Shown here: piece after piece, positions 1 to 64,000 of the stretch | Position numbering within the stretch: the stretch's first letter is position 1 | Layout: each line of letters opens with the position of its first letter | From: a virus | Reading direction: 5' to 3' (one strand) | Virus record (IMG/VR): IMGVR_UViG_3300005529_000001 | Location: 144,882-208,881 of that record | Length of the DNA: 64,000 bases | The notes under the pieces: model-generated | The model's database searches: none | The model's input: only the letters and a program-made list of their open reading frames with translations | What the model was told of the DNA's origin: nothing | Program-made: the position numbers and the translations under genes

Positions 1-51
1 CAACTCTGATACAGGGAGCGTGTCAGACCATATTCATGATCTTAGAGGTGA

Positions 52-945
52 GTGATGAAGCGTCTTGCTTTGTGGGCCAGTGTTGTATTGCTGCCTGCTT
101 GTTGCGTCATGGCCAAGACGTCTACAACGAACCCGGCGAGCCACGATACGTTAGTCGAACAACTCGAACAGGAGACCCCAGCGATAGTCCGTTGGTACGA
201 CGAAGACAAGACTGACGATGACGATCATCCCATCCATTACGATGATCCCGAGAAGATTCCTGATGATGCCAAGACAACGTTGAGAGCCTTCTGCTCGGCG
301 GTGTGGCTGACAAACGATGTCATGTTGACCGCGGCACACTGTGTTGATGACATTGGCAAGCCCGCCAGCAGTGATGACGACGATGACATCACCGATCCGG
401 TTGGAAAGCTCCAACACTTGCTGGAGATGTTGCAACACGGGCAAAACCCAATGACCGAAACGGCTCGTTGGAGCCCAGTTGGTCAGACTGTCTATTACTC
501 TTCACATGGTGATGTCGATGTCAAACACAAGGCGTATCACTCAGGCAAGGTGAAAGCCGTTGACTGGAACAACGACATCGCTCTGATAAAGGCTGACAGC
601 CCAGGAAACCATCCCGTTGCTCGCCTCCGTGTGAGCGACGTCCATGACGGAGAAGAGCTTCACATTATCGGTCATCCCCTGGGCATGTGGTGGACATACG
701 TTCACGGGTATGTTGCAGCACAACGTCCAGAGTACCACGATGATCACGGGCACGTCTACCCCATCACCCAAGTGTCAGCCCCCGTTTACTTCGGGAACTC
801 TGGTGGCGGAGCGTTTGATGTTGATGGCAACCTCATCGGGATGGCAGACGCCATCACCAAGGCACCCGACACTGCGATCTTCATCCCGGTGACAACGATC
901 CGTGCCTTCATGGAGCACGAACAGGTCATCCCACCCAAGCGTTAG
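52..945 (+). CDS. Secreted trypsin-like (S1 chymotrypsin-family) serine protease
   Basis: N-terminal signal peptide (MMKRLALWASVVLLPACC). Catalytic triad motifs: LTAAHCV (His), DIALIK (Asp), GNSGGG (Ser). GTG start. Only plus-strand gene in the first 42 kb. Confidence 0.7.
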   Translation: MMKRLALWASVVLLPACCVMAKTSTTNPASHDTLVEQLEQETPAIVRWYDEDKTDDDDHPIHYDDPEKIPDDAKTTLRAFCSAVWLTNDVMLTAAHCVDDIGKPASSDDDDDITDPVGKLQHLLEMLQHGQNPMTETARWSPVGQTVYYSSHGDVDVKHKAYHSGKVKAVDWNNDIALIKADSPGNHPVARLRVSDVHDGEELHIIGHPLGMWWTYVHGYVAAQRPEYHDDHGHVYPITQVSAPVYFGNSGGGAFDVDGNLIGMADAITKAPDTAIFIPVTTIRAFMEHEQVIPPKR

Positions 946-1235
946 TGTCCCGGGGGCCCGTCCCAACACTTCAGCTGGCACGCTGTGAGACACTCGCTGT
1001 CGTCAGCAAGACATGCAACGTCACAGCTGTCGATACAGCACTCAAACCACGTCTTCTTCTTGATGAAGTCGTGCCAGCTCTCACCTGGAACGGGAGCGTT
1101 CAAGACCACGCAAGAATCTAACGTCATCTTGACAGCTTGCTTGCTAGGCTGAACAGAGGTCGTGAAGACCGCGCAACCAGCAACAAACACTGTCGTCACA
1201 AACCAGGGCTTCAAGCAACCCTCTGTCGGAACCAA
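942..1235 (-). CDS. Small Cys-rich putative lipoprotein
   Basis: Fills the otherwise unoccupied 945-1211 interval on the prevailing strand. N-terminal hydrophobic segment ends FVAGC (lipobox-like). 12 Cys in 97 aa. Confidence 0.3.
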   Translation of the reverse strand: MVPTEGCLKPWFVTTVFVAGCAVFTTSVQPSKQAVKMTLDSCVVLNAPVPGESWHDFIKKKTWFECCIDSCDVACLADDSECLTACQLKCWDGPPGH

Positions 1236-1642
1236 CGCCAGTAATCATTAAGGGCGTGGTCATTGGGACATTCATCACCGATGGTTCCCTGGCAGAAGAT
1301 CTCCCAAGACCTTGCACCGTACTCCCCGATGCCATGCAGCTCTCGAGCGTGAGACCACCCGCCGTCCACGAACTGGTGGGTCATCTTCATCATGTTGTCT
1401 GTCCGTCTCGTTGCAAAGCCCAGGCTTCGGCAGACGTCCGCAACTGCAAGCGGGTTAGCATCGAGGAACGCTTGCGGCGTGGGCCACAGTCTTCTGAATT
1501 CAGGCAGTACCTTCTCGACTTGTTTCCTGCTCGTCTGGTTCAGCATCATGCAAGAGATCAGGATCATCCACTCGTTGGGCCACAGGTCCTCCTGCAGCAA
1601 CCCGAACGGGCTCCTGGGCGGTGTCCACTTTGTGTTCATCAT
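1211..1642 (-). CDS. HhH-GPD superfamily DNA glycosylase-like protein (EndoIII/MagIII-like, lacks the C-terminal FeS region)
   Basis: ILISCMMLNQTSRKQVEKVLPEFRRLWPTPQAFLDANPLAVADV aligns with the EndoIII N-terminal helices. HhH motif LHGIGEYGARSW, then an Asp-containing loop PNDHALNDYW (cf. VDTHIFRV). The protein ends about 10 aa later. Overlaps 1500-2036. Confidence 0.45.
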   Translation of the reverse strand: MMNTKWTPPRSPFGLLQEDLWPNEWMILISCMMLNQTSRKQVEKVLPEFRRLWPTPQAFLDANPLAVADVCRSLGFATRRTDNMMKMTHQFVDGGWSHARELHGIGEYGARSWEIFCQGTIGDECPNDHALNDYWRWFRQRVA

Positions 1643-2036
1643 TGTTCCCTCGCATCATTGCGAGCAATTTTGCTTGCTCCGCAATGAGTTCAGCTTGCTC
1701 GGCTCTTGCATCTTTCAACGCAGTGATCGCCGTTTCTCGGAATGAAGTGTATGACTTATCAACGTAGTGTGAGCTGCTCGCGTTCGAACGTAACTGGCTT
1801 ATTTGGTTTTCAAGCTCTTTTCGTCGTTCTAACAACACCGTCAGAGCCTGCTGGGCTGGGTTGTCTTTGATCGGTGGCGTGTCAAGCTCTGCTTGCCTCA
1901 GGTCGTTCTCAGCTTGGTACCTCTCAACGCTAGCACGCGTTGAAACGGCATGCTTGCTGATGCTAGAGCCAACCAGCAACGCAATAACGATCACCAGGGT
2001 GACACAACCCACGATGATGAAAGGTAACGAAACCAT
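1500..2036 (-). CDS. N-terminally membrane-anchored coiled-coil protein
   Basis: One TM helix (LPFIIVGCVTLVIVIALLVG) followed by a long charged coiled-coil region. The 3' end overlaps the start of 1211-1642. Start ATG is preceded by GTGTTAGGGTGAcaac. Confidence 0.4.
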   Translation of the reverse strand: MVSLPFIIVGCVTLVIVIALLVGSSISKHAVSTRASVERYQAENDLRQAELDTPPIKDNPAQQALTVLLERRKELENQISQLRSNASSSHYVDKSYTSFRETAITALKDARAEQAELIAEQAKLLAMMRGNNDEHKVDTAQEPVRVAAGGPVAQRVDDPDLLHDAEPDEQETSREGTA

Positions 2037-2073
2037 GTTGTCACCCTAACACAAGAAACGGTGCTTTGACAAC

Positions 2074-3147
2074 TCAGACGTATTTGTAGCTTGCCAGCAA
2101 CTTTCCAGCAGCCTCAAAGTCTTCGGGAGTTTTGATTGGTTGGTAACGTGCCTGTCGGGGTACACAGACGTATTGCGTTGGAAACTCTTCGGTGTATTGC
2201 TGCAACAATCGTTCGTGTTGGACGACGAGTTTGTTACCCATCTGTTTTCTGGTGCGATGCCAACGCCATTCGATGTTTGATTTTAGGACGTCAACATCAA
2301 TGATCATTGTATTGGTATTGTGAAACTTTGCCTCATCAGCAAAACCAGCGGGTAACCGCCAGTCTTCAGCAACCTGCAAGCGGTTGTTGACATACGCTAA
2401 CACGCCACCTTTGTCACTTGGCAAGCGCTCGACAACCTCTACTGTTACGTTAACGCCCTGGCGCTTGTGGAAACCCAACAAGCCGCTATGTGGTGCAGCT
2501 AGCACGTTATCAACGTTACAGATGAAAGCGTACTTGACGTCGGGATACTCGTCAAGGACCCCGTTCTCAACCAGAGCAGGTCCCACATCACCGTGGCCCA
2601 ACGGATATAGATCGGGGGCACCGGGAGCGAACAGAGCAAGCCTGTTGTCCGGTGTCAACCTATAACCCTCAAACTGGGTGAAGATGCTTCCACGCGTCTT
2701 TGGTGACAACGCAAGCGTATGCATGTGACGAGCGACGCTGCTTTGCATGTCAGGCGAGGTCATGATCCAGATGGGCATGTCTCCACCCTGCATCAGTTTC
2801 CAAGCCAACAAGCTGGTTTCGACGCCCGGGATCTTGGCAAAGACCTTGGGACCACCCACCCGAGTCCCGGTCCCGCCCGCCAAAATGACAAAAGCGACCT
2901 CACCCCGACGAACCATCTCGTCTCCAACGAGTTCATCACCGTTGCTGATCTCATCAATTGAGTAAACGCTCTTTGGGTCTGGGTGATCGGGCAAGTACAT
3001 CGCGGGGTCTGCGTCCTGCCTAGTCGTCATCCGGACGAGCTCTTCGTCAGTCAACCCACCAGCTCGATGGACTCGAGCCTGGAATTCGGGCAACACCTGG
3101 GTCAGCTCTTCACGTAACGAACGTGCGAAGCCAGGTTCAGGTTTCAC
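2074..3147 (-). CDS. UDP-sugar pyrophosphorylase (UDPGP family; UAP1/UGPase-like nucleotidyltransferase)
   Basis: VAFVILAGGTGTRVGGPKVFAKIPG matches the LAGGQGTRLGxxxPKG signature of eukaryotic-type UDP-GlcNAc/UDP-glucose pyrophosphorylases. 357 aa. Confidence 0.55.
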   Translation of the reverse strand: MKPEPGFARSLREELTQVLPEFQARVHRAGGLTDEELVRMTTRQDADPAMYLPDHPDPKSVYSIDEISNGDELVGDEMVRRGEVAFVILAGGTGTRVGGPKVFAKIPGVETSLLAWKLMQGGDMPIWIMTSPDMQSSVARHMHTLALSPKTRGSIFTQFEGYRLTPDNRLALFAPGAPDLYPLGHGDVGPALVENGVLDEYPDVKYAFICNVDNVLAAPHSGLLGFHKRQGVNVTVEVVERLPSDKGGVLAYVNNRLQVAEDWRLPAGFADEAKFHNTNTMIIDVDVLKSNIEWRWHRTRKQMGNKLVVQHERLLQQYTEEFPTQYVCVPRQARYQPIKTPEDFEAAGKLLASYKYV

Positions 3148-3335
3148 TTGAACTCTTCGAACGCCTTGGTCAACATCGCATCAGATCGTTGGCAACGAGC
3201 TTGGGTTTCGTTGTCAACTGATCCCGATTTTCGATACTGAGCGTATGCCATCTTGAGGCATCGTTGTCGTTCAGCAACGGCAATACGAAGCTGCACATAC
3301 TCCCACGGGATGATGTTGTTCATTCGCACTTGCAT
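3144..3335 (-). CDS. Hypothetical small protein
   Basis: 63-aa ORF on the prevailing strand with a 4-nt overlap to the upstream gene's stop. No recognisable motif. Confidence 0.25.
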   Translation of the reverse strand: MQVRMNNIIPWEYVQLRIAVAERQRCLKMAYAQYRKSGSVDNETQARCQRSDAMLTKAFEEFK

Positions 3336-4045
3336 GAGCTTTGTGACCAGACCTTGACTACACTAAAACCGTTGATGACATCAGACCCAGCGCCACCGCA
3401 GATGTCTCCGACCTCGCCCCCGCCCTTGTCATCAAAGTACCCAGTGCTGACATCGGGGTCAGTGACGGTTTCATAGAGCTCGTGTGAAACGGTCGCGTTC
3501 AAGTTCGAGACGTTGTTGTTATAACCGATGATAGCAAATGAGTAGGGAACCGTTCCGTAGTTCGAAGTGTAATGGTAACCATTCCACTTGTTCGACTTCA
3601 TTTTCTGCGTGATTGCTCCCGGAGGGAGGAAAACGACGTATATGCTGCTGTTGTCAGGAACAGGAAGAAACCCATTCTGAAAGTCAGACTCCAATTGAGT
3701 GGTTATCTTGCCATCGTCGATCGGGTTCCCGGTCGGGAGCGGATCATTGAACTGTTTGTCATCCATGACTCCTTCCTGGATCCCGTATTCGGCCAGACGG
3801 TCGAAAACTTTGCTCGCATTCAACAACGTCAGCCATTCACCCATCTCGTTTTGAGATTCGTTGCTCGTTGACCAGTAATCGCCCAAGAACACAAACCTGA
3901 CGACAGGTTGTGGGATCAACCGCGGGGGTGATGCATGTGCAACAACGTCGTGTGCACAGCTAGTTGGTGTTGGGCTAAACGATTCAGTGGCACCGCTGCA
4001 CGCGATGAATGTCACAAAACCCAACGTGGTCAACCACTTCTTCAT
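3320..4045 (-). CDS. Putative secreted lipoprotein, unknown function
   Basis: An internal Met gives MKKWLTTLGFVTFIACSG (signal peptide plus lipobox-like FIAC). The first 12 codons of the longer ORF look like read-through. C-terminal Cys pair. Confidence 0.45.
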   Translation of the reverse strand: MKKWLTTLGFVTFIACSGATESFSPTPTSCAHDVVAHASPPRLIPQPVVRFVFLGDYWSTSNESQNEMGEWLTLLNASKVFDRLAEYGIQEGVMDDKQFNDPLPTGNPIDDGKITTQLESDFQNGFLPVPDNSSIYVVFLPPGAITQKMKSNKWNGYHYTSNYGTVPYSFAIIGYNNNVSNLNATVSHELYETVTDPDVSTGYFDDKGGGEVGDICGGAGSDVINGFSVVKVWSQSSCKCE

Positions 4046-4052
4046 GTTTGCC

Positions 4053-4256
4053 TCAGTTCGCGAAAGTTCGATGCTTGACAAAGACCATGCACTTATCGCT
4101 GCCTTTCGCAGCGATCTGTTCCAGGAACAATTCTAATTGGTTCTTGGTGAAGACCAAGACATAACCGTCCTTGACGGTGACGACAGCAACTCCTTCACGA
4201 TCGGCCATGTCTAAAATGTCACTCGGGCCCAGGTCGGACTTGACTGTCATGATCAA
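4053..4256 (-). CDS. Small protein with Phd/YefM-antitoxin-like sequence features
   Basis: 67 aa. VAVVTVKDGYVLVFTKNQLELFLEQIA resembles the Phd/YefM beta-strand/helix core. No obvious toxin partner is adjacent. Confidence 0.3.
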   Translation of the reverse strand: MIMTVKSDLGPSDILDMADREGVAVVTVKDGYVLVFTKNQLELFLEQIAAKGSDKCMVFVKHRTFAN

Positions 4257-4298
4257 AGTCTACAACCTGGGCCCGAGTTTGTTACTCAGGGTTGTTCA

Positions 4299-5366
4299 TC
4301 AGGAAGTGGGCCAGTTCTCTATCAACAACGCGATCACATCATCAAGTGACAGCAACGATCCCGTTACTGGCGCTGGATCGGGCTGAGGATCTGGACACGG
4401 ATCCGGTGGAACGGGTTGCGGGTCTGGCGGGGGAAGTGGAACCGGAATGGGAGCTGGTGCCGGAGGAGGCGCGGGCGGCGCCGGTGGAACTGGCGCGGGC
4501 GGCGGGACTGGAACGGGAGCCGGAGGGATCGGCGCTGGTGCTGGGACGGGCGCAGGAACCGGAGCGTTCCCGCCCATCACATTGAAATCATTGACCAGGT
4601 CGGTCCAAGCGACCCCGTTCGGTGCTGATGTCGCCCCCTTCGCAAGCTGGTCGCTCGTCAGCATCACGTAGAGCTCACCGCCACCTGCTGCGCTGCACAG
4701 GTGCGAAAGCGCTGCCCAAGTCAACGTTCCGATGAGACCCCAGCTGTCGATCTGGACACCCTGGGCGTTGTAACCGACGCCCATGACACAGTGGCCGTTG
4801 TTTGGATCGGGCGTGCCATCGTCCCAAACGAAACCGTTGGCTGACGGGAAAGGGTTGATCCAAGCGTCGGGCAACGCCATGCCGATGTAAAGGTTCTCAA
4901 ACAGGTACATCGCCTGCATGACCTCTGTCTTGTTGGAGGCATCGACCGCCAAGTAAGCGATGAGTTTCGTCCCATCAGCAAACTGGTTCTTGATCCACCA
5001 GTCCATCGCCGTCGGCAGGTCGGTACCATTGTCAGTCGACGGATCACCCTTGACATAGCCAGCGATCGCGCTATAGTCTGACACGATCTGGTCGTTGGTT
5101 GCAACGAAGCCGTCACCCGCGTTGCCCGTCTCGGTGCCGACAACGTGGTATCCACCAGCGATGACGCAGTCACCCAGCGTGTCATTCATAAAGACCTGTG
5201 TCAGCGACACAGCCTTGGCACTGTAATCGACAGTTGCAGGCGGCGCTGGCAGCGTCTTCAGGTAGTCTGCCAGCTTCAGGTGCTTGAGTGACGGATCAGA
5301 AGGCTTGCGGCCTCCCAGCTTGATGATGTGGCCCAGGTGTGGGGCTGTGACTTCCTTCAAGGACAT
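4299..5366 (-). CDS. Papain-like (C1-like) cysteine peptidase with long Pro-rich C-terminal linker
   Basis: GDCVIAGGY (Cys), NGHCVMGVGYN (cf. HAVAAVGYG His), IDSWG (cf. NSWG) in papain order. The C-terminus is about 70 aa of PAPVPAP-type repeats. Start has CATACTTAC at -27 and a GGAGG SD. Confidence 0.5.
   Translation of the reverse strand: MSLKEVTAPHLGHIIKLGGRKPSDPSLKHLKLADYLKTLPAPPATVDYSAKAVSLTQVFMNDTLGDCVIAGGYHVVGTETGNAGDGFVATNDQIVSDYSAIAGYVKGDPSTDNGTDLPTAMDWWIKNQFADGTKLIAYLAVDASNKTEVMQAMYLFENLYIGMALPDAWINPFPSANGFVWDDGTPDPNNGHCVMGVGYNAQGVQIDSWGLIGTLTWAALSHLCSAAGGGELYVMLTSDQLAKGATSAPNGVAWTDLVNDFNVMGGNAPVPAPVPAPAPIPPAPVPVPPPAPVPPAPPAPPPAPAPIPVPLPPPDPQPVPPDPCPDPQPDPAPVTGSLLSLDDVIALLIENWPTS
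4370..4570 (-). repeat. GC-rich imperfect coding repeat encoding (P-A/V-P)n linker
   Basis: Direct reading shows reiterated ggcgcgggcggcg / ggaacgggagccgg-type units inside the papain-like peptidase gene. Confidence 0.4.
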
Positions 5367-5381
5367 TTACGACCTCCGGCC

Positions 5382-5390
5382 GTAAGTATG
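5382..5390 (-). promoter_or_regulatory. CATACTTAC promoter-like motif upstream of 4299-5366
   Basis: Minus-sense CATACTTACggccGGAGGtcgtaaATG. Confidence 0.35.
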
Positions 5391-5411
5391 TCCCTCAAGA
5401 AAACGCGGGTG

Positions 5412-5975
5412 TTACTTTTCAGGCAATCCTAGTTTGGCCCACAGCTGTTTGTTGTAGTTACCAAAAGGCCCCGCGAACAGGACAGAGGGTTTGACCCACT
5501 TGATGACGCCCGTCTCGGGCGTGTTGATCTCACCTTCTACTTCACACGCAAAAGTGTACGTGATGTAACCGTCATCTTCCTGGTGGGTGAAGACGTGGGA
5601 GAGCTTGGTCGCGGTCAGGCCCGTCTCTTCGTAGAGCTCACGGGCCGCAGCTTGTTCGGGAGTCTCACCGGGATCGACTTTACCACCCGGTAAACCAAAC
5701 GCTGATGGGTCGTCCTTGCGGCTGACGGCCAAAGCATGACCATCGTCTGTCAGGATCAGACAACACGCCGCCAGCTTCTTGCCTTGCATCTCCTGGTTCT
5801 CCTCGTTAGCTTCGTCATCAAGAATGTTGCTGCTAGCACCAGGCCTGATGCCCGCATCGCCCGTCGAGTTTCCTGTTGGGAACAACGGGCCTGCAACGCC
5901 GTCCTTGCCATACTCCTTGTTGCCGAAGCCCGTCAGGACTTCAACAATGTATTCACGGAGCAATCGTTTGCTCAT
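5412..5975 (-). CDS. NUDIX hydrolase
   Basis: Nudix box GLPGGKVDPGETPEQAAARELYEETGL. N-terminus MSKRLLREYIVEVLTG resembles the targeting-peptide family. Confidence 0.7.
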   Translation of the reverse strand: MSKRLLREYIVEVLTGFGNKEYGKDGVAGPLFPTGNSTGDAGIRPGASSNILDDEANEENQEMQGKKLAACCLILTDDGHALAVSRKDDPSAFGLPGGKVDPGETPEQAAARELYEETGLTATKLSHVFTHQEDDGYITYTFACEVEGEINTPETGVIKWVKPSVLFAGPFGNYNKQLWAKLGLPEK

Positions 5976-6184
5976 TGGTATCGCTCCGGGTTGAACGGGC
6001 TCATTCCATGCTTACCACCGGGCGTTGGACACGAAGTGGTACTGGTGCAAATGGGCGTTTCTGTTGTGGAATGCCCGTCGTCAGAAACAACCCTGTGTTG
6101 CTGGCACTGTGAGCACAGGTTGCTGATGACAACGAGGCCAAACATGAACGCAAGCAGGAACAGGATGCCCTTGTTTACTTTCAT
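5972..6184 (-). CDS. Small secreted Cys-rich protein
   Basis: Signal-like N-terminus (MKVNKGILFLLAFMFGLVVIS) and 7 Cys. 4-nt overlap with the NUDIX gene start. Confidence 0.3.
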   Translation of the reverse strand: MKVNKGILFLLAFMFGLVVISNLCSQCQQHRVVSDDGHSTTETPICTSTTSCPTPGGKHGMSPFNPERYQ

Positions 6185-6501
6185 CAGTCTTCACCCTCAC
6201 TCAACCTCGTGTCGAGCAAGTTGTACATCGTCTGTCTCGCGGCGTGTTTGTCGCCCCGGAAACGGCTGACAAGCATGGGCCACTTCCGAGCCACATAACG
6301 GTGGACGCGCAGCTTGTGATGGTGAGACCGTTCACCCATTTCTTCTAGCCACTCATCAGCGATGTGATGTGCTTCCTTGTCGGAAGGTTCGTCAGGAGAG
6401 TCTTGAAAGCCAGTCCCGTGTAGGACAGACATCATCCTGGGATCGATGCGTAGCTCCGCCAACGTGGCGTGAATGAACTGGCGCAGCAAGCTTGACATCA
6501 C
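6184..6501 (-). CDS. Hypothetical protein
   Basis: 105-aa ORF tiling the prevailing strand. N-terminus MMSSLLRQFIHATLAEL is targeting-peptide-like. Confidence 0.35.
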   Translation of the reverse strand: MMSSLLRQFIHATLAELRIDPRMMSVLHGTGFQDSPDEPSDKEAHHIADEWLEEMGERSHHHKLRVHRYVARKWPMLVSRFRGDKHAARQTMYNLLDTRLSEGED

Positions 6502-7754
6502 GTCCTCGGTTTCAACAACATCTTAACCAACCAGGTGATGGCATCGATGAAGCTCTGGAAGCCCGACTTGGCTGGCCCATGGACGGGGACAGGAGTGACT
6601 GGCGCGGGCAGAGGGGTGGGCATTGGCCCGGGTTGCACGGGCGGTGGAGGGGGCGGCGTGGGGGCCGGCTGGTCCTGCACGAGGACGGGGATGCCGAGCT
6701 TGTCTGGGTCCCACCACTCTTGCATGGGCCTGCCAAGGGACGTCAGGACGTTCCCGGTACCCTCCGTGATCGCGTTGTTGGCGCGGCCACCTCCGCCATG
6801 GTCAGCGATGCCGTTTGCATCGACATCGCTGAGACACCACTCAACGTGGTCGTTATTGGTTCCCGGCGTGTTGTAACGCATCAGAGCGCCACGCTTTGGC
6901 ATTGTCTTTCCATCAAACTTGACAAGAGCGCCCGTGTTGATGCCGATCTGTCGGACCCATGACACCGCCATGCCCGACACGTACTTCTTGTTCAGGATCG
7001 GGTCACGGACACCCGCCTCAGCCATGATGCCCAAAGCGGACGTTGCACAGTTGGTGGAGACGGTGACGACCGCGTTTGGGTCATCGACGCCACGTGCCAC
7101 AAGCTTGCCCAGCTCATCACGCCGCGTGCTGAGGTTGCAACCGACGTGCGACTTCACCAGCCTGACGATCCGGTCAGCTGGGCTCTCGTTCGCGAGCAAC
7201 GGTTGCTGGTTGACGGGAACGTTGCTGCTCGAGGGATCAGGATGGGTTGGTGGCGCTGGTGGAGGGGGAGGATCGATGGGAGCTGGGTGAACCAACGGCT
7301 GGCCATCGGGGGTCAAGAACAGCTGACGTTCGCGGACTCGCCGGTTGTAGAGGCCCTTGTCTTGAGTCAGCTTGCCGTTGATGACAGCGTGGCACCAGAG
7401 GAGCATCGCGTCAGCTGCGCCCGCAACATCGCCAGCATTTAGCTTGGTTCGCATCGACGAACCGGCCAACGAACCTGTGCCGCAGTTGAAGGTGAACGAC
7501 ACCAGGGCATCAAACATGTTCTGGGTCAAGCCGGAGTACGTGATGTCCTTGTTGACAGCACCTTCCGCAGTGCTCACGTCACCGGCTAGGATCTGCAACG
7601 CTTGGTCATGGGTGATGCCGTTTGGGAACGACTCACCAGGCCGCACAACGTGCCCGATCCCGATCGTTGGGATCCCAGCAATGTCCTTGTAAACGTGATC
7701 GACTTCCCCTTCTTCGCGTGCGATGAAGTTAAGTCCATTCTGGGACGTTTTCAT
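6498..7754 (-). CDS. Multidomain endolysin: N-terminal GH24 (T4-lysozyme-like) muramidase, Pro-rich linkers, Cys/His-containing C-terminal domain
   Basis: GLNFIAREEGEVDHVYKDIAGIPTIGIGH resembles the T4 lysozyme [21 protein letters not shown] catalytic region. PPPPPAPP linkers. Middle domain has conserved Cys (TNCATSA) and His (DHVEWC). C-terminal amphipathic helix. Confidence 0.65.
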   Translation of the reverse strand: MKTSQNGLNFIAREEGEVDHVYKDIAGIPTIGIGHVVRPGESFPNGITHDQALQILAGDVSTAEGAVNKDITYSGLTQNMFDALVSFTFNCGTGSLAGSSMRTKLNAGDVAGAADAMLLWCHAVINGKLTQDKGLYNRRVRERQLFLTPDGQPLVHPAPIDPPPPPAPPTHPDPSSSNVPVNQQPLLANESPADRIVRLVKSHVGCNLSTRRDELGKLVARGVDDPNAVVTVSTNCATSALGIMAEAGVRDPILNKKYVSGMAVSWVRQIGINTGALVKFDGKTMPKRGALMRYNTPGTNNDHVEWCLSDVDANGIADHGGGGRANNAITEGTGNVLTSLGRPMQEWWDPDKLGIPVLVQDQPAPTPPPPPPVQPGPMPTPLPAPVTPVPVHGPAKSGFQSFIDAITWLVKMLLKPRT

Positions 7755-7769
7755 GTCCCTAAATAGGCG
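7755..7769 (-). promoter_or_regulatory. CCTATTTAGGGAC start-proximal motif upstream of the endolysin gene
   Basis: Minus-sense cgCCTATTTAGGGACATG. Confidence 0.3.
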
Positions 7770-7777
7770 TGGGACGG

Positions 7778-8080
7778 TCAGGCAGCTACGGGCTTTTTCT
7801 CGCCCTTCGGTGCTGCAGACTTGAGCTTCGCGACGCTTGCTCGGATGAGAGCGGTGACCTGGTTATGCAGGTCTGACATCTCCCTCTCGACGTCCTGGGG
7901 CGGGAACTGTGCTTTCAGCTTCTCGCCCACCGTGTTGACGAGCTGGGCGACCTGTTGCTTGACGCTGCCCTCAGCACCGCTGCCCGGTTCACCGCCTTTT
8001 GCAGCGGGATCCCTGGGGGCGTCCATGGCTTCTTTGACGAGCTTCTTGATGAGTGCGTTGGTAACAGGGGTGCGGGCCAT
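7778..8080 (-). CDS. Hypothetical protein
   Basis: 100 aa. N-terminus MARTPVTNALIKKLVKEAMD matches the LxxL[IV]xEA targeting-like motif. Confidence 0.4.
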   Translation of the reverse strand: MARTPVTNALIKKLVKEAMDAPRDPAAKGGEPGSGAEGSVKQQVAQLVNTVGEKLKAQFPPQDVEREMSDLHNQVTALIRASVAKLKSAAPKGEKKPVAA

Positions 8081-8088
8081 GCCAGTAA

Positions 8089-8604
8089 CTAGGCTTTCAC
8101 CCGTGCGACTGCTTCATCAAACCAACGGCTGACAGTCTTGGGAAAGGGCCACATGTAACCGTAAGCGCTCGAGACGAACTGCTTCAAGTACCAAGCTCGA
8201 CGCTTGTCATCATTGTAATCGATCCCGTAATCTGCAAAAGCTTGGAGAGACTCTGCATACGCTTGCTGTTCCAGCTTGGCTCGGCAATAGGACAGGCCCA
8301 CCGGGAAAAGGATGAGCAAGTAAAGAAGGGCATACACGGGGTACGTCAACGTGCGTGATTGCCGCATGTGAACGCGCTCGTGACGCAGGATCGAGCACCT
8401 ATCGTCATCGCCGAACGTCTCCCAGCCATCAGGCACGTACACCGTGTGATAGATCGTCGTCACGTAGCTAGTCATGAATTGCTGGCCCAGGACGAGTCCA
8501 ACCAGCTTCATGAACCAGCTATCGTTCTTTTTAGCGATGTTGAAAGAGGGGAACTCTGTTTTTATCTCGGCGCACAGACCTTGATAATCAGGTGTGATTG
8601 TCAT
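8089..8604 (-). CDS. Hypothetical protein
   Basis: 171-aa ORF on the prevailing strand with tight spacing to neighbours. Confidence 0.4.
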   Translation of the reverse strand: MTITPDYQGLCAEIKTEFPSFNIAKKNDSWFMKLVGLVLGQQFMTSYVTTIYHTVYVPDGWETFGDDDRCSILRHERVHMRQSRTLTYPVYALLYLLILFPVGLSYCRAKLEQQAYAESLQAFADYGIDYNDDKRRAWYLKQFVSSAYGYMWPFPKTVSRWFDEAVARVKA

Positions 8605-8608
8605 GCTG

Positions 8609-9103
8609 TTACGTATTCTTCTTGGACGGCAGCTTGAGCCGTCCTTCTGTTGCAGCCCTCTTCACCGCACCGATGACGTCCACCACTTGACCAGCTGCGC
8701 GTCGCGCGTCGATCTCAAATGGGTTGTCATAGTAGGGGTGAGCGTGCAAGCAGAACTTCAGTCCCACGTACGCTAGTCCGTAAAAGATGGGCAAGAAAAC
8801 GCCCAGCACCATGCCCTGACGTACGTGTTCCTGTTCGTGTCGCAGGGCCATGCGACCGTGGTGGGTGTCCAGGTTCCCGTTAAGAACGACGACGTTGCCG
8901 ATGGTGTGCCCCGCCCAGTGCCTCCACGAGTATCTCAACCAGCTGGGCATCAGGTCATTGTTGACAAACCAAACCAGCGCGTCATCTTTGCGACCCTCGT
9001 TGGTGTACCACCCAAGGACGGTGAATGCTGTGACGTAGATGAGGCCACACAACGTGAGCGGGAGGGCCCACAACCAGCCCAACGTCCGCCAAGGTTGCTT
9101 CAC
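8609..9103 (-). CDS. Hypothetical membrane protein
   Basis: Several hydrophobic helices (LGWLWALPLTLCGLIYVTAFTVLGW; VLGVFLPIFYGLAYVGL). Confidence 0.4.
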   Translation of the reverse strand: MKQPWRTLGWLWALPLTLCGLIYVTAFTVLGWYTNEGRKDDALVWFVNNDLMPSWLRYSWRHWAGHTIGNVVVLNGNLDTHHGRMALRHEQEHVRQGMVLGVFLPIFYGLAYVGLKFCLHAHPYYDNPFEIDARRAAGQVVDVIGAVKRAATEGRLKLPSKKNT

Positions 9104-9147
9104 ACCCCACCTCCCATACGGGTAGGTAGGCCAGTTCGTTCAATTGT

Positions 9148-9552
9148 TCACTTCGGAAGAATCACGTGTGGCACTCGTGACTTCCACTCAACGTACTCGC
9201 CAACAACCTTCTGGTGACGCTTGCGAAGCTGCTCAAACTTCTCAGTGAAGTCGACATTCAGGGCAACCCTCTCAACAAAGAGATCGTCCCAAGTAACCTT
9301 GGGCAACGCCACCTTCAGTTCCCAGAGGTTGGCACCTTCAATCGCACCAGGAGCGTCGTTGTAAAACGTGACAGTTGAGACCCCCTGGGGTGAATCGAAT
9401 TCAACGAGCGCCCCATCTATTGACAGCTTTTTGCCCTCTTGGCGAATGACGTCTTTCAAACCCTCGAGGTCGGCTGTCAGCGACCTGATGGTGCGATTGA
9501 GTTCCACTGCTTTGGCGATGGCCTGGCTCACGCGAGCGTTCTTGACCGGCAT
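9148..9552 (-). CDS. Hypothetical protein
   Basis: 134-aa ORF. GGAGG SD 5 nt upstream. Conserved 12-mer TTGTGGTAGACT upstream. Confidence 0.4.
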   Translation of the reverse strand: MPVKNARVSQAIAKAVELNRTIRSLTADLEGLKDVIRQEGKKLSIDGALVEFDSPQGVSTVTFYNDAPGAIEGANLWELKVALPKVTWDDLFVERVALNVDFTEKFEQLRKRHQKVVGEYVEWKSRVPHVILPK

Positions 9553-9594
9553 GGTGCCTCCACACCATCCAGTCTACCACAAATCATACATGAC

Positions 9595-9858
9595 TTACAC
9601 TGTCGGAACCCACTCCATTTTGGAGCGGTCGAAGCGCATGATGTGAGGCGGTTTCTTGCATATCAAGATGACATCTTTTGGAGCAACCATCGCTAGCTGG
9701 TAATCGAGCGGTAGCTCGAACGCAGGCAGGTCCTCCCATGTCTTCACTCCCTCTGGGATGGGAAACAGGTGGATGAGGTTGATGTATGCGTTTGGGTCGA
9801 TGAGAAGCAGCTGGCCTGGCGTGATCTTGACGATGGGAATCGTTGCTTTGGTGCTCAT
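9595..9858 (-). CDS. Hypothetical protein
   Basis: An internal Met start (MSTKATIP) abuts the FEN gene stop. The longer ORF would overlap FEN by 112 nt. Confidence 0.3.
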   Translation of the reverse strand: MSTKATIPIVKITPGQLLLIDPNAYINLIHLFPIPEGVKTWEDLPAFELPLDYQLAMVAPKDVILICKKPPHIMRFDRSKMEWVPTV

Positions 9859-10697
9859 TGTGGACCCCACAGAGGATCGAACGTTGCGACGAACTTGTCC
9901 CAAGTTGATTCCTTTAGCATGCTCTTGAAAGCCATCCCTTCGAACTCGGCCTTTATGAGCGTCCAATCACGTGGACAGCCCGATGACCGCATCTTCAACG
10001 CTTCTGCGTCAGACCACCTGTAGAACCTGATGAGCCTGACGTTACGGTCAGCGTGTTCAGCCAACGTGTTGTCCTTATCAAGGAAGTTCATCAGCTTGTG
10101 TGGGTCGCTCGCAAGCTCAGCGGCCCGCGTGTCTCCAACGCCCGGCAACCCCGGGATGTTGTCACTGCCGTCTCCCCTCAGAGACTTCCACACAACGTAG
10201 CTGTAACCCTCGGGAGGGCTGACATACTTTTTGGTGATCGGGTTGTAGAGCTTGACGTTGCCAAACTCCTGGAGCATCTGGATGAAATCGGTGTCAGTCG
10301 AGACCACAGTGAACTCGATCGCCGAGCTCGCTCGACAGACCAGATTATAGATCAGGTCGTCAGCCTCAAAATCGGGGTGTTGTACCACGGTGATCGGCAA
10401 CATGTGTGACAGGATGCGAACGATGATCTCGTTCTGCCGCCTGTAATCTTCCTCGCTACGCTTTCCCTCCTTGGGCTCATCACGCCCAATGCGGTTTGCC
10501 TTGTACGTGGGAAGCATGTCTAGCTGACGTTTTGGTGCGCCCTCCAACGTGAAATAGACCCGGGTCGGTTCCATCGTCTCAACCAATGACCGCAGGTTAC
10601 GGACAAAGTTGAAGACGACGTTAAAGTCACCCAACTGGAAGCCAGCGCGAGCACGGTACATGAAATTGTGCCCGTCAATGATCAGTACCTTGCTCAT
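9855..10697 (-). CDS. 5'-3' exonuclease / flap endonuclease (FEN, T4 RNase H / PolI 5'-exo family)
   Basis: MSKVLIIDGHNFMYRA (cf. LLLVDGSSLAYRA) and EADDLIYNL acidic motif. Several conserved Asp clusters. Confidence 0.75.
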   Translation of the reverse strand: MSKVLIIDGHNFMYRARAGFQLGDFNVVFNFVRNLRSLVETMEPTRVYFTLEGAPKRQLDMLPTYKANRIGRDEPKEGKRSEEDYRRQNEIIVRILSHMLPITVVQHPDFEADDLIYNLVCRASSAIEFTVVSTDTDFIQMLQEFGNVKLYNPITKKYVSPPEGYSYVVWKSLRGDGSDNIPGLPGVGDTRAAELASDPHKLMNFLDKDNTLAEHADRNVRLIRFYRWSDAEALKMRSSGCPRDWTLIKAEFEGMAFKSMLKESTWDKFVATFDPLWGPQ

Positions 10698-11032
10698 GTT
10701 CTCCCCAGCGGGTACTCCTTGTCGGGTACCATGTTTGTGTGTTCGGGTGGCCCAGAAACCACACCTTGTTCAGCGAACCTGCAACAGGGCCCATCACCTT
10801 GCGTGTTGTGGTCATATAGGACGGTCATGAAGTATCGCCCGTCAGCTTGCTTGCGAGCCCACCAGTCGATGCTGGGCATGATGTCCTTGCATGACGTTAC
10901 GTCAATGACGACTCCACGAGGCGTGACATCTACGACCCGGTGCGCCCATGTCCGGATACCAAAAGTGACAACGTCACCGACCTTGAACTTCCGTTGCGCC
11001 TTCTTGCGCTGGGCTCGGGTCAGGTTTCTCAC
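10694..11032 (-). CDS. Hypothetical protein (GTG start)
   Basis: 112 aa. The conserved 12-mer TTGTGGTAGACT lies 6 nt upstream of the GTG. Confidence 0.35.
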   Translation of the reverse strand: MRNLTRAQRKKAQRKFKVGDVVTFGIRTWAHRVVDVTPRGVVIDVTSCKDIMPSIDWWARKQADGRYFMTVLYDHNTQGDGPCCRFAEQGVVSGPPEHTNMVPDKEYPLGRT

Positions 11033-11068
11033 CAGACAAGTCTACCACAACCGGGGCGAAAATTACAC

Positions 11069-11356
11069 TTACTTGTTGCCAAGGGCGCTGGAGCGATCGA
11101 GGTCATGCAATACCTCATCAATGATTCCCATCGCCTGCCGTAAGCGGACATCGATCGTCGGTGTCGGCGGGATGCCTCTCAGAGCAGCATACCTCTTCAC
11201 GTCCTCGCGTGAAGCGAAAATCTTCTCCCATGCTGAAGCAAGTCGCGCCTGCAAGACATCGATGGGACCGTCAGGGATGTCACGTTTTCGGGCGGTGACC
11301 TCGAGCCGTGCCAGTGTGGCTTGTGAATCGTGCCGCAAAGCCTGTTCTCCGTTCAT
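11069..11356 (-). CDS. Hypothetical protein
   Basis: 95-aa ORF tiling the prevailing strand. Confidence 0.3.
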   Translation of the reverse strand: MNGEQALRHDSQATLARLEVTARKRDIPDGPIDVLQARLASAWEKIFASREDVKRYAALRGIPPTPTIDVRLRQAMGIIDEVLHDLDRSSALGNK

Positions 11357-12273
11357 GGCGTGCTCTTTTCCAACAGAGATCCGACAACACTCTGGCCCAG
11401 TTGTTCAGCGATCTGGTCAAGCGTCAGGTCACAGACCTCGTCGATCCAATCACCCACAACATAGAGGACACGACGGTCCTTCATCAAGCCAAACAAGATC
11501 GGGTCACGCTTGGCTGCTTTTTCAGCCTGCGTCTCAGCATAAGACTTGGCTTGGGGATCGTAATGAAGGACAGCATAGTTGTCAAAGATGCCCAGCTCGT
11601 TGGCGCGTTGCATCTTGGCGACGATGTTCTCTGGGATGGTTCGTCCAAAGTTGCGAACCCAATCCAATCGTAGGCCCTTCTTGGCTTGCTTGACGAACTT
11701 GACGACCGTCTCTTCGGTCAAGAACTTGGGCATGCCGAGAGCAACGAGCTGCGTCTCCATCCTGTAAGCATTGAGCCCGCCCTTCAGTTGCTCAACCAAG
11801 GCGTGTTGGCCCGCGGCCAAAGCGTTGGTGATGGCGCGGTCGTAACCCTTGGCTCGGGCTTCAACAACGCTGAGCTCCTCAGCGTTGTTTTTCAGGTGAC
11901 TGAAGAACTCCAGGATGGTAATGCCCGGGTTTTCCTCCGGGGACGGTGGGGGCGGAGGTGGCTTTCGCCAGAAGGCGAGCCTAGACCAGAAACCTGGTCC
12001 CTCTTTTTTAGAAGAGTCATATGGGACCATGCGAATGTTGAAGTCGCTGTTTAACGCGGTGCCCAAGTTGACGACTTGCGCCGGGCCCGCGGGATTTAAG
12101 ACGATACTCCCGTTCCACGGGTTCCCCATCATCACTTCGCCCTCGCTGTCCTCTAACGTGTCGTCATACTTCGACGTCTTGTCACGCTTCTTGCCCTTCT
12201 GGAACTTGGGCAACAGAGGATCAGTCACGAAGAACTCAAACACCTCGAGCTTGTTGTTGCGGATCATTGCCAC
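11353..12273 (-). CDS. Hypothetical protein
   Basis: 306 aa. 4-nt overlap with the downstream gene. Internal PPPPPP stretch. Confidence 0.4.
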   Translation of the reverse strand: MAMIRNNKLEVFEFFVTDPLLPKFQKGKKRDKTSKYDDTLEDSEGEVMMGNPWNGSIVLNPAGPAQVVNLGTALNSDFNIRMVPYDSSKKEGPGFWSRLAFWRKPPPPPPSPEENPGITILEFFSHLKNNAEELSVVEARAKGYDRAITNALAAGQHALVEQLKGGLNAYRMETQLVALGMPKFLTEETVVKFVKQAKKGLRLDWVRNFGRTIPENIVAKMQRANELGIFDNYAVLHYDPQAKSYAETQAEKAAKRDPILFGLMKDRRVLYVVGDWIDEVCDLTLDQIAEQLGQSVVGSLLEKSTP

Positions 12274-13412
12274 TCCAACGCATCGCGGTACTCGCGTGCG
12301 GTTTGCCTAATGTCCTCGTGCTGCTTTTTGTCCCACTCCCTACGCCTGCGATCGCGCTCCTCAAGGGAGAGCCGCCAGTCATCGCTATGGTAGTAGGGAC
12401 GCCGGCAACCGGGTCCCAGCTTCCACTCTTCGGCAAGGTCAGTCCACTGTTGTGCGGTGCGGTAGTTGTGCCTGTTGTGCTCGTTGGTTCGGATCTCAGC
12501 AACGAAGTCATCGCTGACCTCGCCGACGTCAGCCTCAAACTTGGGCGATGCCATGAAGATGATCGGTGGATTGCTGTAGCGATCTCCTTCTTTGCTGACG
12601 TAATAGAGATTTGGCTCTTCATTCCAGTAAAAGTTGCACCTCTCAAGCCACGTCATCTTGTCCCAGTTGCGGCAGACCTCCATGTACCGCTTCCGACCCG
12701 CTTTCCAGGTGTCAGAAGCGTATTCGAGATCATCAATGTCCTCGTCCGTCTGGTCGGCCTCTTTGTTCGAGGGCGGCATCTCAACGAAGGCAAACTGGAC
12801 CTTGGCACACCTCGGCCTCTTCACCCTGCCCAAAAAGAGGTGCAGCGTCTTGTCTTTCTTCCTGTAGATGTGGCCTACCTGTAACGTGCTCTCAGTCGGG
12901 GTCAGCCCCGCCTTTTGGGCAAGCTCGAATGCCTTCTTGTCGTTGGCACCGCGCAGCATCGACTGGTGCAGCTCGCCGTCAACAAGCACGAGGCGTACCT
13001 GGCTCCCCAACACGCCCCAGACGAAAGTGCCTGACACGATCCCCATTGGGAGGATACCCACCCGTTTCATCACCTCGAGGACCTGGTCTTCGCGGAGGTC
13101 AAACCTGCGGTTGTTGTCATCGATGACCTTGTAGGCTCGGCCACCCTCACTCCTGACGTGGAGGTCGGTGATGGTGATAGCGAAGGGCTCGTTGTCTCGG
13201 ACAATGACTTCGGGTTCGTGCTTGTCGTTGCTTCGCCAACCATAACCCCGTGCCCAACGTTTGGCTGTCTCGGGAGCTGTCTTCGACTCAGGGTTGTACG
13301 GGAAGGTGTCTCGTACCTCGATCTTCTCATCAACGATGTTGGTTGCTTTGCACTTGGGCCGCATGCAGTAAGCGACCCTATCGAGCAACCGACCGCCCTC
13401 GGGAGACTTCAT
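12264..13412 (-). CDS. Hypothetical protein
   Basis: 382 aa. Start preceded by GTGTTAGGGTGgtgac, the same 11-mer as upstream of 1500-2036. Confidence 0.4.
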   Translation of the reverse strand: MKSPEGGRLLDRVAYCMRPKCKATNIVDEKIEVRDTFPYNPESKTAPETAKRWARGYGWRSNDKHEPEVIVRDNEPFAITITDLHVRSEGGRAYKVIDDNNRRFDLREDQVLEVMKRVGILPMGIVSGTFVWGVLGSQVRLVLVDGELHQSMLRGANDKKAFELAQKAGLTPTESTLQVGHIYRKKDKTLHLFLGRVKRPRCAKVQFAFVEMPPSNKEADQTDEDIDDLEYASDTWKAGRKRYMEVCRNWDKMTWLERCNFYWNEEPNLYYVSKEGDRYSNPPIIFMASPKFEADVGEVSDDFVAEIRTNEHNRHNYRTAQQWTDLAEEWKLGPGCRRPYYHSDDWRLSLEERDRRRREWDKKQHEDIRQTAREYRDALEWQ

Positions 13413-13443
13413 GTCACCACCCTAACACGTCAGGGGGTGTTTT

Positions 13444-13860
13444 TCATACATTCATCAAAACACAACCCGCAACGATCATGATCCCGCCGAGAGCACGGAC
13501 CACGGTCATCGGTTCACCCAACAACAGCCACGCTAGCACGAAAGCGATGCCTGGGTAAACGCTGGTCAGTGACGCAACGACATTGACTGGCTTGTGTTCA
13601 AGCGCGAACATGAACGCATAGACCGCAATCAGACCAAGCACCGATGTCACTGTTGCCCAAAAGATGCCAGGACGCGTCCATGCAAACGTGTCACCACGCC
13701 ACTTCATCCACAAGAAAACGAGCGGAGCGACTGAGGAGTAAACATACAGCGTCACCAGCTGGACCAGCATCGGTGACATGTTGCGAACGGCGAGTTTTGA
13801 TGTGATGACCCACGTGCCCCAACCCAAAAGAGCGCACGCGATGTAAAACCAATCACGCAT
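13444..13860 (-). CDS. Small 4-TM membrane protein (DMT/EamA-like half-transporter fold)
   Basis: 138 aa with four predicted TM helices. N-terminus WFYIACALLGWGTWVITSKLAV. Confidence 0.4.
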   Translation of the reverse strand: MRDWFYIACALLGWGTWVITSKLAVRNMSPMLVQLVTLYVYSSVAPLVFLWMKWRGDTFAWTRPGIFWATVTSVLGLIAVYAFMFALEHKPVNVVASLTSVYPGIAFVLAWLLLGEPMTVVRALGGIMIVAGCVLMNV

Positions 13861-14186
13861 CAGATGTCCTTCAGTTTTTCACCGCCCAAGATGTGGAAAT
13901 GCAAGTGTTTCATCGTCTGGCCCGAATCTGAACCTACGTTGGTCACGATCCGGTAACCCTCCGGGAGGTTGATGTTGGCAAAGTGAGTGGCCAGCGACAG
14001 CATCCTTCCCGCGTGGACGAAATCACGTTGGCAGGTGGCATGGATGTCGGGGTCACAGTGACGGCCAATCGCCAGGTAATGCCTGGTAGCTGCTGGGTCT
14101 TTGGCACGGATGATGATCCCGACCTCGTTTGTGTCAAGGATCTCGGTTGAGATCTCTTTGTTCACGATCTTACAGAAGACGCACAT
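13860..14186 (-). CDS. HIT-family (histidine triad) nucleotide hydrolase/transferase
   Basis: CVFCKIV N-terminal motif and histidine triad HLHFHILGG. Confidence 0.7.
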   Translation of the reverse strand: MCVFCKIVNKEISTEILDTNEVGIIIRAKDPAATRHYLAIGRHCDPDIHATCQRDFVHAGRMLSLATHFANINLPEGYRIVTNVGSDSGQTMKHLHFHILGGEKLKDI

Positions 14187-14566
14187 CAGTTAACCTTCTT
14201 GGACGCCTCGGCCCGTTCTTTCTCAGTCACGCCCTCGCTCAGCTTGCCATGCCCAATGTTCCAGGTGCAACCCGCGGCTTCGCTGACAATCAAGCTCCAA
14301 AACTTGCCCTTGACCAGTTTCATCACATCACACAGCTCAGCATGGATGCCCGAAGCGTTGTACTCTTTCTTCTCTTCCTCGGACTTCGGAGCTCGATGGA
14401 TGGACAAAGCAACTACACACGCTGGGGACTCCTCGTACTCGAGGATCATGCACCGTGCTAGCGGGCCGACCGTCCACCCACGCCTGATCATCTTTGCACA
14501 CAAAGCTTCGGCAAAGTTCGTGTTTGACGTAGTAAACCAGACATACCAGATTGCTGACAAGTTCAC
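14186..14566 (-). CDS. Hypothetical protein
   Basis: 126-aa ORF. Stop/start overlap with neighbours. Confidence 0.35.
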   Translation of the reverse strand: MNLSAIWYVWFTTSNTNFAEALCAKMIRRGWTVGPLARCMILEYEESPACVVALSIHRAPKSEEEKKEYNASGIHAELCDVMKLVKGKFWSLIVSEAAGCTWNIGHGKLSEGVTEKERAEASKKVN

Positions 14567-15000
14567 CCCTGCTTCAAGTGATCAGTTGATGGCATCTCGT
14601 ATTGAGCCATTGCGACCTCACCCTGGAACGCTTTGCCGATGGCCTCGCTAATGAACATCTTGCGGTGGTAACGTTGTCGATAGTAAGCGGCATGAAAGAC
14701 CTCGGTCTCTCCCTCTTTCCTAGGAACCCTGACCAGGTGATCGATGCTCTTTCCCCAACCGCCAAAAGAAACGAAGTCATCGATGCTCAGCGTCCGGTAA
14801 CCGAGACCGCTGTAAGCCTTTTCCGTCAGTTGCCACTGGTCTAGCAACCTGTCAAAGCCGACGCACTCTCCCATGTAGATCATGGAGACAACGCTACCCA
14901 TCTCCGCGCCTGCAAGGACATACGCTTCGATGATCTCATCATCTCGGAAGACCCGGACGTCCTTGCCAAACCGGTTGCGCCACCACCGTTTGAGTCCCAT
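14563..15000 (-). CDS. Hypothetical protein
   Basis: 145-aa ORF with 4-nt overlaps on both sides. Confidence 0.35.
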   Translation of the reverse strand: MGLKRWWRNRFGKDVRVFRDDEIIEAYVLAGAEMGSVVSMIYMGECVGFDRLLDQWQLTEKAYSGLGYRTLSIDDFVSFGGWGKSIDHLVRVPRKEGETEVFHAAYYRQRYHRKMFISEAIGKAFQGEVAMAQYEMPSTDHLKQG

Positions 15001-15206
15001 CAGACTGCCTCACCGATCTCTTCATCGATCGCAGCACAAACGAGCTCACCAGCCGTGGCAGGCAAGCTGACTGCGACCTGGTCCTTGAGCCGGTACAGGC
15101 TCATGACGTGTCTCAGCTTCATCGTGTAAACTTGCCGAGCTCGCCGGCTCTCGCTCCAGATGAGCGCAAAGACCAGGAACCCGATCACCGCCACGATGAA
15201 GTGCAT
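15000..15206 (-). CDS. Small membrane protein
   Basis: 68 aa with one TM helix (HFIVAVIGFLVFALIW). TGTAGGGTTAGGC immediately upstream. Confidence 0.3.
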   Translation of the reverse strand: MHFIVAVIGFLVFALIWSESRRARQVYTMKLRHVMSLYRLKDQVAVSLPATAGELVCAAIDEEIGEAV

Positions 15207-15237
15207 GCCTAACCCTACAACGGGTTGCGCGCTTTTT

Positions 15238-15510
15238 TCAGGCGCTCTTCTTGGTGGGATGGCCCGCCATCTTCGACCAGACTTCGAATGGGACCATCTT
15301 GAGCGCTTTCAATGCCATGTCAGCAGCGTCTGCCCACGCCTCCACACCAGCTTGGTCGTTGATCTCGCCTGACTTGACCAAGTCAATGATGTGTTGCTGC
15401 ATGTGCTCGCGAACGGCTTCCTTCTTCATGTAATCAGGATGAGCAGCGATACGAGCTTCCTCTATCGCTTTCGCAAACATCTGGCGCAGCCTACCGACTG
15501 TCGTCCGCAT
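15238..15510 (-). CDS. Hypothetical protein, MKTT-family N-terminus
   Basis: MRTTVGRLRQMFAKAIEEA closely parallels MKTTVGNLKAMVAQVIAE (53690-54004). Confidence 0.4.
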   Translation of the reverse strand: MRTTVGRLRQMFAKAIEEARIAAHPDYMKKEAVREHMQQHIIDLVKSGEINDQAGVEAWADAADMALKALKMVPFEVWSKMAGHPTKKSA

Positions 15511-15525
15511 TCTCGTAAGTATCGA

Positions 15526-16068
15526 TCAGCCCTGCATGCTTTCGGGCACTTTGATGCTGTTTACCTTCACCCGTGTGCCATCGGGCATCTCAACCTCTAG
15601 CTTCTCGTTGTCAGCCTGGAGTTCAGCAGCGAGTTCAGCGAGTTCGGGGGGCGGGGCCTGAGGCCGCTTGGGTTGCTTCTTGGGCGGGGGCGGGACCCGG
15701 GTCTGCTTGATCTGTCCCGGCTCTGCGGGCTTCAGGGGCACGGGCATGTCCTCTGAATTTGTCTCCTCGAACCCAGAAGGGTACCACTCCTGTGCTTTAG
15801 CAACCGCAGCCTCTACCATCGTGTTGATCCCGCTGGTCGCTCGCTCTAAGAGAGCTCTCTGGACCTTGGCAGCGGAGTCGAAGAATTCCCCCTCGACCCT
15901 GTCAATCGCAACGGGTTCACCAGCTGACGGACCACCGCGGACCATGTAGGTGACAGCTTGGCCCTCGAGAGTCTTCCGAGACACCTCCTCGACGACCTGC
16001 ATCGGGTAGATCTTGGTCTCCTTGTGGAGGACCACATACAGGATCTGGCCGACACGGTAAGATGTCAC
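15526..16068 (-). CDS. Hypothetical protein
   Basis: 180-aa ORF with a Pro/Lys-rich C-terminus. Confidence 0.4.
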   Translation of the reverse strand: MTSYRVGQILYVVLHKETKIYPMQVVEEVSRKTLEGQAVTYMVRGGPSAGEPVAIDRVEGEFFDSAAKVQRALLERATSGINTMVEAAVAKAQEWYPSGFEETNSEDMPVPLKPAEPGQIKQTRVPPPPKKQPKRPQAPPPELAELAAELQADNEKLEVEMPDGTRVKVNSIKVPESMQG

Positions 16069-16550
16069 TTTCGCTTCCCCTTGGTCACAGCAGCCTGACG
16101 TGCGGGCTTTTTCCGTGTGGGCTTGGTGGGTTCAGGAGCACCCCCATCATCGTCATCACCAGGGTGGAAGTGAGGACCGGTCTCCGGCTCGTGAAAGAGA
16201 GCTGACGGGTCTCCGTCAGGGCCGAGCTGTTCCTCTTCACCCATGTCATCTGCGATCCTGATGACATCGAGGATGGGTGCACCCGTTGTCATGACAACAA
16301 AATCCGGCGCTTCCTTGTTGAGCGGGATGTTAGCGCTCTTACAGAGAGCTGACACCTCTGCCCATAGCTGGGTCTCAGCGATGGAACGCTGCTCGCTCGC
16401 GGCCAGTGCTTGGCTCACCGTCCGCGACCCGTCAGGAGGTAGCAAGACCGACAGCACGTCACGCAGGTGTAGCAGCTGCACCTTGGTTAGCAACAGCTCC
16501 CACGTAGGTTGGGGAGTCAGCTGGATTGGTTTGTCCTTCTTGGCCGGCAT
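16065..16550 (-). CDS. Hypothetical protein
   Basis: 161-aa ORF with a 4-nt overlap to the downstream gene. Confidence 0.35.
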   Translation of the reverse strand: MPAKKDKPIQLTPQPTWELLLTKVQLLHLRDVLSVLLPPDGSRTVSQALAASEQRSIAETQLWAEVSALCKSANIPLNKEAPDFVVMTTGAPILDVIRIADDMGEEEQLGPDGDPSALFHEPETGPHFHPGDDDDGGAPEPTKPTRKKPARQAAVTKGKRK

Positions 16551-16572
16551 GATGCGATCCTACTACACACGT

Positions 16573-16869
16573 TCACTCAGTGGGATCGGTCAGCGCCTCG
16601 ATGAACAGGTCAAAAGCGTCACGACGTTGGACTGCGTTCTGGAGCTTGATGATCCGCAGAGCGATCTGGAGCGTTTTCATGTCCAGCTTCTCTTTGTACT
16701 CTTCGATCAGCTCTTTCTTGTCCTGCTTGAGCGTCTCAATCTCGTTGTCGATGTTCTCAGCCTTGGTCATGAACTCCTTGACGAGTTCACGGAGAGCATT
16801 GAGCTCATCCGGCTGCATCTCAGCAATCGCCTTGTCAACCGTGGGTGCGTTTTTCTTTCCTCGTGCCAT
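16573..16869 (-). CDS. Hypothetical coiled-coil protein
   Basis: 98 aa with heptad-like charged repeats. AAAGTAGGGTGgcagc upstream of the ATG. Confidence 0.4.
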   Translation of the reverse strand: MARGKKNAPTVDKAIAEMQPDELNALRELVKEFMTKAENIDNEIETLKQDKKELIEEYKEKLDMKTLQIALRIIKLQNAVQRRDAFDLFIEALTDPTE

Positions 16870-16901
16870 GCTGCCACCCTACTTTGCGGAGCGCTAAAAG
16901 A

Positions 16902-17222
16902 TCACTCATTGCGGAACGGTGGGCAACACTGGCCTTCGTGGTTGTCAACGAGCCGACACAAGCCCATCTTTCCCTCAGAATCATAGACAGGCGAGTTGCA
17001 ACGTGGTGCCCGTTCCGCTTCCGGCGTCCAGTTGTCGATATGGATGTTCGGAGCTGACAAATCATTTTCTGCGCCGAACGTGATCGTTGCTCCAGTCACG
17101 TTCTGACCAGCTTTACGAAGCTGCTTGACGAACTCCGCCGCCAGACGATCAGCGTCAGTCGGGCTGCTGTTGTGGTGACACCCGATGCCCTTGATTACGA
17201 TGGACCAGTTTCCCATGGTCAC
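16902..17222 (-). CDS. Hypothetical protein
   Basis: 106-aa ORF on the prevailing strand. Confidence 0.35.
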   Translation of the reverse strand: MTMGNWSIVIKGIGCHHNSSPTDADRLAAEFVKQLRKAGQNVTGATITFGAENDLSAPNIHIDNWTPEAERAPRCNSPVYDSEGKMGLCRLVDNHEGQCCPPFRNE

Positions 17223-17234
17223 ATCTTACTTCGA

Positions 17235-18323
17235 TCACAGCGACTTGATCTTGCTGATCGTCTGCTGGTAATCTTGCGCGATCGGAGAGTTTCCAAACTT
17301 CTTCGCTTGTTGTTGCAAGCTCTTGACGTAAAAAGCCTTCATCGACTTCTTGACGCCAACTAGCAGCTGCTGTTCTGCAGCTCGACGAGCGTTTGGCTCG
17401 ATCTGGGCCAACTTCTCTGCACCCTTGATTCGCTTGCCCAGCTTTTGTTGCAAGTCTTGGACCGAGTTCGCTTTCAACACTGCTTGCGCTTGCTTGTAGA
17501 CTTGCGTTAGGGGCGTCCTGATGAGTTGCTGCGCCTGCTGTCGCATCTTACGACCCAACTGGCTGTCGTTGACAGCAGCGATCAGTTTCGGGTTGTTGAG
17601 CATCTGGTCGCCGCTGGCTTGCTGTTTATCCGCATCTTCACGGATGACGCCCTCCATGTGCCCACCAAAGCCCATGTCGCCGTAGCCGCCGAGGTCATAG
17701 CCCCCACCACCTCCCATTGCCTTGTTGAGGTTCTTGTCATCCTTGCGATGGGGACCCTCTTCACCGCCCAGCTCTTTCTTGAGACGATCGAGGTAACCGT
17801 CAATGGTTCCTCCAGTGAGCGTGCTCAGCAGGCCGATCGCTGCACCTGGCGCTTTCTTTGCAAGCGAACCGATGATGAACTTGGCGGGGTCATACATGAA
17901 TGACAAGAACAAGAAATCTTCGTCCTTGAAGGCGTCCCAGTTCGCTTGGTAAACCTCAGCGTACTCCTGACGGATCTTGTCGATGTTCTCTTTTTCTTTC
18001 TGGAAGATCTCGTTGTACGAGTCTGTCAGGACCGGGATCAGAGTCGTAGCGATGGTCTCAAAAGCGACCCTAACGAGGGTCTGCGCTTTCTGGGACAGCT
18101 CTTTGGTCTTGCCCGCCGCAGTCTGGACTACGTCAACGAAGGGCCGAACGAAGATGTTGTAGAGCTGGTCGTTGGAGCCGAACGAGACTCCCCAGGGAGA
18201 GTTCGTGGCATCCCACATGGCCAGGTCATAGTAGGTGGAATCTCCACCAAACCCACCATCGTCCTCTTGTAGGACCTCTTGGACAAACTCCTTGAGAAGG
18301 ACCTTTTCAGCTAGACGCCCCAT
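17235..18323 (-). CDS. Hypothetical Gly-rich protein (possible virion component)
   Basis: 362 aa. N-terminus MGRLAEKVLLKEFVQEVLQE is T4 capsid-targeting-sequence-like. GGGGGYDLGGYGDMGFGG stretch. CCTATTTAGGGTGG immediately upstream. Confidence 0.4.
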   Translation of the reverse strand: MGRLAEKVLLKEFVQEVLQEDDGGFGGDSTYYDLAMWDATNSPWGVSFGSNDQLYNIFVRPFVDVVQTAAGKTKELSQKAQTLVRVAFETIATTLIPVLTDSYNEIFQKEKENIDKIRQEYAEVYQANWDAFKDEDFLFLSFMYDPAKFIIGSLAKKAPGAAIGLLSTLTGGTIDGYLDRLKKELGGEEGPHRKDDKNLNKAMGGGGGYDLGGYGDMGFGGHMEGVIREDADKQQASGDQMLNNPKLIAAVNDSQLGRKMRQQAQQLIRTPLTQVYKQAQAVLKANSVQDLQQKLGKRIKGAEKLAQIEPNARRAAEQQLLVGVKKSMKAFYVKSLQQQAKKFGNSPIAQDYQQTISKIKSL

Positions 18324-18338
18324 CCACCCTAAATAGGC
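18324..18338 (-). promoter_or_regulatory. CCTATTTAGGGTGG start-proximal motif upstream of 17235-18323
   Basis: Minus-sense gagCCTATTTAGGGTGGATG. Confidence 0.3.
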
Positions 18339-18800
18339 TCACAGAGGCCTAGCGACGTTCCCGTTCTCCAAGTGCTTGAACAGGGCTTCTACGCCCGTCG
18401 CGACCAGTGGACGCTGGTAGACGTGGATCGTTGGGAGCTCCCCCACGTCGAACCACCGAGCGTCGGCAACCTCGCTGTCGGGATCATCGTGCCGCGGGTC
18501 ATCACTGCCCACCACGGTGCATAACCAGGAGACAACTGTCTTGTCTTCGTTTTGCGTCAAGCAGCCCACGTCGGGCAGCTTCATCCCAAGGACGACTTGG
18601 ACACCAGCTTCCTCACGAACTTCACGAATTGCGCACTCTTCCTGAGTCTCTCCCGGGTGCATGTGCCCCTTCGGGATTCCCCATGAGTCCTTGTGAGCAA
18701 ACTGCTTGATCAGGAGCACCTCGATCCGTCCGTCGCGCTGTCGCCAGGGCAGCCCGCCGCAGGACATTGACTTCCTACGTTCCTTGTTCTCTGTCTTCAT
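18339..18800 (-). CDS. NUDIX hydrolase
   Basis: Nudix box GIPKGHMHPGETQEECAIREVREEAGV. Sits directly downstream of the HxGH nucleotidyltransferase gene. Confidence 0.7.
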   Translation of the reverse strand: MKTENKERRKSMSCGGLPWRQRDGRIEVLLIKQFAHKDSWGIPKGHMHPGETQEECAIREVREEAGVQVVLGMKLPDVGCLTQNEDKTVVSWLCTVVGSDDPRHDDPDSEVADARWFDVGELPTIHVYQRPLVATGVEALFKHLENGNVARPL

Positions 18801-18821
18801 GCTACCACTGTAACCCAGGCT

Positions 18822-20492
18822 TCAGCTCGTTGACACACCGCCCAAGAGAAGCGCCCAAACGGCTTCACCATCAATGCTGTTGGGTAGGTTCTTGACGAAT
18901 TGAGCCTTGTCACCGTTAGCGAGCCAATGGCGCATCTGGGTACCAGACACATCTACTGTGGAAGAACGCTCAATTGCTCTTGTCTTGATCTGTCCGTTAG
19001 CAACCAAAGTACCAGCATACTTGGGCAGGGTATCAAACCTGTTGGCGTCGCTGGGGTCTGAATAGATGCTGAAGATGTCACGGCTGGAGTCGTCGTTAGC
19101 GTGACCCAGGAGCTCGAAGACCTTGCCCACTGGCGAGCCCCCGTATACGACAGCAACGTTGTCAGGTAGCGAGGGTACGATCTGCTCTTGCCAGATTCGC
19201 TCCATTGCTTTGCCGCTGATGTTGTCACGATCTGATAGCGACACAAAGACAGTGACCCTATCGTTTTCCTGTGCAGCCAGTCGGATGATAGCATCATGAC
19301 CCGCATGGTAAGGTTTGTATGCACCAGGAACGAGACCGATCTTCATGGGTGTTACCATCGATGCAGGCTGGAAGTATTTGAAGTGCGCATCGCCTTTAGA
19401 CATGTTGAGAAACTTCACTGTCTTGTCATAGTCGGCTTTTGGGATAACGAGGTATTGGGTGGGTCTATCCACGGGACGCACCAGGAAGATGTAATCAGTG
19501 AAGAAACTCTCGCTGCCCTTCATCGTGTGGCTGACATACCTGCAGAAATGGTAGATGCCTTCCGGATCTCGGATCATCTGGTCTTCGCGGTACAGGCTCG
19601 GCGTGCCGTTCCAATCAAGGTGATTAAGGATCTCAATCACGGAATAAAACTCTTGCCAGTCACCGAGGTGCATGTTGCCATACTCAAGGCTGGCATTGAC
19701 ATTGTTGAGCAACCTGACAACCCACTCAAGTTTTCGAACCTCTTGGTCAGACAGTCGCTTGCCTGCTTTCTTGATCAGATCAGGCATAATGTCGATGATC
19801 CGTTCAATTCGGCGTCGGACACGGTTGATGTTTCGCCGAGAGTGAGCTCCCCCGCGGAAGGTGTTGTCGTCAGTTGCTTTGGTTTCCGCAGTCTCTCCGC
19901 CAGGTAATGCATGGTCGCACCGGCCACCCTTGGGAGGAATTGCACCCATCAACGCATTGATCTCGTTCTCCCCAGGACCCTTGCCTCGTGCGTACTTGAC
20001 ATCAGCAGTCACGGGTGGCAGGTGCAACCAGGTATGAAACGCTGGAAACTGGAACTTGGGACCGTCTGGGAAGACGATGGGAGGCAGCGCGGGTCGGACA
20101 CGACAAGTGAACTCTTCTGGGATCTCTCCCAACTCAATGGCAAGGTCTCGTGCTAATTGCCTGTCTTCGGCGATGTACTTGGGCTCAACGGGATAACGCC
20201 GGAGGTTCCGTAGCTTGGCTGCGGTATTGCACTTAGCTTTGTCACGTTCCCACCGTTCTTTTTCAGCTGCTAGAAACTGGTCGAACGTCTCCAACTTGGA
20301 GCTGACATCAACCAGTCGATCGAACGTGGCGACACGTTGTAGCTCGATGGTGGTCGGGTCTTCCAGTTCACGGAGAGGTTGGACCCGATCGCGGATGCTC
20401 TCAAGCAGCATGCTCAACTCTACACAACATGTGAAGCTAAGTTCAGCCGCCAGCGAGTGCGTCGATATACTCGAGAGCCTTCTCGGGCTCAT
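18822..20492 (-). CDS. Two-domain protein: unknown N-terminal region plus C-terminal HxGH-motif nucleotidyltransferase (NMN/NaMN adenylyltransferase- or cytidylyltransferase-like)
   Basis: C-terminal GLVPGAYKPYHAGHDAII (HxGH) then VTVFVSLSDRD, typical of the NadD/NMNAT/CTase Rossmann family. The true start may be the internal Met at about 20411 (MLLESIRDRVQPL), which avoids overlap with 20443-21258. Confidence 0.5.
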   Translation of the reverse strand: MSPRRLSSISTHSLAAELSFTCCVELSMLLESIRDRVQPLRELEDPTTIELQRVATFDRLVDVSSKLETFDQFLAAEKERWERDKAKCNTAAKLRNLRRYPVEPKYIAEDRQLARDLAIELGEIPEEFTCRVRPALPPIVFPDGPKFQFPAFHTWLHLPPVTADVKYARGKGPGENEINALMGAIPPKGGRCDHALPGGETAETKATDDNTFRGGAHSRRNINRVRRRIERIIDIMPDLIKKAGKRLSDQEVRKLEWVVRLLNNVNASLEYGNMHLGDWQEFYSVIEILNHLDWNGTPSLYREDQMIRDPEGIYHFCRYVSHTMKGSESFFTDYIFLVRPVDRPTQYLVIPKADYDKTVKFLNMSKGDAHFKYFQPASMVTPMKIGLVPGAYKPYHAGHDAIIRLAAQENDRVTVFVSLSDRDNISGKAMERIWQEQIVPSLPDNVAVVYGGSPVGKVFELLGHANDDSSRDIFSIYSDPSDANRFDTLPKYAGTLVANGQIKTRAIERSSTVDVSGTQMRHWLANGDKAQFVKNLPNSIDGEAVWALLLGGVSTS

Positions 20493-21258
20493 CTCCCAAC
20501 AAGCGAGGTGTCTTCGTCACAAGCTCACGCATCTCACTGGCAAACGTCAGCATGATTTGTGGACCAAGCTTCTTCCAACGTGACCGGAACAGCGCGACAA
20601 CGACGCCCTCAAACGTCCGTGTGTCCTGGGCTGACGCTTTCTTGCCAAACACCTTGTGAACGATGGTGTCCGGGTCGCTGCTGACGCGGAAACGACAATT
20701 AGTTTTCCAGTCTTTCAGGACCCGCCCGTTCTTTCCCCTTTTCGTCTGCTTGACTTCAAACAGTCCCATGTCAAAGTCAATGCACCACCTGTAACGTTCA
20801 AGGGGAGAGACGCTGGGCCACTTCTCTTCTGAGGCAAAACGGGTTATGACGTTTAGCAACACGTTCCGAGCCACGTTCTTGACGTGGCTGTAATCTGGGT
20901 GCTTTGGGTCTTCTGATGTGCCTGCTCGGGCCCACCGAAGGTATGTTGGATCACCCAGCATGATGTCGACTTGATATCCAGGGTCTTCTGCACCGTAACA
21001 CACAGACACGATGTTGCCACCGACCCGACGGGTGTTATGCTTGCCGAAGTGCTGGGCGATGGCTTCATACGCTTCTTCAGGGGTTCCCTTAAACTTGCAA
21101 GCAACATCGATGTCGCCCATCAGCTGCTTCTTGCCAGTGGTACCGATTGGCTCTGGATCTGTCAAACCTGCCATCGCTAGATCACGTTGCAGCTGCGGCC
21201 ACTCCCTCTCAAACATCTCAAGGGTGATGGGTTCGATGGTGTCAAACCTGTTACACAT
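20443..21258 (-). CDS. Pol-beta-superfamily-like nucleotidyltransferase candidate
   Basis: GKKQLMGDIDVACKF fits the minimal nucleotidyltransferase G[GS]x9-13DxD pattern. The start is set at the internal ATG (MCNRFD) with a GGAG SD. The 105-aa upstream extension is R/S-rich and overlaps the neighbour. Confidence 0.35.
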   Translation of the reverse strand: MCNRFDTIEPITLEMFEREWPQLQRDLAMAGLTDPEPIGTTGKKQLMGDIDVACKFKGTPEEAYEAIAQHFGKHNTRRVGGNIVSVCYGAEDPGYQVDIMLGDPTYLRWARAGTSEDPKHPDYSHVKNVARNVLLNVITRFASEEKWPSVSPLERYRWCIDFDMGLFEVKQTKRGKNGRVLKDWKTNCRFRVSSDPDTIVHKVFGKKASAQDTRTFEGVVVALFRSRWKKLGPQIMLTFASEMRELVTKTPRLLGDEPEKALEYIDALAGG

Positions 21259-22471
21259 GCTGCATCTCCATCTTCGGGATGTCCTTGCGACCGAACTTGA
21301 ACAGCGCCATGATCTGGTGAGCGGGAGCAAAAGCTCCTGTGAACTTGTATGCTTGGCCCTTGTAGAAGAAGACGATTCCCTCCATCGCCGCGGCCAGGTT
21401 CTCGACGCTGCCCAGGCGTGACATCTCCTTCCGCAGGACTGCCATGGCTGCCTGGTGCCCGCTAGCCTGGATTGTCTCGATGGCTCGAGCGAGGTATGCC
21501 TGCAGCCTCGCAACCTCTGCGTCGGATCGGGAAATGAGTGACGATGGCAAGCCCCGCAACACTTCAATGGCAAACGCGTGGATCGTCTTCTCGATAGGTG
21601 CCAAGTACTTGGGCTTCAGCACCTCGTCGCTATGCCGGACAAAGACCTGGATCTTCTCGTGGAGTTCCTTGGGAGCGACACGCTTGATAGTGATGACAGT
21701 GGGCGCCCCGGGCCTGCCCACCACACGTTCTAACGTCATCTTGGCAACGACGCCGGGTAAGTCGAGAGCCCTGACATCAAGTTCCAGACGTTTGTTGAGA
21801 TAGTCGTAGATACTGGCGCCTTCGGTAACGCCGGCAACGACCATCGCCGCTTCAAATTGCCAGAACGCCTTGTTCACGACCGAGAAAGGTAGCGTCTTGA
21901 GCTTCAAGCCGACAGGGCCACGGACATGCCAGTCCTTGACGGTCACCGCCTGCTGCATCCTGTCCAGCTGGCTGAGCATCAGCTCCAAACCACGGTTGTC
22001 GTCAACCTGCGTGAACTCGTCACCGGTTGCCTGATAGATGGGCCAGCTATGGAAAACGACGCTGTTGGAGTCGTATGTGATGACGTTGGGGTCAGCCGCG
22101 TAGATGATCTCCATCGAGTACCAGCGGTGACCGCCCTTGAAGATCCACTGACGTTGCCTGTCGCTCAGCGAGTTCAGAGCTTGGGTCAACACCTTGAAGG
22201 CATCGTTGAACGCGGTCTCGACGTTGCCCCTGCCAAAGAACTTCTTGGCCAACGCTGCAGCGTCCATGCCCCCGCTCCTGATGTCATTGGGATTTCGGGC
22301 GACCCTGAGCACCTCACCGTCACAGGTGAAGACGAGGTTCATCCCATCAAGCTTCTCGGTGACCCCCTCGAGTTTTCCAGCTGCCGCAGAGGCAAGCACT
22401 TCCTTGATCTCGCCAAAGGTGAGACCTAGGTTCTCGTAGAGGTGTTGGAGATGGCCTGCTGCGCCACCCAT
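21251..22471 (-). CDS. ATP-dependent polynucleotide ligase-like protein (probable RNA ligase; KxDG adenylyltransferase)
   Basis: EKLDGMN matches the covalent nucleotidyltransferase motif I (KxDG[ILMV]). 406 aa. Overlaps the downstream gene by 8 nt. Confidence 0.5.
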   Translation of the reverse strand: MGGAAGHLQHLYENLGLTFGEIKEVLASAAAGKLEGVTEKLDGMNLVFTCDGEVLRVARNPNDIRSGGMDAAALAKKFFGRGNVETAFNDAFKVLTQALNSLSDRQRQWIFKGGHRWYSMEIIYAADPNVITYDSNSVVFHSWPIYQATGDEFTQVDDNRGLELMLSQLDRMQQAVTVKDWHVRGPVGLKLKTLPFSVVNKAFWQFEAAMVVAGVTEGASIYDYLNKRLELDVRALDLPGVVAKMTLERVVGRPGAPTVITIKRVAPKELHEKIQVFVRHSDEVLKPKYLAPIEKTIHAFAIEVLRGLPSSLISRSDAEVARLQAYLARAIETIQASGHQAAMAVLRKEMSRLGSVENLAAAMEGIVFFYKGQAYKFTGAFAPAHQIMALFKFGRKDIPKMEMQHV

Positions 22472-22475
22472 GGCA

Positions 22476-22769
22476 CTACCTCGAATCGGTGCTGGTTGGT
22501 GCGGGGTTGTCGACCTTGCCCGAGCGCTTCGCTGATGACAGCTCGCTCTTCAAGCGTCCGATCAGACGTGAGTAGTTAGCCCGCGCTTCGCTACCACGCT
22601 TCTGTTTGCTACGAAAGTGCATCAGTTCCTCGATGCGGCGTTCCAGGTCGCGGATGTGCTTGGTGGATCCGTGCTTCACCCGAGAGCCGTCACTGACGTC
22701 AGCTTCCCTGACTTTTCTTTCGACGACGAGTTCGACGAACTCTTTCAGGGTTTTCTTCGGGCTTGGCAT
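22476..22769 (-). CDS. Hypothetical protein
   Basis: 97 aa. N-terminus KTLKEFVELVVE resembles the T4 CTS (KTYQEFIAEA). Overlaps 22699-23022. Confidence 0.3.
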   Translation of the reverse strand: MPSPKKTLKEFVELVVERKVREADVSDGSRVKHGSTKHIRDLERRIEELMHFRSKQKRGSEARANYSRLIGRLKSELSSAKRSGKVDNPAPTSTDSR

Positions 22770-23022
22770 CCTGCTTCATCTCCCGCTCGGCCTTGTCAAC
22801 AGCGCCGTTGAGGCTACCCCATACATACATCCGAACGTGGTCGTCATCCAGGGTCTGGTCACCCGTGAGCCCATAGTGCTGGCGCAGCTTGGCGATGAAC
22901 TGGGGTGACATTTCAACCTCCAGCACGCCGCCTTGGGGCAAGGTGATGCTGCGTTTTTCAGCGACCTTGTCAGGCGGGAGTTGGGGGTGGTTGCTCATGT
23001 GGGAACAGTAACCCATTCCCAA
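22699..23022 (-). CDS. Hypothetical protein
   Basis: 107-aa ORF. The basic C-terminus overlaps 22476-22769 by 71 nt, so one of the two may be mis-called. Confidence 0.3.
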   Translation of the reverse strand: MGMGYCSHMSNHPQLPPDKVAEKRSITLPQGGVLEVEMSPQFIAKLRQHYGLTGDQTLDDDHVRMYVWGSLNGAVDKAEREMKQDAKPEENPERVRRTRRRKKSQGS

Positions 23023-23031
23023 ACAAGTGTT

Positions 23032-23811
23032 TCACTTACGTCTTTTCGGGACGATGGGTGAGGGCGGTGTGGTGTCTTCCTCGGCTCCCGCACCAGCCGG
23101 TGCAGGACCGCCAGCGGGTGCAGCGGGTTTCGGTGATGCCTTGCTGGTCTCGCCGGGCCCCTTGATGACATTGGGCTTCTTCTGGATCGTCTTGGGCTCG
23201 TTGCCCTTTTCCATGTTGACGTCAGCGGGTTGTGCGTCAGGCGAGACAGCGGCTTGGCCGGGCACCTCTCCTGTCACGATCTGGCTGATCCCCTGGAGGA
23301 ATGACATCAGGGCCACGCGCTCGGGCTTCTTCAGCTTGGCAACGTAAGTGTCGATAGCTTGTGAGACTGCGCTGTCCTTGAAGGACTTGCCGCTGCGGAT
23401 CGAGTTCAGCTTCTCGACGATGTCCTTGACACTGATGTCGCCACGCTTCAGCTTATCAGCGGTGTCATCAGCGGGCTCGACCTGGTCATCCTTGTCAGGC
23501 ATGTTGTCGGGCATCGGGCTCTCTGCATCCTCGGCGCCGCCACCCGCCATCGCATCATCCCCACCAGCGTCACCGCCCCCGCCGTCGAACAGGCTGTCAA
23601 CGTCACCGCCCAAGTCCGGTTCTGAAGCAGGCTCATCAGGCTTGCCCGCCACAGAGCTAGCTGTCTTCAGCTGCTTCTCCTTCTCAGTCAACGCTTTGTG
23701 CGCCAACGAGCTCTTGTAACCCGTCTCAAAGACGTGGCCCAGGTATGCTCGCAACGACTTTCCGCTGTCGATCTTCACCGTACGTTCGTCTGACATCACC
23801 GGCCTCCCCAT
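23032..23811 (-). CDS. Acidic low-complexity (D/G/A-rich) protein
   Basis: 259 aa. Long GGDVDSLFDGGGGDAGGDDAMAGGGAEDAE region and a Pro/Ala-rich C-terminus. Confidence 0.4.
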   Translation of the reverse strand: MGRPVMSDERTVKIDSGKSLRAYLGHVFETGYKSSLAHKALTEKEKQLKTASSVAGKPDEPASEPDLGGDVDSLFDGGGGDAGGDDAMAGGGAEDAESPMPDNMPDKDDQVEPADDTADKLKRGDISVKDIVEKLNSIRSGKSFKDSAVSQAIDTYVAKLKKPERVALMSFLQGISQIVTGEVPGQAAVSPDAQPADVNMEKGNEPKTIQKKPNVIKGPGETSKASPKPAAPAGGPAPAGAGAEEDTTPPSPIVPKRRK

Positions 23812-24176
23812 CGTGTCTTGTTCATCGGACGGTCCTGGATGCGAGCCGCGCGCCGGCGTTGCGGGTTGTCCTCGGTCTTGCGATCGATCTTCTGGCGCTG
23901 GTGTTCATCAACAACGATGCGGTCCATGAACTTGTCGAACTCCGTCACCTTGTTTTCGAATTGCCTCTCACCTGGCGGCAAGAAAGACTTTGAAAGATCG
24001 TAGTCTTCGTCCCTATCGACATGACCGCCTTCCTCTTCTGGGCAGCCCATGCCTGGGATGCACGGGCCATCGTGGCCGTCACGGCCCCCGCAACCATAGC
24101 AGATCGCTTCGTCAGGAAGCTCCATGTCGAGGTCTTCGGGACCCTCTAATCCTGTGCGTGGTGCCATACCGGGCAT
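23796..24176 (-). CDS. Hypothetical Cys-rich protein
   Basis: 126 aa. CYGCGGRDGHDGPCIPGMGC metal-binding-like cluster. Confidence 0.35.
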   Translation of the reverse strand: MPGMAPRTGLEGPEDLDMELPDEAICYGCGGRDGHDGPCIPGMGCPEEEGGHVDRDEDYDLSKSFLPPGERQFENKVTEFDKFMDRIVVDEHQRQKIDRKTEDNPQRRRAARIQDRPMNKTRWGGR

Positions 24177-24208
24177 GATCTTCTCCTGTGATAACTAGGA
24201 GGTTCGAG

Positions 24209-24631
24209 TCACCGTGCGGGGCGCTTGAGACCAAGGCCCAGGACGCACAGACCGTTCCTGACGTCCAGATGGTCCATCCGTGCCGCCTTGATCAGGAAGG
24301 GACCCGGAGCCTTGATGACACGATCGCCATAGTGCAGCTCGTAACCCTGGAAGACAAGCTGTGCCGCTGACACGACATTGAATGCGTCTTCGAGCGTTAC
24401 CTTGAACTCTAGCTCGGGTTCGACATCGAACAGGACTGACTGCAGGTGACCGACAACCGCGGTGCCCTTGCCCGAACCAAATTGGATGTTCGCCACGACG
24501 GTGACAACGGAACCCTCGAGCTGGTCAGCTGCTTGGACGATCGCCTCGTCTTCTAGCTCCGCAGGGACCTGGCCCCTGAGGACCTCGCTCATCAGGACTT
24601 TAGACGTCTCCGGTTGGATCCTCGTCTCCAT
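24209..24631 (-). CDS. Hypothetical protein
   Basis: 140-aa ORF. TAGGAGG SD upstream. Confidence 0.35.
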   Translation of the reverse strand: METRIQPETSKVLMSEVLRGQVPAELEDEAIVQAADQLEGSVVTVVANIQFGSGKGTAVVGHLQSVLFDVEPELEFKVTLEDAFNVVSAAQLVFQGYELHYGDRVIKAPGPFLIKAARMDHLDVRNGLCVLGLGLKRPAR

Positions 24632-25016
24632 CCTCGAATCCTACAACAACGTTGGGCCTGGAGACGAGGTCTTTGAAGACACAGTCAGCAAACCGAGCGT
24701 ATTCCTTGTCTAGCTCGGTCACGCGTTCAGCGGTCTTGGTCTGCACCCTGAGGCTCACTTCGCCCTCATCGATCCTGATCTGCGCGTTGTGCTGGACATC
24801 ACGCTCGTGGGCTAACAATGCGATGACAAACTGGTCACGTTGGTCGCCCTCGCGGAACGTGTAGGTCTTGTAGAGGGCGCCGTCAGCTTCGTGCCACCTG
24901 TCCATCGGGATGATGGGCGCTTGGGGCGTACGCGCTCTGATGGGCAAGCCACCGAGCTGCATCGGGCGCTGCGCTCGTTGGATGAACTGTTCGTTGAGTT
25001 GCGTTAGCTTGGTCAT
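24600..25016 (-). CDS. Hypothetical protein
   Basis: 138-aa ORF. N-terminus MTKLTQLNEQFIQRA. Confidence 0.35.
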   Translation of the reverse strand: MTKLTQLNEQFIQRAQRPMQLGGLPIRARTPQAPIIPMDRWHEADGALYKTYTFREGDQRDQFVIALLAHERDVQHNAQIRIDEGEVSLRVQTKTAERVTELDKEYARFADCVFKDLVSRPNVVVGFEDGDEDPTGDV

Positions 25017-25564
25017 CAGTTCTTTTGTGAGCCGGGCTCGTCTTCTGGGTATGTGTTATCAATTGTACCCTCTTGCCAGTGTTCTCGGACAGTCATTGAC
25101 GTGTCTGTAACGATCCACGCGCCAGGCGAGCTTGGAATGAAAACGGCGAGGATGACTTTGTCCCCTGGCTTGAAACGCGTCTTTTTGATGGGCTGGAATC
25201 CGGTGGGATCCATGTCAGCCGCGAGATCAGGGTAGCTGATCATAACGCTTGACCCGGCATCGTAGCTGTCACCAAACGCATGTTCGACTGTCGTTATTGC
25301 GGTACCCTTGATGAGGGGATCGCCGGCGGGCAAGACGATTGGGCACCCGTCAGCTTCACCAGGATCATTTTCAATCTCCTGCTTGTCAGTGATGTGCGTG
25401 CCAAGCAACGTTGCCATCTGCTGGGCGGCAGCATGGCACGCTTGTTCGTTGCCTTTGACAAACCAAGCACAAAGATCACCTTCCCAGTCAAACATGCACG
25501 TCATGAACTGGCCTTTTGCGGCTTCCGCAATCAGAGCACGAAGTTGTCTTAGAGTAGTTTTCAT
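25016..25564 (-). CDS. MKTT-family protein (candidate virion-packaged/ejected protein with CTS-like propeptide)
   Basis: N-terminus MKTTLRQLRALIAEAAKG. Paralogous N-terminus and near-identical upstream region to 25572-25961. Confidence 0.5.
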   Translation of the reverse strand: MKTTLRQLRALIAEAAKGQFMTCMFDWEGDLCAWFVKGNEQACHAAAQQMATLLGTHITDKQEIENDPGEADGCPIVLPAGDPLIKGTAITTVEHAFGDSYDAGSSVMISYPDLAADMDPTGFQPIKKTRFKPGDKVILAVFIPSSPGAWIVTDTSMTVREHWQEGTIDNTYPEDEPGSQKN

Positions 25565-25571
25565 CCCAACA

Positions 25572-25961
25572 TCACATCTCCCACTCGTCGCCCGTCCATT
25601 TCATGTCGCTGCCACCGCCAGCGAGATTCGCGACGGCTTCATCGTCATAGAAGTGAAGAACGTATCCGGGGAAATCGGACAATGCATTTTCATAGTATGG
25701 GCTATCAAAATCACCGAACGCTTGCAACGACCAACGGCACTGATCAGGTGAAAGCAACCCAGGCTCTTGTGGGTCCCAATCTCCCGTCTCTTTGGCGGCT
25801 TCTACGTTATCTTTGTAGAGTTCCAGTGCAGAAGCCCATGCTTCAGGAAAGAACTGCATGACCTGGTCAATTGACAATGGCACGGTATGCTGACCGCTAC
25901 TAATGTCTGGCTTGAGGGCTTCTTGAATCAGCTTCTTGAGCTTACCGATTGTTGTTTTCAT
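25572..25961 (-). CDS. MKTT-family protein (candidate virion-packaged/ejected protein with CTS-like propeptide)
   Basis: N-terminus MKTTIGKLKKLIQEALKPD. GGAG SD. Tandem with 25016-25564. Confidence 0.5.
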   Translation of the reverse strand: MKTTIGKLKKLIQEALKPDISSGQHTVPLSIDQVMQFFPEAWASALELYKDNVEAAKETGDWDPQEPGLLSPDQCRWSLQAFGDFDSPYYENALSDFPGYVLHFYDDEAVANLAGGGSDMKWTGDEWEM

Positions 25962-26734
25962 CCCAGCACCACAACTCCACCAACGACCGCTGCTTCCGTG
26001 AAGCTGCTGCCATGTGTCCAGATCCGACGGTCACGGTCGATGACACATGACCCACCCTTGTATGACATGTCACGTTCAGTGCCCACGCGGTTGCTGACGA
26101 CCACGTTTGCGCGTGTCTCCTCAACCAGCTCGACCCAAGCGTTGTCCGGGTAACCGTACGCAGCGCCCCAGTTCGTCAGCAGGGCGATGGTGTCAACGCT
26201 GCCCAGCTTGTAAAAACGCTGTGTTGTTGCATGGTGGATGTACGACTCACGGTAACGGTTCGATGCGTCTCTGCAGATCAGGACACCCAACCTTCCCGCG
26301 GGGGTGATGATGACCGGAGCGGGTGCCTCGCTGGGCTGTGCCCACAGGTTGTCGCTGCCATAGAGGTTGTGCTTCTGGGCGTTGCCCGCCAACCCGTTGG
26401 GTCCCACGACGGCGGCTGAGTTGTACAGCTTTCCCTCACAGAGCTCGGTGTAACCGAAGACGACGTAGCAACCAAACTTCCGGGTGATAGCTTCGAAAGC
26501 ACAGGTTTGGTAACCATCACGTGTCTGTGCGACCTCGACGGCTTCACGGGGCGAGTGCAGGTTGTAACCCCCGATACAAGTCTCGGGCAACACGACCAGC
26601 ATCGCGCCCTTGGCTGCAGCTTCGAACGTCAGCTCGAGCGCAGTCGCCAGGTTCTCTTGGACCCGCCCGAGCTTGGGCTCGTACTGGACCGCAGCGACAA
26701 CCTGTGTCTGTGGGATCGCGGTGACAAACTCCAT
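25958..26734 (-). CDS. Carbon-nitrogen hydrolase (nitrilase superfamily)
   Basis: Catalytic E-K-C motifs: LVVLPETCIGG, KHNLYG, VLICRDAS. Start set at the internal ATG (MEFVTAIP) forming TGATG with the upstream stop. Confidence 0.6.
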   Translation of the reverse strand: MEFVTAIPQTQVVAAVQYEPKLGRVQENLATALELTFEAAAKGAMLVVLPETCIGGYNLHSPREAVEVAQTRDGYQTCAFEAITRKFGCYVVFGYTELCEGKLYNSAAVVGPNGLAGNAQKHNLYGSDNLWAQPSEAPAPVIITPAGRLGVLICRDASNRYRESYIHHATTQRFYKLGSVDTIALLTNWGAAYGYPDNAWVELVEETRANVVVSNRVGTERDMSYKGGSCVIDRDRRIWTHGSSFTEAAVVGGVVVLG

Positions 26735-28230
26735 CACTTCTTGCCCTTCTTGGGAGACTCCTTGATCACGTTGGACCACTTCTCTCCGTTTGGCATCTCA
26801 ACGATGAAGATGCCCTTCTTACCGTGACGGTGGACGTTGACCTTGGTGCCCGCCCTGTACTGCGTCTTGTTTGGGTTCGTTGGCCGAGCCTCGACGCCGT
26901 CAGCGATGACGTACGGTCCCTTGTTATCAGCCATGACCATCGCGGCGGCTTCAGATAGCAACGGGCTCTTCGCTCGCTTGCTCTCGTCAAACCCGCTCCA
27001 GTCAACAGCAGCTGACTTGCCCGATGCCATCTTGACATCCTTGCTCTTGCCCGGGCGACCCACTGGCTTTGACGGCTTGCTTGGGTCAGCTGCAACGCTC
27101 TTGCCGCTGATGTTTGCAGGGTCATCCTCGTCAAGCTGTTCATCGCCCTCGCCCAACGGGTCCTCGAGATCTTCGGGCTTGGCTTTCATGTTGCGACGGA
27201 TAGTGTTGTGAAGGTACTCACGGAAACCGTCCAGCTCACGGACGATGTCTGGGTGGTCCTTCATCAGCTGGACATCAGCCGCGGTCAGCTCACCCGTCTT
27301 GTTCAGCATGCCGATGTAATCGTTCATTGCCGTCAAGACCAGGATCTCACGGTCATCTTCCGGCAGCTCATAAAGGAACTTGAACCGCAGCAACGCCTTG
27401 TCGACGGCTTGCTTGGCGCCTGACACCGACATGCCAGCTTCTTTGGCGATGTCCTCAAATGAAGCAGCGCCGACCTGGCCCAGAGCTCCGATCTCCTGGT
27501 GAGCGTGCTTCGGCTTCTTCTCAGCCTCTTCATCACCACCCTCTTCGTCTGGGAGATGGGGTTCTTCTTCAGCCGCGGGCTCCTCCTCGTACTTCTCGAC
27601 AGATGGGCCCAACGTCTTCCGCAGGTCTCCGACAGTCTTCTCGTGCCGCTTCTGGTATTCACCACCGTGAACGCCCATCGGGATCTTCTTTGCGACCACG
27701 TTGTTCGGGTTCGTGGCGGGCGACAAGTCTTTCTTCTCCTTGCCAGCTTGATCCAGGTCCGCCTCAGTCAGGCCACGTGCTTCCAGGATCGCCTTGCGGA
27801 TGCGTGCCCGCAGCATTTCTTCTACCTTGTTCGTCGTCGGCATCTTGCCCTCGTGTTGTTCCTTGTCTTTGCCGCTGTTGCCAGCGTTGTCGATCGCTTC
27901 TTGGCTACCGGCCACCATGGCTGCCTGGGTCGCAGCATCAATCTCGTCTTTTTCGCTACGCCTGTCAAGTGCAGTCTTGACCGCGGTGAACACCGCCGGC
28001 ATGTCGGTGTCAGGCAGGTTCTTGACCAGCTGCTGGATCGCCACTCCGAACTCTGTCTTGTCCTGTGGCGTGAAGTTCGGGTTGACGGGGTCAGTCACAG
28101 CGACGGACGGGTCGGTGATGGGATTGATCTTAACAGCCGGGCTCTCGCCCTCGCCTGACCATCCCGTCGAATCCAGGGCTTCGCGCACCATCTCCCGGAG
28201 CGCTTTGTCGCTGATGACGACCTTTGTCAC
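26734..28230 (-). CDS. DNA-binding protein with sigma-70 region-4-like HTH; CTS-like N-terminus
   Basis: SFEDIAKEAGMSVSGAKQAVDKALLRFK parallels sigma region 4.2 ([28 protein letters not shown]). Start set at a GTG with a perfect GGAGG SD 5 nt upstream, giving MTKVVISDKALREMVREALD. Lys-rich C-terminus. Confidence 0.45.
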   Translation of the reverse strand: MTKVVISDKALREMVREALDSTGWSGEGESPAVKINPITDPSVAVTDPVNPNFTPQDKTEFGVAIQQLVKNLPDTDMPAVFTAVKTALDRRSEKDEIDAATQAAMVAGSQEAIDNAGNSGKDKEQHEGKMPTTNKVEEMLRARIRKAILEARGLTEADLDQAGKEKKDLSPATNPNNVVAKKIPMGVHGGEYQKRHEKTVGDLRKTLGPSVEKYEEEPAAEEEPHLPDEEGGDEEAEKKPKHAHQEIGALGQVGAASFEDIAKEAGMSVSGAKQAVDKALLRFKFLYELPEDDREILVLTAMNDYIGMLNKTGELTAADVQLMKDHPDIVRELDGFREYLHNTIRRNMKAKPEDLEDPLGEGDEQLDEDDPANISGKSVAADPSKPSKPVGRPGKSKDVKMASGKSAAVDWSGFDESKRAKSPLLSEAAAMVMADNKGPYVIADGVEARPTNPNKTQYRAGTKVNVHRHGKKGIFIVEMPNGEKWSNVIKESPKKGKK

Positions 28231-28231
28231 T

Positions 28232-28588
28232 TCAGCCTCCCGACACTGGGTTCTTCGCGTTTGAATCAACCCAGTGACGTCCGAAGTACAACGTCAGGAT
28301 CGGGATGAAGTATGCACCCGCAGCCGCGGCGTCAAAGGGCCTGAAAGAGACAGGACCTACTTTGTCAACGATCGACAGGATGTATGCGATTGACGTGATG
28401 ACAAAAGCGACGGTGACGAACGTGGTGCTGACGCTCCCGTTTCCGTTGGTGTCCTTGATCCAGAACCACGATGCCTTGACCTCGGTGGGATCTGACACGG
28501 GCGTCTCACTGACCGCTTGGGCTGGCACATGTTGCACTCCAGCAGCGGGAGCCTGGGGATCGGGCGGGAGGGGCTGTGACTCGTCCAT
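28232..28588 (-). CDS. Membrane protein
   Basis: 118 aa with two C-terminal TM helices. A promoter-like CCTACTTAC plus TATAGT lies upstream. Confidence 0.4.
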   Translation of the reverse strand: MDESQPLPPDPQAPAAGVQHVPAQAVSETPVSDPTEVKASWFWIKDTNGNGSVSTTFVTVAFVITSIAYILSIVDKVGPVSFRPFDAAAAGAYFIPILTLYFGRHWVDSNAKNPVSGG

Positions 28589-28627
28589 GGTTACCTCTGA
28601 TGGGCACTATACCACAGCCCACCGCAG

Positions 28628-28636
28628 GTAAGTAGG
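28628..28636 (-). promoter_or_regulatory. CCTACTTAC motif plus TATAGT and GAGGT SD upstream of 28232-28588
   Basis: Minus-sense CCTACTTACctgcggtgggctgtggTATAGTgcccatcaGAGGTaaccATG. Confidence 0.3.
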
Positions 28637-28648
28637 ATGCCCGGGACG

Positions 28649-29197
28649 TCAGTGTGTGGCTTTCGAGAGCGCAAAAGCCGTCAGGACGGTGGTAACCACC
28701 CCGCCGACGAACCCGACACCGATCCACACCCCAGCTCCAGGCCCGCCCGTGTTCTTTTTAAGCTGGTCCTGCAAGATCTGGCTCTGCTTCTGTGCATCGG
28801 TGAGCTGGGCGTTCAGGATGTTCTTGTCAGCTGTGCACGTAGTCGCTGATGAATCTAGCGCGTATTTCTTGTCAGCTGCGTCAACCTCCTGTTGGCGCTG
28901 GACCGCGAGCTGTGCTGCCGCTGCTGCGGTGTCACGTTGCGCGATGACTGATGCCACCGCCTCGGGAGAAAACAGCACCCCCGTCAAAGGAGACGCTTGC
29001 CCCTTGTTAAGCGGGTAGATGACCGGGGGCGGCGAGGGAGCCGCAGGAGCAGTCGCAACAGGTGCTGCTGGCGCGGGAGGGCTTGCCCAAGCGGGTGAGG
29101 CAGTGACCAGCATCGTGGTGACGAGCAACGCTGAGATTCCTCTGTAGATGGGCCGAGGGGGGAGGGGCCGGGGTGACTTTTTCATGTTGGACCTCAT
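28649..29197 (-). CDS. Secreted/membrane coiled-coil protein
   Basis: Signal-like N-terminus with a Pro/Ala-rich region, a coiled coil and a C-terminal hydrophobic helix. 4-nt overlap with the upstream gene. Confidence 0.4.
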   Translation of the reverse strand: MRSNMKKSPRPLPPRPIYRGISALLVTTMLVTASPAWASPPAPAAPVATAPAAPSPPPVIYPLNKGQASPLTGVLFSPEAVASVIAQRDTAAAAAQLAVQRQQEVDAADKKYALDSSATTCTADKNILNAQLTDAQKQSQILQDQLKKNTGGPGAGVWIGVGFVGGVVTTVLTAFALSKATH

Positions 29198-29589
29198 TGC
29201 GCTGGCACCTGGACGACGAACCCGAACTTCGATGCAGCGAGGTCAGCGAGCCCTTTCGCATCGTTGCCATACTTCTTGACGATCTGGCTGGTCTCCTGTG
29301 TCTGTTGCTGCTGCAGCTGAGCCTGAGCCTGGACGTACTCCTGTTGGATCTGAGCTAACTGCGTTTGGTACTGCTGCAACTCTTGCTGGTGCTGTGCCAC
29401 CTCGTCAGCGCGAGCCTTGTTGACTGCCGCTATCTCCTGTGCATGTGCAGCATCAAGCTTGTTGACGATGTCAACCTGAGCTTTCTGTTCGTGCCTGACC
29501 CAGGCGTAACCCACAACGATGGCAACAACCAGCAAGATCGCTTGCCAGTGGGTTTTGAAGAAACTCCAGACAGACGTGAGCACGGGCAT
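29194..29589 (-). CDS. N-terminal-TM coiled-coil protein (i-spanin-like architecture)
   Basis: TM (WQAILLVVAIVVGYAWV) followed by a Q/A-rich coiled coil, as in inner-membrane spanin subunits. Confidence 0.4.
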   Translation of the reverse strand: MPVLTSVWSFFKTHWQAILLVVAIVVGYAWVRHEQKAQVDIVNKLDAAHAQEIAAVNKARADEVAQHQQELQQYQTQLAQIQQEYVQAQAQLQQQQTQETSQIVKKYGNDAKGLADLAASKFGFVVQVPAQ

Positions 29590-29622
29590 GTTTACCTCAG
29601 AGGATGGGATCAGTTCCGGGAA

Positions 29623-29979
29623 TCAATTTGGTTTCTCCCCAGCTTGTTTACGAAGCTTTGCAGCTTCGACAGCGGTGGTATCTTTGGTGTCGATGACGGG
29701 CGTCTCGATGTCGGGCATCTCCATGTTCATCGAGTTCTCATTGAGCTTCTTGAAGATGACCTGCTGCATCTGCCACATCTGCTGCATCACTCCGTGGTGG
29801 ACGCGCTGGTTGTGGGCGAGGACGGCAACTGCTTCCGCGACGTGACCCAGCTGCTCAGCACAAGCATGAAGACCTAGGGCTAACATCTTGACAGTCCGCG
29901 TTGCTTCGACGGCTTTGTCAAAGACGCGATCGATAAACGACACCGCATCCTCAGCCTCAGGCGGATAGTGAATCTTCAT
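29623..29979 (-). CDS. Hypothetical protein
   Basis: 118-aa ORF on the prevailing strand. Confidence 0.3.
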   Translation of the reverse strand: MKIHYPPEAEDAVSFIDRVFDKAVEATRTVKMLALGLHACAEQLGHVAEAVAVLAHNQRVHHGVMQQMWQMQQVIFKKLNENSMNMEMPDIETPVIDTKDTTAVEAAKLRKQAGEKPN

Positions 29980-30283
29980 CGTCGATTTCCTCCGAATCGT
30001 CGTTTATCAAATCGTACAACGTATCAGAGTCAAGTTCATTAAGCCCACGTCGTCGGGTACGAAGCCCAGGCCTCAAACCCGTACCAGCCAGAGCAGCTCG
30101 TGCCCGTTCACGTTTCATCTGCTCGACCAGGCGAACAGCTGACTTGTTGCCCTCAGCCACGCACTTGGCAAACCACTCGAACGCTTCTTGCATCGAAGCG
30201 TCCATCTCAACCAGGGTCGACTTGAACCTGGTGTGGACGGGCTTCATCAGCTTCACGTGAACGTTGGTGCTCTTGCCCTCCAC
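29957..30283 (-). CDS. Hypothetical protein
   Basis: 108-aa ORF with a short overlap to its neighbour. Confidence 0.3.
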   Translation of the reverse strand: MEGKSTNVHVKLMKPVHTRFKSTLVEMDASMQEAFEWFAKCVAEGNKSAVRLVEQMKRERARAALAGTGLRPGLRTRRRGLNELDSDTLYDLINDDSEEIDDEDSLSA

Positions 30284-30286
30284 TTG

Positions 30287-30964
30287 TCACGCCGGCGCGC
30301 CGCCGCCTCCTGGGCCCGCCTCAGCAGAGCCGCTTGCACGAGCAGCGGGCGGTGCTGGGAATTTGTCGTCATCGACTGACTGCCTATCCTGGCCGGGGAC
30401 CATGCCATGATCGTCACGCATGACGTTGTCAAACGCTTGCAGGACCTCGTCGTTGTAGTTCTTCTGCAAGAAACCACGCGCTCGGCGCATCAACGTAGCC
30501 TTGACTTCAAGCAAGCTGTCATAGTTCTCAATGAGCCTGACGACATCATCACAGAACTTGGCGACATCAACGTCTTCCATCGTCAGCTTCCCAGCGTCAT
30601 CGTCACCCATCATGTCGTCAGCACCGGGAGCAGCATCATCAGCGCCCTGGGCATCCTTGTCTCCCTGGCCCGCCTCGATCAGGACTCCCTTGACCAGGTC
30701 ACGCCAGTCCATCGCTTCCATCTGTGCGGCGCTGCCGGGACCCTGGAGCGAGTTGTCTGTCTTCTTGGAATCGGTCTCGTACTGCATCAGGTACTTGTCG
30801 ACCTGCTCATCCAGCGAGTCACCGCTAGCGCCCGTCACGTGTGCCTGGCTGTCATCGGGCGCTTCCTCAGGAGCCTCCTCGAGGACACGAAGGTAAGTGT
30901 CCATCCGACCGCGTTTTGCTTCGGACATGATCTGACGGAGATCACCCATCCTTAATCGCATCAT
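30287..30964 (-). CDS. Acidic protein with CTS-like N-terminus
   Basis: MMRLRMGDLRQIMSEAKRG. Asp-rich, 225 aa. Parallels MMRLTLGQLRNLLSEE (55226-55450). Confidence 0.45.
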   Translation of the reverse strand: MMRLRMGDLRQIMSEAKRGRMDTYLRVLEEAPEEAPDDSQAHVTGASGDSLDEQVDKYLMQYETDSKKTDNSLQGPGSAAQMEAMDWRDLVKGVLIEAGQGDKDAQGADDAAPGADDMMGDDDAGKLTMEDVDVAKFCDDVVRLIENYDSLLEVKATLMRRARGFLQKNYNDEVLQAFDNVMRDDHGMVPGQDRQSVDDDKFPAPPAARASGSAEAGPGGGGAPA

Positions 30965-31719
30965 GAGCCCCTCTTCTGTCCCTGGCCCATCACCTGTGCC
31001 AGCTCCTCAGCCTTCTTGAAACGTTCTTCGATGACATCGAAGTTAAGCTCTTTCATCATCGCAACCAGGTATGACTCCTTGTCGGTCTGGTAATCTTTGA
31101 AGTACGAGTGCTCGTGCATGTCAATGACGACCAACGGGTAGAACCCGAGCATCACGTCTTGTGAGTTGTTGCTGACCATCGTGTTGATGTAGCGTTGGAG
31201 GTACATGTGATAGCCGCAGACAGCCCATCCCTGCCCGCTGCCCATCGCGCAAGCCATGAAGTCTTTCTGCCAGTCGTTGAATGTTCCAAAGTCACGTTCT
31301 AACCTCAGGTACGTCATCGAGTCCATGTAGACTTCGCTGTGAGGATCGAAGCAGTTGGCAAAGTACAGCTCGTGAAGCCACACTGCATTGAGGTTGTATG
31401 TCTCATCCAGCTTCAGGCTACGGTAATCGCTGTGCTTGCTGTCGGCTTGCGCTCGTTCTGCGGTGTCGAGCTCGCTGCTGACGCGGTTCAGCGTCTCGAT
31501 GTGGCCCTTGTAAAGAGCCTCGTGAGCGTCCTTCGTCTTCTGTGACGCAAACTCGGTCACCTGACTGTACTGCTTGGGTTGCGCGACGTACGCCTCGTCA
31601 AGCGGTTCGGGTCCCGGGATCTGCTTCTTCAGCGACTCTTTGATGATGCCAGCGAGGTCAACACCCTCTGCAAGACCCAGCAAGCCGTCACCTGTCTTTC
31701 CGTTCGAGCTCATGGCCAT
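30961..31719 (-). CDS. Fe/Mn superoxide dismutase-like protein with ~45-aa N-terminal extension
   Basis: ERDFGTFNDWQKDF (cf. ERDFGSVDNFKAEF), VIDMHEHSYFKDYQTDKESYL (cf. [20 protein letters not shown]) and AHEALYKGHIETLN (cf. HHTKHHQTYVNN). The four metal-ligand positions are occupied: His, His, Asp, His. Confidence 0.5.
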   Translation of the reverse strand: MAMSSNGKTGDGLLGLAEGVDLAGIIKESLKKQIPGPEPLDEAYVAQPKQYSQVTEFASQKTKDAHEALYKGHIETLNRVSSELDTAERAQADSKHSDYRSLKLDETYNLNAVWLHELYFANCFDPHSEVYMDSMTYLRLERDFGTFNDWQKDFMACAMGSGQGWAVCGYHMYLQRYINTMVSNNSQDVMLGFYPLVVIDMHEHSYFKDYQTDKESYLVAMMKELNFDVIEERFKKAEELAQVMGQGQKRGS

Positions 31720-31725
31720 ACTTAT
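31716..31725 (+). promoter_or_regulatory. CCATACTTAT promoter-like motif upstream of 31747-32022
   Basis: Plus-sense ggCCATACTTATcaggtgggtcgggcgcaggacATG. Overlaps the start codon of the divergent SOD-like gene. Confidence 0.3.
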
Positions 31726-31746
31726 CAGGTGGGTCGGGCGCAGGAC

Positions 31747-32022
31747 ATGACAGAACAGCTCCTCAGGCAGTTCATCAAGGAGACTCTGGACAGTCTCGAC
31801 CTCGACCAGAGCCTGGTCAAGAAGGATGACACTGACGGCAAGCCCGTCATTCGCAAACTAGTCACCTTCAAGAAACGTGGCACACGGTTTCACAAGGGCG
31901 ACAACCTGAACACTGACATCAACATGGATGGTAACCTCGTCGTTGATGACAGTGAGATCTGGGAACCCGATATGACCAAAGAGAAGGTCAAGACGGGCCG
32001 GACCGTCCACCGAGTAGCGTAA
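31747..32022 (+). CDS. Small plus-strand protein with CTS-like N-terminus
   Basis: MTEQLLRQFIKETLDSL. CCATACTTA promoter-like motif 22 nt upstream. Minus-strand ORFs overlapping it are judged spurious or less likely. Confidence 0.4.
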   Translation: MTEQLLRQFIKETLDSLDLDQSLVKKDDTDGKPVIRKLVTFKKRGTRFHKGDNLNTDINMDGNLVVDDSEIWEPDMTKEKVKTGRTVHRVA

Positions 32023-32254
32023 ATAGCTGGCCTCGGATGACATCGTCACGGATGTCGTGAGCAAACTTGACGCATTCCGGGTCCTTGGAATGAGCCTCCT
32101 GGTCCTCGTAGGCCTCATCGCACCCACACGGAGAACCGTTGATGTCACGGGTGCCCCCGTTGCAACAGTTGTTACCACAGTCGGCGCAGATGACCATGTC
32201 ACACTCGCAACCGAAACAGTATGACAGGGTGTGACGAGACGGGCGTGCCATGGG

Positions 32255-32914
32255 TCAGACTGTAAACTGTCCAGCTTTGAATTGTTTGTCAGTCACTCTT
32301 ATCAACTTCAAGTTATTCTTGTGGAACCACTCGTCCTGTCGCCTATCGATCTGGTACTTCAACAGGATTGTACGATCGCGTGGCGTCTTGAACCTCATAA
32401 TCTCTTCCAGCGAGCGGTCAAGCCCGTGCCAGTACTCGCCGTCAAACTGCACGTAGGTATCGATGCTCTTAACGTAAAAGTCGATGGGCCACTTGTTGAC
32501 GACAACTTGACGTTCTACGTTGCCGAACTGTAACACGAGCCACTCGTAAAACGCATCTTCACTCTTGGAGTTGAAGTACGAACCGTTCCGTTTCATCGTC
32601 TCATGACGTTGTCGGCACTTTTCGGGCGTGTTAGCTAGAAAATGTACTTCAGGAAGCGAGAGAACTGATTTGACACCAAAGCGTGCTAGTACGGTCGCTT
32701 GTTGCTTAGCAACAACATCAGGTTGAACTCTTGCCTGCGTACACAGTTCTCGATGTTCAGCTTGCGAACACTTACATGAACAGAAGTGTTGTGGTTGGCT
32801 CTCATATCCCGACGAGAAGTTTGTTACGAATCTTCGACCACAGTGATCACACTGAACTTCCAGCTTTTGAAGAGGCTTACGACGACTAGGCACTGAAAAC
32901 TTACGAAGCAACAC
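32255..32914 (-). CDS. Zn-finger plus DUF559/Vsr-like (PD-(D/E)XK) endonuclease; probable homing-endonuclease-type mobile gene
   Basis: CDHCGRRF...CSCKC Zn-finger. C-terminal FYVKSIDTYVQFDGEYWHGL matches the DUF559 core (hhhDFyh...hEhDGxxWH). Local GC about 45% versus about 58% in flanks. Confidence 0.5.
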   Translation of the reverse strand: MLLRKFSVPSRRKPLQKLEVQCDHCGRRFVTNFSSGYESQPQHFCSCKCSQAEHRELCTQARVQPDVVAKQQATVLARFGVKSVLSLPEVHFLANTPEKCRQRHETMKRNGSYFNSKSEDAFYEWLVLQFGNVERQVVVNKWPIDFYVKSIDTYVQFDGEYWHGLDRSLEEIMRFKTPRDRTILLKYQIDRRQDEWFHKNNLKLIRVTDKQFKAGQFTV

Positions 32915-32954
32915 GAGATCTACATATCTCCCGCGTCTAATTCGTACTCAGTTT

Positions 32955-33236
32955 CTAGTCCAACTCATATTCTTGTTCGAGCGTAGACTTATCGACGATG
33001 AACTTCTCGTCCTCAGGCGTCCTTAGGATGACATCCCGGGGTCCAACGCTGTCGATGGTGTAACGGATCTGACTGCCCTTGTGCTTCACCTTGAGCTCGG
33101 GCGACAGCACGTCCTTCGGGTCGTGACCGACCTTCGAGTTCATGACCATGTCGATCTGCTCGGCGAGCTGGTCAACCTTCTTCTGCCACTCCTCACGCAT
33201 CACACGGAGGACGTCTGCTTCTGTTAGCGGCTTCAC
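32955..33236 (-). CDS. Hypothetical protein, MKP-LTEA N-terminal subfamily
   Basis: MKPLTEADVLRVMREEW parallels MKPQLTEAHVAEIMEHLLE (52728-53687). Confidence 0.4.
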   Translation of the reverse strand: MKPLTEADVLRVMREEWQKKVDQLAEQIDMVMNSKVGHDPKDVLSPELKVKHKGSQIRYTIDSVGPRDVILRTPEDEKFIVDKSTLEQEYELD

Positions 33237-33244
33237 GACAGTAA

Positions 33245-33805
33245 CTATCGCCGGGCCAGAGCTTGGTAGATGGCTTCCTGCAGGGTCAACACCTCGACCC
33301 CAGCGCTTTTCAGGAGATCGATCCCATCAGTGATCCGATACGGGATCTCATAGACGACTCTGGCAATCTCCGCGTTGACGATCAGCTTCGCACACTCCTT
33401 GCACGGGCTGTTCGTCACGTACATGTGCTTCGGTCTGGCAAAGTTGTAGTCGCACTTGACGAGAGCGTTGACCTCAGCGTGGACAGTGCCGCTCTTCCCG
33501 CGTTCGAGCGATTCAACGTGATTGGGACCGCCCTTCCACATCCCGTTGTACCCTACGCTGAGCATCTGCGTGTTGTTCGACGAAACGACGATCGCTCCCA
33601 CTTTCAATGCCGGGTCGATCGAGCGCAAAGCGATTGTCTTTGCGACCTGCATCCAGACTGACGGCCAGGTCGGACGTTCGGGTTCCTTGTCCTCAACGAG
33701 AACAGTCAAGCAGAACTTGCACGTCTGCCCACCGGCATCATTCTCCACCCAATGATGGAAGATGTCTTTGGTGTTTGCTAGACACGCTTCGTTTAGGTTT
33801 CCCAT
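33245..33805 (-). CDS. dCMP deaminase (zinc-dependent cytidine/deoxycytidylate deaminase family) with N-terminal extension
   Basis: HAEVNAL (Zn His/Glu) and SPCKECAKLI (PCxxC). Resembles T4 Cd. Confidence 0.75.
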   Translation of the reverse strand: MGNLNEACLANTKDIFHHWVENDAGGQTCKFCLTVLVEDKEPERPTWPSVWMQVAKTIALRSIDPALKVGAIVVSSNNTQMLSVGYNGMWKGGPNHVESLERGKSGTVHAEVNALVKCDYNFARPKHMYVTNSPCKECAKLIVNAEIARVVYEIPYRITDGIDLLKSAGVEVLTLQEAIYQALARR

Positions 33806-34980
33806 CAAGCCCCCACCATGGATTGGAACAACTCGCTCTCAAGGCGATGGATTTCCTGGCCTAGCGCTTTGCCCGAAAACCCCTGTGCCATCAGGGGCTC
33901 ACCCCTGAAAGGCTCAGAGCCCAGGTACCGCAAGAAAGCATCGAACTCTGCGTTCGAGGGCATCCCGCGAGCACGAACGTACTCAACGTACATCGTGAAG
34001 GCGTCATCTTCTGACATGCCCAGGGCTTTCTCGGCCTTGCGGAGCTTCAGAGCGGTGTCCTTCGTGATGTTACGGAGCCGGAGCAAGAACGTGACTTGCG
34101 CGACCTCGTCAACCGAGTACTTCAGGTGAAGCAGCTTTTTCCCCAACGTCTCAAGGTTCTCATCATCCAAGATGAGAGCTAGCACGACCGGGACGGTGTT
34201 GGAATCGACCCCACGCGTAGACACGAGGTTGTCCAGGTACGTTGACACTTTGAGCCCGGGCAGCACCCGATCCCACAACCCCAACGACGTCATGAGGTTC
34301 ATCAACCGTTGTGGTTTCTCAGCTGCTACGATCGACTTGACAAGCTCGTCCCGGACCCGTTCAAACGAGACGCCATCAAGGTTGTTGTCACGCTGAATGG
34401 CTGCGAACGTTTCTTTGGAGATCTCAAAGCCGAGCTTGACTGCGAACCTGATGGCTCGCAACACCCTGAGCCTGTCTTCGGCAAACCTGTCCTCGGGACG
34501 TCCAACCGTCCTGATGACCTTGTGACGAATGTCATCGAGCCCGCCGACTAGGTCAACGACCTCTTGCGCGGTGATGTCATAGAACAGAGCGTTGATCGTC
34601 AGGTCCCGACGTTGCACGTCTTCCTTGATCGTCGCGAAGCGTACCTGTGGGTGGCGACCCGCGCTCAGGTCCTCACGGAACGTTGCGATCTCGTACTCCT
34701 CGGAAGGAGACCCATCGTGGGTGTACGTCCTCGTTCGGATGACGCCGAAAGCCTTGCCGACTGCATCCGTTAGCCATCGTCCCGTGGTGTGGAGCAAGCG
34801 CTCCACTTGGTCAGGAGTGGCATCAGTTGCGAGGTCGAAATCCTTGGGCTTCTTGCCCATCACCGCGTCACGCACTGCACCACCGACCAGGTGCAGTGCG
34901 TAGCCATTCGTATGAAAGAGCATCGCCAGCGATTTGACATCGCTGTGCAAGTCAATCTTGAGAGGCTGACGGACTACCAT
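33805..34980 (-). CDS. cca: CCA-adding enzyme / poly(A) polymerase-family tRNA nucleotidyltransferase
   Basis: Class II head domain LVGGAVRDAVMGKKPKDFDLATDATP. 391 aa. Confidence 0.7.
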   Translation of the reverse strand: MVVRQPLKIDLHSDVKSLAMLFHTNGYALHLVGGAVRDAVMGKKPKDFDLATDATPDQVERLLHTTGRWLTDAVGKAFGVIRTRTYTHDGSPSEEYEIATFREDLSAGRHPQVRFATIKEDVQRRDLTINALFYDITAQEVVDLVGGLDDIRHKVIRTVGRPEDRFAEDRLRVLRAIRFAVKLGFEISKETFAAIQRDNNLDGVSFERVRDELVKSIVAAEKPQRLMNLMTSLGLWDRVLPGLKVSTYLDNLVSTRGVDSNTVPVVLALILDDENLETLGKKLLHLKYSVDEVAQVTFLLRLRNITKDTALKLRKAEKALGMSEDDAFTMYVEYVRARGMPSNAEFDAFLRYLGSEPFRGEPLMAQGFSGKALGQEIHRLESELFQSMVGA

Positions 34981-35012
34981 GCGGTCATCCTACCATCGTT
35001 GGTGGTTGGTTT

Positions 35013-35594
35013 TCACTCTTTCGCGATGTTCGCTCGTTTGTCAACGGCAAGATGGTGGCGAAAGCAACGCGGCTCATAGAGCTCCGCGCCACCGACCTGG
35101 ATCTCCTCGCCGTCTGTCTGTTTCTTGTGAGTGTAGAAAGCGTCACGCCCACATTCAGTGCAGACCGCTGCACATTTTTCGACATGCGTTGCCCAAGCCA
35201 TCAGCTTCTCGACCTCGTGGAATGGCTTGCCCAGGTATGACAGGTCCAACGTTGAGACCACGACATCGATGCCGAGCTGGTAAAGGTAGATCAGGACGTC
35301 GGCGACGCCCGGGATCATGAACGCTTCGTCAACGGCAACCACCTCGGGCATCTGTTCCGCTTCCGCAAGCGCGCCCAAGATGTCTGACCCCTCCTTGACA
35401 AGGGTAGCATCGTGTTTCCAGCCCGAGTGACTGACAACCTCAGTGTTGCTGTACCTGGCATCGATCGCGGGCTTGAAGACCTGGATTCGCTTGTGTTGGT
35501 ACTTGGCACGCTCAAGAGCGAGCAACAGTTTCGTCGTTTTTGACGAGAACATTGCGCCCGCGAAGACCGTCAGCGTTGGGTTCTGCCCGCTCAT
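35013..35594 (-). CDS. tdk: Thymidine kinase
   Basis: P-loop FAGAMFSSKTTKLL, VDEAFMIPG, C-terminal Zn ribbon CxxC...C. Confidence 0.75.
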   Translation of the reverse strand: MSGQNPTLTVFAGAMFSSKTTKLLLALERAKYQHKRIQVFKPAIDARYSNTEVVSHSGWKHDATLVKEGSDILGALAEAEQMPEVVAVDEAFMIPGVADVLIYLYQLGIDVVVSTLDLSYLGKPFHEVEKLMAWATHVEKCAAVCTECGRDAFYTHKKQTDGEEIQVGGAELYEPRCFRHHLAVDKRANIAKE

Positions 35595-36148
35595 GCGAAC
35601 CTATGTTCCAGGATGACGAAGGGAGCGCGGCACACCGAGTCATACCTTGCTGCAGCCTCAAGGGCTAACGTGATTCGTTTCTTTGGGTCCATTTGCATGT
35701 CTCTTGTCGCGTACATTGCCCCGTTGGCAACTTGCGCGCCCACACCGATGCAACAGTAATCATCCTGAGGACAACCAACATCAAAATCTTCTTCGATGGA
35801 ATAGAGCTTGCCGTTGTATCCCACCAGCAACCCAACCGAGTGAAACTCTTCTTCGTCTTCCCTCTTCAGAGATCCTTTTTCCTTGTGCAACTCTCTGACA
35901 GCATCGATGAAGTTGATGACCATGTAAGCCATGTCATCGTGCTTCTTGGGCTTGTCAGGTGCTTCGAAAGCGTACCGCAACAGCTGTCCCACACGGAAGC
36001 TTCCCGCAAAACCTATGATGAAGTCACCGTTGATGAAGACTTTTTCGTCAGCCCGGCCGAGAACAGAGGTGCCTTTCGTATCGGATGCCAACGAATCAGC
36101 ACCCATATAGATCACGCCGTTCTCGACCAAGCCAACGATACAGGTCAT
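35591..36148 (-). CDS. HslV-like N-terminal-Thr peptidase (proteasome beta-type Ntn hydrolase), copy 1
   Basis: MTCIVGLVENGVIYMGAD, ADEKVFINGDFIIGFAGS and CIGVGAQVANGAMYA align with HslV TTIVSVRRNGHVVIAGD / [20 protein letters not shown] / IAIGSGGPYAQAAARA. Thr follows the initiator Met. Confidence 0.6.
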   Translation of the reverse strand: MTCIVGLVENGVIYMGADSLASDTKGTSVLGRADEKVFINGDFIIGFAGSFRVGQLLRYAFEAPDKPKKHDDMAYMVINFIDAVRELHKEKGSLKREDEEEFHSVGLLVGYNGKLYSIEEDFDVGCPQDDYCCIGVGAQVANGAMYATRDMQMDPKKRITLALEAAARYDSVCRAPFVILEHRFA

Positions 36149-36152
36149 GGAC

Positions 36153-36722
36153 TCAGTTCCGGTTCTTCACCACCAGCGTATCGAACGGTGGAGCACAGCC
36201 TGCGTTCTTGGTAGAAGCTTCGAGTGCCATGAGAACACGCTTCTTGGCGCCGCCCCACATTTTCTTGGTCGCTTCGAACGAACCGAGCGCCAGCTTGCTG
36301 CCGCTGCCGACAGAAGCAAACTTCTCATCGCCTTCGACCAGCTGAAAGTTACCCTCGAGCGTGTAGAGATGGCCACGATAAGCGACCAACATCGCGCCTT
36401 CAAAGCAGATCTCACCGTTACCGCCGAATGGGCTGTTGTCAGGACCCGCTGCGTCGAGCTTCTTGAGGCCCTCGCGGATCGCTGGAACTAGCTCGGTCAC
36501 TAGGAACTGCCTATCATCGCCGCCTGCCTGGATGGGCAGCTCGATGCCATGTTTTAGCGCGTCCATGACCTTGGGCAGGCCGCAGACACCAAAGCCCACA
36601 TCGCCCTTTGCAAAGATCTTGGGCTCCTTGAGCAAGGTCCTATTGAGACCGCCATCCGTGGCCGCCCGATCTCCGCCGAGCCACACCTTGTTCCCATCAA
36701 CCAAACCGACTATGCAGGTCAT
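36153..36722 (-). CDS. HslV-like N-terminal-Thr peptidase, copy 2
   Basis: MTCIVGLVDGNKVWLGGD, KIFAKGDVGFGVCG, GSGSKLALGS. Paralog of 35591-36148, 4 nt upstream. Confidence 0.6.
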   Translation of the reverse strand: MTCIVGLVDGNKVWLGGDRAATDGGLNRTLLKEPKIFAKGDVGFGVCGLPKVMDALKHGIELPIQAGGDDRQFLVTELVPAIREGLKKLDAAGPDNSPFGGNGEICFEGAMLVAYRGHLYTLEGNFQLVEGDEKFASVGSGSKLALGSFEATKKMWGGAKKRVLMALEASTKNAGCAPPFDTLVVKNRN

Positions 36723-36901
36723 GACTTGTTCTCCGAGCTTGACTTCTTGGTGTCCTGTTCACCGGCAACGTACGACGACCAAGCGATCAACGTCATCGCG
36801 TTGAATGCTTCGCCAGTGTAGCCGAGTTTCTTTGCTGCCTTGATCGCTTTCGTGATCGACGAAGCGAGTGTATCACGCCAAACAGTGTTGTCTTCGCTCA
36901 T
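36719..36901 (-). CDS. Hypothetical small protein
   Basis: 60 aa. GGAAGG SD. Overlaps the stop of the upstream gene. Confidence 0.3.
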   Translation of the reverse strand: MSEDNTVWRDTLASSITKAIKAAKKLGYTGEAFNAMTLIAWSSYVAGEQDTKKSSSENKS

Positions 36902-36904
36902 TAG

Positions 36905-37672
36905 TCATCCTTCCTTTGTGTTGTACGGCGAGTCTGGGTAGAGTTCACGGTATTGTGACTTGGATACGGCGATCTCTCCCGTCTTGGTAAAATGGTCTAC
37001 CAAGTAGAAGTGTCGCTCGTAGACGTGGAGACTGCCTGCGCTCCAGTGAATGTCACCCTCAGGCAACTGGAGATCCTTGGCAAGGTTGGCAAGGACGGTA
37101 TACTGCCAGGCTCGATCGTTCTTGTAACCCAGAACCGCGTCATTGGATCGCATCTGGACCACGGCATGAAGAGCACCATCACGGACTAGGTACTGTACCG
37201 CGTTGGTGCACATGAAGTCGCTCCGGCCATCGATGTTGTACTCCTCCCACATCGAGGGACGGGTGTAGATGACAACAGCCCTCCGGCTCTCCGGGTTTTT
37301 CTTGAGCTCGGCCAGCACTTTTGTGTACTGGCCACCGTTCTCTGGGCTGTAGGTCGTCCACCCGTAGTTGCTGTTGATGGTACCGTCCTTAGAAGCGACA
37401 GCTTTCCACACCGTGGGTGCCCCGCCCGGGATGTCATTGACGTTCCGGCTCTGGCTCATGTACCACATCTCCTCGCGGTGGATGTAGTCCCAGTCAACCT
37501 TGCCGAACAGGGCGTCGTCCGAAGCGATGAAGTTAGCCCCAACGATCTCAATCGTCCTCTTGCCAACCAGAGAGGTCATCGACGCTTCCCGGTTGACGCT
37601 AGTGAATTTCTCCTCGGCAAGAAGAGAAGCGAATTGGTCCCTGATCGACTGCGTTGAATTGTAGAGCGTCAT
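36905..37672 (-). CDS. Thymidylate-synthase-family pyrimidine C5-modifying enzyme (divergent; ThyA or dNMP hydroxymethylase-like)
   Basis: FMCTNAVQYLVRDGALHAVVQMRSNDAVLGYKND aligns with ThyA [33 protein letters not shown]: catalytic Cys, RSxD and Asn retained. IHREEMWYM matches IHELLWFL. The folate/N-terminal regions diverge far more than between true ThyAs. Confidence 0.6.
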   Translation of the reverse strand: MTLYNSTQSIRDQFASLLAEEKFTSVNREASMTSLVGKRTIEIVGANFIASDDALFGKVDWDYIHREEMWYMSQSRNVNDIPGGAPTVWKAVASKDGTINSNYGWTTYSPENGGQYTKVLAELKKNPESRRAVVIYTRPSMWEEYNIDGRSDFMCTNAVQYLVRDGALHAVVQMRSNDAVLGYKNDRAWQYTVLANLAKDLQLPEGDIHWSAGSLHVYERHFYLVDHFTKTGEIAVSKSQYRELYPDSPYNTKEG

Positions 37673-38622
37673 TTGTTAAGCTTCATCTTTCCGACCCAAT
37701 CCCAGTTGTCTTCGTACCATTTGACGGTCCGATCCAGACCCTCCCAGAACCTGACCAGTGGGACATATCCTAACAACTGTTGTGCTTTTGTCACGTCGGC
37801 TTGGGTGTGCATGACATCGCCGGCGCGCCAGGGCGCGTTGCAGACCTGAGCACCTGGATAACGCTTGCCCAGCTCGATGATGATGTCACGGTTAGTCGTT
37901 CGGTCTCCACATGCTACGTTGATGCACTCAGCATTGAGCAAACCTGATACGTTTCCAGCCTTGACACACGCATCGACAACGTTGTCAACGTAACACATGT
38001 CGCGGCTCTGGCTGCCGTCGCCGTCGCTACGAAGAGGGATGCCCTTCTTGATCGCTGTCAACCAGGCTGACACCGCGGTTGAATACGGGCTGTCACCCAG
38101 CTGGTTGGGTCCAAAGACATTGAAGAAACGCAAACAAACGCTGTCAAGCTTGTAAAGATCGCGGTACAAGACCAGGTAATCTTCAATGATCGACTTCTGA
38201 AGAGCATATGGTGACTTGGGGTTCTTACGCTCGTTCTCGCTGGTGGGTAGTATGTCAGCCCCACCGTATACCGACGAGCTAGACGCGAAAACGAACCGCT
38301 TGACGTTGTCCCGACAGGCATCCATCAACGCCAACGTCCGGGACACGTTGACGTGGTTGGTTTCTAGCGGGTGCTCGACTGAGTACGACACCCTGGGAAC
38401 AGCCGCCAAGTGAAAGATGACATCGTACCTGCCCTGCTTTATCTCGTGCAATACATCAGCATGAGCAAAATCTTTCGTGATTACCGCCTGGCCATGAGGT
38501 ACAAACTCCAGGTGACCGTTGGACAGATCGTCAACAGTGTCAACATCCCACCCTTCGTCCAAGCAACGCTTGACAAGGTTCGATCCGATGAAGCCCGCGC
38601 CGCCAGTGACAAGGACGTGCAT
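37669..38622 (-). CDS. NAD-dependent nucleotide-sugar 4-epimerase (GalE/WbpP-like extended SDR)
   Basis: VLVTGGAGFIGSNLV Rossmann motif, SSSSVYG, catalytic YALQK. 4-nt overlap (translational coupling) with the TS-family gene. Confidence 0.75.
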   Translation of the reverse strand: MHVLVTGGAGFIGSNLVKRCLDEGWDVDTVDDLSNGHLEFVPHGQAVITKDFAHADVLHEIKQGRYDVIFHLAAVPRVSYSVEHPLETNHVNVSRTLALMDACRDNVKRFVFASSSSVYGGADILPTSENERKNPKSPYALQKSIIEDYLVLYRDLYKLDSVCLRFFNVFGPNQLGDSPYSTAVSAWLTAIKKGIPLRSDGDGSQSRDMCYVDNVVDACVKAGNVSGLLNAECINVACGDRTTNRDIIIELGKRYPGAQVCNAPWRAGDVMHTQADVTKAQQLLGYVPLVRFWEGLDRTVKWYEDNWDWVGKMKLNK

Positions 38623-38655
38623 GAGCGGATCATAACCCGCCCGCCGTCCAAAGTT

Positions 38656-39177
38656 TCAGTACCGCGTGGTGTCGACCCAAGCACCGTCGGCAGGAACCCA
38701 CTGCCACGGTGGCATGTCTTCCTCTTCGCTTGGTTCACCCTCGGTTGCCATCAGAGCCCAAGGAACACCATCAACAACAATCGATGGGTCATTTTCGTCG
38801 ACCGCTTCAAGGACGTAAAAGTACGTGAGATCAGCAGGAGCATCAGCAAGAGCAACAACGGCTTCAGGCACCATCTTTTCTAGCTCTTGAAGGGTGAATG
38901 CCTGCATGTGATGCAAGCCCTCAGACAACACCTTCATGGCATCGTTGACGTAATAGTCGAGGATGTCGGCTTCGACCTTGTTGGATCCTGCTTCCTGGAC
39001 TGCGCTGCTCCAGCTCGTGAAGGTAGTGTCCCACCCATCACTGTCATCTGTGAACCGGCGACCGATCTTAGCCTCGACAAGACGTCGAAACTTCCGATGA
39101 TCATCAATGATCATTTCTTCATTCAGTGCGCGTTCGATCTCCTCACGCACCAGGGCCCTTAGCGACTTCTCATCCAT
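38656..39177 (-). CDS. Acidic protein with CTS-like N-terminus
   Basis: Start set at the internal ATG (MDEKSLRALVREEIERALNE) right after the upstream stop, with CCTACTTAC 5 nt upstream. The upstream ORF extension looks non-coding. Confidence 0.4.
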   Translation of the reverse strand: MDEKSLRALVREEIERALNEEMIIDDHRKFRRLVEAKIGRRFTDDSDGWDTTFTSWSSAVQEAGSNKVEADILDYYVNDAMKVLSEGLHHMQAFTLQELEKMVPEAVVALADAPADLTYFYVLEAVDENDPSIVVDGVPWALMATEGEPSEEEDMPPWQWVPADGAWVDTTRY

Positions 39178-39178
39178 G

Positions 39179-40612
39179 TCAGGTAAGTAGGCCCATCCTG
39201 CGCATGGCGGCGGGAGTTGTTGCCTCGTAGGAGCACCGCTTCCTGATGACTTCCAACAGCTTCTGGTTGATGTTGTGACGGGCATTCTCCCGTGATGGAC
39301 ACTGAACACGCCCAATCGACCTGTCAAGCAAATCAACCAAATTGATGAGATTTACTTCACCCAGCACGTATTGGCTCACCCCAGCCTCCTCAGCCAGGCT
39401 CGAATACTCGTAGTTGTCGAGCCACAGTGGCATGCATCCCAACTCGACGCATTCTCGAGCAGCTGTCCCGCCATACGGATCCTTGTTATAGAGGCCCAGA
39501 GCGATGTGGGAGTTCCGTGCCACGTACTTGTACTCGTCACGGTTGAAAGTGTCATCCGTCAGCTTGACGTAGCCGTTGGCCCCACATTTCTCTTCGAGCT
39601 CAGCGTTAGAGAACTTGAAATTTGGATTGCCACACACTACGACGTAGTCCCGTCGCCGTTGTCGCAGCTGGGGAAGGATATCGAACATGAACTTCATACC
39701 GTTGGTATAGTCGCCGCTCGACGGAGAGATCCGATTGGGGAAGAACAGGACGCACTTTCCCTCCGTCTTGGCTTTCCATTCCGCCGCAGAAAAACGGACG
39801 TTCTTCATGTCAGGTTCCAGCAACGTCTCCGCCGAGGAGTACCCGTCGTCCCAGGGCATTGACTTGGCACGAACGTCATCAACCACGTCCTGGGTGAACC
39901 ACTTGCCCATGCTGTCAAAGAACTGCAACATCGCTGACTCGCACTGCCAGAAGTTGTAGTCGGCCCGGAGTGCGGCTTCACACTGGCCAAGCCACAGTGA
40001 ACACTCTTGCGGGAACTTGGGGACTTCAGGCACATCTACAAAGTGGGAGTGGACGTAGAACTTGGGTTGGTAACCACCGTTGATGTGAAACATCGCCTTG
40101 AAGTTACGAAGGTGCATCGGATCATTGATGTAGACCGCGTCGTACTTCAACTCTGGGTGCTTTTTGTGATTGTGGATCCCGATGCTCAGGGAGACCTTGT
40201 TGAAGTTGAGATCGTACCTGGTCGCCAGCGCGTTTGCCATTACTTCGTGCTGGATATAGTTGAGCCGGCCCCGGTCTTCTTTGGTCGGATCGACATAACC
40301 ATAGAGGCAATGCCAGTCAAGATCCGGGTTGACGATCCACGGATAATCAACGCACTGGCTAGCGTTTTCATAGTAGGTATCGAACAGCTTCGGTCCCATC
40401 ACGTCGATCTGGAGATCTGGGTTGCGGCGCAACATCTCTCGCACCCGCCCCATCACCATCTGCCACCCGCTGTCGCAAGCCAGGTCAAACTTGTTGTGTT
40501 TGTAGTTGATGTTACTCAGCTGAGTCTGGACTAGCAGGCGCATGCTTGAACCTTTCCCTGATGTCGGCGTGGTGTTCATCGCAGTGTGCACGTGCCTGCT
40601 CAAAAAGCGCAA
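39179..40612 (-). CDS. Putative glycosyltransferase (GT-B-like C-terminal domain)
   Basis: DPYGGTAARECVELGCMPLWL resembles the GT4 Ex7E motif (EGFGLxxLEAMAxGxPVI). 477 aa. The true start may be the internal Met at 40543 or 40579. Confidence 0.35.
   Translation of the reverse strand: MRFLSRHVHTAMNTTPTSGKGSSMRLLVQTQLSNINYKHNKFDLACDSGWQMVMGRVREMLRRNPDLQIDVMGPKLFDTYYENASQCVDYPWIVNPDLDWHCLYGYVDPTKEDRGRLNYIQHEVMANALATRYDLNFNKVSLSIGIHNHKKHPELKYDAVYINDPMHLRNFKAMFHINGGYQPKFYVHSHFVDVPEVPKFPQECSLWLGQCEAALRADYNFWQCESAMLQFFDSMGKWFTQDVVDDVRAKSMPWDDGYSSAETLLEPDMKNVRFSAAEWKAKTEGKCVLFFPNRISPSSGDYTNGMKFMFDILPQLRQRRRDYVVVCGNPNFKFSNAELEEKCGANGYVKLTDDTFNRDEYKYVARNSHIALGLYNKDPYGGTAARECVELGCMPLWLDNYEYSSLAEEAGVSQYVLGEVNLINLVDLLDRSIGRVQCPSRENARHNINQKLLEVIRKRCSYEATTPAAMRRMGLLT
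39183..39191 (-). promoter_or_regulatory. CCTACTTAC promoter-like motif upstream of 38656-39177
   Basis: Minus-sense gcCTACTTACctgacATG. Confidence 0.3.
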
Positions 40613-40922
40613 CTAGGATGCGACGCAGTTTCCTGTTGTCGTCGAAAGTCAGGTCTTCAATGATTTCCCTGGCGCAGTGCTCAGCCCACTTCTCCTTGTT
40701 GAACGTGACCTCACCGTACTGATCATCGATCACCCATGACCCGGGCGCTGCGGCTTTTGACCTGAACTTGGTCTTGAAGGTGATGTGACCGCTCGACCAA
40801 TCCTCGAAGCCAGGAACGCACTCCTTTCGAGCGTCGAGCATGTGGAACTCGACGCCCATGATGAAAGCGCTCTTGCTCATGTCGTGCTTCGCTTCAGGTT
40901 CTGTCTCAGCCACTCGGTACAC
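40512..40922 (-). CDS. Hypothetical protein
   Basis: 136-aa ORF. Overlaps both neighbours. Confidence 0.3.
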   Translation of the reverse strand: MYRVAETEPEAKHDMSKSAFIMGVEFHMLDARKECVPGFEDWSSGHITFKTKFRSKAAAPGSWVIDDQYGEVTFNKEKWAEHCAREIIEDLTFDDNRKLRRILVALFEQARAHCDEHHADIRERFKHAPASPDSAE

Positions 40923-41440
40923 TCCTTACCATGTGCGATGCTCTCGAGAACGTCGTCTTGGGCACGGTGCGCTTGGGCTTTCTTGAGCTGCGGCATTCCC
41001 ATCGACCGGCAGTACAGTTTCAGCACCGAGACGTCATAGCACCTGACATCGTTCTCACGGAACTCGAACCGCGTTGCTACCCTAGGCATGTGGACTTTCA
41101 TGAACTTGTAATCAAAACGGATGCTAGATCCTCCCATGACGGGTCGTTCGTCTGGGTCACCAACAAGCGGGACAACACGAAGGAGGTCTTCCTCAACGTC
41201 CCGTACCTGTTTCGCAAGCCACGACGAACAGTCAGCAAGCAGACCGTTCTTGGTGTGCATCTCCAAGACGATCGGTCTCAGATCAGATGGAATCCACGGG
41301 GCCAACGGCATCACTGCATGGTACACGGGCCTGGCGTTGAAGGGGTCGTTGAAGTCCGCGACGGACACCGCGAGCTCCAACGGCTTGTCTTTGTCAGGAT
41401 CGATGCCCGTTGACTCAAAGTCAAGCCAGAAGATCTTCAT
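40877..41440 (-). CDS. DEDD-family 3'-5' exonuclease (DnaQ/oligoribonuclease-like)
   Basis: Exo I motif IFWLDFESTGIDPDKD, with later conserved acidic/His positions (HxxxD near HRAQDDV). Confidence 0.6.
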   Translation of the reverse strand: MKIFWLDFESTGIDPDKDKPLELAVSVADFNDPFNARPVYHAVMPLAPWIPSDLRPIVLEMHTKNGLLADCSSWLAKQVRDVEEDLLRVVPLVGDPDERPVMGGSSIRFDYKFMKVHMPRVATRFEFRENDVRCYDVSVLKLYCRSMGMPQLKKAQAHRAQDDVLESIAHGKECTEWLRQNLKRSTT

Positions 41441-41721
41441 GCGTTTCTCAGCGCAGCTGTCAGCAAACCGATCAATGGTCGCAACGTTTGTCCCGTACGC
41501 GCTGCCTCTTTCCCACCGCGACTGAGCAGCGCATCTAAGGATAACGCCATTGCTCGAGCTTCATCGTGGTCGAGCTCAATGGTGACTGTCTTCGCCAACC
41601 GCTTGGGATCAGTCTTAGCGTTCTCCCAGATGCCCAAGCAAGTGGGACACCCATCGGGATACTTCGCTGTCTTCATCGGCATCCGACGTGCCTGGTACTT
41701 CGGGTGTTCTTTGCACTTCAT
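41437..41721 (-). CDS. Hypothetical Zn-ribbon-like protein
   Basis: 94 aa. CKEH...CPTC Cys pairs. Confidence 0.35.
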   Translation of the reverse strand: MKCKEHPKYQARRMPMKTAKYPDGCPTCLGIWENAKTDPKRLAKTVTIELDHDEARAMALSLDALLSRGGKEAARTGQTLRPLIGLLTAALRNA

Positions 41722-42272
41722 CAGACCACCCTGTAGATGAAATAATGAACGTCATCGAGCTCACGTTGGAGGTTCTCATCGTCAACGTTGAGCTTCAGGA
41801 GCTTGCATTTGGTCCATGACGCAAAGTCCATGTACGCATCATGGATCTGCTGGAGCGTCTCCCCCTTGACGGTTGGGTCAAGATCATCAACGATCTTTGA
41901 GTAATCTGTACGGCAAGCAAGGATGATGCGAGCGTCGAGCTTGGCCCACTCTTCGTCGAGATGCCTCAGCATCCTGTCGTCAGTCACCCGGCCGAACGTC
42001 TTGCTGTAAGCATACTCGCATGGGTAACCACGATCGAAGATGACAGACTGGCCTGTTTGTTTGAGCAGGTCCATAACCCGGGGGTCAGCATACCGCAGCT
42101 GTTCTAGGAACAGCTCACGTTTCGAGACCCGGCTTGACAAGAAAGCATCGTGCTCGCTCGACGCCTTGAAGTAAGGGATGTCGGTGACCCTGGAGAGGGC
42201 CTTGCTTATCTCTGTTTTCCCAGACATGTCGGGCCCAACGAAGAAAACGATGCGTTGCCGTCCCACGTACAT
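41721..42272 (-). CDS. P-loop nucleotide/polynucleotide kinase-like protein
   Basis: Walker A VGPDMSGKTEISKAL near the N-terminus. 183 aa, the size of dNMP/thymidylate or polynucleotide kinase domains. Confidence 0.5.
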   Translation of the reverse strand: MYVGRQRIVFFVGPDMSGKTEISKALSRVTDIPYFKASSEHDAFLSSRVSKRELFLEQLRYADPRVMDLLKQTGQSVIFDRGYPCEYAYSKTFGRVTDDRMLRHLDEEWAKLDARIILACRTDYSKIVDDLDPTVKGETLQQIHDAYMDFASWTKCKLLKLNVDDENLQRELDDVHYFIYRVV

Positions 42273-42304
42273 GGCTCTATCCTAACCTACCGCCCTGCAA
42301 ATCG

Positions 42305-42312
42305 ATACTTAG
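42305..42312 (+). promoter_or_regulatory. ATACTTAG promoter-like motif upstream of 42319-45432
   Basis: Plus-sense cgATACTTAGagagtcATG in the divergent intergenic region 42273-42318. Confidence 0.3.
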
Positions 42313-42318
42313 AGAGTC

Positions 42319-45300
42319 ATGAGGGTCAGTCTGGGCGTCCTGAGGGACTACGTCTCCAACCTGTTGGTTGAGAATCGCATCGATGATGCACGTGAAAAAT
42401 ACCCCGACATCGAAGAGGATGTCTTCCAAAACCTCGTCGCGAACCAACCCGGCGGGTCGAACAACAAGTACCTGATGTGGTCAGCCAAGCAGGTTGACGA
42501 CGAGGTAATGCCTGAAGAGGTCATCATGGCCATCAGGTTGTTTCACGACAACGTTCACCGTCTCAAGCAAAAGGACATCAACCAGTACGAGAGCGTCGAA
42601 GCCCTCGACACCGCCATTGACGAGCTCCAGAAGAACAAGAGCAAGAGCCAAGAAGCCAAGCAAGCGAAGGCTGACACCCAGGTCATCTACAACGACGACA
42701 ACTGGCTCGTTGTCCGCCCGTACACTGCTGACGCATCATGCAAGTACGGCGCAGGTTCAAAGTGGTGCATCTCGGCCACTGCATCTCGCAACTACTTCAA
42801 CTCGTACTCAGAGACCAACAACAAGTTCTACTTTGTCATCGACAAGAAATCAACTAGCAACACGCCCAACTCAAAGTTCGCTATCGCTATCGTTGCAGCG
42901 GGCTTGGCTGCCGCCGGTCGCGAGATCCAGGTCTACAACGCCTCCGATAGCTTGGTGTCTCTGAACACCGTAGCTAGCGCCGTCGGTAGCAAGTGGCCTG
43001 AAATCTGGGAAAAGATCCAAGCTCACGTCGCAGCAAACCCGAAGACCCGTGAGGTCGAAGACGCTGAGAGAGCGACTGAAGAGCATGTTGCTGCGTTGTT
43101 GAAAGGCGAGAAGCTTAGCGACCAAGCGATGAAGAAGGTCGCCAAGAGCGGCAAGCTATCAAACCAAGTCATCAAGAAGATCCTCGGACGTTACGAGAAC
43201 TACACGGGACCCACCGATTACCGTGATGAACGACAGGACATCATGAACTCGTTGTCCAGCCGCGCCAGTGAGATGGAATCTGAAGGGGCGATGGCTGTAT
43301 TGAAGTGGATCTCAGAGAACAGCGCCAACAGCTATTGGCGTACTTCCTACCTCGAACGCATGTTGGCAGCCGCTCCCTTCAAACCAGAAGACTTCCGTGA
43401 GATCGCTAAGACTAACGATGAAGAGATCCTCGCTAACATCTTTAGTAACCCAGCAACTCCTGATGACGTAAAGCGAGTGATCTCTGATGCTGCAATGCGT
43501 TTCGTGTCGGAGTCAGCTACCCGAAAAGTTTACTGGGAGCTCATCAAGTCGGGTGCCATCACCAAAGAGCAGATGGCACACGCGATGGAGATGGATAACA
43601 AGAGGGGCTCATACAGGTACCTGACAAGCCAGATCCTCAACCATCCTGAAGACGTTCGCATGGAACCCGAGTTGGTCAAGATGTTAACCATCAACAACGC
43701 AGGAGAGTTCAAAAACCTGTTGCGGATCCCGAACGTCCCACACGATTTTGCTGTCAAGATCCTCAGCAAGCTGATGAGCAGCGAGAGCCTGAAGAAATAC
43801 GACATGCTCGAGTTGCTCCGGACAACACCGTTGGGTCCGAAGCAGATCGAGAAGCTGTGGGCTGACTGGCCCCAAGCAACCGTCAGGACAGCGTTGCTAC
43901 AAAACCCTGGGATCGGTGAGGGGAACGCTAACAAGTTCGCCAAAAGCAAGAACAGCGCGTACCGTTTTTCGGTTGCACACAACACCATCACTCCAGTTGA
44001 TGCGCTCAACACACTCTCCAAAGACGAGTCAGTCTCAACCAGGTCAGCTGTCGCTGCTAACCCCAAGACATCACCCGAGACGCTGTACACGCTAGCAAAG
44101 GACCAAGCTGTTGCGGTCAGAGCGAGCGTCGCTAGCAACGCATCGTCACCGACCAACCTTGTACGTGCTCTGAAACGAGACTCAGACGACTTTGTCAGGA
44201 AAGCTGCTCGGAAGACGCTCAAAGCTTTGGACGTGACAGAAGCTTACATCGGGATGGCGATGGGCATGCGTGGTTTGCTCGTTGAAGAGCTGACCGATGA
44301 TGATGTCACGCCTGACATCATGAACCCAAGCTGGCGTGACATCATTCCTAGCACCATTGACAAGGAAGAGTTTGTCGCGGTCTTTCTGTTGCAGAACAAT
44401 GGTAGCGCAACGCGAGAAGAGATCACCAAAGCGTACAAGGATTGGATGGGCAGCGCTGGTGGAGCGGGCGAGCTCTGGAAGACAAACAAGTGGAGTGACC
44501 AGATCATCCGCGGCATCATGTCTCAGGGTAAGGGCTGGTTCTGGTCGCCTCCAGGCATCAACAAAGGTGCTCTGTTTCGTCTGACGCCAGCAGGTGCGAG
44601 CGCAGCTTTGGACATTATCAGGAAACTCGCTCACCTCACGAACCTATCTTCTCCCGTACAGATCACGTCTGCCAAGGCTCGACCAGGAAAGACGTACTTT
44701 GTCAAGGGCGCTGAAGAAGCCCTTGACGTCACGGGCATGGAGAAGGGTGACCTTGAGGTCGAAGAAGTTGCAGCAAACTACAACAACGAGCCCATCAAGA
44801 CTGATGGGAAATACACGAAGCTGTCACCAAACCGCAGCTGGCGACAGAAGCGCCGCCAACGCAGCGTGAAGATGTTCAAGTACACCTCCCCAACAGGGGA
44901 AGTGAAGTACACTCGAGAGCTTCCCAAGGTCTCCGTCCCCAACAATGCCAAGGTACAGTTCATCAAGACATTCCACGGCCAGGCGACGAATGACAGGTAT
45001 TCCACCAGCGAACCCAACCGAGCGATCGTCAAGTACAACGACAAGTACCTGCTTGTCAAGTTCCCGATGTGGGCAAAAGAGGGTGGTGCTGTTCCAGACA
45101 ACTCCGAAAAGGAGACAAACGTACCGCCGCCCGTCAGGAAGTCTCCTCCACCACGTGAGCTGACGGGCGAACCCGCCGCTGCACCAGCACGAACTGGTGG
45201 GGGTGAAGCTCCCGCAGCTCCCCGTGGACCCAAAGTCGGTTACAAGATCTACGGCCGCCACCGTGGGGCTCCCGCTCACACGCGTCTGAAGGGCCAAGCT

Positions 45301-45432
45301 TACGCTGCACCTACAGACACCCAGTTCTCACCCGGAGAGCAAGCGACCATCCAGGTCGGTGCTGATGGCAAGCTGAAGGTCAAGAAAGTGGCTGGCGATC
45401 ACGAACAGACGTGGGACCCCGTCGAGGGTTGA
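42319..45432 (+). CDS. Large (1037 aa) protein with HEAT/LRV-type repeats; possible virion/ejected protein
   Basis: Clean 3.1-kb plus-strand ORF. Repeats of type VSTRSAVAANPKTSPETLYTLAKDQAVAVRASVASNAS (leucine-rich-repeat-variant-like). N-terminus MRVSLGVLRDYVSNLLVEN is CTS-like. ATACTTAG promoter-like motif upstream. Confidence 0.55.
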   Translation: MRVSLGVLRDYVSNLLVENRIDDAREKYPDIEEDVFQNLVANQPGGSNNKYLMWSAKQVDDEVMPEEVIMAIRLFHDNVHRLKQKDINQYESVEALDTAIDELQKNKSKSQEAKQAKADTQVIYNDDNWLVVRPYTADASCKYGAGSKWCISATASRNYFNSYSETNNKFYFVIDKKSTSNTPNSKFAIAIVAAGLAAAGREIQVYNASDSLVSLNTVASAVGSKWPEIWEKIQAHVAANPKTREVEDAERATEEHVAALLKGEKLSDQAMKKVAKSGKLSNQVIKKILGRYENYTGPTDYRDERQDIMNSLSSRASEMESEGAMAVLKWISENSANSYWRTSYLERMLAAAPFKPEDFREIAKTNDEEILANIFSNPATPDDVKRVISDAAMRFVSESATRKVYWELIKSGAITKEQMAHAMEMDNKRGSYRYLTSQILNHPEDVRMEPELVKMLTINNAGEFKNLLRIPNVPHDFAVKILSKLMSSESLKKYDMLELLRTTPLGPKQIEKLWADWPQATVRTALLQNPGIGEGNANKFAKSKNSAYRFSVAHNTITPVDALNTLSKDESVSTRSAVAANPKTSPETLYTLAKDQAVAVRASVASNASSPTNLVRALKRDSDDFVRKAARKTLKALDVTEAYIGMAMGMRGLLVEELTDDDVTPDIMNPSWRDIIPSTIDKEEFVAVFLLQNNGSATREEITKAYKDWMGSAGGAGELWKTNKWSDQIIRGIMSQGKGWFWSPPGINKGALFRLTPAGASAALDIIRKLAHLTNLSSPVQITSAKARPGKTYFVKGAEEALDVTGMEKGDLEVEEVAANYNNEPIKTDGKYTKLSPNRSWRQKRRQRSVKMFKYTSPTGEVKYTRELPKVSVPNNAKVQFIKTFHGQATNDRYSTSEPNRAIVKYNDKYLLVKFPMWAKEGGAVPDNSEKETNVPPPVRKSPPPRELTGEPAAAPARTGGGEAPAAPRGPKVGYKIYGRHRGAPAHTRLKGQAYAAPTDTQFSPGEQATIQVGADGKLKVKKVAGDHEQTWDPVEG

Positions 45433-45780
45433 TCACCCGCCGTGGCCGACGACGCCGTTCACGACTGCAACGGTCGAGAACACAACATCGGGTGGTAACG
45501 AGATCGTCTGGGTGTTCTGTGACAACGTCACGATCTCCTGCTCACGAGCGTCAATCTCGCTCGCCATGCTTGATGCGATCTCAGCGAGCTGGCGAAGCTG
45601 TGCGGCGGTCAAGTGCCGACTGAGGTACATCTCAGCCTTGCCGTCGCGGTAAGTCACCTGGAAGTCTTGGGTGTGAAGAGAGATCAACCCGCTCCCGGGC
45701 CCCTGTGACAGGGTGAAGTCGGGTTCGAGCGTGTGGGGTGGGCGACTCAGCGTTAGCCTTGTGTCATACGCGATGAGCAT
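45433..45780 (-). CDS. Hypothetical protein
   Basis: 115-aa ORF. Abuts the convergent plus gene with zero spacer. Confidence 0.35.
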   Translation of the reverse strand: MLIAYDTRLTLSRPPHTLEPDFTLSQGPGSGLISLHTQDFQVTYRDGKAEMYLSRHLTAAQLRQLAEIASSMASEIDAREQEIVTLSQNTQTISLPPDVVFSTVAVVNGVVGHGG

Positions 45781-45784
45781 GTTT

Positions 45785-46153
45785 TTACTCCAAAGGTTTC
45801 ATGTCAACGAAGCCCCACTGCCGTCGTTTGGGCCCGGTGATGACGATCGACCAGTTGACCTTCTGACCGGTGATGACGTTGTGAACGAACTCCGCAGGCC
45901 TGAACAGTACACTACCCGGGCCGCGCCACTTGCGTTCAGCCTGTGTCCGTTCTAGGTAACCACCCCATAACACGATCGCAACGAAAGACCACGGGTGATC
46001 GTGACCTTGCGGGTGCCACACTGGGCACCACAGCCTGTGAACAAACACCCTGAACCAGGGCGTGACCAACAACCGGTAGCGAGTGAACTCTTCGCCGACT
46101 TCGGTCCACCCGATCTCTTCGTGTGGAAAGATGTCAAACCAGCTCTTCACCAC
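45785..46153 (-). CDS. Hypothetical His/Trp-rich protein
   Basis: 122 aa. HRLWCPVWHPQGHDHPW His cluster (possible metal site). Confidence 0.35.
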   Translation of the reverse strand: MVKSWFDIFPHEEIGWTEVGEEFTRYRLLVTPWFRVFVHRLWCPVWHPQGHDHPWSFVAIVLWGGYLERTQAERKWRGPGSVLFRPAEFVHNVITGQKVNWSIVITGPKRRQWGFVDMKPLE

Positions 46154-46365
46154 TCACCAGGCCGGCAATACGATGGGTGCTCAGGATGGCGCCGGTCCAT
46201 CCCGTGCTCGACGCAAAATAATTCATGACAAAGTTTGCACTCATCACCGTAAGTGTGATGGAGGTTATGATCGTTGGGCGTGTTTCGCAGCGGCATCTCA
46301 CATTGGGGACACTTGTACGTGGACGGACTAGATTGCGGAACGATTATCGGTGGCACCCACATCAC
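46147..46365 (-). CDS. Zn-ribbon protein
   Basis: CPQCE...CKLCHELFCVEHG. Overlaps the DnaE start by 4 nt, so probably co-translated. Confidence 0.4.
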   Translation of the reverse strand: MMWVPPIIVPQSSPSTYKCPQCEMPLRNTPNDHNLHHTYGDECKLCHELFCVEHGMDRRHPEHPSYCRPGEW

Positions 46366-49300
46366 GCGATCTCCTTCACCTTGTAAGCGCTGGTCGCAAA
46401 CCCATAATCGTCCCGGCGGACCTCAGCCGCCATCAGCTTGAAGGGCTCGTACAGGTCCTCTCGCCCCCACACCGTGAGGCGGACTGGCTTCCCGACCGGG
46501 CCCGTGACAAACGCTTGGATGTACCCCTTCCCCTTCTTGGTCTTTTTCTGGAGCCCGGCGGTGGGCTTGCCACCCTTCTTACCCGCCGCCAGCACGGTGA
46601 CGAACCAACAGAACCTGTTGTCGCCATGTTCCAGGTCTTCGATTGGGATGACTCCCATCTTGTCAAGCTTGCTGAGCATCGCCTGCTCAAACATCTGGGT
46701 CGGGTCCGAAGTGCCGAAGTAAAAGGCGTTGAACTCAACCCGTTCACGGTTCGTCCACTCGTCTCGGGCGTCGGTCTCGGCGAGGGCTCTCGCCAGCTCG
46801 TAAAAGTTCTTGCGCCCCTCGTGCGGGTCCTTCTTGGTTGACCGTCGGATCAGGGCCGCGTGTTCACGGACACGCTCGACCATGATGCCCGTGCCCTTCT
46901 TTTTCTCAACGGTGTCGGTGTACTCACCCAACAACGTTTCGTGCATGTGCTTGTACGACTTGAAGACCTTGTCCTCACCGATGCAGCCGACTGACTCGAA
47001 AGCGCCGATCTTGATGAGAGCTTCCAGCGCCTTCTTGTTGAACTTGCTGGGCCGCCAGGTTCCATCCTCGTTCCACAGCATCTCTTCTATGCTGTTGATG
47101 GGCCGCATCTGGATTATCTCCTCGACCGCTGACTCCCCCACCCCCTTCACCGACGTCATCGATGGCATCAGCTTCTTGCCTGGCAACACCGTCCAACCCA
47201 GGCCAGCATGGTTGATGTCGATCGGGACGATGGTGTAACCCAGGGCCCGTGCTTCACCAAATGCTTTGGCACGCTTGACGGGCGTCGTTGAGTACGCTTC
47301 AAGGTAAGCCGATAGCCATTGTTCCTCGTAGTATGTCATCAGCCAGGCACACCAGAATGAATCGATAGCATACGCCACCGCGTGGGCCTTGTTGAAGCCG
47401 TAACCGGCAAAGTAGAGGATCTTGTCATACAGGTTGTTGGCGACCTTGTCGGTGTAACCGTTCTTGATGCAACCTTGGACGAACCCGTCACGGGTCTCTT
47501 GTGCTGCTTTCTTTGCTGCCTCGCCGCCGGAGATCGACCGTTTCATGATGGCGCGGCGGACCTCATCGCACTTGTCCTTCGGGAAGCCAGCCACCTTCTC
47601 GGCGAGCTCCATGACCTGCTCCTGGAAGATGATGCAGGAGTTGGTCTTTTTCAGGATGTCATTGATGCGATGGTCACCCCACTCGAGCTCCTTTCCATCG
47701 TTCTTAGCCTCGAGGTACAGCTTGTCAACGTGAGCTGCCAACGGGCCCGGCCGGTAGATGCTGGTCAGGGTCGCGATGTCGATGATGCTCTTTGGCTTGG
47801 CCTTGACGAACAGGCGTTGCGCGCCTTGACTCGTCAGCTGGAAGATGCCTCCCCACTTCGCCTTCTCGTAAACTTCGTAAGGTTTGGGATCGTTGAAGTT
47901 GACCCTTGACGGATGAAGGTGTTCCTCGTACCATGCTTTGACATCGTCAAAAGCGTGGGGCTTGCCTTCCTTGATGAGGATCAGCTCGATCGTCCGCTCG
48001 ATGAGTCGCAGAGTTTCAAGACCGAGCAGGTCATACTTGATGAACTCACCGATCTTCTCAAGGTGCTTGTAGTTGACGCCCTCGACCCAGGGTGATTGCG
48101 GTTCACGCTTGCCACCATCGCCCTTCGACGTCACGAGCGGCATCTTGTTGGGAAGGTCGTCGGCGATGAGAACGCCACCAGCGTGCCGACCCAATGACCT
48201 GTTCTGCTTGAACAGGATCTTGATTGACTCAGCCACCACGGGATTTTTGTCAATGAAAGACCTGAACGACGGTGACACGGGCGTGTTACATGACTCAGTG
48301 CAACCCTGACAGACTGACTTCGACACAGCGGTCTTGGGCGCCTTGCAATGGAAACCCATTGCCTCGTCATAGGTGAGGACGAACAGGTTCTTGTCATCGC
48401 CCTCCTTCATTGTTGCCTTGCGGACCTCGTCCTCGACTGACCGGGTCGCTGCATTGGTCTCCTCGAAGGAGACACCGTAAAACTTGCCGATGTCCTTCAC
48501 CAGCGTCTTCAGCTTGAAAGTGTTGTAGTTGGAGATAGGAACAACGTTCTCCCAACCGAAGAAGCCCCGAAGCTGCTCCAGTACCTTGTCACGGTCAGCG
48601 AGGTCAGTGTCAATGTCAGGCGCGCCTTTGCGATAGACGCTAAGGAAACGGGCGAATGGCAAGTCCCAAAACAGAGGATCGAGGTCGGTGATGTAGAGGA
48701 CGTAGGCGACCAACGAACCACCGCCGGAACCACGACCGGGTCCGCAGAGGCACACCTTCCGCGCCAGCTCCATGATCTTCTGGTACGAGATGAAGTAGTC
48801 AGCGTTCTTCATCTGCTTGATGACACCGAGCTCTTCTTTGATGCGATCGATATACTCGGGTCTGTCTTGCAAGCCACGTTTCCGCATACCGTCCATGCAG
48901 AGCTTGACCAGGTGATTGAAGGACGGCGTCCCCTCGGGGATCAGGAGCTTGTTGGGAAACTTGGGTGACCGATCGGGCGGAACCTCACCGATGACCTGGT
49001 GAGCGATGTCATGGGTCCGCTCGATCGCATCGGCGATCAAGTCGTCATCATAGAAACCCGTCCCATCCTTGGAGATGCAATACTCATCCCACATCTGCTG
49101 GGCGTTCTTCGGGTACAACTCACACTTGAGCTGCTCTTTGGACTTGGGAAGAGAGTCAGCGTTGATCTCGGTGTAGTTCATCCAGCCGAGTTTCTTGTAG
49201 AGCTCACGGTCCTTCCACCGGTCAGGGTTGAAGTAGTGAGCATCACCAGTGACTATCAACTGTTGGGTCTTGTTGTTGCGACGGCAGAACTCGATGATGG

Positions 49301-50171
49301 CACGGTTCACCAGGTTCTGGGCTGGCAGCCGGTTGAACTGGAGCTCGAGGAAGTAGTTCCCCTCGCCGACGGCTTCCACCATCGAGTCATAGACGTTGGC
49401 CACAGCCTGGACGCACTTGTCCATCAAGACCTTGTCATCCAACAGCTTCTCGCTGAACTGGTCGAACTGGATCTTCTGCATTTCCTGGAAGACTGCGTAT
49501 GCCGGCATCCCACCGATGCAGGCTGAAGTGACGACCAGGTTACCGTCCTTGCCTGCCTCACGCAGGACCTTCCAGTCGACGCGGGGAAACTTGTAGAACC
49601 CGTTTAGGTATGCCTTGGACGAAGCCGCGAAGATTTGTTGGAGGCCCCTCTGGTTCTTGGGTAGGATGACGAGATGATGCCGACGATTGATCGGGTTGAA
49701 GTGCTTGGTTGACTTGGTTTCGTCCTCATTCTCAACAGTCAACGCATTGGTTGTCTCGATCTCTTCGGTCTCATCGGCCTGATCAACGACTGCGATGACC
49801 TTGGTCGGCAGCTCTTCTTCTTTGTCTTTTAGCTTTTTGGCAACTTTCTTGTCGAGCTTCGCCTTTTCAGCGGCTTCGTAATCACGTTGCCATTGCTCAA
49901 GGTCGGGATGATAGTACGCCTCGATGCCTGGGATGTACTTGAACTTCTTGTCCTTGTTGGACTTGGACCAGTCCTCGATCCAGAGCTGAGCATGCGCGTA
50001 CGAATTTAGGTTCCCGTGTTCCGTGATGGCATGGGCATCGATGCCGTTTGCCATGCAAAACTTAAAATGCTCGTCAGGATACCCCAGCCCGTCAAACGGT
50101 GAAAAACCCGTGTGATTGTGAAGACCAACAAAGCGATTCGGGACCCTGGACATGTGTGTCCATCGTACCAC
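46362..50171 (-). CDS. dnaE: DNA polymerase III alpha subunit (DnaE-type C-family replicase) with N-terminal PHP domain
   Basis: PHP motif LHNHTGFSPFDGLGYPDEHFKFCMANGIDAHAITEHGN. 1269 aa. Polymerase core region GRGSGGGSLVAYVLYITDLDPL and others. Confidence 0.9.
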   Translation of the reverse strand: MVRWTHMSRVPNRFVGLHNHTGFSPFDGLGYPDEHFKFCMANGIDAHAITEHGNLNSYAHAQLWIEDWSKSNKDKKFKYIPGIEAYYHPDLEQWQRDYEAAEKAKLDKKVAKKLKDKEEELPTKVIAVVDQADETEEIETTNALTVENEDETKSTKHFNPINRRHHLVILPKNQRGLQQIFAASSKAYLNGFYKFPRVDWKVLREAGKDGNLVVTSACIGGMPAYAVFQEMQKIQFDQFSEKLLDDKVLMDKCVQAVANVYDSMVEAVGEGNYFLELQFNRLPAQNLVNRAIIEFCRRNNKTQQLIVTGDAHYFNPDRWKDRELYKKLGWMNYTEINADSLPKSKEQLKCELYPKNAQQMWDEYCISKDGTGFYDDDLIADAIERTHDIAHQVIGEVPPDRSPKFPNKLLIPEGTPSFNHLVKLCMDGMRKRGLQDRPEYIDRIKEELGVIKQMKNADYFISYQKIMELARKVCLCGPGRGSGGGSLVAYVLYITDLDPLFWDLPFARFLSVYRKGAPDIDTDLADRDKVLEQLRGFFGWENVVPISNYNTFKLKTLVKDIGKFYGVSFEETNAATRSVEDEVRKATMKEGDDKNLFVLTYDEAMGFHCKAPKTAVSKSVCQGCTESCNTPVSPSFRSFIDKNPVVAESIKILFKQNRSLGRHAGGVLIADDLPNKMPLVTSKGDGGKREPQSPWVEGVNYKHLEKIGEFIKYDLLGLETLRLIERTIELILIKEGKPHAFDDVKAWYEEHLHPSRVNFNDPKPYEVYEKAKWGGIFQLTSQGAQRLFVKAKPKSIIDIATLTSIYRPGPLAAHVDKLYLEAKNDGKELEWGDHRINDILKKTNSCIIFQEQVMELAEKVAGFPKDKCDEVRRAIMKRSISGGEAAKKAAQETRDGFVQGCIKNGYTDKVANNLYDKILYFAGYGFNKAHAVAYAIDSFWCAWLMTYYEEQWLSAYLEAYSTTPVKRAKAFGEARALGYTIVPIDINHAGLGWTVLPGKKLMPSMTSVKGVGESAVEEIIQMRPINSIEEMLWNEDGTWRPSKFNKKALEALIKIGAFESVGCIGEDKVFKSYKHMHETLLGEYTDTVEKKKGTGIMVERVREHAALIRRSTKKDPHEGRKNFYELARALAETDARDEWTNRERVEFNAFYFGTSDPTQMFEQAMLSKLDKMGVIPIEDLEHGDNRFCWFVTVLAAGKKGGKPTAGLQKKTKKGKGYIQAFVTGPVGKPVRLTVWGREDLYEPFKLMAAEVRRDDYGFATSAYKVKEIA

Positions 50172-50202
50172 TCGTCAAGTCAGTCCTACACCTTAAACGA
50201 CA

Positions 50203-50224
50203 AACGGGTCCAATCGGACCCGTT
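50203..50224 (-). terminator. Intergenic perfect hairpin (9-bp stem AACGGGTCC / GGACCCGTT, 4-nt loop) between the small membrane gene and dnaE
   Basis: Seen directly in the sequence. Followed in minus sense by GTCGTTTAAGG, a weak T-run. Confidence 0.3.
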
Positions 50225-50248
50225 CATCATCACTTCGTGTTGGTTACT

Positions 50249-50524
50249 TCACTTCGCGGCGGGGGCCTTCTCCGCCTCAGCAAGGCCAGGCAGGAGCAGA
50301 GCGGCAGACGTGACGATCGCAGTCATCACATCGGTGCCTGTTGCAGCGCCACCAAACCAGGTGATGACCTGCGGGAGGTCAAGGACCAGGACGGGAGCAG
50401 CGACCGCGAGCCAACGTGGCATCTTCGCCCAGTAGGGCTGTGCTGCAACGAGAAGCTTTGAAGCGGCGAGAGCACCAGCTCCGACGTAAGACACGACATC
50501 GACAAAAGTGGTTCCAACGGACAT
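50249..50524 (-). CDS. Small multi-TM membrane protein (holin-like topology)
   Basis: Start set at the ATG with a GGAGG SD 8 nt upstream; the TTG-start extension is unnecessary. 2-3 hydrophobic helices. CATAGTTAC promoter-like motif upstream. Confidence 0.35.
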   Translation of the reverse strand: MSVGTTFVDVVSYVGAGALAASKLLVAAQPYWAKMPRWLAVAAPVLVLDLPQVITWFGGAATGTDVMTAIVTSAALLLPGLAEAEKAPAAK

Positions 50525-50542
50525 GATTGAATCCTCCGTCAA

Positions 50543-50551
50543 GTAACTATG
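50543..50551 (-). promoter_or_regulatory. CATAGTTAC promoter-like motif upstream of 50249-50524
   Basis: Minus-sense CATAGTTACttgacGGAGGattcaatcATG, the same architecture as upstream of 4299-5366. Confidence 0.3.
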
Positions 50552-50554
50552 GCT

Positions 50555-50812
50555 TCAACGCCTGTTTCGCCAAGCTGCCCGTTTCGCAACTTCTTCGTGC
50601 GTGGTGCCCTCTTCCTTACAGCGGGTGTCGTAGAGCACATCCAAGATCCCGATCACAAATCCGCTTGCGAGTGCACCGTGCGTGCAGCTATCCAGCACCT
50701 CAAGCACCTGGAGCGTTGATGGCGGGCAATCCCACTTTTCGATCATCAGCTTCGCCGTGTCATCCAGCTGTGAATTTGGCGCTCGCAGCAGAACCTCTAT
50801 TGCTTCTTTCAC
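50555..50812 (-). CDS. Hypothetical protein
   Basis: 85-aa ORF. 4-nt overlap with the UXS-like gene. Confidence 0.3.
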   Translation of the reverse strand: MKEAIEVLLRAPNSQLDDTAKLMIEKWDCPPSTLQVLEVLDSCTHGALASGFVIGILDVLYDTRCKEEGTTHEEVAKRAAWRNRR

Positions 50813-51807
50813 TTCGTCACTTTTTGGATGTACGCGATCGTCTTATCAAGGCCCTGATCCAATGTCACGACTGGGTTCCATCCCAACAATGTTTTTGCTC
50901 TGCTGATGTCCGGGCATCGGCGTCTCGGATCATCGATGGGCAGGTCGCGCATCTGAATGTTGTTGTTGATACCGTTTGAGTCTAGAGGAATGTTGTGTAC
51001 CTTGTTGATCACCTTGCACGCCAGATGCCAGACAGTAAACTCATCTGGGTTACCCAAGTTGACAGGACAGCGTGGGTTCTCTTTGAGAGCTCCCATTGCA
51101 ACGATGCCCCGGATCAGGTCATCAACATAACAAAACGACCGCGTCTGCCTACCCTCGCCATAGACCGTCAGCTGTTCGTTCTTGAGAGCTTGGCGGATGA
51201 AATTGCTGACGACACGCCCATCAAACGGGTCCATGTTAGGACCGTAAGTGTTGAAGATCCTGACAAGACGAGCGTCAACTCCCTCCTGATTGAGGTAATC
51301 AAAACATAGAGCTTCCGCAGCGCGCTTTCCCTCGTCATAGCACGAGCGTGGACCGTATGAGTTGACACAACCCTTGTAATCTTCCCGCTGCGGTGACACA
51401 TCTGGGTCGCCATACACCTCGCTGGTTGACGCATGAACTAGCACTGCGTCATAGTGATCAGCGAGTCGCAGCATCCGTTCAGTGCCCACAACGCAGGTCA
51501 ACATCGTGTGGATGGGCTGTTCCTGATAGCGTGGTGGCGAAGCAGGACACGCAAAGTTATAGATGAGATTGAGCCCACGGTGGTGGTACTGCCATCCGTT
51601 GACATGGCTAGCGATCGCCGGGTCGGTGATGTTGCTCTGGGCGAAGCTGAAGTTCTCGTAAGAACACAGGTCTTTCAGGTGAAGAGAGCCCTTGTCAGAC
51701 GAGCTGAAATCATCAACGCCGAGGACCCTGTCGCCCTTCTCAAGGTGGTGTTTCGCCAGGTGCGATCCCAAGAACCCCGCTGCGCCCGTCACCAGAACGT
51801 TCTTCAT
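50809..51807 (-). CDS. UDP-glucuronate decarboxylase (UDP-xylose synthase, UXS)-like SDR
   Basis: MKNVLVTGAAGFLGSHL and YGDPDVSPQREDYKGCVNSYGPRSCYDEGKRAAEALCFDY closely parallel UXS ([40 protein letters not shown]). Confidence 0.75.
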   Translation of the reverse strand: MKNVLVTGAAGFLGSHLAKHHLEKGDRVLGVDDFSSSDKGSLHLKDLCSYENFSFAQSNITDPAIASHVNGWQYHHRGLNLIYNFACPASPPRYQEQPIHTMLTCVVGTERMLRLADHYDAVLVHASTSEVYGDPDVSPQREDYKGCVNSYGPRSCYDEGKRAAEALCFDYLNQEGVDARLVRIFNTYGPNMDPFDGRVVSNFIRQALKNEQLTVYGEGRQTRSFCYVDDLIRGIVAMGALKENPRCPVNLGNPDEFTVWHLACKVINKVHNIPLDSNGINNNIQMRDLPIDDPRRRCPDISRAKTLLGWNPVVTLDQGLDKTIAYIQKVTK

Positions 51808-52147
51808 CTGCAGACACTACCCCGTGTTCTACGTCCTGTTCAGGGTACGCAGATCGGAAGATATCGAGCAACTCACGTGCCAGAGTCGCGCCCTGTTCAC
51901 CCTCAAGCTGTTGGTTAAACCAGAACATGAACGTGCTCTGGATTGTGTGATAAGCGTGTTCATACGCGTCCTGTTCGGGCATCCTGATTATGAGGCCCTC
52001 AACGAACCTTGATAGGATCGATAACGCTTCCGATTCATACTCTCTCTCCCTGTTTGGGTCGTCAGGAGAGCAGTATCCCAGCGGGTCACGTTCGAAAAGG
52101 TGTTTGGTGAACTCTTCTAGGAGTTGCGAGCGACTCTTCTTCATCAT
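51740..52147 (-). CDS. Hypothetical protein
   Basis: 135-aa ORF. The C-terminal 68 nt overlap the UXS start. Confidence 0.3.
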   Translation of the reverse strand: MMKKSRSQLLEEFTKHLFERDPLGYCSPDDPNREREYESEALSILSRFVEGLIIRMPEQDAYEHAYHTIQSTFMFWFNQQLEGEQGATLARELLDIFRSAYPEQDVEHGVVSADEERSGDGRSGVLGIAPGETPP

Positions 52148-52154
52148 GTCAAGC

Positions 52155-52682
52155 TCACGGCGTGACGGTGAGTGTTCCCTTCATCATCATGTAATGGCCG
52201 GGGAACGTGCAGATGTACGGGTACTTGCCCGCCTCGGGCGCGGTAAACGTGACCTCAGTGCTCTCGCCCGCCTTTGCCTGCGGCGTGAACGTCATCAGGT
52301 CATGGTCCCTGACATCAACGTATCCCGCTCTCTCGCCCATGTTGAGACCGTGAAGCGCAACGCTCGCTTCAGTCCCAGGCCTCACCAGTGCCCAGTTGTG
52401 CTGCATGGTGGTCATCGTCGAGTTGTTCTTGAAAACGAGGTGAACCTCGGCACCCGTTGGGACCGTCAGAGTTACCTTGTCAAACCTCATCTCGTTGCCG
52501 ACGCTAGCAACTTGCAACTCGACGTGAACAGCCGGTGGTTTGGGAGCCTCAACGACGGACGGTGTCGGGGCTGGAGCCACAACGGTGGGTGCGGGTGGAG
52601 CAACGTTCTGCTGGGGAGCGGGCTTTCCGCAAGCGAAACAAGCGACAGTCGCTAGAGCGATCAGGTGAGCTTTCATGGCCAC
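52155..52682 (-). CDS. Azurin-like type-1 copper protein (cupredoxin), lipoprotein with Pro/Ala-rich linker
   Basis: YPYICTFPGHYMMMKGTLTV matches the azurin Cys-x2-Pro-Gly-His-x4-Met copper site (YMFFCTFPGHSALMKGTLTL). GNEMRFDKVTLTV and MQHNWAL match the azurin N-terminal region including the His46-equivalent ligand. Signal plus Cys lipobox, then an APAPTPSVVEAPKPP linker. Confidence 0.75.
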   Translation of the reverse strand: MAMKAHLIALATVACFACGKPAPQQNVAPPAPTVVAPAPTPSVVEAPKPPAVHVELQVASVGNEMRFDKVTLTVPTGAEVHLVFKNNSTMTTMQHNWALVRPGTEASVALHGLNMGERAGYVDVRDHDLMTFTPQAKAGESTEVTFTAPEAGKYPYICTFPGHYMMMKGTLTVTP

Positions 52683-52713
52683 AAAGTAGGCCCCCGCACC
52701 GCTCGTGTTCAGC

Positions 52714-52722
52714 CATACTTAC
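52714..52722 (+). promoter_or_regulatory. CATACTTAC promoter-like motif upstream of 52728-53687
   Basis: Plus-sense agCCATACTTACccatcATG in the divergent intergenic region with the azurin gene. Confidence 0.35.
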
Positions 52723-52727
52723 CCATC

Positions 52728-53687
52728 ATGAAACCACAGCTGACAGAAGCTCACGTTGCCGAGATCATGGAACACTTGCTGGAGCGTTTCGGCGAGCCCA
52801 TCGGCGATGCACAGGGTGATCGCCAAGGGATCCCATCCAAGGGCGGTCGCAAGGAAAAGATGGGCAACCGGGGCTTCGGTGCGAAGCTTGAACACGTCGG
52901 GCTGCCCGGAGCGTGTGGGGGTTGTGGCGGCATGATGGGAATCGAGGGCGACACTTGCACTAACTGCGGCGAGATGCCCAACGCCCTGGAGCCCTCTCCC
53001 AGCCCGCCCAAGACTGCAGGCAACAGCGTCGCCATCGTTGTCAAGGGATCAACACCCGAGGGTGGCAGCCGCGGGGGCAAGTTCGCCCAGGGCCTGAAGG
53101 TCAAGGACATGGACGGCATCCCATCAACGGGATCAGGCCGGGGCACGCAAGCTCCGGCATCCCCTCCGAAACCGATGCCCAAGGCTCCGGCTCCCGGTCC
53201 AGCTGAGCCCACCCCCATGCCAGCAACGCTCGATCAGGCTGACCTTGCGGGTGCTGATGAGCTCGACGAAGAGTCGACAGAAGACAAGCAAGAGCGTCTG
53301 CACTATGATATCGACCGTGATGGCGAGGTTGGTGAGAGCCCGGAACACCGTGAGAAGGTTCTTGGTCACGAAGACGATGAGCTCGACGAAGATGCGATGC
53401 CAAGCGGCAGCTCTTCGCCCCCTCCTCCCCCGTCTAGCAGCTCTCCCGCTCCAGCACCAAAGCCACCGTCGCCCCCGCCATCATCAGGTGGATCATCACC
53501 CCCTCCCCCAAGCGGCGGGTCGTCATCGTCTCCGCCGCCCGCTGAGGAGATGCAGGAAGACATGGACCTCGATGAGGTCACGCCTCCCGGACGTGAGAAG
53601 CAAGTCAAAGCCCTGAAAAAGAAGGGCGACGTCAAGAACCCATGGGCAGTCGCTTGGTCTTCCTACAACAAGAGTCACAAGAAGTGA
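52728..53687 (+). CDS. Intrinsically disordered Pro/Ser/acidic-rich protein with CTS-like N-terminus
   Basis: Start set at the ATG (MKPQLTEAHVAEIMEHLLE), 5 nt downstream of CATACTTAC. The GTG extension would overlap the divergent azurin start. SSSPPPPPSSSSPAPAPKPPSPPP repeats. Confidence 0.45.
   Translation: MKPQLTEAHVAEIMEHLLERFGEPIGDAQGDRQGIPSKGGRKEKMGNRGFGAKLEHVGLPGACGGCGGMMGIEGDTCTNCGEMPNALEPSPSPPKTAGNSVAIVVKGSTPEGGSRGGKFAQGLKVKDMDGIPSTGSGRGTQAPASPPKPMPKAPAPGPAEPTPMPATLDQADLAGADELDEESTEDKQERLHYDIDRDGEVGESPEHREKVLGHEDDELDEDAMPSGSSSPPPPPSSSSPAPAPKPPSPPPSSGGSSPPPPSGGSSSSPPPAEEMQEDMDLDEVTPPGREKQVKALKKKGDVKNPWAVAWSSYNKSHKK
53395..53545 (+). repeat. Coding low-complexity repeat encoding SSSPPPPP/SGGSSPPPP units
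   Basis: Direct reading within 52728-53687. Confidence 0.35.
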
Positions 53688-53689
53688 CC

Positions 53690-54004
53690 ATGAAAACAAC
53701 AGTTGGTAATTTGAAGGCGATGGTTGCTCAAGTCATCGCTGAAACCCGTGGTCACCTCAACCCACAGGAAGTGCTGACCACATACGAAGACCTGTACATC
53801 AACTCGGTCAGGAACAACCGCGCTGGTGACCACGCTATGGGCCCGGCGGGAGTTGTCCCGCTGGAGACGCTAGCCAGCATGCTCGGTGCATCGCCCGAAC
53901 AGCTCGCTGCTGTGATGCACAAAGCGGGTCTGATTGTTGATCGTGACGGCAACGTGGTCGAGCGCGGCAACACGCCGCCCCCGATGAAAGCCGTCAAGGG
54001 CTAA
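53690..54004 (+). CDS. MKTT-family small protein
   Basis: Start set at the ATG 2 nt after the upstream TGA. N-terminus MKTTVGNLKAMVAQVIAETRG. Confidence 0.5.
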   Translation: MKTTVGNLKAMVAQVIAETRGHLNPQEVLTTYEDLYINSVRNNRAGDHAMGPAGVVPLETLASMLGASPEQLAAVMHKAGLIVDRDGNVVERGNTPPPMKAVKG

Positions 54005-54008
54005 GGGC

Positions 54009-55193
54009 TTAGTTCAGTGAGACGGTGAAGCCGACCTTTGAAAGGTCGACTGGGTGGGTCGTCCACTGGAGCCTGATGGGCTCACCTGCCGCAGCTTGCC
54101 TCTTGTTCCAGTGCTCGCAGAACATGTCGAGCGCTCGCTCGTCGATTGCACGGAAAGAACCACCGTGAGGCAACCAGCCGATGACAGGCATCGGGGTGAC
54201 CTTGGTGTTGCCCTCGCCGAGACGGTACTTGCGAATCGCCATCGGGAGCTGCCCTTCCTGGACGCGGAACAACGTCTTGGCTTGCTCGATGAACTGCTCA
54301 CCCGTCAGACGGGCCTCAACCAGCTTGCGGACCGGGTCTTCGACCTCGTTGAGCTCGGGCAGCATGCCCTCGTTCAGGGCCTCTTCCTCTGCCTGTTGCT
54401 CGAGGTAAGCAAGCGTTGACTTGAGGGCGTTCTCTCTCAGAGAGTTTCGTTCCATGGCGAGTTCTTCCTTTTCTTTGATCAGGTCTTTGACACACTTCAG
54501 AAGCTTGGTTTCGTCGATCTCAATCAATGACGTTGCCTTGATGCTGTTGCAGAATCGACGGACCGCCAACTCTTCCCAAGCGTATTCAATGTTACGTCCG
54601 TACTCGTGCATCAATCGCCAAGCTTGCTGGCGGTACCAAGTCTCGCTAAGTTCGGGACCCGGCGCGGTCTTGGCTGCGTCGCCGTAAGCTTCCGCGCCCT
54701 CAACCGGGTCATGGCCCATCGGTTCAGCCTTGGGTTGGGAGACACCTGCCTCATGGAGCTTAGCTGCCTTGCGCTTGCGATAGATGAGACGCAGTTCATC
54801 ATCATTCTTGAACTTCTTCAACATCTCGCGGACAGTCTCGAGCGGGACGCGGCTGGCGACGATGTGACGGACCTTGGGCTCAGCATCGCTCGTCAGCTTG
54901 CCAAGGAATTTCTCGGGCACCACACGTGCCGCGAACTCACGGACTGACGGGTGACGGTGATCGAGGAAACCCGTTGTCACTTGAGCGAGGAAATCAAACC
55001 GAGACGAACGTCCCGTGCGGTCAAGGACATCCATCCAGCTGTTTGCTGACTGGACAACGTCTTCGATCCGGCCTTCAATGATGACCGCTGGACCAAGGAC
55101 GCGCTTGATCTCATTCTTGAGTTCCTCAACTGCCCTCTCTTCGTCGAGGGTCCGCTTGACAGCGGCCTGTAGGTCCCTGAGGTTCAGACGCAT
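54009..55193 (-). CDS. Hypothetical protein with CTS-like N-terminus
   Basis: 394 aa. MRLNLRDLQAAVKRTLDEE. CATACTTAC promoter-like motif plus AGGAG SD upstream. Confidence 0.45.
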   Translation of the reverse strand: MRLNLRDLQAAVKRTLDEERAVEELKNEIKRVLGPAVIIEGRIEDVVQSANSWMDVLDRTGRSSRFDFLAQVTTGFLDHRHPSVREFAARVVPEKFLGKLTSDAEPKVRHIVASRVPLETVREMLKKFKNDDELRLIYRKRKAAKLHEAGVSQPKAEPMGHDPVEGAEAYGDAAKTAPGPELSETWYRQQAWRLMHEYGRNIEYAWEELAVRRFCNSIKATSLIEIDETKLLKCVKDLIKEKEELAMERNSLRENALKSTLAYLEQQAEEEALNEGMLPELNEVEDPVRKLVEARLTGEQFIEQAKTLFRVQEGQLPMAIRKYRLGEGNTKVTPMPVIGWLPHGGSFRAIDERALDMFCEHWNKRQAAAGEPIRLQWTTHPVDLSKVGFTVSLN

Positions 55194-55212
55194 GCGTGCA
55201 CGGCTCCTGGGG

Positions 55213-55221
55213 GTAAGTATG
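55213..55221 (-). promoter_or_regulatory. CATACTTAC promoter-like motif upstream of 54009-55193
   Basis: Minus-sense CCATACTTACccccAGGAGccgtgcacgcATG. Confidence 0.35.
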
Positions 55222-55225
55222 GCCC

Positions 55226-55450
55226 TCAGGGGCGTCCCCTCTTCATCGGTCGAGACAGTCCCATCTTCTCAAGGTACGAGCTGATCTGCTTCTTGACATC
55301 GTTGGGCACCATGACGCTTTCTTTCTGGTGCGCAGGATCGTCTTCGAGCAGCTCGCTATATGTCTCGTCAGGCCGGGAGCCACCCCAACAATCGGGTTCG
55401 ATCTCCTCAGATAACAGGTTCCGTAGCTGGCCCAGGGTTAAGCGCATCAA
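55226..55450 (-). CDS. Small protein with CTS-like N-terminus
   Basis: MMRLTLGQLRNLLSEEIEPD. 74 aa. Confidence 0.4.
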   Translation of the reverse strand: MMRLTLGQLRNLLSEEIEPDCWGGSRPDETYSELLEDDPAHQKESVMVPNDVKKQISSYLEKMGLSRPMKRGRP

Positions 55451-55824
55451 GCACCCTCAAGGGGGAACCAATCATCACGGTGTGGGTCCCAGGTTGCCAG
55501 CTCGACTTGCGGCATCTCAGCCATCGAGACCCGTAATTGCTGTCCGATCTTGAACCACAACGACCGGGCCTTGATGACCTGTGGATCGTCAGCAAACGGG
55601 TAATCTGGGAACATGTCAGGAACGACTTCGGCCCACGCGTCAGCAGCGCCGGGGAACATGTGCTCGACCTGGGCAGTTGACAGCTCTTGGTTCTCTTCTT
55701 CGACCTTGCCGAGCTTGAATTGCCGGCCGCCGGGCTTAGTCTTTCGCAGGCCTCCTGACGGTGTCCCGAACTCGTTCAGAGCCTCAGCAAGCAGCTGCCG
55801 GACCTTGCCCCATGTCGTTTTCAT
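55447..55824 (-). CDS. MKTT-family protein
   Basis: MKTTWGKVRQLLAEALNE. 4-nt overlap with the downstream gene. Confidence 0.45.
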   Translation of the reverse strand: MKTTWGKVRQLLAEALNEFGTPSGGLRKTKPGGRQFKLGKVEEENQELSTAQVEHMFPGAADAWAEVVPDMFPDYPFADDPQVIKARSLWFKIGQQLRVSMAEMPQVELATWDPHRDDWFPLEGA

Positions 55825-56007
55825 GGAGACTAAATACCACGATCTCCCTGTCTAGACGCCGACGAGCACGGCGGAGACCCTTCTTGCGTCCCCACCGCCA
55901 GCTCGCGTGGCGTTTCTTGTCACGGTAGCACGGGACCATGCCCGCGTGGAGACCGTCCCAACCGTGCATGCTGGGACGCTGAGCGCGGATAACGCTAGCC
56001 GCCGCGC

Positions 56008-56538
56008 TCACTCTTCCCTCGGGATGAACGTGTCCCAGTCCTCGTGCCAGCTGTCGCTACGAAGCGCGTCCCAGAAGTGCAGGGAAGTCGGGTTCACCGG
56101 CTTCTTCAGCAACTTCATGCCCGCTTCTTCGGGCGTCTGACAGTCTTTCCGCCTGTTGCACGGGCGACAAGCTGACACACAGTTCAGCCACGATGTGGGC
56201 CCACCACGGGCCTGGGGCATGACGTGGTCAATGGTGATCGACTGCCATCCTAGCTTGGTCCCGCAGTACTGGCACTTCCAACCGTCGCGGTTGAACAGCA
56301 CCTTCTTGCGAAAACGCGGTGGCTTCCACTTCTTCTTGACCCACTTGAGGACGCGGATCGTGGCCGGGACACGGATCGAGGTGGAGGGCGAGCTCCAGAC
56401 CTCGTCCCACTCAGACGGTTTGCCCGTCGCAGTGTTGACGTAGACCTCCGCGCGCCCCTTGTAGAAGAGGATGATCGCCTCCTCGTCCGACACAAAGTGC
56501 AACGGAGTAAAATCCGAATTGAGCAGCAGGGCTCTCAC
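56008..56538 (-). CDS. HNH endonuclease
   Basis: CQYCGTKLGWQSITIDHVMPQARGGPTSWLNCVSACRPCNRRK (HNH motif with Zn Cys pairs). GTG start. Confidence 0.65.
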   Translation of the reverse strand: MRALLLNSDFTPLHFVSDEEAIILFYKGRAEVYVNTATGKPSEWDEVWSSPSTSIRVPATIRVLKWVKKKWKPPRFRKKVLFNRDGWKCQYCGTKLGWQSITIDHVMPQARGGPTSWLNCVSACRPCNRRKDCQTPEEAGMKLLKKPVNPTSLHFWDALRSDSWHEDWDTFIPREE

Positions 56539-56605
56539 TGTACGTCACGTCTCCCATCTCGCCAGTTTTCACAATCCTATATCTAGGACGCACGATTGTG
56601 CACCG

Positions 56606-56992
56606 TCATTTGAAGGTAATCGAGTGACCGCAGCCACACCGTGACGCTTCACGAGGATTGTCAAACTCAAAACCCTGCTTCATCAACGTCTTTGTCCAAC
56701 TCACTGTTGAACCCGACAAGTAAATGGCTGACTTCTTGTCAACCATGAAAATCAAGCCGCCCTCTTGCCATGAAATGTCCCTGAGTCCGGGCATGTCGTA
56801 CTCGAAACCAAGGTAGTAAGTGAAACCCGAGCAACCCCCGCCCGTCAGCCCAAACCGGTAACCCACAGGACCCATTCCGGGATCCCTCTCGCCCAGCGCC
56901 AGCTGCTTCTGGAACTGCTCGAGGGCCTCAGGAGTAATCTTGACGACGGGGTCCATTGCCACACCGTACCGAGAACGCAAATTCTTGTTCAA
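56606..56992 (-). CDS. IscA/HesB/ErpA-type iron-sulfur cluster insertion protein
   Basis: GGGCSGFTYYLGF and C-terminal CGCGHSITF signature Cys residues. Confidence 0.7.
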   Translation of the reverse strand: MNKNLRSRYGVAMDPVVKITPEALEQFQKQLALGERDPGMGPVGYRFGLTGGGCSGFTYYLGFEYDMPGLRDISWQEGGLIFMVDKKSAIYLSGSTVSWTKTLMKQGFEFDNPREASRCGCGHSITFK

Positions 56993-57942
56993 GCCATCGC
57001 AAAGTCAAACGATACCATGCCGGTGTCAGCATCCATGGTGCACATCGCGCCGACGGGCACCGGGATCGTCCAGTCACCGTGAGAGAAGCTATAACCGTAC
57101 ACGCAAGGTGGTCCCTCGCTCAGGTACTGCACCAAGACGTCATCGATGCTTGGGACTTTGCCGTCACGCTTCTGGGGTACGTCGCAGAACTCCCCGACCA
57201 CGATGCCCGCGATCTTGTCAAGGACTCCGGCGAGCCTACAATGGATCAGGAGACGAGCGATCACCTCTCCGTCCTTGTGAACGTCCTCGATGAAGAGGAT
57301 CGCGCCTTCAAAATCAGGACAGAATGGCGAACCGAGCAACGTGCAAAAAGTGTCAAGGTTGCCACCGATGATGTGGCCCCGGGCTTTTCCGGGTGATACC
57401 GTCCTGGGCATGTATTGGTTGATGGTGAAGGGCTTCTGCTCCCATGGCTCGGGCGACATCATGAACTGCGTCGCAAACCGCAACGACTCTTCGTCGGTGT
57501 AACGAAAGTGTTGGCCCTCGTCAACCCGGATCGCTGGGTACTGCCCGTTGATGCTGATCAAGCCCGCTCCGGCAAGGATGCCGTTGTTTAGAGCGGTGAT
57601 GTCGCTGAGGCCGATGAGTGCACGTTGGCTCTGGCGGATCGCGCCATAATCAAGGTACGGGAGCAGCTCACCTGAACCCATGCCGCCGAGACAGGTATAG
57701 ATGCCCTCGATTCCTGGCGCGGTGAATGCCCACATCAGCTCCTCCACCCGGTCCATCAAGGGGGCCGCGTGGATGTCTAACGTGTTGAGGGTCTTGACAT
57801 TCTTGCCCAAGACGGGCTCTAAGCCACATTCCTTGATGATATCAAGGCCAGCAACGAGCTCGTCAGTCCGGATGGGCGAAGCAGGAGCAACAATGGCTAC
57901 ACGCGCACCAGGGTTGATCCTCTTGGGAGCGATGAAGGGCAT
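56989..57942 (-). CDS. Peptidase S66 family LD-carboxypeptidase (LdcA/MccF-like)
   Basis: N-terminal ARVAIVAPASP motif typical of S66. Start set at the ATG (MPFIAPK), 5 nt downstream of CCTACTTAG. Overlaps the IscA gene start by 4 nt. Confidence 0.6.
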   Translation of the reverse strand: MPFIAPKRINPGARVAIVAPASPIRTDELVAGLDIIKECGLEPVLGKNVKTLNTLDIHAAPLMDRVEELMWAFTAPGIEGIYTCLGGMGSGELLPYLDYGAIRQSQRALIGLSDITALNNGILAGAGLISINGQYPAIRVDEGQHFRYTDEESLRFATQFMMSPEPWEQKPFTINQYMPRTVSPGKARGHIIGGNLDTFCTLLGSPFCPDFEGAILFIEDVHKDGEVIARLLIHCRLAGVLDKIAGIVVGEFCDVPQKRDGKVPSIDDVLVQYLSEGPPCVYGYSFSHGDWTIPVPVGAMCTMDADTGMVSFDFAMA

Positions 57943-57947
57943 CGACC

Positions 57948-57956
57948 CTAAGTAGG
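57948..57956 (-). promoter_or_regulatory. CCTACTTAG promoter-like motif upstream of S66 peptidase gene
   Basis: Minus-sense gaCCTACTTAGggtcgATG. Confidence 0.3.
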
Positions 57957-58892
57957 TCACTTCGGGGGCATGCGGCGATGGATCTCCTGCATTGCAAGGT
58001 CGTACTTTAGGGGCTCCTGGAACCAGGTTGACAGCTCCAACAGCTGCTCACCCGTCATGTGTCGCATCGCGGGACCCAACATGGTCTGTATGACTTTGGG
58101 CGAAGTCAGGATGAACCTTCGTAGTTTGTCGAGCCTCTGGAGACGCTCGTCGTTCGGGTTGAGCTTCTGGATGTCTTCGATGTGGGAGGCTTTCCAGTCA
58201 AGCGTCTTTGATACGAGACGCATGATGTGATCCGCGACGGCGGGGGTCACGCTCTGGTAACGTTTGCGATGCAGCCATTTGAAGACGCGGTTTATCGTCC
58301 ACTTAGACTCCCACGTCACAACGTGAAGCATCCTCTCGCGTTCTAACATCTCCAGGTGCTCTGGGAAGACGAGTGAGTCTTCTGTCACCGCGACCATGCC
58401 GTTGTAGATGTCAAATCGTGATAGCTGTTCGACGATGGGCGCCACGTACTGGGTGATGACTTGGACACGCGCATCCCCATCAACTAGGTACTCAATCGCA
58501 GTGTTCGTCACTGTTGGAGTGATCTGTAACCCAGTCAACGACAACAACTTGGGAGAGTGCGTGAACGCCGTCAGGTTCTTCACGTGTGGGAACCAAACGT
58601 CAATGTCACCGCATCCAGCGTTTTGAAAAGGGCCAAGATCTGCGTCAAGTCGCTTTGGAGCACCTAGATGCATGCGAACTGCGTTCCATAACTCACCTTC
58701 ATCCGGCATGGGTTCCAACAACCCAAACTGGTTCCGTGCCAGGATGTTGGCAAAACCACCCGCGATATAACCACCGTTCTCGAATGCTGCTTCGAGCAAG
58801 GTCCTCGTCGTACGCTTCAGCGTAAAATTGTTAGCCATCATCTGAAGGAATGGCTTTGGAAGCTTGACGGTCTTGAAGTTCAGATCTTCCAT
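57957..58892 (-). CDS. Hypothetical protein with possible nucleotidyltransferase-like GGx...GDIDV motif
   Basis: GGYIAGGFANILARNQ...GCGDIDVWF fits the GG/GS...DxD minimal NTase pattern. 311 aa. Confidence 0.35.
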   Translation of the reverse strand: MEDLNFKTVKLPKPFLQMMANNFTLKRTTRTLLEAAFENGGYIAGGFANILARNQFGLLEPMPDEGELWNAVRMHLGAPKRLDADLGPFQNAGCGDIDVWFPHVKNLTAFTHSPKLLSLTGLQITPTVTNTAIEYLVDGDARVQVITQYVAPIVEQLSRFDIYNGMVAVTEDSLVFPEHLEMLERERMLHVVTWESKWTINRVFKWLHRKRYQSVTPAVADHIMRLVSKTLDWKASHIEDIQKLNPNDERLQRLDKLRRFILTSPKVIQTMLGPAMRHMTGEQLLELSTWFQEPLKYDLAMQEIHRRMPPK

Positions 58893-59680
58893 GACACGTC
58901 CACACCATCAAAACGCTTCTGCATCGTCTCGATGGCCCAGGGACTCGTGTCAGCTAACGTAAAGCTCCTGCCATGGACATGTGCAGCATCGCCCGTTGTC
59001 CCACTACCAGCGAACACGTCCATGACGTGGCCGCCCGGTGGGCTGCTGGCAAGCACCGCTCGTTCGATCAACAACCTGGGCTTTTGGGTGGGGTATCCGT
59101 TCCGTTCTTTGGCGTTGGTCCCAATGATACCGATGTCCCAAACGTCAGTGGGAACCTTGCCAAGAGCGATCCTCTCCTCAGCTTCTTCAGGTGACCTGCC
59201 CACGCGTTGCATCTCAGGTGCCTTGTAGGGTACCCGTGGGATGTCATCCCAGCTGAAGATGTGCTGGTCTTCTTCGCGCGAGTAAACGAGGATGTTGTCG
59301 TGTTTCTTGGGCCAGCATCGCTTGCCTCGGCCTCCAAAATCATAGGCCCAGATGATCTCATTCAAGAAGTTCTCAGCACCGAAAACTTCATCGCACATAA
59401 CCTTGGCCCGATGGACCCAGTGATGGTCGAGGTGGAGATACATGCTGCCAGTTGGCTTCAACACACGTCGGATGCCCTCAACGTGCATCTGCAACCAAGC
59501 AACGTAGTTCTTGTTGGGATCCTCGAACTCGACAAAGCTCATCACCTCACCCGCTTTCTTGCGAGCAAGGGTCTGCTTGTGTCCGGTACCAAACGGCGGG
59601 TCAATGTAAACGAGATCCACGCTGGCTTCGGGCGTCTGTCCAAGAACGCCCATCGCGTTGCAGTGCCAGACAGTGTTCAC
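58880..59680 (-). CDS. DNA N6-adenine/N4-cytosine methyltransferase (beta-class)
   Basis: Motif IV VDLVYIDPPFGTG near the N-terminus and motif I VFAGSGTTGDAA near the C-terminus (beta permutation). Confidence 0.7.
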   Translation of the reverse strand: MNTVWHCNAMGVLGQTPEASVDLVYIDPPFGTGHKQTLARKKAGEVMSFVEFEDPNKNYVAWLQMHVEGIRRVLKPTGSMYLHLDHHWVHRAKVMCDEVFGAENFLNEIIWAYDFGGRGKRCWPKKHDNILVYSREEDQHIFSWDDIPRVPYKAPEMQRVGRSPEEAEERIALGKVPTDVWDIGIIGTNAKERNGYPTQKPRLLIERAVLASSPPGGHVMDVFAGSGTTGDAAHVHGRSFTLADTSPWAIETMQKRFDGVDVSWKI

Positions 59681-59683
59681 TTT

Positions 59684-60109
59684 TCATCCACCAAACGGGT
59701 TCTCGTTCTCAGAGACCGTTGTCGCTGTGGCTGTCCCCGGAGACGGGGGCTGGATGAATGCAGCCGCGTTGTTCTGCAGCTTCGCAATGACTCCCTCGAG
59801 CTTCTTCGCCACTTCATCTGCTGCAGCGACGCACTGCTCGATCGTCTGGGTCGCGGTCACCAGGCGACGGACCATCGTTGCTTTCTTGGCTTGGTCCCAC
59901 TTCTTGGCCTTTTTGCGAGACATCAGCTCCTCAAGGCGCTCCTTTCGGAGGGTCGCTGCCCTGAGCGTGTGCTGGATGTAAGCAAGCTGGTACTGCAACA
60001 CCATCGGGTGGTCTTGCGGGACCTCAGCTGCTGGTTTCTGTCCCGTAACAGGCTGTGTCTTCTTGGAGACGGGCAGTGCCGTCGGTGACCTCAACGTGCT
60101 CTTGCGCAT
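59684..60109 (-). CDS. Hypothetical protein
   Basis: 141 aa with a coiled-coil-like middle. Overlaps the second methyltransferase ORF. Confidence 0.3.
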   Translation of the reverse strand: MRKSTLRSPTALPVSKKTQPVTGQKPAAEVPQDHPMVLQYQLAYIQHTLRAATLRKERLEELMSRKKAKKWDQAKKATMVRRLVTATQTIEQCVAAADEVAKKLEGVIAKLQNNAAAFIQPPSPGTATATTVSENENPFGG

Positions 60110-60913
60110 GGTTTGAAACTACCCACTGGCCATCACCAAGTTCACGTAAATGCTTCAACCTGTGAAGCATCTGTTCGAAGATCTCTTCGTCCTTTTCGAT
60201 GACAACGAATCTGCGACCGAGTTTACGAGCAGCAAGCGCTGTCGTCCCCGCACCCGCAAACGGGTCAACGACCCACTCACCCGGTTGGGTGTGGACTTCA
60301 ATGGGAACCTCGATGACACGTTGGGCTTTCTGAGCATCATGGACCTTCCCGCGCATCACCTCGGTCACGTCAGTCCAGACATTGGTTCGCCTGTAGTGCT
60401 CGCTCTTTGCTGGGTATTTCGCGTTGTACCCAGCGTAACCCCGCTTCTCCTCGAGAAGCGGGATGTTGAAGCACCTGGGTTTCTTGATGTCAAGCCCATT
60501 GATGAAGTAAGCACACTCTTCTCGGGTGAAAAGGTAGTTGTGCTTGACACCATAAGCACGTTTCTTTTTCCACGTGATCAAGTTTGCTAGACGAAGCGAT
60601 GTCTCTTCTTCGACCCTGACAAGGTAGCGGAAGAACGGACGAAACTCGGGCGTGCCGATGCCGCCCCAGACATAGAATGCAGCGTTCGGAAGCAACACCC
60701 GTTGCCATTGTGACGTCCAGTACATCATCCAATGGACGAACCTTGTGTCGGGTTCCATGTACTTGTCCCAATATGCGGGCAAGATGTTTCCATAAGGAGG
60801 ATCAGCAACGATCAGTGGCACATCACCAGTGAGCAAACGAATTTGGAGGGGAGTGTCAGCTTGTGCTGAGTCAGCACAGATCGCGTATCCCCCGTCAACT
60901 TTTTCGATCCTCA
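60024..60913 (-). CDS. DNA N6-adenine/N4-cytosine methyltransferase (beta-class), second copy
   Basis: Motif IV LIVADPPYGN and motif I VVDPFAGAGTTALAARKLGRRFVVIEKDE. Start set at a GTG with a GAGGTGG SD. The longer ORF's R-rich N-terminus overlaps the phosphoesterase gene in another frame. Coordinate uncertain by 1-2 nt. Confidence 0.6.
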
Positions 60914-61738
60914 CGCCACCTCTACCAGACCCGCCAAACCAGGATGCCCGTACTCGGCTCCACCGACCATCACCCTGAGGTTCGGCAAGATCTTTCCTTC
61001 GTACTTGCCGTGTGTGTGCCCTGCGAGCACGGTAAAAGTGACAGCCGGGTACGCTCTTGCAGCGTCCATCAGCATGTCTCCCATCATCTTGCTGGTGAAC
61101 CACGGCATCACATGGGGTTCACCTGGCCTGCCCTCATGGACGTGAGCTTGCGCAAACGGCGGGTAGTGAGTCAGGATGACCAGGTTCTTGTGGTAACGGA
61201 CCGCCTGTTTGATGCTGTTCTGTACGTAAGTCACACCTTCGTGTGCATATTTCCGTGCCAGAGACGCGATCGTGGCTTTGCTCCCGTTGACCTCAATGAA
61301 GTCATGGATAGCATGCCAATCCAGCATGTCAAACGAGCTGTTCTGCCAGTCGCCGTAGAGCGCATCGTACCAGCCATCATGGCCCAGGACCGCCGTTTGG
61401 CCCGACAGACCGGGACCGTTCAACGCGACGTACGGGACTGTCGGCAAGTACCGCAAAAACGGGCTAGCGTTGGTGAGGTCTTTCATCAACCGCCGGACTT
61501 CTTCGACTCGAGCACCATAGTAGTCATGGTTCCCCAACACGAAGTAGATCGGTCGCTTGCAGATCTGTTCAAGAGCGCCCAAGTGATATGCCAGCAGCTT
61601 TGCCACCGACAAATCACCGGTCAGGAAGACCCCCGTCGGGGCCTGTTGGACCAGTGACTCACCAAACTGGATGATGCGTTGCCTGTCGTCCCCGAGATGA
61701 TCGAGGTGAATGTCTGTTGCCCATGCGAACTTCGCCAT
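60911..61738 (-). CDS. Calcineurin-like metallophosphoesterase
   Basis: DIHLD, GDLS, GNHDYYG, ILTHYPP and GHTHG: the full metallophosphatase motif set. Confidence 0.7.
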   Translation of the reverse strand: MAKFAWATDIHLDHLGDDRQRIIQFGESLVQQAPTGVFLTGDLSVAKLLAYHLGALEQICKRPIYFVLGNHDYYGARVEEVRRLMKDLTNASPFLRYLPTVPYVALNGPGLSGQTAVLGHDGWYDALYGDWQNSSFDMLDWHAIHDFIEVNGSKATIASLARKYAHEGVTYVQNSIKQAVRYHKNLVILTHYPPFAQAHVHEGRPGEPHVMPWFTSKMMGDMLMDAARAYPAVTFTVLAGHTHGKYEGKILPNLRVMVGGAEYGHPGLAGLVEVA

Positions 61739-61770
61739 GCAATGATCTTACTGCACGGGCGTTACTCTGT

Positions 61771-62475
61771 TCAGTCACGGAGATCCGAACGATTCTCGAA
61801 TGTTGGATCGTAAACTTTTTTGATGAATGCCAACAAGTCGTCCTCGTTAGCGACGTGGAACTTCTTGCAATTCCACTTCACATTTTCGGGTTTAATGTCG
61901 ATCTTGTCGACGCTCTCTCCCAACAAGACGTTGTAGTCGGCTTGGTCGCAAATCCGTTCACGGAGGTGGGGGCGCAGCCTCACCGCGTCCATATAGACTT
62001 CACGGTAATGGATCGCATCGTGCAATGCGCACCGAGCAAAGAAATCGGGCGGGGCTTCGTCACTAAATTCAGCAAGCATCGCAACCAGCTTACTTGACGG
62101 GTGACAGTAGATTTTTTCTCCGCCATCGAGGCGGCGCTGGCGGTCCTTGAGCCACATCCACTTCCGTTGGACCAAGTCGGGATCGGCGAGCTTGCAATAG
62201 ACCCTGACGTACCAAAACTTTTCCTTGTACTGATCGACAGAGATCGTAGACGTCCACGGGTTACCCTGCCCGTTGATCGTTGGGTACGGGTGTTGGAGCC
62301 GTGCACCAATGAACTCTGCGATGGGTCCGATCAACTCGAAGTTCTCTTTGGCTTCTTTGCACTCGTTGGTTTCGTGCCCACGCTCAAAACACCGACGGCA
62401 AACGGGTACTTGGAACTCATTCATGTCAGAAATCCTGGATTGGTTGAGGGGTCCCGTTATTGGGATCGCTACCAT
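61771..62475 (-). CDS. Hypothetical protein with Zn-knuckle
   Basis: 234 aa. CRRCFERGHETNEC. Confidence 0.4.
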   Translation of the reverse strand: MVAIPITGPLNQSRISDMNEFQVPVCRRCFERGHETNECKEAKENFELIGPIAEFIGARLQHPYPTINGQGNPWTSTISVDQYKEKFWYVRVYCKLADPDLVQRKWMWLKDRQRRLDGGEKIYCHPSSKLVAMLAEFSDEAPPDFFARCALHDAIHYREVYMDAVRLRPHLRERICDQADYNVLLGESVDKIDIKPENVKWNCKKFHVANEDDLLAFIKKVYDPTFENRSDLRD

Positions 62476-63151
62476 CGCTCAGGGGCGTCGTTGACGGGCT
62501 CGCGCACTCGGCAAACTGAGGGATCTGCCATGGTTCAGCACAACCCGTTGAAAACCTGATGAGGACATCCTTGTAGAGGTAAAAGTTCGGGCACGTGATC
62601 AGCTTGTTTGGGCACGCGATCCCGGCACGCCACCGGCACGGGCACTGGGCAGTGGGAAGCTCTCCCTTGTTCCAACACCCGACGTTTCCAGACTCGACCG
62701 GTTTTGGCAACACCTGCTGCGTTCCATCGCAATTCAACACCCAGTCACCTGCAATTTTGACAACAAAAGACTTCTTGTCGATGGGCAAGTTAATGTGCGT
62801 GCCCTTCTCACAGTATGAGACTTGAGCAAACCCATCTGGGATGACTCCATCTGGGAAGTTTTTTGCCAAGCACGCTTGGACTTCGTTCGTCAGACGATCG
62901 ATTAGCTCTCCGGAGATGTTCTGTCCTGAGGGATCAAATGGGGTCCCCTCGGGAGTCACCATCGTCGGATTGACGTCATACCTGTCAAATTCATGTTGAG
63001 TGTAACCCAACCACACCTCGTTGCAAGAACCCGCATCGCTCGATGCTATGTCACCGCTGCTGCAACTGGTCACGGCTGTTCCCGTTGACCCGTAAAGAAC
63101 GGTCACGAACAACACGGAAAGACCACCGACAATCCAGTTCTTTAGCTTCAT
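62426..63151 (-). CDS. Secreted Cys-rich protein
   Basis: Signal peptide MKLKNWIVGGLSVLFVTVLYGSTGTAV. 15+ Cys. TATGATACAAT -10-like element upstream. Confidence 0.4.
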   Translation of the reverse strand: MKLKNWIVGGLSVLFVTVLYGSTGTAVTSCSSGDIASSDAGSCNEVWLGYTQHEFDRYDVNPTMVTPEGTPFDPSGQNISGELIDRLTNEVQACLAKNFPDGVIPDGFAQVSYCEKGTHINLPIDKKSFVVKIAGDWVLNCDGTQQVLPKPVESGNVGCWNKGELPTAQCPCRWRAGIACPNKLITCPNFYLYKDVLIRFSTGCAEPWQIPQFAECASPSTTPLSDGSDPNNGTPQPIQDF

Positions 63152-63951
63152 CCGAACATTGTATCATACGCGCCATCGATCAAGCGGTTCGGGACGATAG
63201 GCCTGTTGAGCCAGTGTTCCTCTTGGTCCATGATCGAGTTCGTAAATGAACTACGGACAAACTTGTAACGACCCAGGACATGGTCAGCGTCCTCCCACTT
63301 GATGTAAAGGCCCTCCATCAGTTCGCTGTGGTCGGTGTGACCCCACGCCTCAGCAGCTACGACTCCAGCTGCTTCGCATGCGTTGTTGAAGTTGAGGATA
63401 CGTTCCGTAGTGACAAAATGGCTACGATGGATGTAATCGCTGAGATCTTTCAGGTGTTCAAACTCACCCACGCCTAGAACCTTGACGGGATACGCAACGT
63501 CGCTAGCAAAACGAAGCAGCTTGTCACGGGCTGGCGTAGACAGGAACTTGTCGGTCTCGGTGTCCAGGACGTCGAACTCCATGAAGTAGTGGGGCAGCGC
63601 ATCGTAGAACATGGTGTGTTTGGCATACATCCACTCGCCATACATGATGTAACGAGTGCCCAACAGCTGGCGTAACTCGCTCTGACGAGCGTTGGCCCAC
63701 GTCTTTAGCAGGTCGAAGTGCTTTTCACGAGGTCCACCACGTAGGTAGTGCCCGCGTGACTGGATCAGTAGTTTGCCATCTTCATCGAAGCTGATGCCTG
63801 CATTGGCACCGTCCATTTTCTCTTCGAGAACGAGACGCACGCCACGAAGATCGTCCCAAGGAACAGCTTCAAGATCATGATCTCCGTGTTGGAATCGTGA
63901 TCCTCTTACATGTGCTGTCCGCGGATACTTTCGCATCTCAGGAGAGATCAC
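63148..63951 (-). CDS. ATP-dependent RNA ligase (Rnl-type, KxDG)
   Basis: N-terminal KYPRTAHV and EEKMDGAN (motif I KxDG) as in the DraRnl/NgrRnl-type RNA ligase family. 267 aa. Confidence 0.6.
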   Translation of the reverse strand: MISPEMRKYPRTAHVRGSRFQHGDHDLEAVPWDDLRGVRLVLEEKMDGANAGISFDEDGKLLIQSRGHYLRGGPREKHFDLLKTWANARQSELRQLLGTRYIMYGEWMYAKHTMFYDALPHYFMEFDVLDTETDKFLSTPARDKLLRFASDVAYPVKVLGVGEFEHLKDLSDYIHRSHFVTTERILNFNNACEAAGVVAAEAWGHTDHSELMEGLYIKWEDADHVLGRYKFVRSSFTNSIMDQEEHWLNRPIVPNRLIDGAYDTMFG

Positions 63952-64000
63952 TTTTCCTCTCCTCCAAGATCTGGTCGATCGTCTTCTTCTGATCGCGCCA

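Follow-up and report, generated by a model that had tools for sequence, protein, structure and literature searches.

Does the 33–42 kb block of the window, the 64,000-nucleotide stretch of DNA that we analysed, encode a pathway that hypermodifies phage DNA? The window belongs to the circular 369-kb genome of an uncultured jumbo phage with a DnaE-type polymerase. The original prediction had assembled such a pathway from eight genes, all of which are present on the minus strand with essentially unchanged coordinates (Table 1). The block does contain pathway genes, but unrelated genes lie inside it as well: a tRNA nucleotidyltransferase, two HslV-like proteins, a DEDD exonuclease and small unknown ORFs. 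Also found in the window, as had been proposed, were an HhH-GPD gene, two N6_N4 methyltransferases and an HNH domain, the latter placed at 56008-56538 by the window gene table. Beyond the window, the same contig encodes ThyX (just outside), a separate canonical TMK and, some 6.4 kb past the window edge, a gp56/MazG-like NTP pyrophosphatase. On balance, we favour a reading in which the block supplies the nucleotide-level core of a pathway that hypermodifies cytosine in the manner of T4 and then glycosylates 5hmC; the pentose step is its weakest part.

Table 1. Genes of the putative modification pathway and its context in the window
Feature	Position	Strand	Evidence and remarks
UDPGP-family UDP-sugar pyrophosphorylase	2074..3147	-	PF01704 E 5.7e-22, passes cut-off
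dCMP deaminase	33245..33805	-	PF00383 E 3e-19; phrog_174 9e-42; predicted dUMP supply for ThyX; T4 cd counterpart
Thymidine kinase	35013..35594	-	PF00265 E 2.3e-39
TS-family protein, predicted T4 gp42-type dCMP hydroxymethylase	36905..37672	-	PF00303 E 6e-21
Extended-SDR nucleotide-sugar 4-epimerase	37669..38622	-	PF01370 E 5e-52
GT-B fold glycosyltransferase (GT), 454 aa	39179..40543	-	predicted structure
Thymidylate-kinase-like P-loop nucleotide kinase	41721..42272	-	phrog_761 'thymidylate kinase' 7e-9
DnaE-type DNA polymerase III alpha (context gene)	46362..50171	-	PHP, DNA_pol3_alpha, finger, HHH_6 domains
UXS, UDP-glucuronate decarboxylase (UDP-xylose synthase)	50809..51807	-	human UXS1 E 5e-87

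The thymidylate synthase-family enzyme

The TS-family protein had been read as hydroxymethylase-like, and comparison with the ThyA and gp42 families puts it on the gp42 side. Against the PDB it matches T4 dCMP hydroxymethylase (1b49/1b5e) with an E-value of 3.5e-74, whereas the best ThyA reaches only 9e-15, a difference of about 60 orders of magnitude. Its identity is 51-53% to T4 gp42 and 25-27% to RB69 gp48. Moreover, in an alignment in which the T4 and RB69 controls give the published residues, its active site carries C146, L143D, D169 and N177D (E. coli numbering). L143D, D169 and N177D form the cytosine-hydroxymethylase signature, D169N is the RB69 5-hydroxycytosine signature, and every tested 5hodCMP synthase has Asn at the D169 position (PMC13326640). 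Since D169 is kept, the protein appears to be of the hydroxymethylase type. The catalytic Asn, in contrast, which had been described as kept, is not: the base-specificity residue is Asp (E. coli N177 -> D). The presence of ThyX in the genome also agrees with the hydroxymethylase reading. Judged by structure match and signature, the protein is a T4 gp42-type dCMP hydroxymethylase, not a ThyA, with 5-hydroxymethyl-dCMP as its predicted product, and hmC synthesis by the phage is well supported, with 5hmC very probably standing in for cytosine.

The glycosyltransferase, the kinase and their conserved neighbourhood

For the glycosyltransferase candidate, the GT-B-like call holds, whereas the start at 40612 has to be replaced by 40543, which is shared by all homologues. 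The ORF has no sequence match in Pfam, PHROG, NCBIfam or the PDB. Its AlphaFold2 model is confident (pLDDT 92.9) and shows a GT-B fold; the top Foldseek matches in the PDB, at probability 1.0, include MshA (3c4q, E 3e-11), glycogen synthase, OtsA and BshA, and the structural matches in BFVD are phage GTs. More than 350 homologues were found in metagenomes, and none among INPHARED phages or in 185,579 GTDB species genomes. From its model, we confidently predict a GT-B glycosyltransferase of a previously unclassified, virus-only family, and fold, context and comparative genomics suggest that it is likely a 5hmC-DNA glycosyltransferase. Neither the PDB search nor hhalign detected sequence homology to T4 alpha-GT, beta-GT or RB69 gp46:47. 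This lack of a sequence link counts against DNA glycosylation, as do the usual acceptors of GT-B enzymes, which are mostly small molecules, lipids or glycans.

The P-loop protein retains its assignment as a nucleotide kinase, since its AlphaFold2 model (pLDDT 82.8) has a thymidylate-kinase/YorR-like fold, with TMKs and SPbeta YorR (3kb2) as top Foldseek matches. The proposed analogy to T4 gp1, however, fails: the two sequences do not match, and no gp1 structure is among the top 50 fold matches. The protein is weakly homologous to RB69 gp45 (BLASTP 1e-5; hhalign probability 79%), and we predict it to be a 5hm-dCMP kinase.

About 30 divergent jumbo-phage loci from metagenomes share the order kinase, GT, 4-epimerase, TS homologue, a recurrence which argues that the clustering is not due to chance. 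Our survey covered 32 IMG/VR loci, each encoding a homologue of the GT at 33-67% identity. The kinase lies 0.5-8.5 kb upstream of the GT in every one of them, usually within 4 kb; the epimerase is present in 30 and is next to the hydroxymethylase in most; and a TS homologue occurs in each of the 30 loci whose sequence spans the region. Relatives keep the dCMP deaminase at the block end and the thymidine kinase within the block. Three lineages occupy the TS slot: a T4-type, a third type and, with E 1e-42 to PDB 5b6d, a MilA-like one. The D143/D169/D177 signature is common to them all, with no ThyA-like or D169N protein among them. The slot was replaced at least twice, each time by a putative cytosine hydroxymethylase. 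Moreover, at least 25 loci of the clade have UXS directly upstream of DnaE, and DnaE keeps its position between UXS and the kinase/GT genes. Throughout the phage clade, the nucleotide kinase, 4-epimerase and UXS accompany the hydroxymethylase and GT genes, in line with the core of the original prediction. Synteny within a collinear clade is, however, weak evidence of functional linkage, and we count it against our explanation.

The sugar donor

The overlap behind the predicted translational coupling is confirmed, a 4-nt ATGA that places the epimerase stop on the TS start. The epimerase has intact S/Y/K motifs and is predicted to supply a UDP-sugar epimer for the GT. The calls of a UXS-like decarboxylase and of a UDP-sugar pyrophosphorylase were both borne out (Table 1), the first by a full-length match to human UXS1 structures (next-best PDB family, 1e-29). 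The second protein shows weak PDB matches to UDP-glucose pyrophosphorylases and could possibly supply UDP-glucose or another UDP-sugar, its tie to the module being one that we infer. UXS and the 4-epimerase together would yield UDP-L-arabinose or UDP-xylose and hence pentosyl-5hmC, and the donated sugar could plausibly be a pentose (xylose or L-arabinose). Against our explanation we count some 55 unrelated viral contigs in which UXS likewise turns up, but with neither a hydroxymethylase nor a GT in its vicinity; the relative L057, where UXS persists while the site has neither this GT nor the epimerase; and the lack of any UDP-glucose dehydrogenase in the ~84 kb inspected, which comprise the window and its ~20 kb flanks.

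5hmC might instead receive a hexose or N-acetylhexosamine such as Gal or GalNAc, for which the 4-epimerase would convert UDP-Glc or UDP-GlcNAc of the host, with UXS feeding something else. The best PDB matches of the epimerase are UDP-HexNAc 4-epimerases (6wjb 1e-51, 6dnt, WbgU, WbpP), its best solved relatives being the UDP-GlcNAc/GalNAc 4-epimerases PelX, WbgU, WbpP and that of M. ruminantium, and the sugar could therefore be Gal or HexNAc. In the motif alignment a small Thr takes the gatekeeper position, which is Tyr in E. coli GalE. That no UDP-glucose dehydrogenase turned up in the ~84 kb points the same way, and epimerase-dependent transfer of Hex, HexNAc and HexA to 5hmC has precedent (bioRxiv 10.1101/2023.12.21.572611). 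However, the motif GDVMHT, conserved across the clade, is unlike the GD[VI]RHS of UDP-HexNAc 4-epimerases, and UXS is a conserved clade gene near the module, with no other UDP-xylose consumer evident in the region. We hold transfer of a hexose or HexNAc to be possible, if somewhat unlikely.

The proposed pathway and its relation to known systems

In the pathway that we favour, the gp56/MazG-like pyrophosphatase would supply dCMP, which the gp42-type enzyme, given its strong homology and active-site signature, is predicted to turn into 5-hydroxymethyl-dCMP. The thymidylate-kinase-like kinase would phosphorylate this product and host NDK would complete 5hm-dCTP, which the phage DnaE polymerase, as replicase, would have to accept and incorporate. 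After replication, the 454-aa enzyme would move a sugar from a UDP-sugar onto the hydroxymethyl group. The weakest step is the preparation of the donor by the 4-epimerase, probably from UDP-xylose made by UXS out of UDP-glucuronate. dCMP deaminase, ThyX, TK and TMK would keep the dTTP supply apart. In favour of this scheme we count ThyX, the canonical TMK and the gp56-like pyrophosphatase on the same contig; the common signature of the three TS-slot lineages; the absence of the GT family from the searched cellular genomes and cultured phages; the place of UXS by DnaE; and the GT-B and TMK-like folds, with kinase, epimerase and TS homologue recurring at GT loci. If true, it would be a variant of the way in which phage T4 hides its DNA from host nucleases, with a previously unclassified GT and its own UDP-sugar enzymes.

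We think it unlikely that 5hmC is made and incorporated but left bare, with the GT-B enzyme, epimerase, UXS and UDPGP serving virion-protein glycosylation or the remodelling of host envelope or exopolysaccharide. Viral UXS being common where there is no hydroxymethylase, the L057 pattern, the missing sequence link to known DNA GTs and the closest solved folds of the GT, which act on small molecules and glycans, would all fit this, and polysaccharide-type GT clusters are known in jumbo phages (PMC7824862). Yet in 32/32 loci the GT sits among genes for replication and nucleotide metabolism, with the nucleotide kinase upstream of it; the epimerase adjoins the hydroxymethylase in most loci and is translationally coupled to it in the window; and the replacements in the TS slot, at least two, always brought in a predicted cytosine hydroxymethylase. 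Moreover, the GTDB genomes yielded no member of the GT family, and Pfam and PHROG annotation shows no further genes for envelope or virion glycans in the block.

The T4 glucosyl-hmC pathway comprises gp56 dCTPase, gp42 dCMP hydroxymethylase, gp1 dNMP kinase, alpha- and beta-glucosyltransferases, cd and tk. Like T4, the window phage has an orthologous gp42-type enzyme with an identical signature, a gp56-like pyrophosphatase, dCMP deaminase, TK and a GT-B fold transferase near the hydroxymethylase, and the proposed logic, in which the nucleotide is modified before replication and the sugar added afterwards, is shared. Unlike in T4, the GT is larger and without sequence similarity to AGT or BGT, the kinase is thymidylate-kinase-like instead of gp1, dTMP comes from ThyX instead of Td, the replicase is DnaE-type instead of family B, and 4-epimerase, UXS and UDPGP are encoded, whereas T4 relies on host UDP-glucose.

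A TMK-like kinase, an MshA-like GT-B and a TS homologue make up the experimentally studied clusters of RB69, DLP3 and RL38J1, and the modified base now reported for RB69 DNA is arabinosyl-5-hydroxycytosine, which a TS homologue with D169N produces (PMC13326640). The earlier analogy to arabinosyl-hmC in RB69-like phages is thus outdated, and D169N is absent from the window protein. The local architecture of kinase, MshA/BshA-like GT-B and TS homologue is shared with these phages (PMC13326640), as are phage-encoded UDP-sugar synthesis, the weak homology of the kinase to RB69 gp45, 3c4q as the top structural match of both the GT and RB69 gp46:47, and 3kb2 as a top match of both the window and DLP3 kinases. 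In contrast, their D169N marks a flavin-dependent 5-hydroxylase, their GTs show no sequence homology by hhalign, and their sugar route runs from Ru5P through D-arabinofuranose-1-P to UDP-Araf (PMC13326640), whereas that of the window would run from UDP-GlcA to UDP-Xyl and possibly UDP-L-Ara. The PF00303 membership, the name 'thymidylate synthase' of relatives in some databases and the kinase/GT/TS architecture common to RB69-like clusters would also fit an ordinary thymidylate synthase, or else a 5-hydroxy-dCMP synthase of the RB69 type, but this reading is very improbable in view of the E-value gap to ThyA, Asp at both the N177 and L143 positions and the encoded ThyX, with the RB69 type further disfavoured by the retained D169, which is Asn in all tested 5hodCMP synthases, and by the low identity to gp48.

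Pyle et al., who also surveyed metagenomic phage contigs, demonstrated in experiments that a GT can glycosylate 5hmC in dependence on a partner epimerase (bioRxiv 10.1101/2023.12.21.572611; Cell Rep 2024). As in their MT/5mYOX(TET)/GT clusters, where the 5hmC-DNA GT needs the epimerase for its donor, the window GT is paired with a nucleotide-sugar epimerase. There, however, 5hmC arises after replication by methylation and oxidation, whereas here it would arise before replication via the TS homologue; their epimerase-dependent GTs are subclass II and not GT-B, all GT-B being subclass III; and the clusters are described without UXS or a pentose route. Finally, relatives of the window phage carry in the TS slot a long homologue that resembles MilA, the CMP 5-hydroxymethylase of the mildiomycin pathway, and has the D143/D177 signature. 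MilA works on CMP for an antibiotic and not on DNA precursors, whereas the window enzyme is T4-type.

The thymidylate synthase homologue and its genome

The glycosyltransferase (GT) of the 33-42 kb gene cluster (the block) is encoded on the ENA metagenome contig ERZ27279688 k141_1055159 (369,506 bp). The window crosses both ends of this contig, with the junction near position 13222, and three loci mapped back reveal a coordinate offset of 141 bp between the two sides. Since this offset is exactly the assembler's k-mer size, the assembly closes into a circular genome of about 369,365 bp (~369.4 kb), which is probably complete. Its G+C content is ~55%, almost all of its genes lie on the minus strand, and its replicase is a DnaE-type Pol III alpha. 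When the 50,697 deposited phage records were searched, the block gave no megablast match, the GT found no tblastn match in cultured phages and the best tblastn match of DnaE had at most 30% identity. Thus, these records offered no cultured relative from which annotation could be transferred. A scan of the block for promoters and terminators returned counts equal to the shuffled expectation.

All genes listed in the original prediction are present. Clear Pfam and PHROG matches were obtained for the dCMP deaminase, the thymidine kinase, the thymidylate synthase (TS)-family protein and the extended-SDR epimerase. Moreover, genes for ThyX and a canonical dTMP kinase lie on the same contig within 10 kb past the high-coordinate end of the window; an MT-A70 methyltransferase, a PNKP-like kinase/HAD protein and a gp56/MazG-like NTP pyrophosphatase are also encoded there. 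Synthesis of dTMP is therefore covered independently. The NTP pyrophosphatase, an all-alpha protein of 135 aa (PF08761, 2e-6; phrog_12184, 1.6e-15) with a C-terminus like that of the T4 gp56 dCTPase, is a candidate dCTPase; inside the window, a Pfam search detected no dCTPase, UDP-glucose dehydrogenase (UGD) or further GTs.

The TS homologue matches PF00303 (6e-21), and its catalytic Cys (E. coli C146, T4 C148) aligns within 'SDFMCTN'. Compared with PDB sequences, it matches T4 dCMP hydroxymethylase (1b49) with an E-value of 3.5e-74, versus 9.3e-15 for the best thymidylate synthase (1b02), and its closest cultured-phage relatives, the top tblastn matches, are gp42 proteins of Straboviridae (T4-like phages) with 52-53% identity. 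In E. coli ThyA numbering, N177D confers specificity for cytosine, acidity at position L143 admits water and correlates with a hydroxymethyl, not a methyl, product, and D169N is the hallmark of flavin-dependent 5-hydroxy-dCMP synthases, newly discovered in RB69, DLP3 and others (PMC13326640, 2026). The window protein has D at the L143 position (alignment column 143) and D at the N177 position (T4 D179), where its 'YKNDRAWQ' pairs with T4 'FRNDYAWQ'; its D143/D169/D177 combination is the same as that of T4 gp42. RB69 gp48, aligned as a control, shows E143, N169 and D177, which agrees with the published residues.

Two other identities were considered. An RB69-type 5-hydroxylase is strongly disfavoured, as D169 is retained in the window protein and all clade homologues, and identity to gp48 is 25-27%. 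The ordinary ThyA offered as the alternative in the original prediction is likewise disfavoured by the far stronger gp42 match together with D143 and D177. Because of D143/D169/D177 and the low identity to gp48, we assign the TS homologue, on the grounds of its sequence, to the hydroxymethylase type (T4 gp42-type dCMP hydroxymethylase, EC 2.1.2.8), as had been proposed. This assignment is our firmest result, and the predicted synthesis of 5-hydroxymethylcytosine (5hmC) is very likely.

Genes outside the proposed pathway are also found in the block, namely those for a tRNA nucleotidyltransferase, a DEDD exonuclease and two HslV-like proteins, together with small unknown ORFs. The HslV/Ntn-hydrolase-like proteins are tandem paralogues, both starting with MTCIVGL. 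They lie between the hydroxymethylase and thymidine kinase genes and occupy the same place, within the nucleotide-metabolism array, in most relatives. An RNA ligase, the tRNA nucleotidyltransferase and the PNKP-like protein of the flank suggest an RNA-repair set.

Positions of features in the window, in its flanks on the same contig (L044, L045) and in relatives (L002, L004, L005, L057)
Feature	Position	Strand
TS homologue (hydroxymethylase)	36905-37672	-
Epimerase	37669-38622	-
GT	39179-40543	-
Kinase	41721-42272	-
dCMP deaminase	33245-33805	-
Thymidine kinase	35013-35594	-
UDP-glucuronate decarboxylase (UXS)	50809-51807	-
UDPGP pyrophosphorylase family member	2074-3147	-
DnaE	46362-50171	-
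HslV-like pair	35591-36148, 36153-36722	-
tRNA nucleotidyltransferase	33805-34980	
RNA ligase	63148-63951	
ThyX	L044:1121-2011	
Canonical dTMP kinase	L044:2046-2663	
MT-A70 methyltransferase	L044:2660-3277	
NTP pyrophosphatase	L044:3574-3981	
PNKP-like kinase/HAD protein	L044:7226-8215	
HhH-GPD glycosylase-like gene	1211-1642	-
Trypsin-like protease gene	52-945	
Fpg/Nei-family DNA glycosylase	L045:13289-14101	
Auxiliary genes	30961-31719, 56606-56992, 5412-5975, 18339-18800, 56989-57960	-
N-terminal-motif proteins	25016-25564, 25572-25961, 55447-55824, 55226-55450, 54009-55193, 30287-30964, 15238-15510, 17235-18323, 6184-6501	-
N-terminal-motif proteins	53642-54004, 42319-45432	+
347-aa protein of L057	L057:15672-16715	
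Interrupted or flanked DnaE of relatives	L004/L005:1-3824, L002:352-861	

The kinase and the glycosyltransferase

The P-loop kinase (183 aa) adopts a thymidylate-kinase-like fold in its predicted model (pLDDT 82.8), and its best 50 Foldseek matches are thymidylate kinases (TMKs; 2yoh), the SPbeta prophage protein YorR (3kb2), dNKs and NDUFA10 of complex I. No likeness to the T4 gp1 dNMP kinase (1dek/1del) was found: the kinase has no PDB sequence match, and 1dek is not among the best 50 fold matches. Similarity to RB69 gp45 is weak and reproducible (BLASTP, E 1e-5; hhalign, probability 79%, E 1.6e-5). The TMK/YorR-like fold, the size of ~180 aa and the location beside a GT and a TS homologue are the pattern of RB69 gp45 and DLP3 gp78, and YorR is also the top structural match reported for the DLP3 cluster kinase (PMC13326640). 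As a canonical TMK is encoded elsewhere in the genome and this second nucleotide kinase is encoded beside the GT, we infer that the latter is most economically explained as a 5hm-dCMP kinase.

The GT gene itself was confirmed, with a corrected start: the coding sequence does not extend to 40612 but begins at 40543, a start common to all homologues, and encodes 454 aa. The protein has no Pfam (E<=0.01), PHROG, NCBIfam or PDB sequence match, and a search of PDB sequences at E<=1 gave only a spurious reductase and no homology to the T4 DNA glucosyltransferases AGT or BGT (CAZy GT72 / GT63). A search of 185,579 genomes representing bacterial and archaeal species did not find its family; metagenomes contain more than 350 homologues, a large share of them on 100-370-kb contigs, and the family appears to be virus-only.

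An AlphaFold2 model built from 40 homologues (pLDDT 92.9, pTM 0.90) places the protein in the GT-B class with two Rossmann domains, as the original prediction had suggested. Foldseek returned 398 PDB matches at E<=1e-3, and the best 50 of these 398 are almost all GT-B enzymes. The closest structural neighbours belong to the GT4-like retaining GT-B enzymes (MshA, BshA, PimA and glycogen synthases) and include 3c4q (MshA, the top match, E 3.4e-11, TM 0.62-0.70), 6d9t and 2gej; OtsA is a further solved neighbour. The entry 3c4q also heads the PDB matches published for RB69 arabinosyltransferase 1 (PMC13326640). Among predicted viral structures (BFVD), the best matches are phage glycosyltransferases with an Arthrobacter phage Kitkat protein on top; others come from the T4-like phages KARL-1, Muldoon and SSE1, from Bacillus phage SP-15 and from a cyanophage 'DNA alpha-GT'. 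The Pfam Glycos_transf_1 / Glyco_trans_4 signature was not found in the GT (E<=0.01), and hhalign detected no homology between its family and RB69 gp46:47. In our own reading of the alignment, the family has an invariant R363-E364 after a Gly-rich loop, and no canonical EX7E motif was found. The isoelectric point was uninformative as a proxy for DNA binding (family median 5.9; T4 BGT 9.0; RB69 gp46:47 5.2). Judged from its context, we somewhat favour the prediction that the GT glycosylates hmC DNA.

Conservation of the module and the proposed sugar

To compare the module between genomes, we used six loci from three further metagenome proteins and 32 IMG/VR loci recovered with a GT profile (33-67% identity), in which the window proteins were placed by tblastn. 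The kinase is upstream of the GT in 32/32 viral loci, the epimerase is present in 30 of the 32, and the TS homologue, followed by thymidine kinase and dCMP deaminase, is found in all 30 loci covering the region. The TS slot is filled by the T4 type (16 loci), by a long MilA-like type (11 loci; its representative in the relative L024 matches the MilA CMP hydroxymethylase with E 1e-42) or by a third type (3 loci). All TS-slot proteins carry D143/D169/D177; none is ThyA-like and none shows D169N. Because non-orthologous hydroxymethylases replace the enzyme while the GT, epimerase and kinase stay, this is evidence beyond inherited synteny that the genes around the slot require 5hmC. ORFs inserted into the GT-to-TS interval of relatives showed no sugar enzymes; they encode a helicase, an ATP-grasp protein, DUF7487 proteins and unknowns.

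The trio of kinase, GT-B enzyme and TS homologue is the cluster architecture of RB69, DLP3 and RL38J1 (PMC13326640), and phage GTs that glycosylate 5hmC solely when co-expressed with a partner epimerase have been shown experimentally (bioRxiv 10.1101/2023.12.21.572611). Together they are a strong precedent. The comparison originally drawn with arabinosyl-hmC of RB69 is outdated, since RB69 DNA carries arabinosyl-5-hydroxycytosine (PMC13326640).

Two further observations concern the relatives. L057, a clade member (IMGVR_UViG_3300035670_013237), is missing the 454-aa GT and the epimerase, and a 347-aa protein is encoded directly upstream of its kinase and gp42-type genes. This protein weakly matches Glyco_trans_1_2 (3e-4) and, in a pairwise comparison, T4 beta-glucosyltransferase in its C-terminal domain (E 8e-5), but the latter match does not hold in a PDB-wide search; as a hint only, another kind of DNA glycosyltransferase may have taken over the slot here. 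In relatives, DnaE is split by intein-like sequences (Intein_splicing matches in DnaE fragments) or flanked by GIY-YIG homing endonucleases, and in others DUF7487 proteins occupy the GT-to-TS interval; the replication module is a repeated target of mobile elements.

The overlap of the epimerase stop with the TS start noted in the original prediction was confirmed and reads ATGA, and the two genes are probably translationally coupled. The epimerase, a GalE-family extended SDR (PF01370, 5e-52), contains 'GGAGFIGS', 'ASSSSVYG' and 'PYALQK', the GxxGxxG and Ser / Tyr-x3-Lys set. Its nearest solved structures are UDP-GlcNAc/GalNAc 4-epimerases (PelX, WbgU, WbpP); the clade-conserved pocket motif reads GDVMHT where UDP-HexNAc enzymes have GD[VI]RHS, and every score against NCBIfam equivalogs is far under the cut-off. 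UXS matches human UXS1 over its full length (295 bits, E 5e-87; next solved family, 107 bits), an assignment that rests on PDB comparison, as NCBIfam has no UXS-specific model. Its blocks STSEVYGDP, YDEGKR and RIFNTYGP are invariant among clade copies. UXS is not an isolated acquisition: at least 25 loci of the clade, the most divergent ones included, have it immediately upstream of DnaE.

The conversion of UDP-xylose to UDP-L-arabinose by a 4-epimerase is a route known in plants and rhizobia, and the epimerase, if acting on UDP-xylose, would yield UDP-L-arabinose. This route, the conservation of UXS in the clade and the fact that no other UDP-xylose consumer is evident nearby count for a pentose. 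Four points count against it: the nearest solved relatives of the epimerase are UDP-HexNAc enzymes, UXS also occurs in ~55 unrelated viral contigs without a hydroxymethylase nearby, L057 keeps UXS without this GT and epimerase at the site, and no UDP-glucose dehydrogenase was found in the window and ~20 kb of flanks (~84 kb of the 369-kb genome). Our confidence declines from hmC through its glycosylation to the pentose, the weak part, which we put forward only tentatively. The outline of the original pathway is largely right, and its pentose claim exceeds the evidence. It is rather doubtful that, as the furthest-reaching reading has it, a whole clade of uncultured jumbo phages from soil and freshwater, with genomes of 300-370 kb, uses in place of cytosine an undescribed 5-(pentosyloxymethyl)cytosine (xylosyl- or L-arabinosyl-5hmC), whose sugar would be made by the phage UDP-glucuronate decarboxylase and 4-epimerase and installed by a virus-only GT-B family without sequence relatives among known DNA glycosyltransferases.

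Read from its genes, the locus joins T4-style pre-replicative hmC synthesis to a GT-B enzyme of an unclassified, apparently virus-only family, to the epimerase as its partner and to a UXS of the phage, and is kept across an uncultured jumbo-phage clade. Glycosylated hydroxymethylcytosine is the textbook example of how phages evade restriction enzymes and CRISPR and, to our knowledge, is known chemically from few lineages so far. The locus would extend pre-replicative hmC synthesis to a large uncultured jumbo-phage clade using a DnaE polymerase and would add a new family to the candidate DNA glycosyltransferases. The route via UXS and a 4-epimerase, not known to have been linked to DNA modification, points to a possible new pentosyl-hmC base. 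The locus is a good and directly testable lead to a possibly new DNA base. Metagenomic sequencing may yield too little of such modified DNA or call its bases wrongly, and the enzymes could serve 5hmC labelling. Finally, three TS lineages in one slot with the hydroxymethylase signature kept amount to a comparative rule that could find hypermodification modules in metagenomes.

Other genes of the genome

About 1.4 kb separates the HhH-GPD glycosylase-like gene from a gene just outside the window for an Fpg/Nei-family DNA glycosylase, and a trypsin-like protease gene lies in the interval. For one phage genome, a pair of base-excision glycosylases is unusual; it could serve modified-base handling or attack on host DNA. 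Auxiliary genes encode a protein whose C-terminal domain is that of Fe/Mn-superoxide dismutases, an Fe-S cluster biosynthesis protein, two NUDIX hydrolases and an LD-carboxypeptidase; plastocyanin-like, EamA transporter, HIT, pterin-4a-carbinolamine dehydratase and CN-hydrolase Pfam domains are also found among the window ORFs.

At least 10 otherwise unrelated window proteins share the N-terminal motif M-(K/R)-T-T-x-G-x-L-(R/K)-x-L-(I/L)-x-E-A, for example MKTTLRQLRALIAEA and MKTTIGKLKKLIQEAL. Its loose core is present in 14 of 95 N-termini versus 3% of internal windows, although a few of the 14 look accidental. The motif resembles the capsid-targeting sequence carried by internal proteins of T4 (MKTYQEFIAE), a target of the prohead protease, and its carriers may be capsid-packaged, ejected proteins.

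Follow-up and report, generated by a model that had tools for sequence, protein, structure and literature searches.

Two adjacent genes, termed A and B below, lie on the same strand of the 64-kb window (the whole stretch of DNA analysed, part of a 369.5-kb contig) and encode N-terminal-threonine enzymes of the proteasome superfamily whose catalytic residues are intact, as first proposed in a first-pass annotation of the sequence and as found here from profiles, fold and alignments. We consider it probable that they are paralogous enzyme subunits of the group I kind represented by BPH and AAH, with the mechanism, origin and expression proposed below. The new element is the duplicated pair alone; the family itself is already catalogued in phages and bacteria.

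Gene pair and genomic context

Both open reading frames were found where the first-pass annotation had placed them (Table 1), and the shared N-terminal sequence MTCIVGLV follows from the first start codon of each open frame. The identity between the two products, previously put at about 30% by eye, was 31% over 192 columns in BLASTP (E = 6e-27), and profile–profile comparison returned a probability of 100% (E = 1.8e-47). At the sequence level, the similarity between A and B is thus far above chance. B is located upstream of A, and the 4-nt spacing between them is compatible with translational coupling. The stop codon of A overlaps the start codon of the thymidine kinase (TK) gene, which places A and TK in one operon, and a GGAG Shine–Dalgarno-like motif is found 8 nt upstream of the B start. 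A near-identity search of the locus DNA against GenBank phages gave no match, and hence no annotated close relative.

Table 1. Positions of the gene pair, its junctions and its neighbours in the window.
Feature	Position	Strand	Basis or description
Co-directional conserved block with pair	33245..38622	(-)	Pfam families on source contig
Thymidine kinase	35013-35594		PF00265 recorded for identical gene on source contig
A stop / thymidine kinase start overlap, ATGA	35591..35594	(-)	Sequence read
Paralog A	35591..36148	(-)	ORF, 185 aa; AAH-like proteasome homolog
B-to-A junction	36146..36155	(-)	B stop TGA, 4 nt GTCC, A start ATG
Paralog B	36153..36722	(-)	ORF, 189 aa; derived proteasome-like Ntn-Thr subunit
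B start region	36719..36735	(-)	Stop of upstream 60-aa ORF overlaps B start (ATGA)
Thymidylate-synthase-family gene	36905-37672		Pfam E 6.3e-21

The pair sits, as had been noted from the sequence, between TK and a thymidylate-synthase-family gene inside a nucleotide-metabolism block, whose genes follow in the order NAD-epimerase, ThyA-like, orf60, B, A, TK, PolyA-pol/CCA-type nucleotidyltransferase and dCMP deaminase. The pair was found in jumbo-phage contigs of ~310–370 kb, and the block order is repeated in contigs of ~340–360 kb and in 19 of the 21 IMG/VR B-type loci (L010–L030). B precedes A in 18 of the 24 B-containing loci, with B identity down to 43% across the clade, and the close spacing of the two genes is kept in the same 18 loci (17 IMG/VR loci plus L016). 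Among the remaining arrangements, TK directly follows B and A is missing from the syntenic slot in L013 and L017/L018, B stands alone in another context in L023 and L025, and L022 carries three copies in a different arrangement.

Fold and family assignment

The structure prediction that the first-pass annotation had suggested as a check gave the proteasome beta fold with high confidence for both monomers (AF2 pLDDT 93.5 for A; pLDDT 94.5 and pTM 0.90 for B), each model displaying the alpha-beta-beta-alpha sandwich of the proteasome beta type. The models have the compact group I architecture, with helices H1–H4, no insertions and no S12/H5, and BPH is the nearest characterised family. Foldseek searches of the PDB with the two models returned >1,000 matches at E ≤ 0.001, and the best 50 listed for each model were all BPH, HslV/ClpQ or 20S proteasome chains, those of 6Z46 among them. 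The top matches ranked in the order BPH (TM 0.72–0.79), HslV and 20S beta for both models; the best were BPH 5ovs for A (TM 0.79) and BPH 5ovu/5ovs/5ovt for B (TM 0.72–0.76).

Profile searches gave matches to phrog_1040, 'peptidase HslV family' (E = 1.7e-23 for A and 1.9e-15 for B), to BPH (2.6e-8 and 2.2e-4, respectively), and to HslV and the 20S beta subunits (~1e-3). The Pfam model PF00227 was scored at 20.7 bits by A and 12.5 bits by B, both under the gathering cut-off of 22.4, because the family is too divergent for that model. Some close homologues carry a precomputed PF00227 match.

The earlier designation 'HslV-like' holds for the superfamily but not for HslV itself. The HslV equivalog models NF003964 and TIGR03692, which have NCBIfam cut-offs of 137 and 157.75 bits, were scored at 19.0 and 17.9 bits by A and at 18.1 and 17.4 bits by B, and HslV identity was rejected on this shortfall of >100 bits; in addition, the nearest structures are those of BPH, and the distribution is that of AAH. 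Database annotations label homologues of A and B 'HslVU peptidase subunit'. The class II glutamine amidotransferase reading, against which the first-pass annotation had asked its proposal to be weighed, was likewise rejected. The N-terminus reads Met-Thr-Cys with an invariant Thr, at odds with a Cys1 nucleophile, and no amidotransferase match was found in Pfam, NCBIfam or PDB sequence searches or among the best 50 listed fold matches per model, the matches being to BPH, HslV and 20S beta. The PADLOC anti-phage defence models gave no match to A or B at E ≤ 0.1.

With the A profile, the best 80 of 338 GTDB loci were mostly from Actinomycetota and Rhizobiales (including Dactylosporangium, Streptomyces, Micromonosporaceae, Ensifer, Rhizobium and Mesorhizobium), together with Bacillales and Dehalococcoidia. 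This is the distribution of AAH, whose cellular members belong mainly to Actinobacteria and alpha-proteobacteria, and which is also frequent in phages and, through phages, extends to Firmicutes (Fuchs et al. 2021). A matches this published family, in which its membership is indicated by distribution and similarity. PPH identity was rejected on account of the length of A and B (185/189 aa) and the presence of H2 (residues 72–91 in A and 70–88 in B).

Catalytic residues and motifs

The catalytic Thr and Lys that the first-pass annotation had recognised by eye are kept in proper alignments of ~120 orthologues per paralogue. Thr2, which becomes Thr1 after Met removal, is present in 117/120 A-type and 121/121 B-type orthologues, and Asp18 (Asp17) in 119/120 and 121/121, respectively. 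The Lys33 equivalent, corresponding to Lys36 within ADEKVF in A and to Lys35 within PKIF in B, is found in all 120 and all 121 sequences. The oxyanion-hole glycine (Gly46 in A, Gly45 in B) is invariant or conserved at ≥97% among the ~120 orthologues of each paralogue, and the GxGxxxA motif was located at G135-x-G137-x-x-x-A141 in A and G139-S-G141-x-x-x-A145 in B. Besides Thr1, Asp17 and Lys35 (numbered without Met1), A displays an invariant Gly46 and G-V-G-A-Q-V-A; B has Thr1, Asp17 and Lys34 in the same numbering, a G-V-C-G oxyanion region and G-S-G-S-K-L-A, with 25 invariant columns over 112 B sequences. In single-copy phage homologues and in cellular ones, too, Thr1, Asp17, Lys33 and the Gly motifs vary little or not at all. 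With few exceptions the homology to relatives extends to the very first residue, and A and B therefore have no propeptide.

The position of proteasome Ser129 (BPH Ser139) is occupied by Val or Cys in A, as in most AAH proteins, and its active-site hydrogen-bond network therefore differs from the canonical one. Inactivation of A through loss of this serine was considered and rejected, Cys/Val being the ancestral AAH state. After helix 2, A has an acidic loop, KREDEEEF (family mean net charge -2.6); in B this loop has more residues and a weaker negative charge (-1.7).

Origin, distribution and absence of an unfoldase

The A-type and B-type orthologue sets separate cleanly, and the B-type proteins are monophyletic in a neighbour-joining tree (22/22 tips), so they stem from one duplication; the placement of B inside the A/AAH radiation in that tree is unreliable owing to long branches, and the monophyly of B alone was used. 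B is rare, with about a dozen 50%-identity clusters scoring >160 bits among 7,276 superfamily representatives. The first-pass remark that proteasome-type peptidases are uncommon in phages agrees with their occurrence in 76 of 50,697 GenBank phage records, but they are no novelty, being catalogued as phrog_1040 and as PPH/AAH/CPH (PMC8665760). Every GenBank phage and cellular genome examined has a single copy. Cultured phages that carry the single-copy gene include Geobacillus virus E3, Moorella phage MTATph1 and Ochrobactrum phage vB_OspM_OC. Three consecutive genes for ~190-aa proteins in Tunturiibacter phage Tunturi_5 were considered as hidden paralogues and rejected, the flanking genes being unrelated, and double or triple matches in cellular loci proved to be frameshifted fragments of one gene.

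A six-frame Walker-A scan, whose scope was the window within the contig, revealed no AAA+ unfoldase, in agreement with the first-pass annotation. It returned three long ORFs, which encode a 183-aa thymidylate-kinase-like protein, a SOD-like protein and an LRV-repeat protein of 1037 aa; in a fourth match, the matched stretch is interrupted by a stop codon. The missing HslU partner is therefore a valid observation for the window but no anomaly, as it is the published norm for this group: the AAH-type family in general has no co-occurring unfoldase (PMC8665760).

Comparison with known systems

AAH resembles A and B in its compact subunit of ~180–190 aa without propeptide, insertions or C-terminal S12/H5, in its Thr1/Asp17/Lys33 triad, in having BPH as closest characterised neighbour and in the lack of an AAA+ partner. 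It has been described as a single gene, whereas here a second, monophyletic paralogue with 31% identity adjoins A in a jumbo-phage operon, and the Ser129 position, occupied by Cys or Val in AAH proteins, is again Ser in B. We know of no AAH member and no phage homologue with demonstrated activity or substrate. HslV (ClpQ) shares the fold (Foldseek TM 0.63–0.77) and the catalytic triad, but its equivalog cut-offs are missed by A and B, and HslU, which HslV requires for activity (PMC5777263 for CodW), is not encoded in the window. PPH is, like A and B, a phage-borne group I proteasome homologue without partner ATPase, but it spans ~140 aa and lacks helix H2, whereas the models of A and B show both H1 and H2. 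The 20S beta paralogues of Sulfolobus acidocaldarius (6Z46) and of eukaryotes (beta1/beta2/beta5), in which duplication led to distinct subunits of the same fold, would offer an analogy if A and B co-assemble; in contrast to the 20S proteasome, A and B have no alpha subunits and no propeptides, and fall below the PF00227 gathering threshold.

BPH (5OVS, 5OVT, 5OVU) is the best sequence-profile and structural match for both proteins, and shares with them the Met-Thr start and the lack of both a propeptide and an unfoldase partner; its elongated acidic pore loop is resembled by the acidic loop after helix 2 of A. It differs in that identities are 17–24%, in that A has no Ser139 equivalent, and in that BPH is a homo-tetradecameric double ring from cellular genomes, whereas A and B are two paralogues known from genes and monomer models. 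Thr1 of BPH is exposed by Met removal and labelled by epoxomicin, and the enzyme is inert on standard peptides and casein (PMC5777263).

Proposed mechanism and significance

In the mechanism that we favour, methionine aminopeptidase would take off Met1 to free the Thr1 nucleophile, and Asp17 and the Lys33 equivalent would complete the triad, with no propeptide involved. By analogy with BPH and HslV, we infer that the subunits most likely form stacked rings with their active sites facing an inner chamber, and that they would need no dedicated AAA+ unfoldase from the phage to act as peptidases, either on peptides or on proteins that are unfolded or delivered in a special way. A would correspond to the ancestral AAH-like gene, and one duplication at the base of an uncultured clade of ~310–370-kb jumbo phages would have produced B, which has since diverged to ~31% identity while keeping its catalytic residues. 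The two genes are predicted to be co-transcribed, and probably translationally coupled, with nucleotide-metabolism genes, and such co-expression suggests that they act while the phage replicates inside its host cell and not when virions mature. Counted against this overall reading are the inertness of BPH, the precedent of Connectase, which is a proteasome homologue acting as a ligase and not as a peptidase, and the missing Ser129 equivalent in A.

The BPH, AAH and PPH proteasome homologues are widespread, and to our knowledge none has a known substrate or function. A clade that keeps two diverged, catalytically intact neighbouring copies is a natural experiment: the pair shows the fold under strong selection in viruses, and the differences between A and B may map specificity or assembly interfaces. 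For jumbo phages, the pair is also a candidate source of ATP-independent proteolysis in the replication phase, and two reviews of these phages, PMC7824862 among them, make no mention of the family. Its practical weight will be modest until an activity is found for A and B.

Alternative explanations

The strongest competitor, which we hold possible but doubtful, is an obligate hetero-oligomer, in which A and B would alternate within rings or an A ring would be stacked on a B ring, so that the virus would have a proteasome-like particle with two active-site types, like the 20S beta-paralogue diversification. It agrees with two adjacent genes 4 nt apart in a fixed B-then-A order, with the conservation of that order in 18 of the 24 loci, with the retention of all catalytic residues by both paralogues and with the 27 contig sizes common to the A and B homologue lists. 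However, B occurs without A in the syntenic slot or elsewhere in the loci listed above, the three-copy locus is arranged otherwise, and no GenBank phage or cellular genome examined has more than one A-like gene. In a mirror-tree style comparison of 14 genomes, moreover, the pairwise divergences of the two proteins are uncorrelated (r = 0.13), although the comparison is uninformative and the distances are probably saturated (mean pairwise identities 0.53 and 0.54 for A and B, respectively). Among the closest relatives only, B is the slower-evolving of the two. The fuller version, which combines an AAH-type duplication in the jumbo-phage lineage with co-assembly in mixed or stacked rings, two specificities, independence from an unfoldase and action in the replication phase, is marginally more doubtful; if true, this two-subunit particle would repeat, independently and recently, the diversification of subunits behind heteromeric proteasomes. 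Co-assembly would likewise make the pair a young, tractable model for how homo-oligomeric proteasome ancestors turn heteromeric.

We regard it as unlikely that A and B are non-proteolytic Ntn enzymes, with an amidohydrolase or ligase activity directed at a metabolite, or at one particular protein, linked to nucleotide or DNA-modification metabolism. Connectase provides a superfamily precedent for a non-protease, and the position between the ThyA-family gene and TK is fixed across the clade. Several relatives, moreover, adjoin comparable genes, namely dCMP deaminase (Xoo-sp13), MazG/NMN genes (Ochrobactrum phage), thymidylate kinase plus ligase (Tunturi_5), ThyX (L068) and dNTP diphosphohydrolase (L072). 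The failure of BPH to process protein substrates fits as well, but BPH binds peptide-like inhibitors productively (PMC5777263), and A and B have the classical proteasome triad. Single-copy relatives are also mostly flanked by non-nucleotide genes (subtilase, resolvase, transposase, lysis enzymes), the 20 flanking genes of unrelated single-copy loci were heterogeneous with no consistent partner, and Fuchs et al. saw no informative gene context (PMC8665760).

Somewhat less likely still is that A and/or B dock on a host HslU or other AAA+ ring and redirect ATP-dependent degradation. Membership of the HslV fold family and the lack of a phage AAA+ gene nearby would suit such hijacking, and jumbo phages are known to carry genes for ClpP or ClpS, which work with the Clp ATPases of the host (PMC7824862); against it stand the wide miss of the HslV equivalog models and the nearest relatives, BPH and AAH, which have no unfoldase partner.

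Processing of L/I/M-x-E targeting peptides, suggested in the first-pass annotation, found no support, and we judge it very unlikely that the pair is a morphogenetic protease that cuts T4-CTS-like N-terminal tags (...L/I-x-E) at head maturation: proteasome beta1 sites can cut after acidic residues and at least 10 ORFs in the window begin with tags such as MKTTIGKLKKLIQEA, but the operon around the pair serves replication and nucleotide metabolism, structural genes (portal, scaffold, capsid or any other) are missing from the window, homologues are found without capsid context in cellular genomes and beside unrelated genes in phages, and the known prohead proteases of T4 and phiKZ, which cut at x-x-E motifs, are of the serine type. 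BPH, in addition, has a hydrophobic S1 pocket (PMC5777263). An example of a tag peptide with an LIQE motif is MKTTIGKLKKLIQEALK.

Paralogous pair and source phage

Inspection of the open reading frames placed two adjacent genes, A and B (see table), where the first-pass annotation had located a tandem of peptidases, with MTCIVGLV beginning in both at the earliest possible start codon of the open frame. A and B are regarded as true paralogues because BLASTP aligned them at 31% identity (E 6e-27), close to the 30% estimated previously by eye, and because profile–profile comparison of the two families returned a probability of 100% (E 1.8e-47). The stop codon of B is separated by 4 nt from the start codon of A, the stop codon of A overlaps the start codon of thymidine kinase (TK) within ATGA, and a 60-aa ORF has a stop codon that overlaps the start of B; GGAG lies 8 nt before that start. 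The pair thus belongs to a tightly packed, co-directional operon, which comprises replication and nucleotide-metabolism genes.

The source is an uncultured jumbo phage. Protein A is present on a metagenomic contig of 369,506 bp (ENA ERZ27279688 k141_1055159), and near-identical DNA was not found among GenBank phages. The window encodes functions typical of large phages: DnaE-type polymerase, endolysin, DNA methyltransferases, RNA ligase, exonucleases, dCMP deaminase, TK and a thymidylate-kinase-like protein.

Coordinates, strand and characteristics of the genes discussed in the window
Feature	Position	Strand	Remarks
Paralogue B	36153-36722	-	189 aa
Paralogue A	35591-36148	-	185 aa
Thymidylate-synthase family	36905-37672	-	255 aa only; Pfam E 6.3e-21
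Two NAD-dependent sugar epimerases, dCMP deaminase, TK, thymidylate-kinase-like protein	37669-38622, 50809-51807, 33245-33808, 35013-35594, 41721-42272	-	flank the thymidylate-synthase-family gene
CCA-adding/poly(A) polymerase family nucleotidyltransferase	33805-34980	-	PF01743 + PF12627; conserved directly after TK
SOD-like	30961-31719	-	Fe/Mn superoxide dismutase C-terminal domain, E 7.5e-19; in the synteny block of nearly all related contigs
Second putative protease	52-945	+	phrog_9683, E 4.5e-20; unrelated to A and B
Leucine-rich-repeat-variant (LRV) protein	42319-45432	+	1037 aa; LRV repeats, Walker-A-like motif, N-terminal tag MRVSLGVLRDYV; strand opposite to neighbours
Tagged ORF starts	25564, 25961, 30964, 55824, 55450, 55193, 15510, 18323, 5975	-	
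Tagged ORF starts	42319; 54004 (ORF 53642-54004)	+	

Family, fold and catalytic residues

Both proteins matched phrog_1040, "peptidase HslV family" (A, E 1.7e-23; B, E 1.9e-15), while the Pfam Proteasome profile PF00227 scored A at 20.7 bits, just under its 22.4-bit threshold, and B weakly. The best PDB-sequence match of A was the Betaproteobacteria proteasome homologue (BPH; 5ovu, E 1e-4, or 2.6e-8 with the A family profile), which was also the only match of the B family profile (2.2e-4); the single B sequence additionally matched HslV weakly, across its C-terminal third. AlphaFold2 models computed from family alignments were of high confidence (A, pLDDT 93.5, pTM 0.89; B, pLDDT 94.5, pTM 0.90), and Foldseek against the PDB ranked BPH first (TM 0.72-0.79), followed by HslV and 20S beta subunits, with no amidotransferase-type Ntn enzyme among the 50 matches listed per model. 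The profile and Foldseek results therefore did not place A or B in a non-peptidase Ntn family. The label "HslV-like" is corrected here, as A and B scored 17-19 bits against NCBIfam HslV equivalog cut-offs of 137 and 157.75. We infer that they are instead similar to BPH and AAH, a proteasome-homologue family of Fuchs et al. 2021. The other phage family, PPH, was rejected, as its members have about 140 aa and lack helix H2, unlike A and B.

A search of the whole of GTDB with the A profile retrieved 338 cellular loci, the best 80 of which (40-48% identity) were mostly from Actinomycetota (Dactylosporangium, Streptomyces, Micromonosporaceae) and Rhizobiales (Ensifer, Rhizobium, Mesorhizobium), with some Bacillales and Dehalococcoidia. 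The family was seen in 76 of 50,697 GenBank phage records and 34 BFVD viral structures; proteasome homologues that lack an unfoldase are thus uncommon in phages, as first proposed, yet already catalogued.

Conservation was assessed with about 120 orthologues per paralogue and in a combined alignment that also took in single-copy relatives from phages and cellular genomes. The previously annotated N-terminal Thr (position 2), Lys33 equivalent (Lys36 in A, Lys35 in B) and GxGxxxA motif proved invariant or almost invariant in all groups, as did Asp18 (Asp17), the oxyanion-region Gly and a downstream Arg. Homology to almost all relatives begins at the very first residue, so a propeptide is absent; in BPH, exposure of Thr1 by Met removal was shown experimentally (PMC5777263). 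At the position of proteasome Ser129 (BPH Ser139), B has Ser and window A has Val, and most A-type and cellular relatives carry Cys or Val. Cys/Val is therefore the ancestral state in this family and does not mark A as dead; inactivity of A for want of Ser129 was thus rejected.

Distribution, duplication and possible co-assembly

Single-copy relatives are A-like. In GenBank phages, searches with A and B landed on one same gene in every record; about 45 IMG/VR loci hold one A-like gene, as does each GTDB cellular locus. The B-type proteins separate cleanly as a set of orthologues, with 22/22 tips in one clade of a neighbour-joining tree, and are rare: among 1.84 billion representatives, the B profile matched 7,276 proteins at E <= 1e-3, comprising one 50%-identity cluster at 324 bits, some 12 more at 160-220 bits and then the A/AAH continuum. 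An A-type gene immediately follows B on the same strand in 18 of 24 B-containing loci, and 27 contig sizes are common to the top-120 lists of A and B homologues. The surrounding block (orf477, NAD-epimerase, ThyA-like, B, A, TK, PolyA-pol/CCA-type nucleotidyltransferase, dCMP deaminase, orf93, SOD-like) is kept even where B falls to 43% identity with its window counterpart. Most simply, an AAH-type gene would have duplicated once at the root of a clade of ~310-370 kb jumbo phages, after which B diverged. The conserved duplicated pair is the new element, a modestly novel variant within a known, uncharacterised family.

A single mixed A/B particle would make the pair of greater interest. Adjacency, fixed order and probable translational coupling speak for such co-assembly, which we nevertheless consider less likely than not. 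An obligate heteromer is at odds with three IMG/VR contigs of 46-140 kb (L013, L017, L018), which have lost A from an otherwise conserved block so that TK directly follows B, and with two loci (L023, L025) carrying B alone in a different gene context. Likewise, a 324-kb contig (L022, IMGVR_UViG_3300044712_001255, 5415-9188) carries three proteasome-like genes, ordered A, B, about 1 kb, ThyA-like and a second A-like copy, A'. Moreover, A-like proteins clearly function singly elsewhere, and pairwise divergences of A and B were uncorrelated over 14 genomes, a weak test.

Proposed activity and gene context

A Walker-A scan of the 64-kb window matched only thymidylate-kinase-like, SOD-like and LRV-repeat proteins and found no AAA+ unfoldase, bearing out its reported absence nearby. 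The family likewise lacks one in the literature (PMC8665760), as is expected for AAH/BPH-like proteins. In two related jumbo-phage contigs, a DnaJ + WGR domain protein is encoded ~5 kb from the pair (L002, 1393-2481, and L004, 1262-2845, both on the minus strand), with none at the equivalent window position; this J-domain protein could recruit host Hsp70 and may be relevant to substrate delivery.

In the infected cell, A and B would most likely act as a self-compartmentalised, ATP-independent Thr1 peptidase whose substrates are peptides, or proteins that are unfolded or specially delivered. Even BPH, their closest relative of solved structure, shows no activity on standard substrates (PMC5777263), and Connectase shows that the proteasome-homologue fold can support ligation; the activity of A and B is therefore presumptive, and the proposed roles are speculative.

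Neighbours of single-copy relatives in unrelated phages include dCMP deaminase (Xoo-sp13) and MazG and NMN genes (Ochrobactrum phage); others are thymidylate kinase and ligase (Tunturi_5), ThyX (L068) and dNTP diphosphohydrolase (L072). Most genes adjoining such relatives are unrelated to nucleotide metabolism. Our reading of the nucleotide-gene context is shared expression with "auxiliary" genes of the early or middle phase, rather than a pathway link.

At least 10 window proteins share a similar amphipathic N-terminal tag ending in L/I-x-E (e.g. MKTTIGKLKKLIQEA, MKTTLRQLRALIAEA, MKTTWGKVRQLLAEA, MMRLRMGDLRQIMSEA), which resembles the T4 capsid-targeting sequence, MKTYQEFIAE. Their genes lie in the replication region, outside any structural module, and no structural genes were found in the window. 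Trimming of L/I/M-x-E tags by the pair, as once suggested, is unlikely: the presence of the tags is the one point in its favour, and the proteases known for L/I-x-E-like motifs are prohead serine proteases. Separately, the thymidylate-synthase-family gene and the surrounding epimerase and nucleotide genes might constitute a modified-base (hydroxymethyl or glycosyl) pathway.
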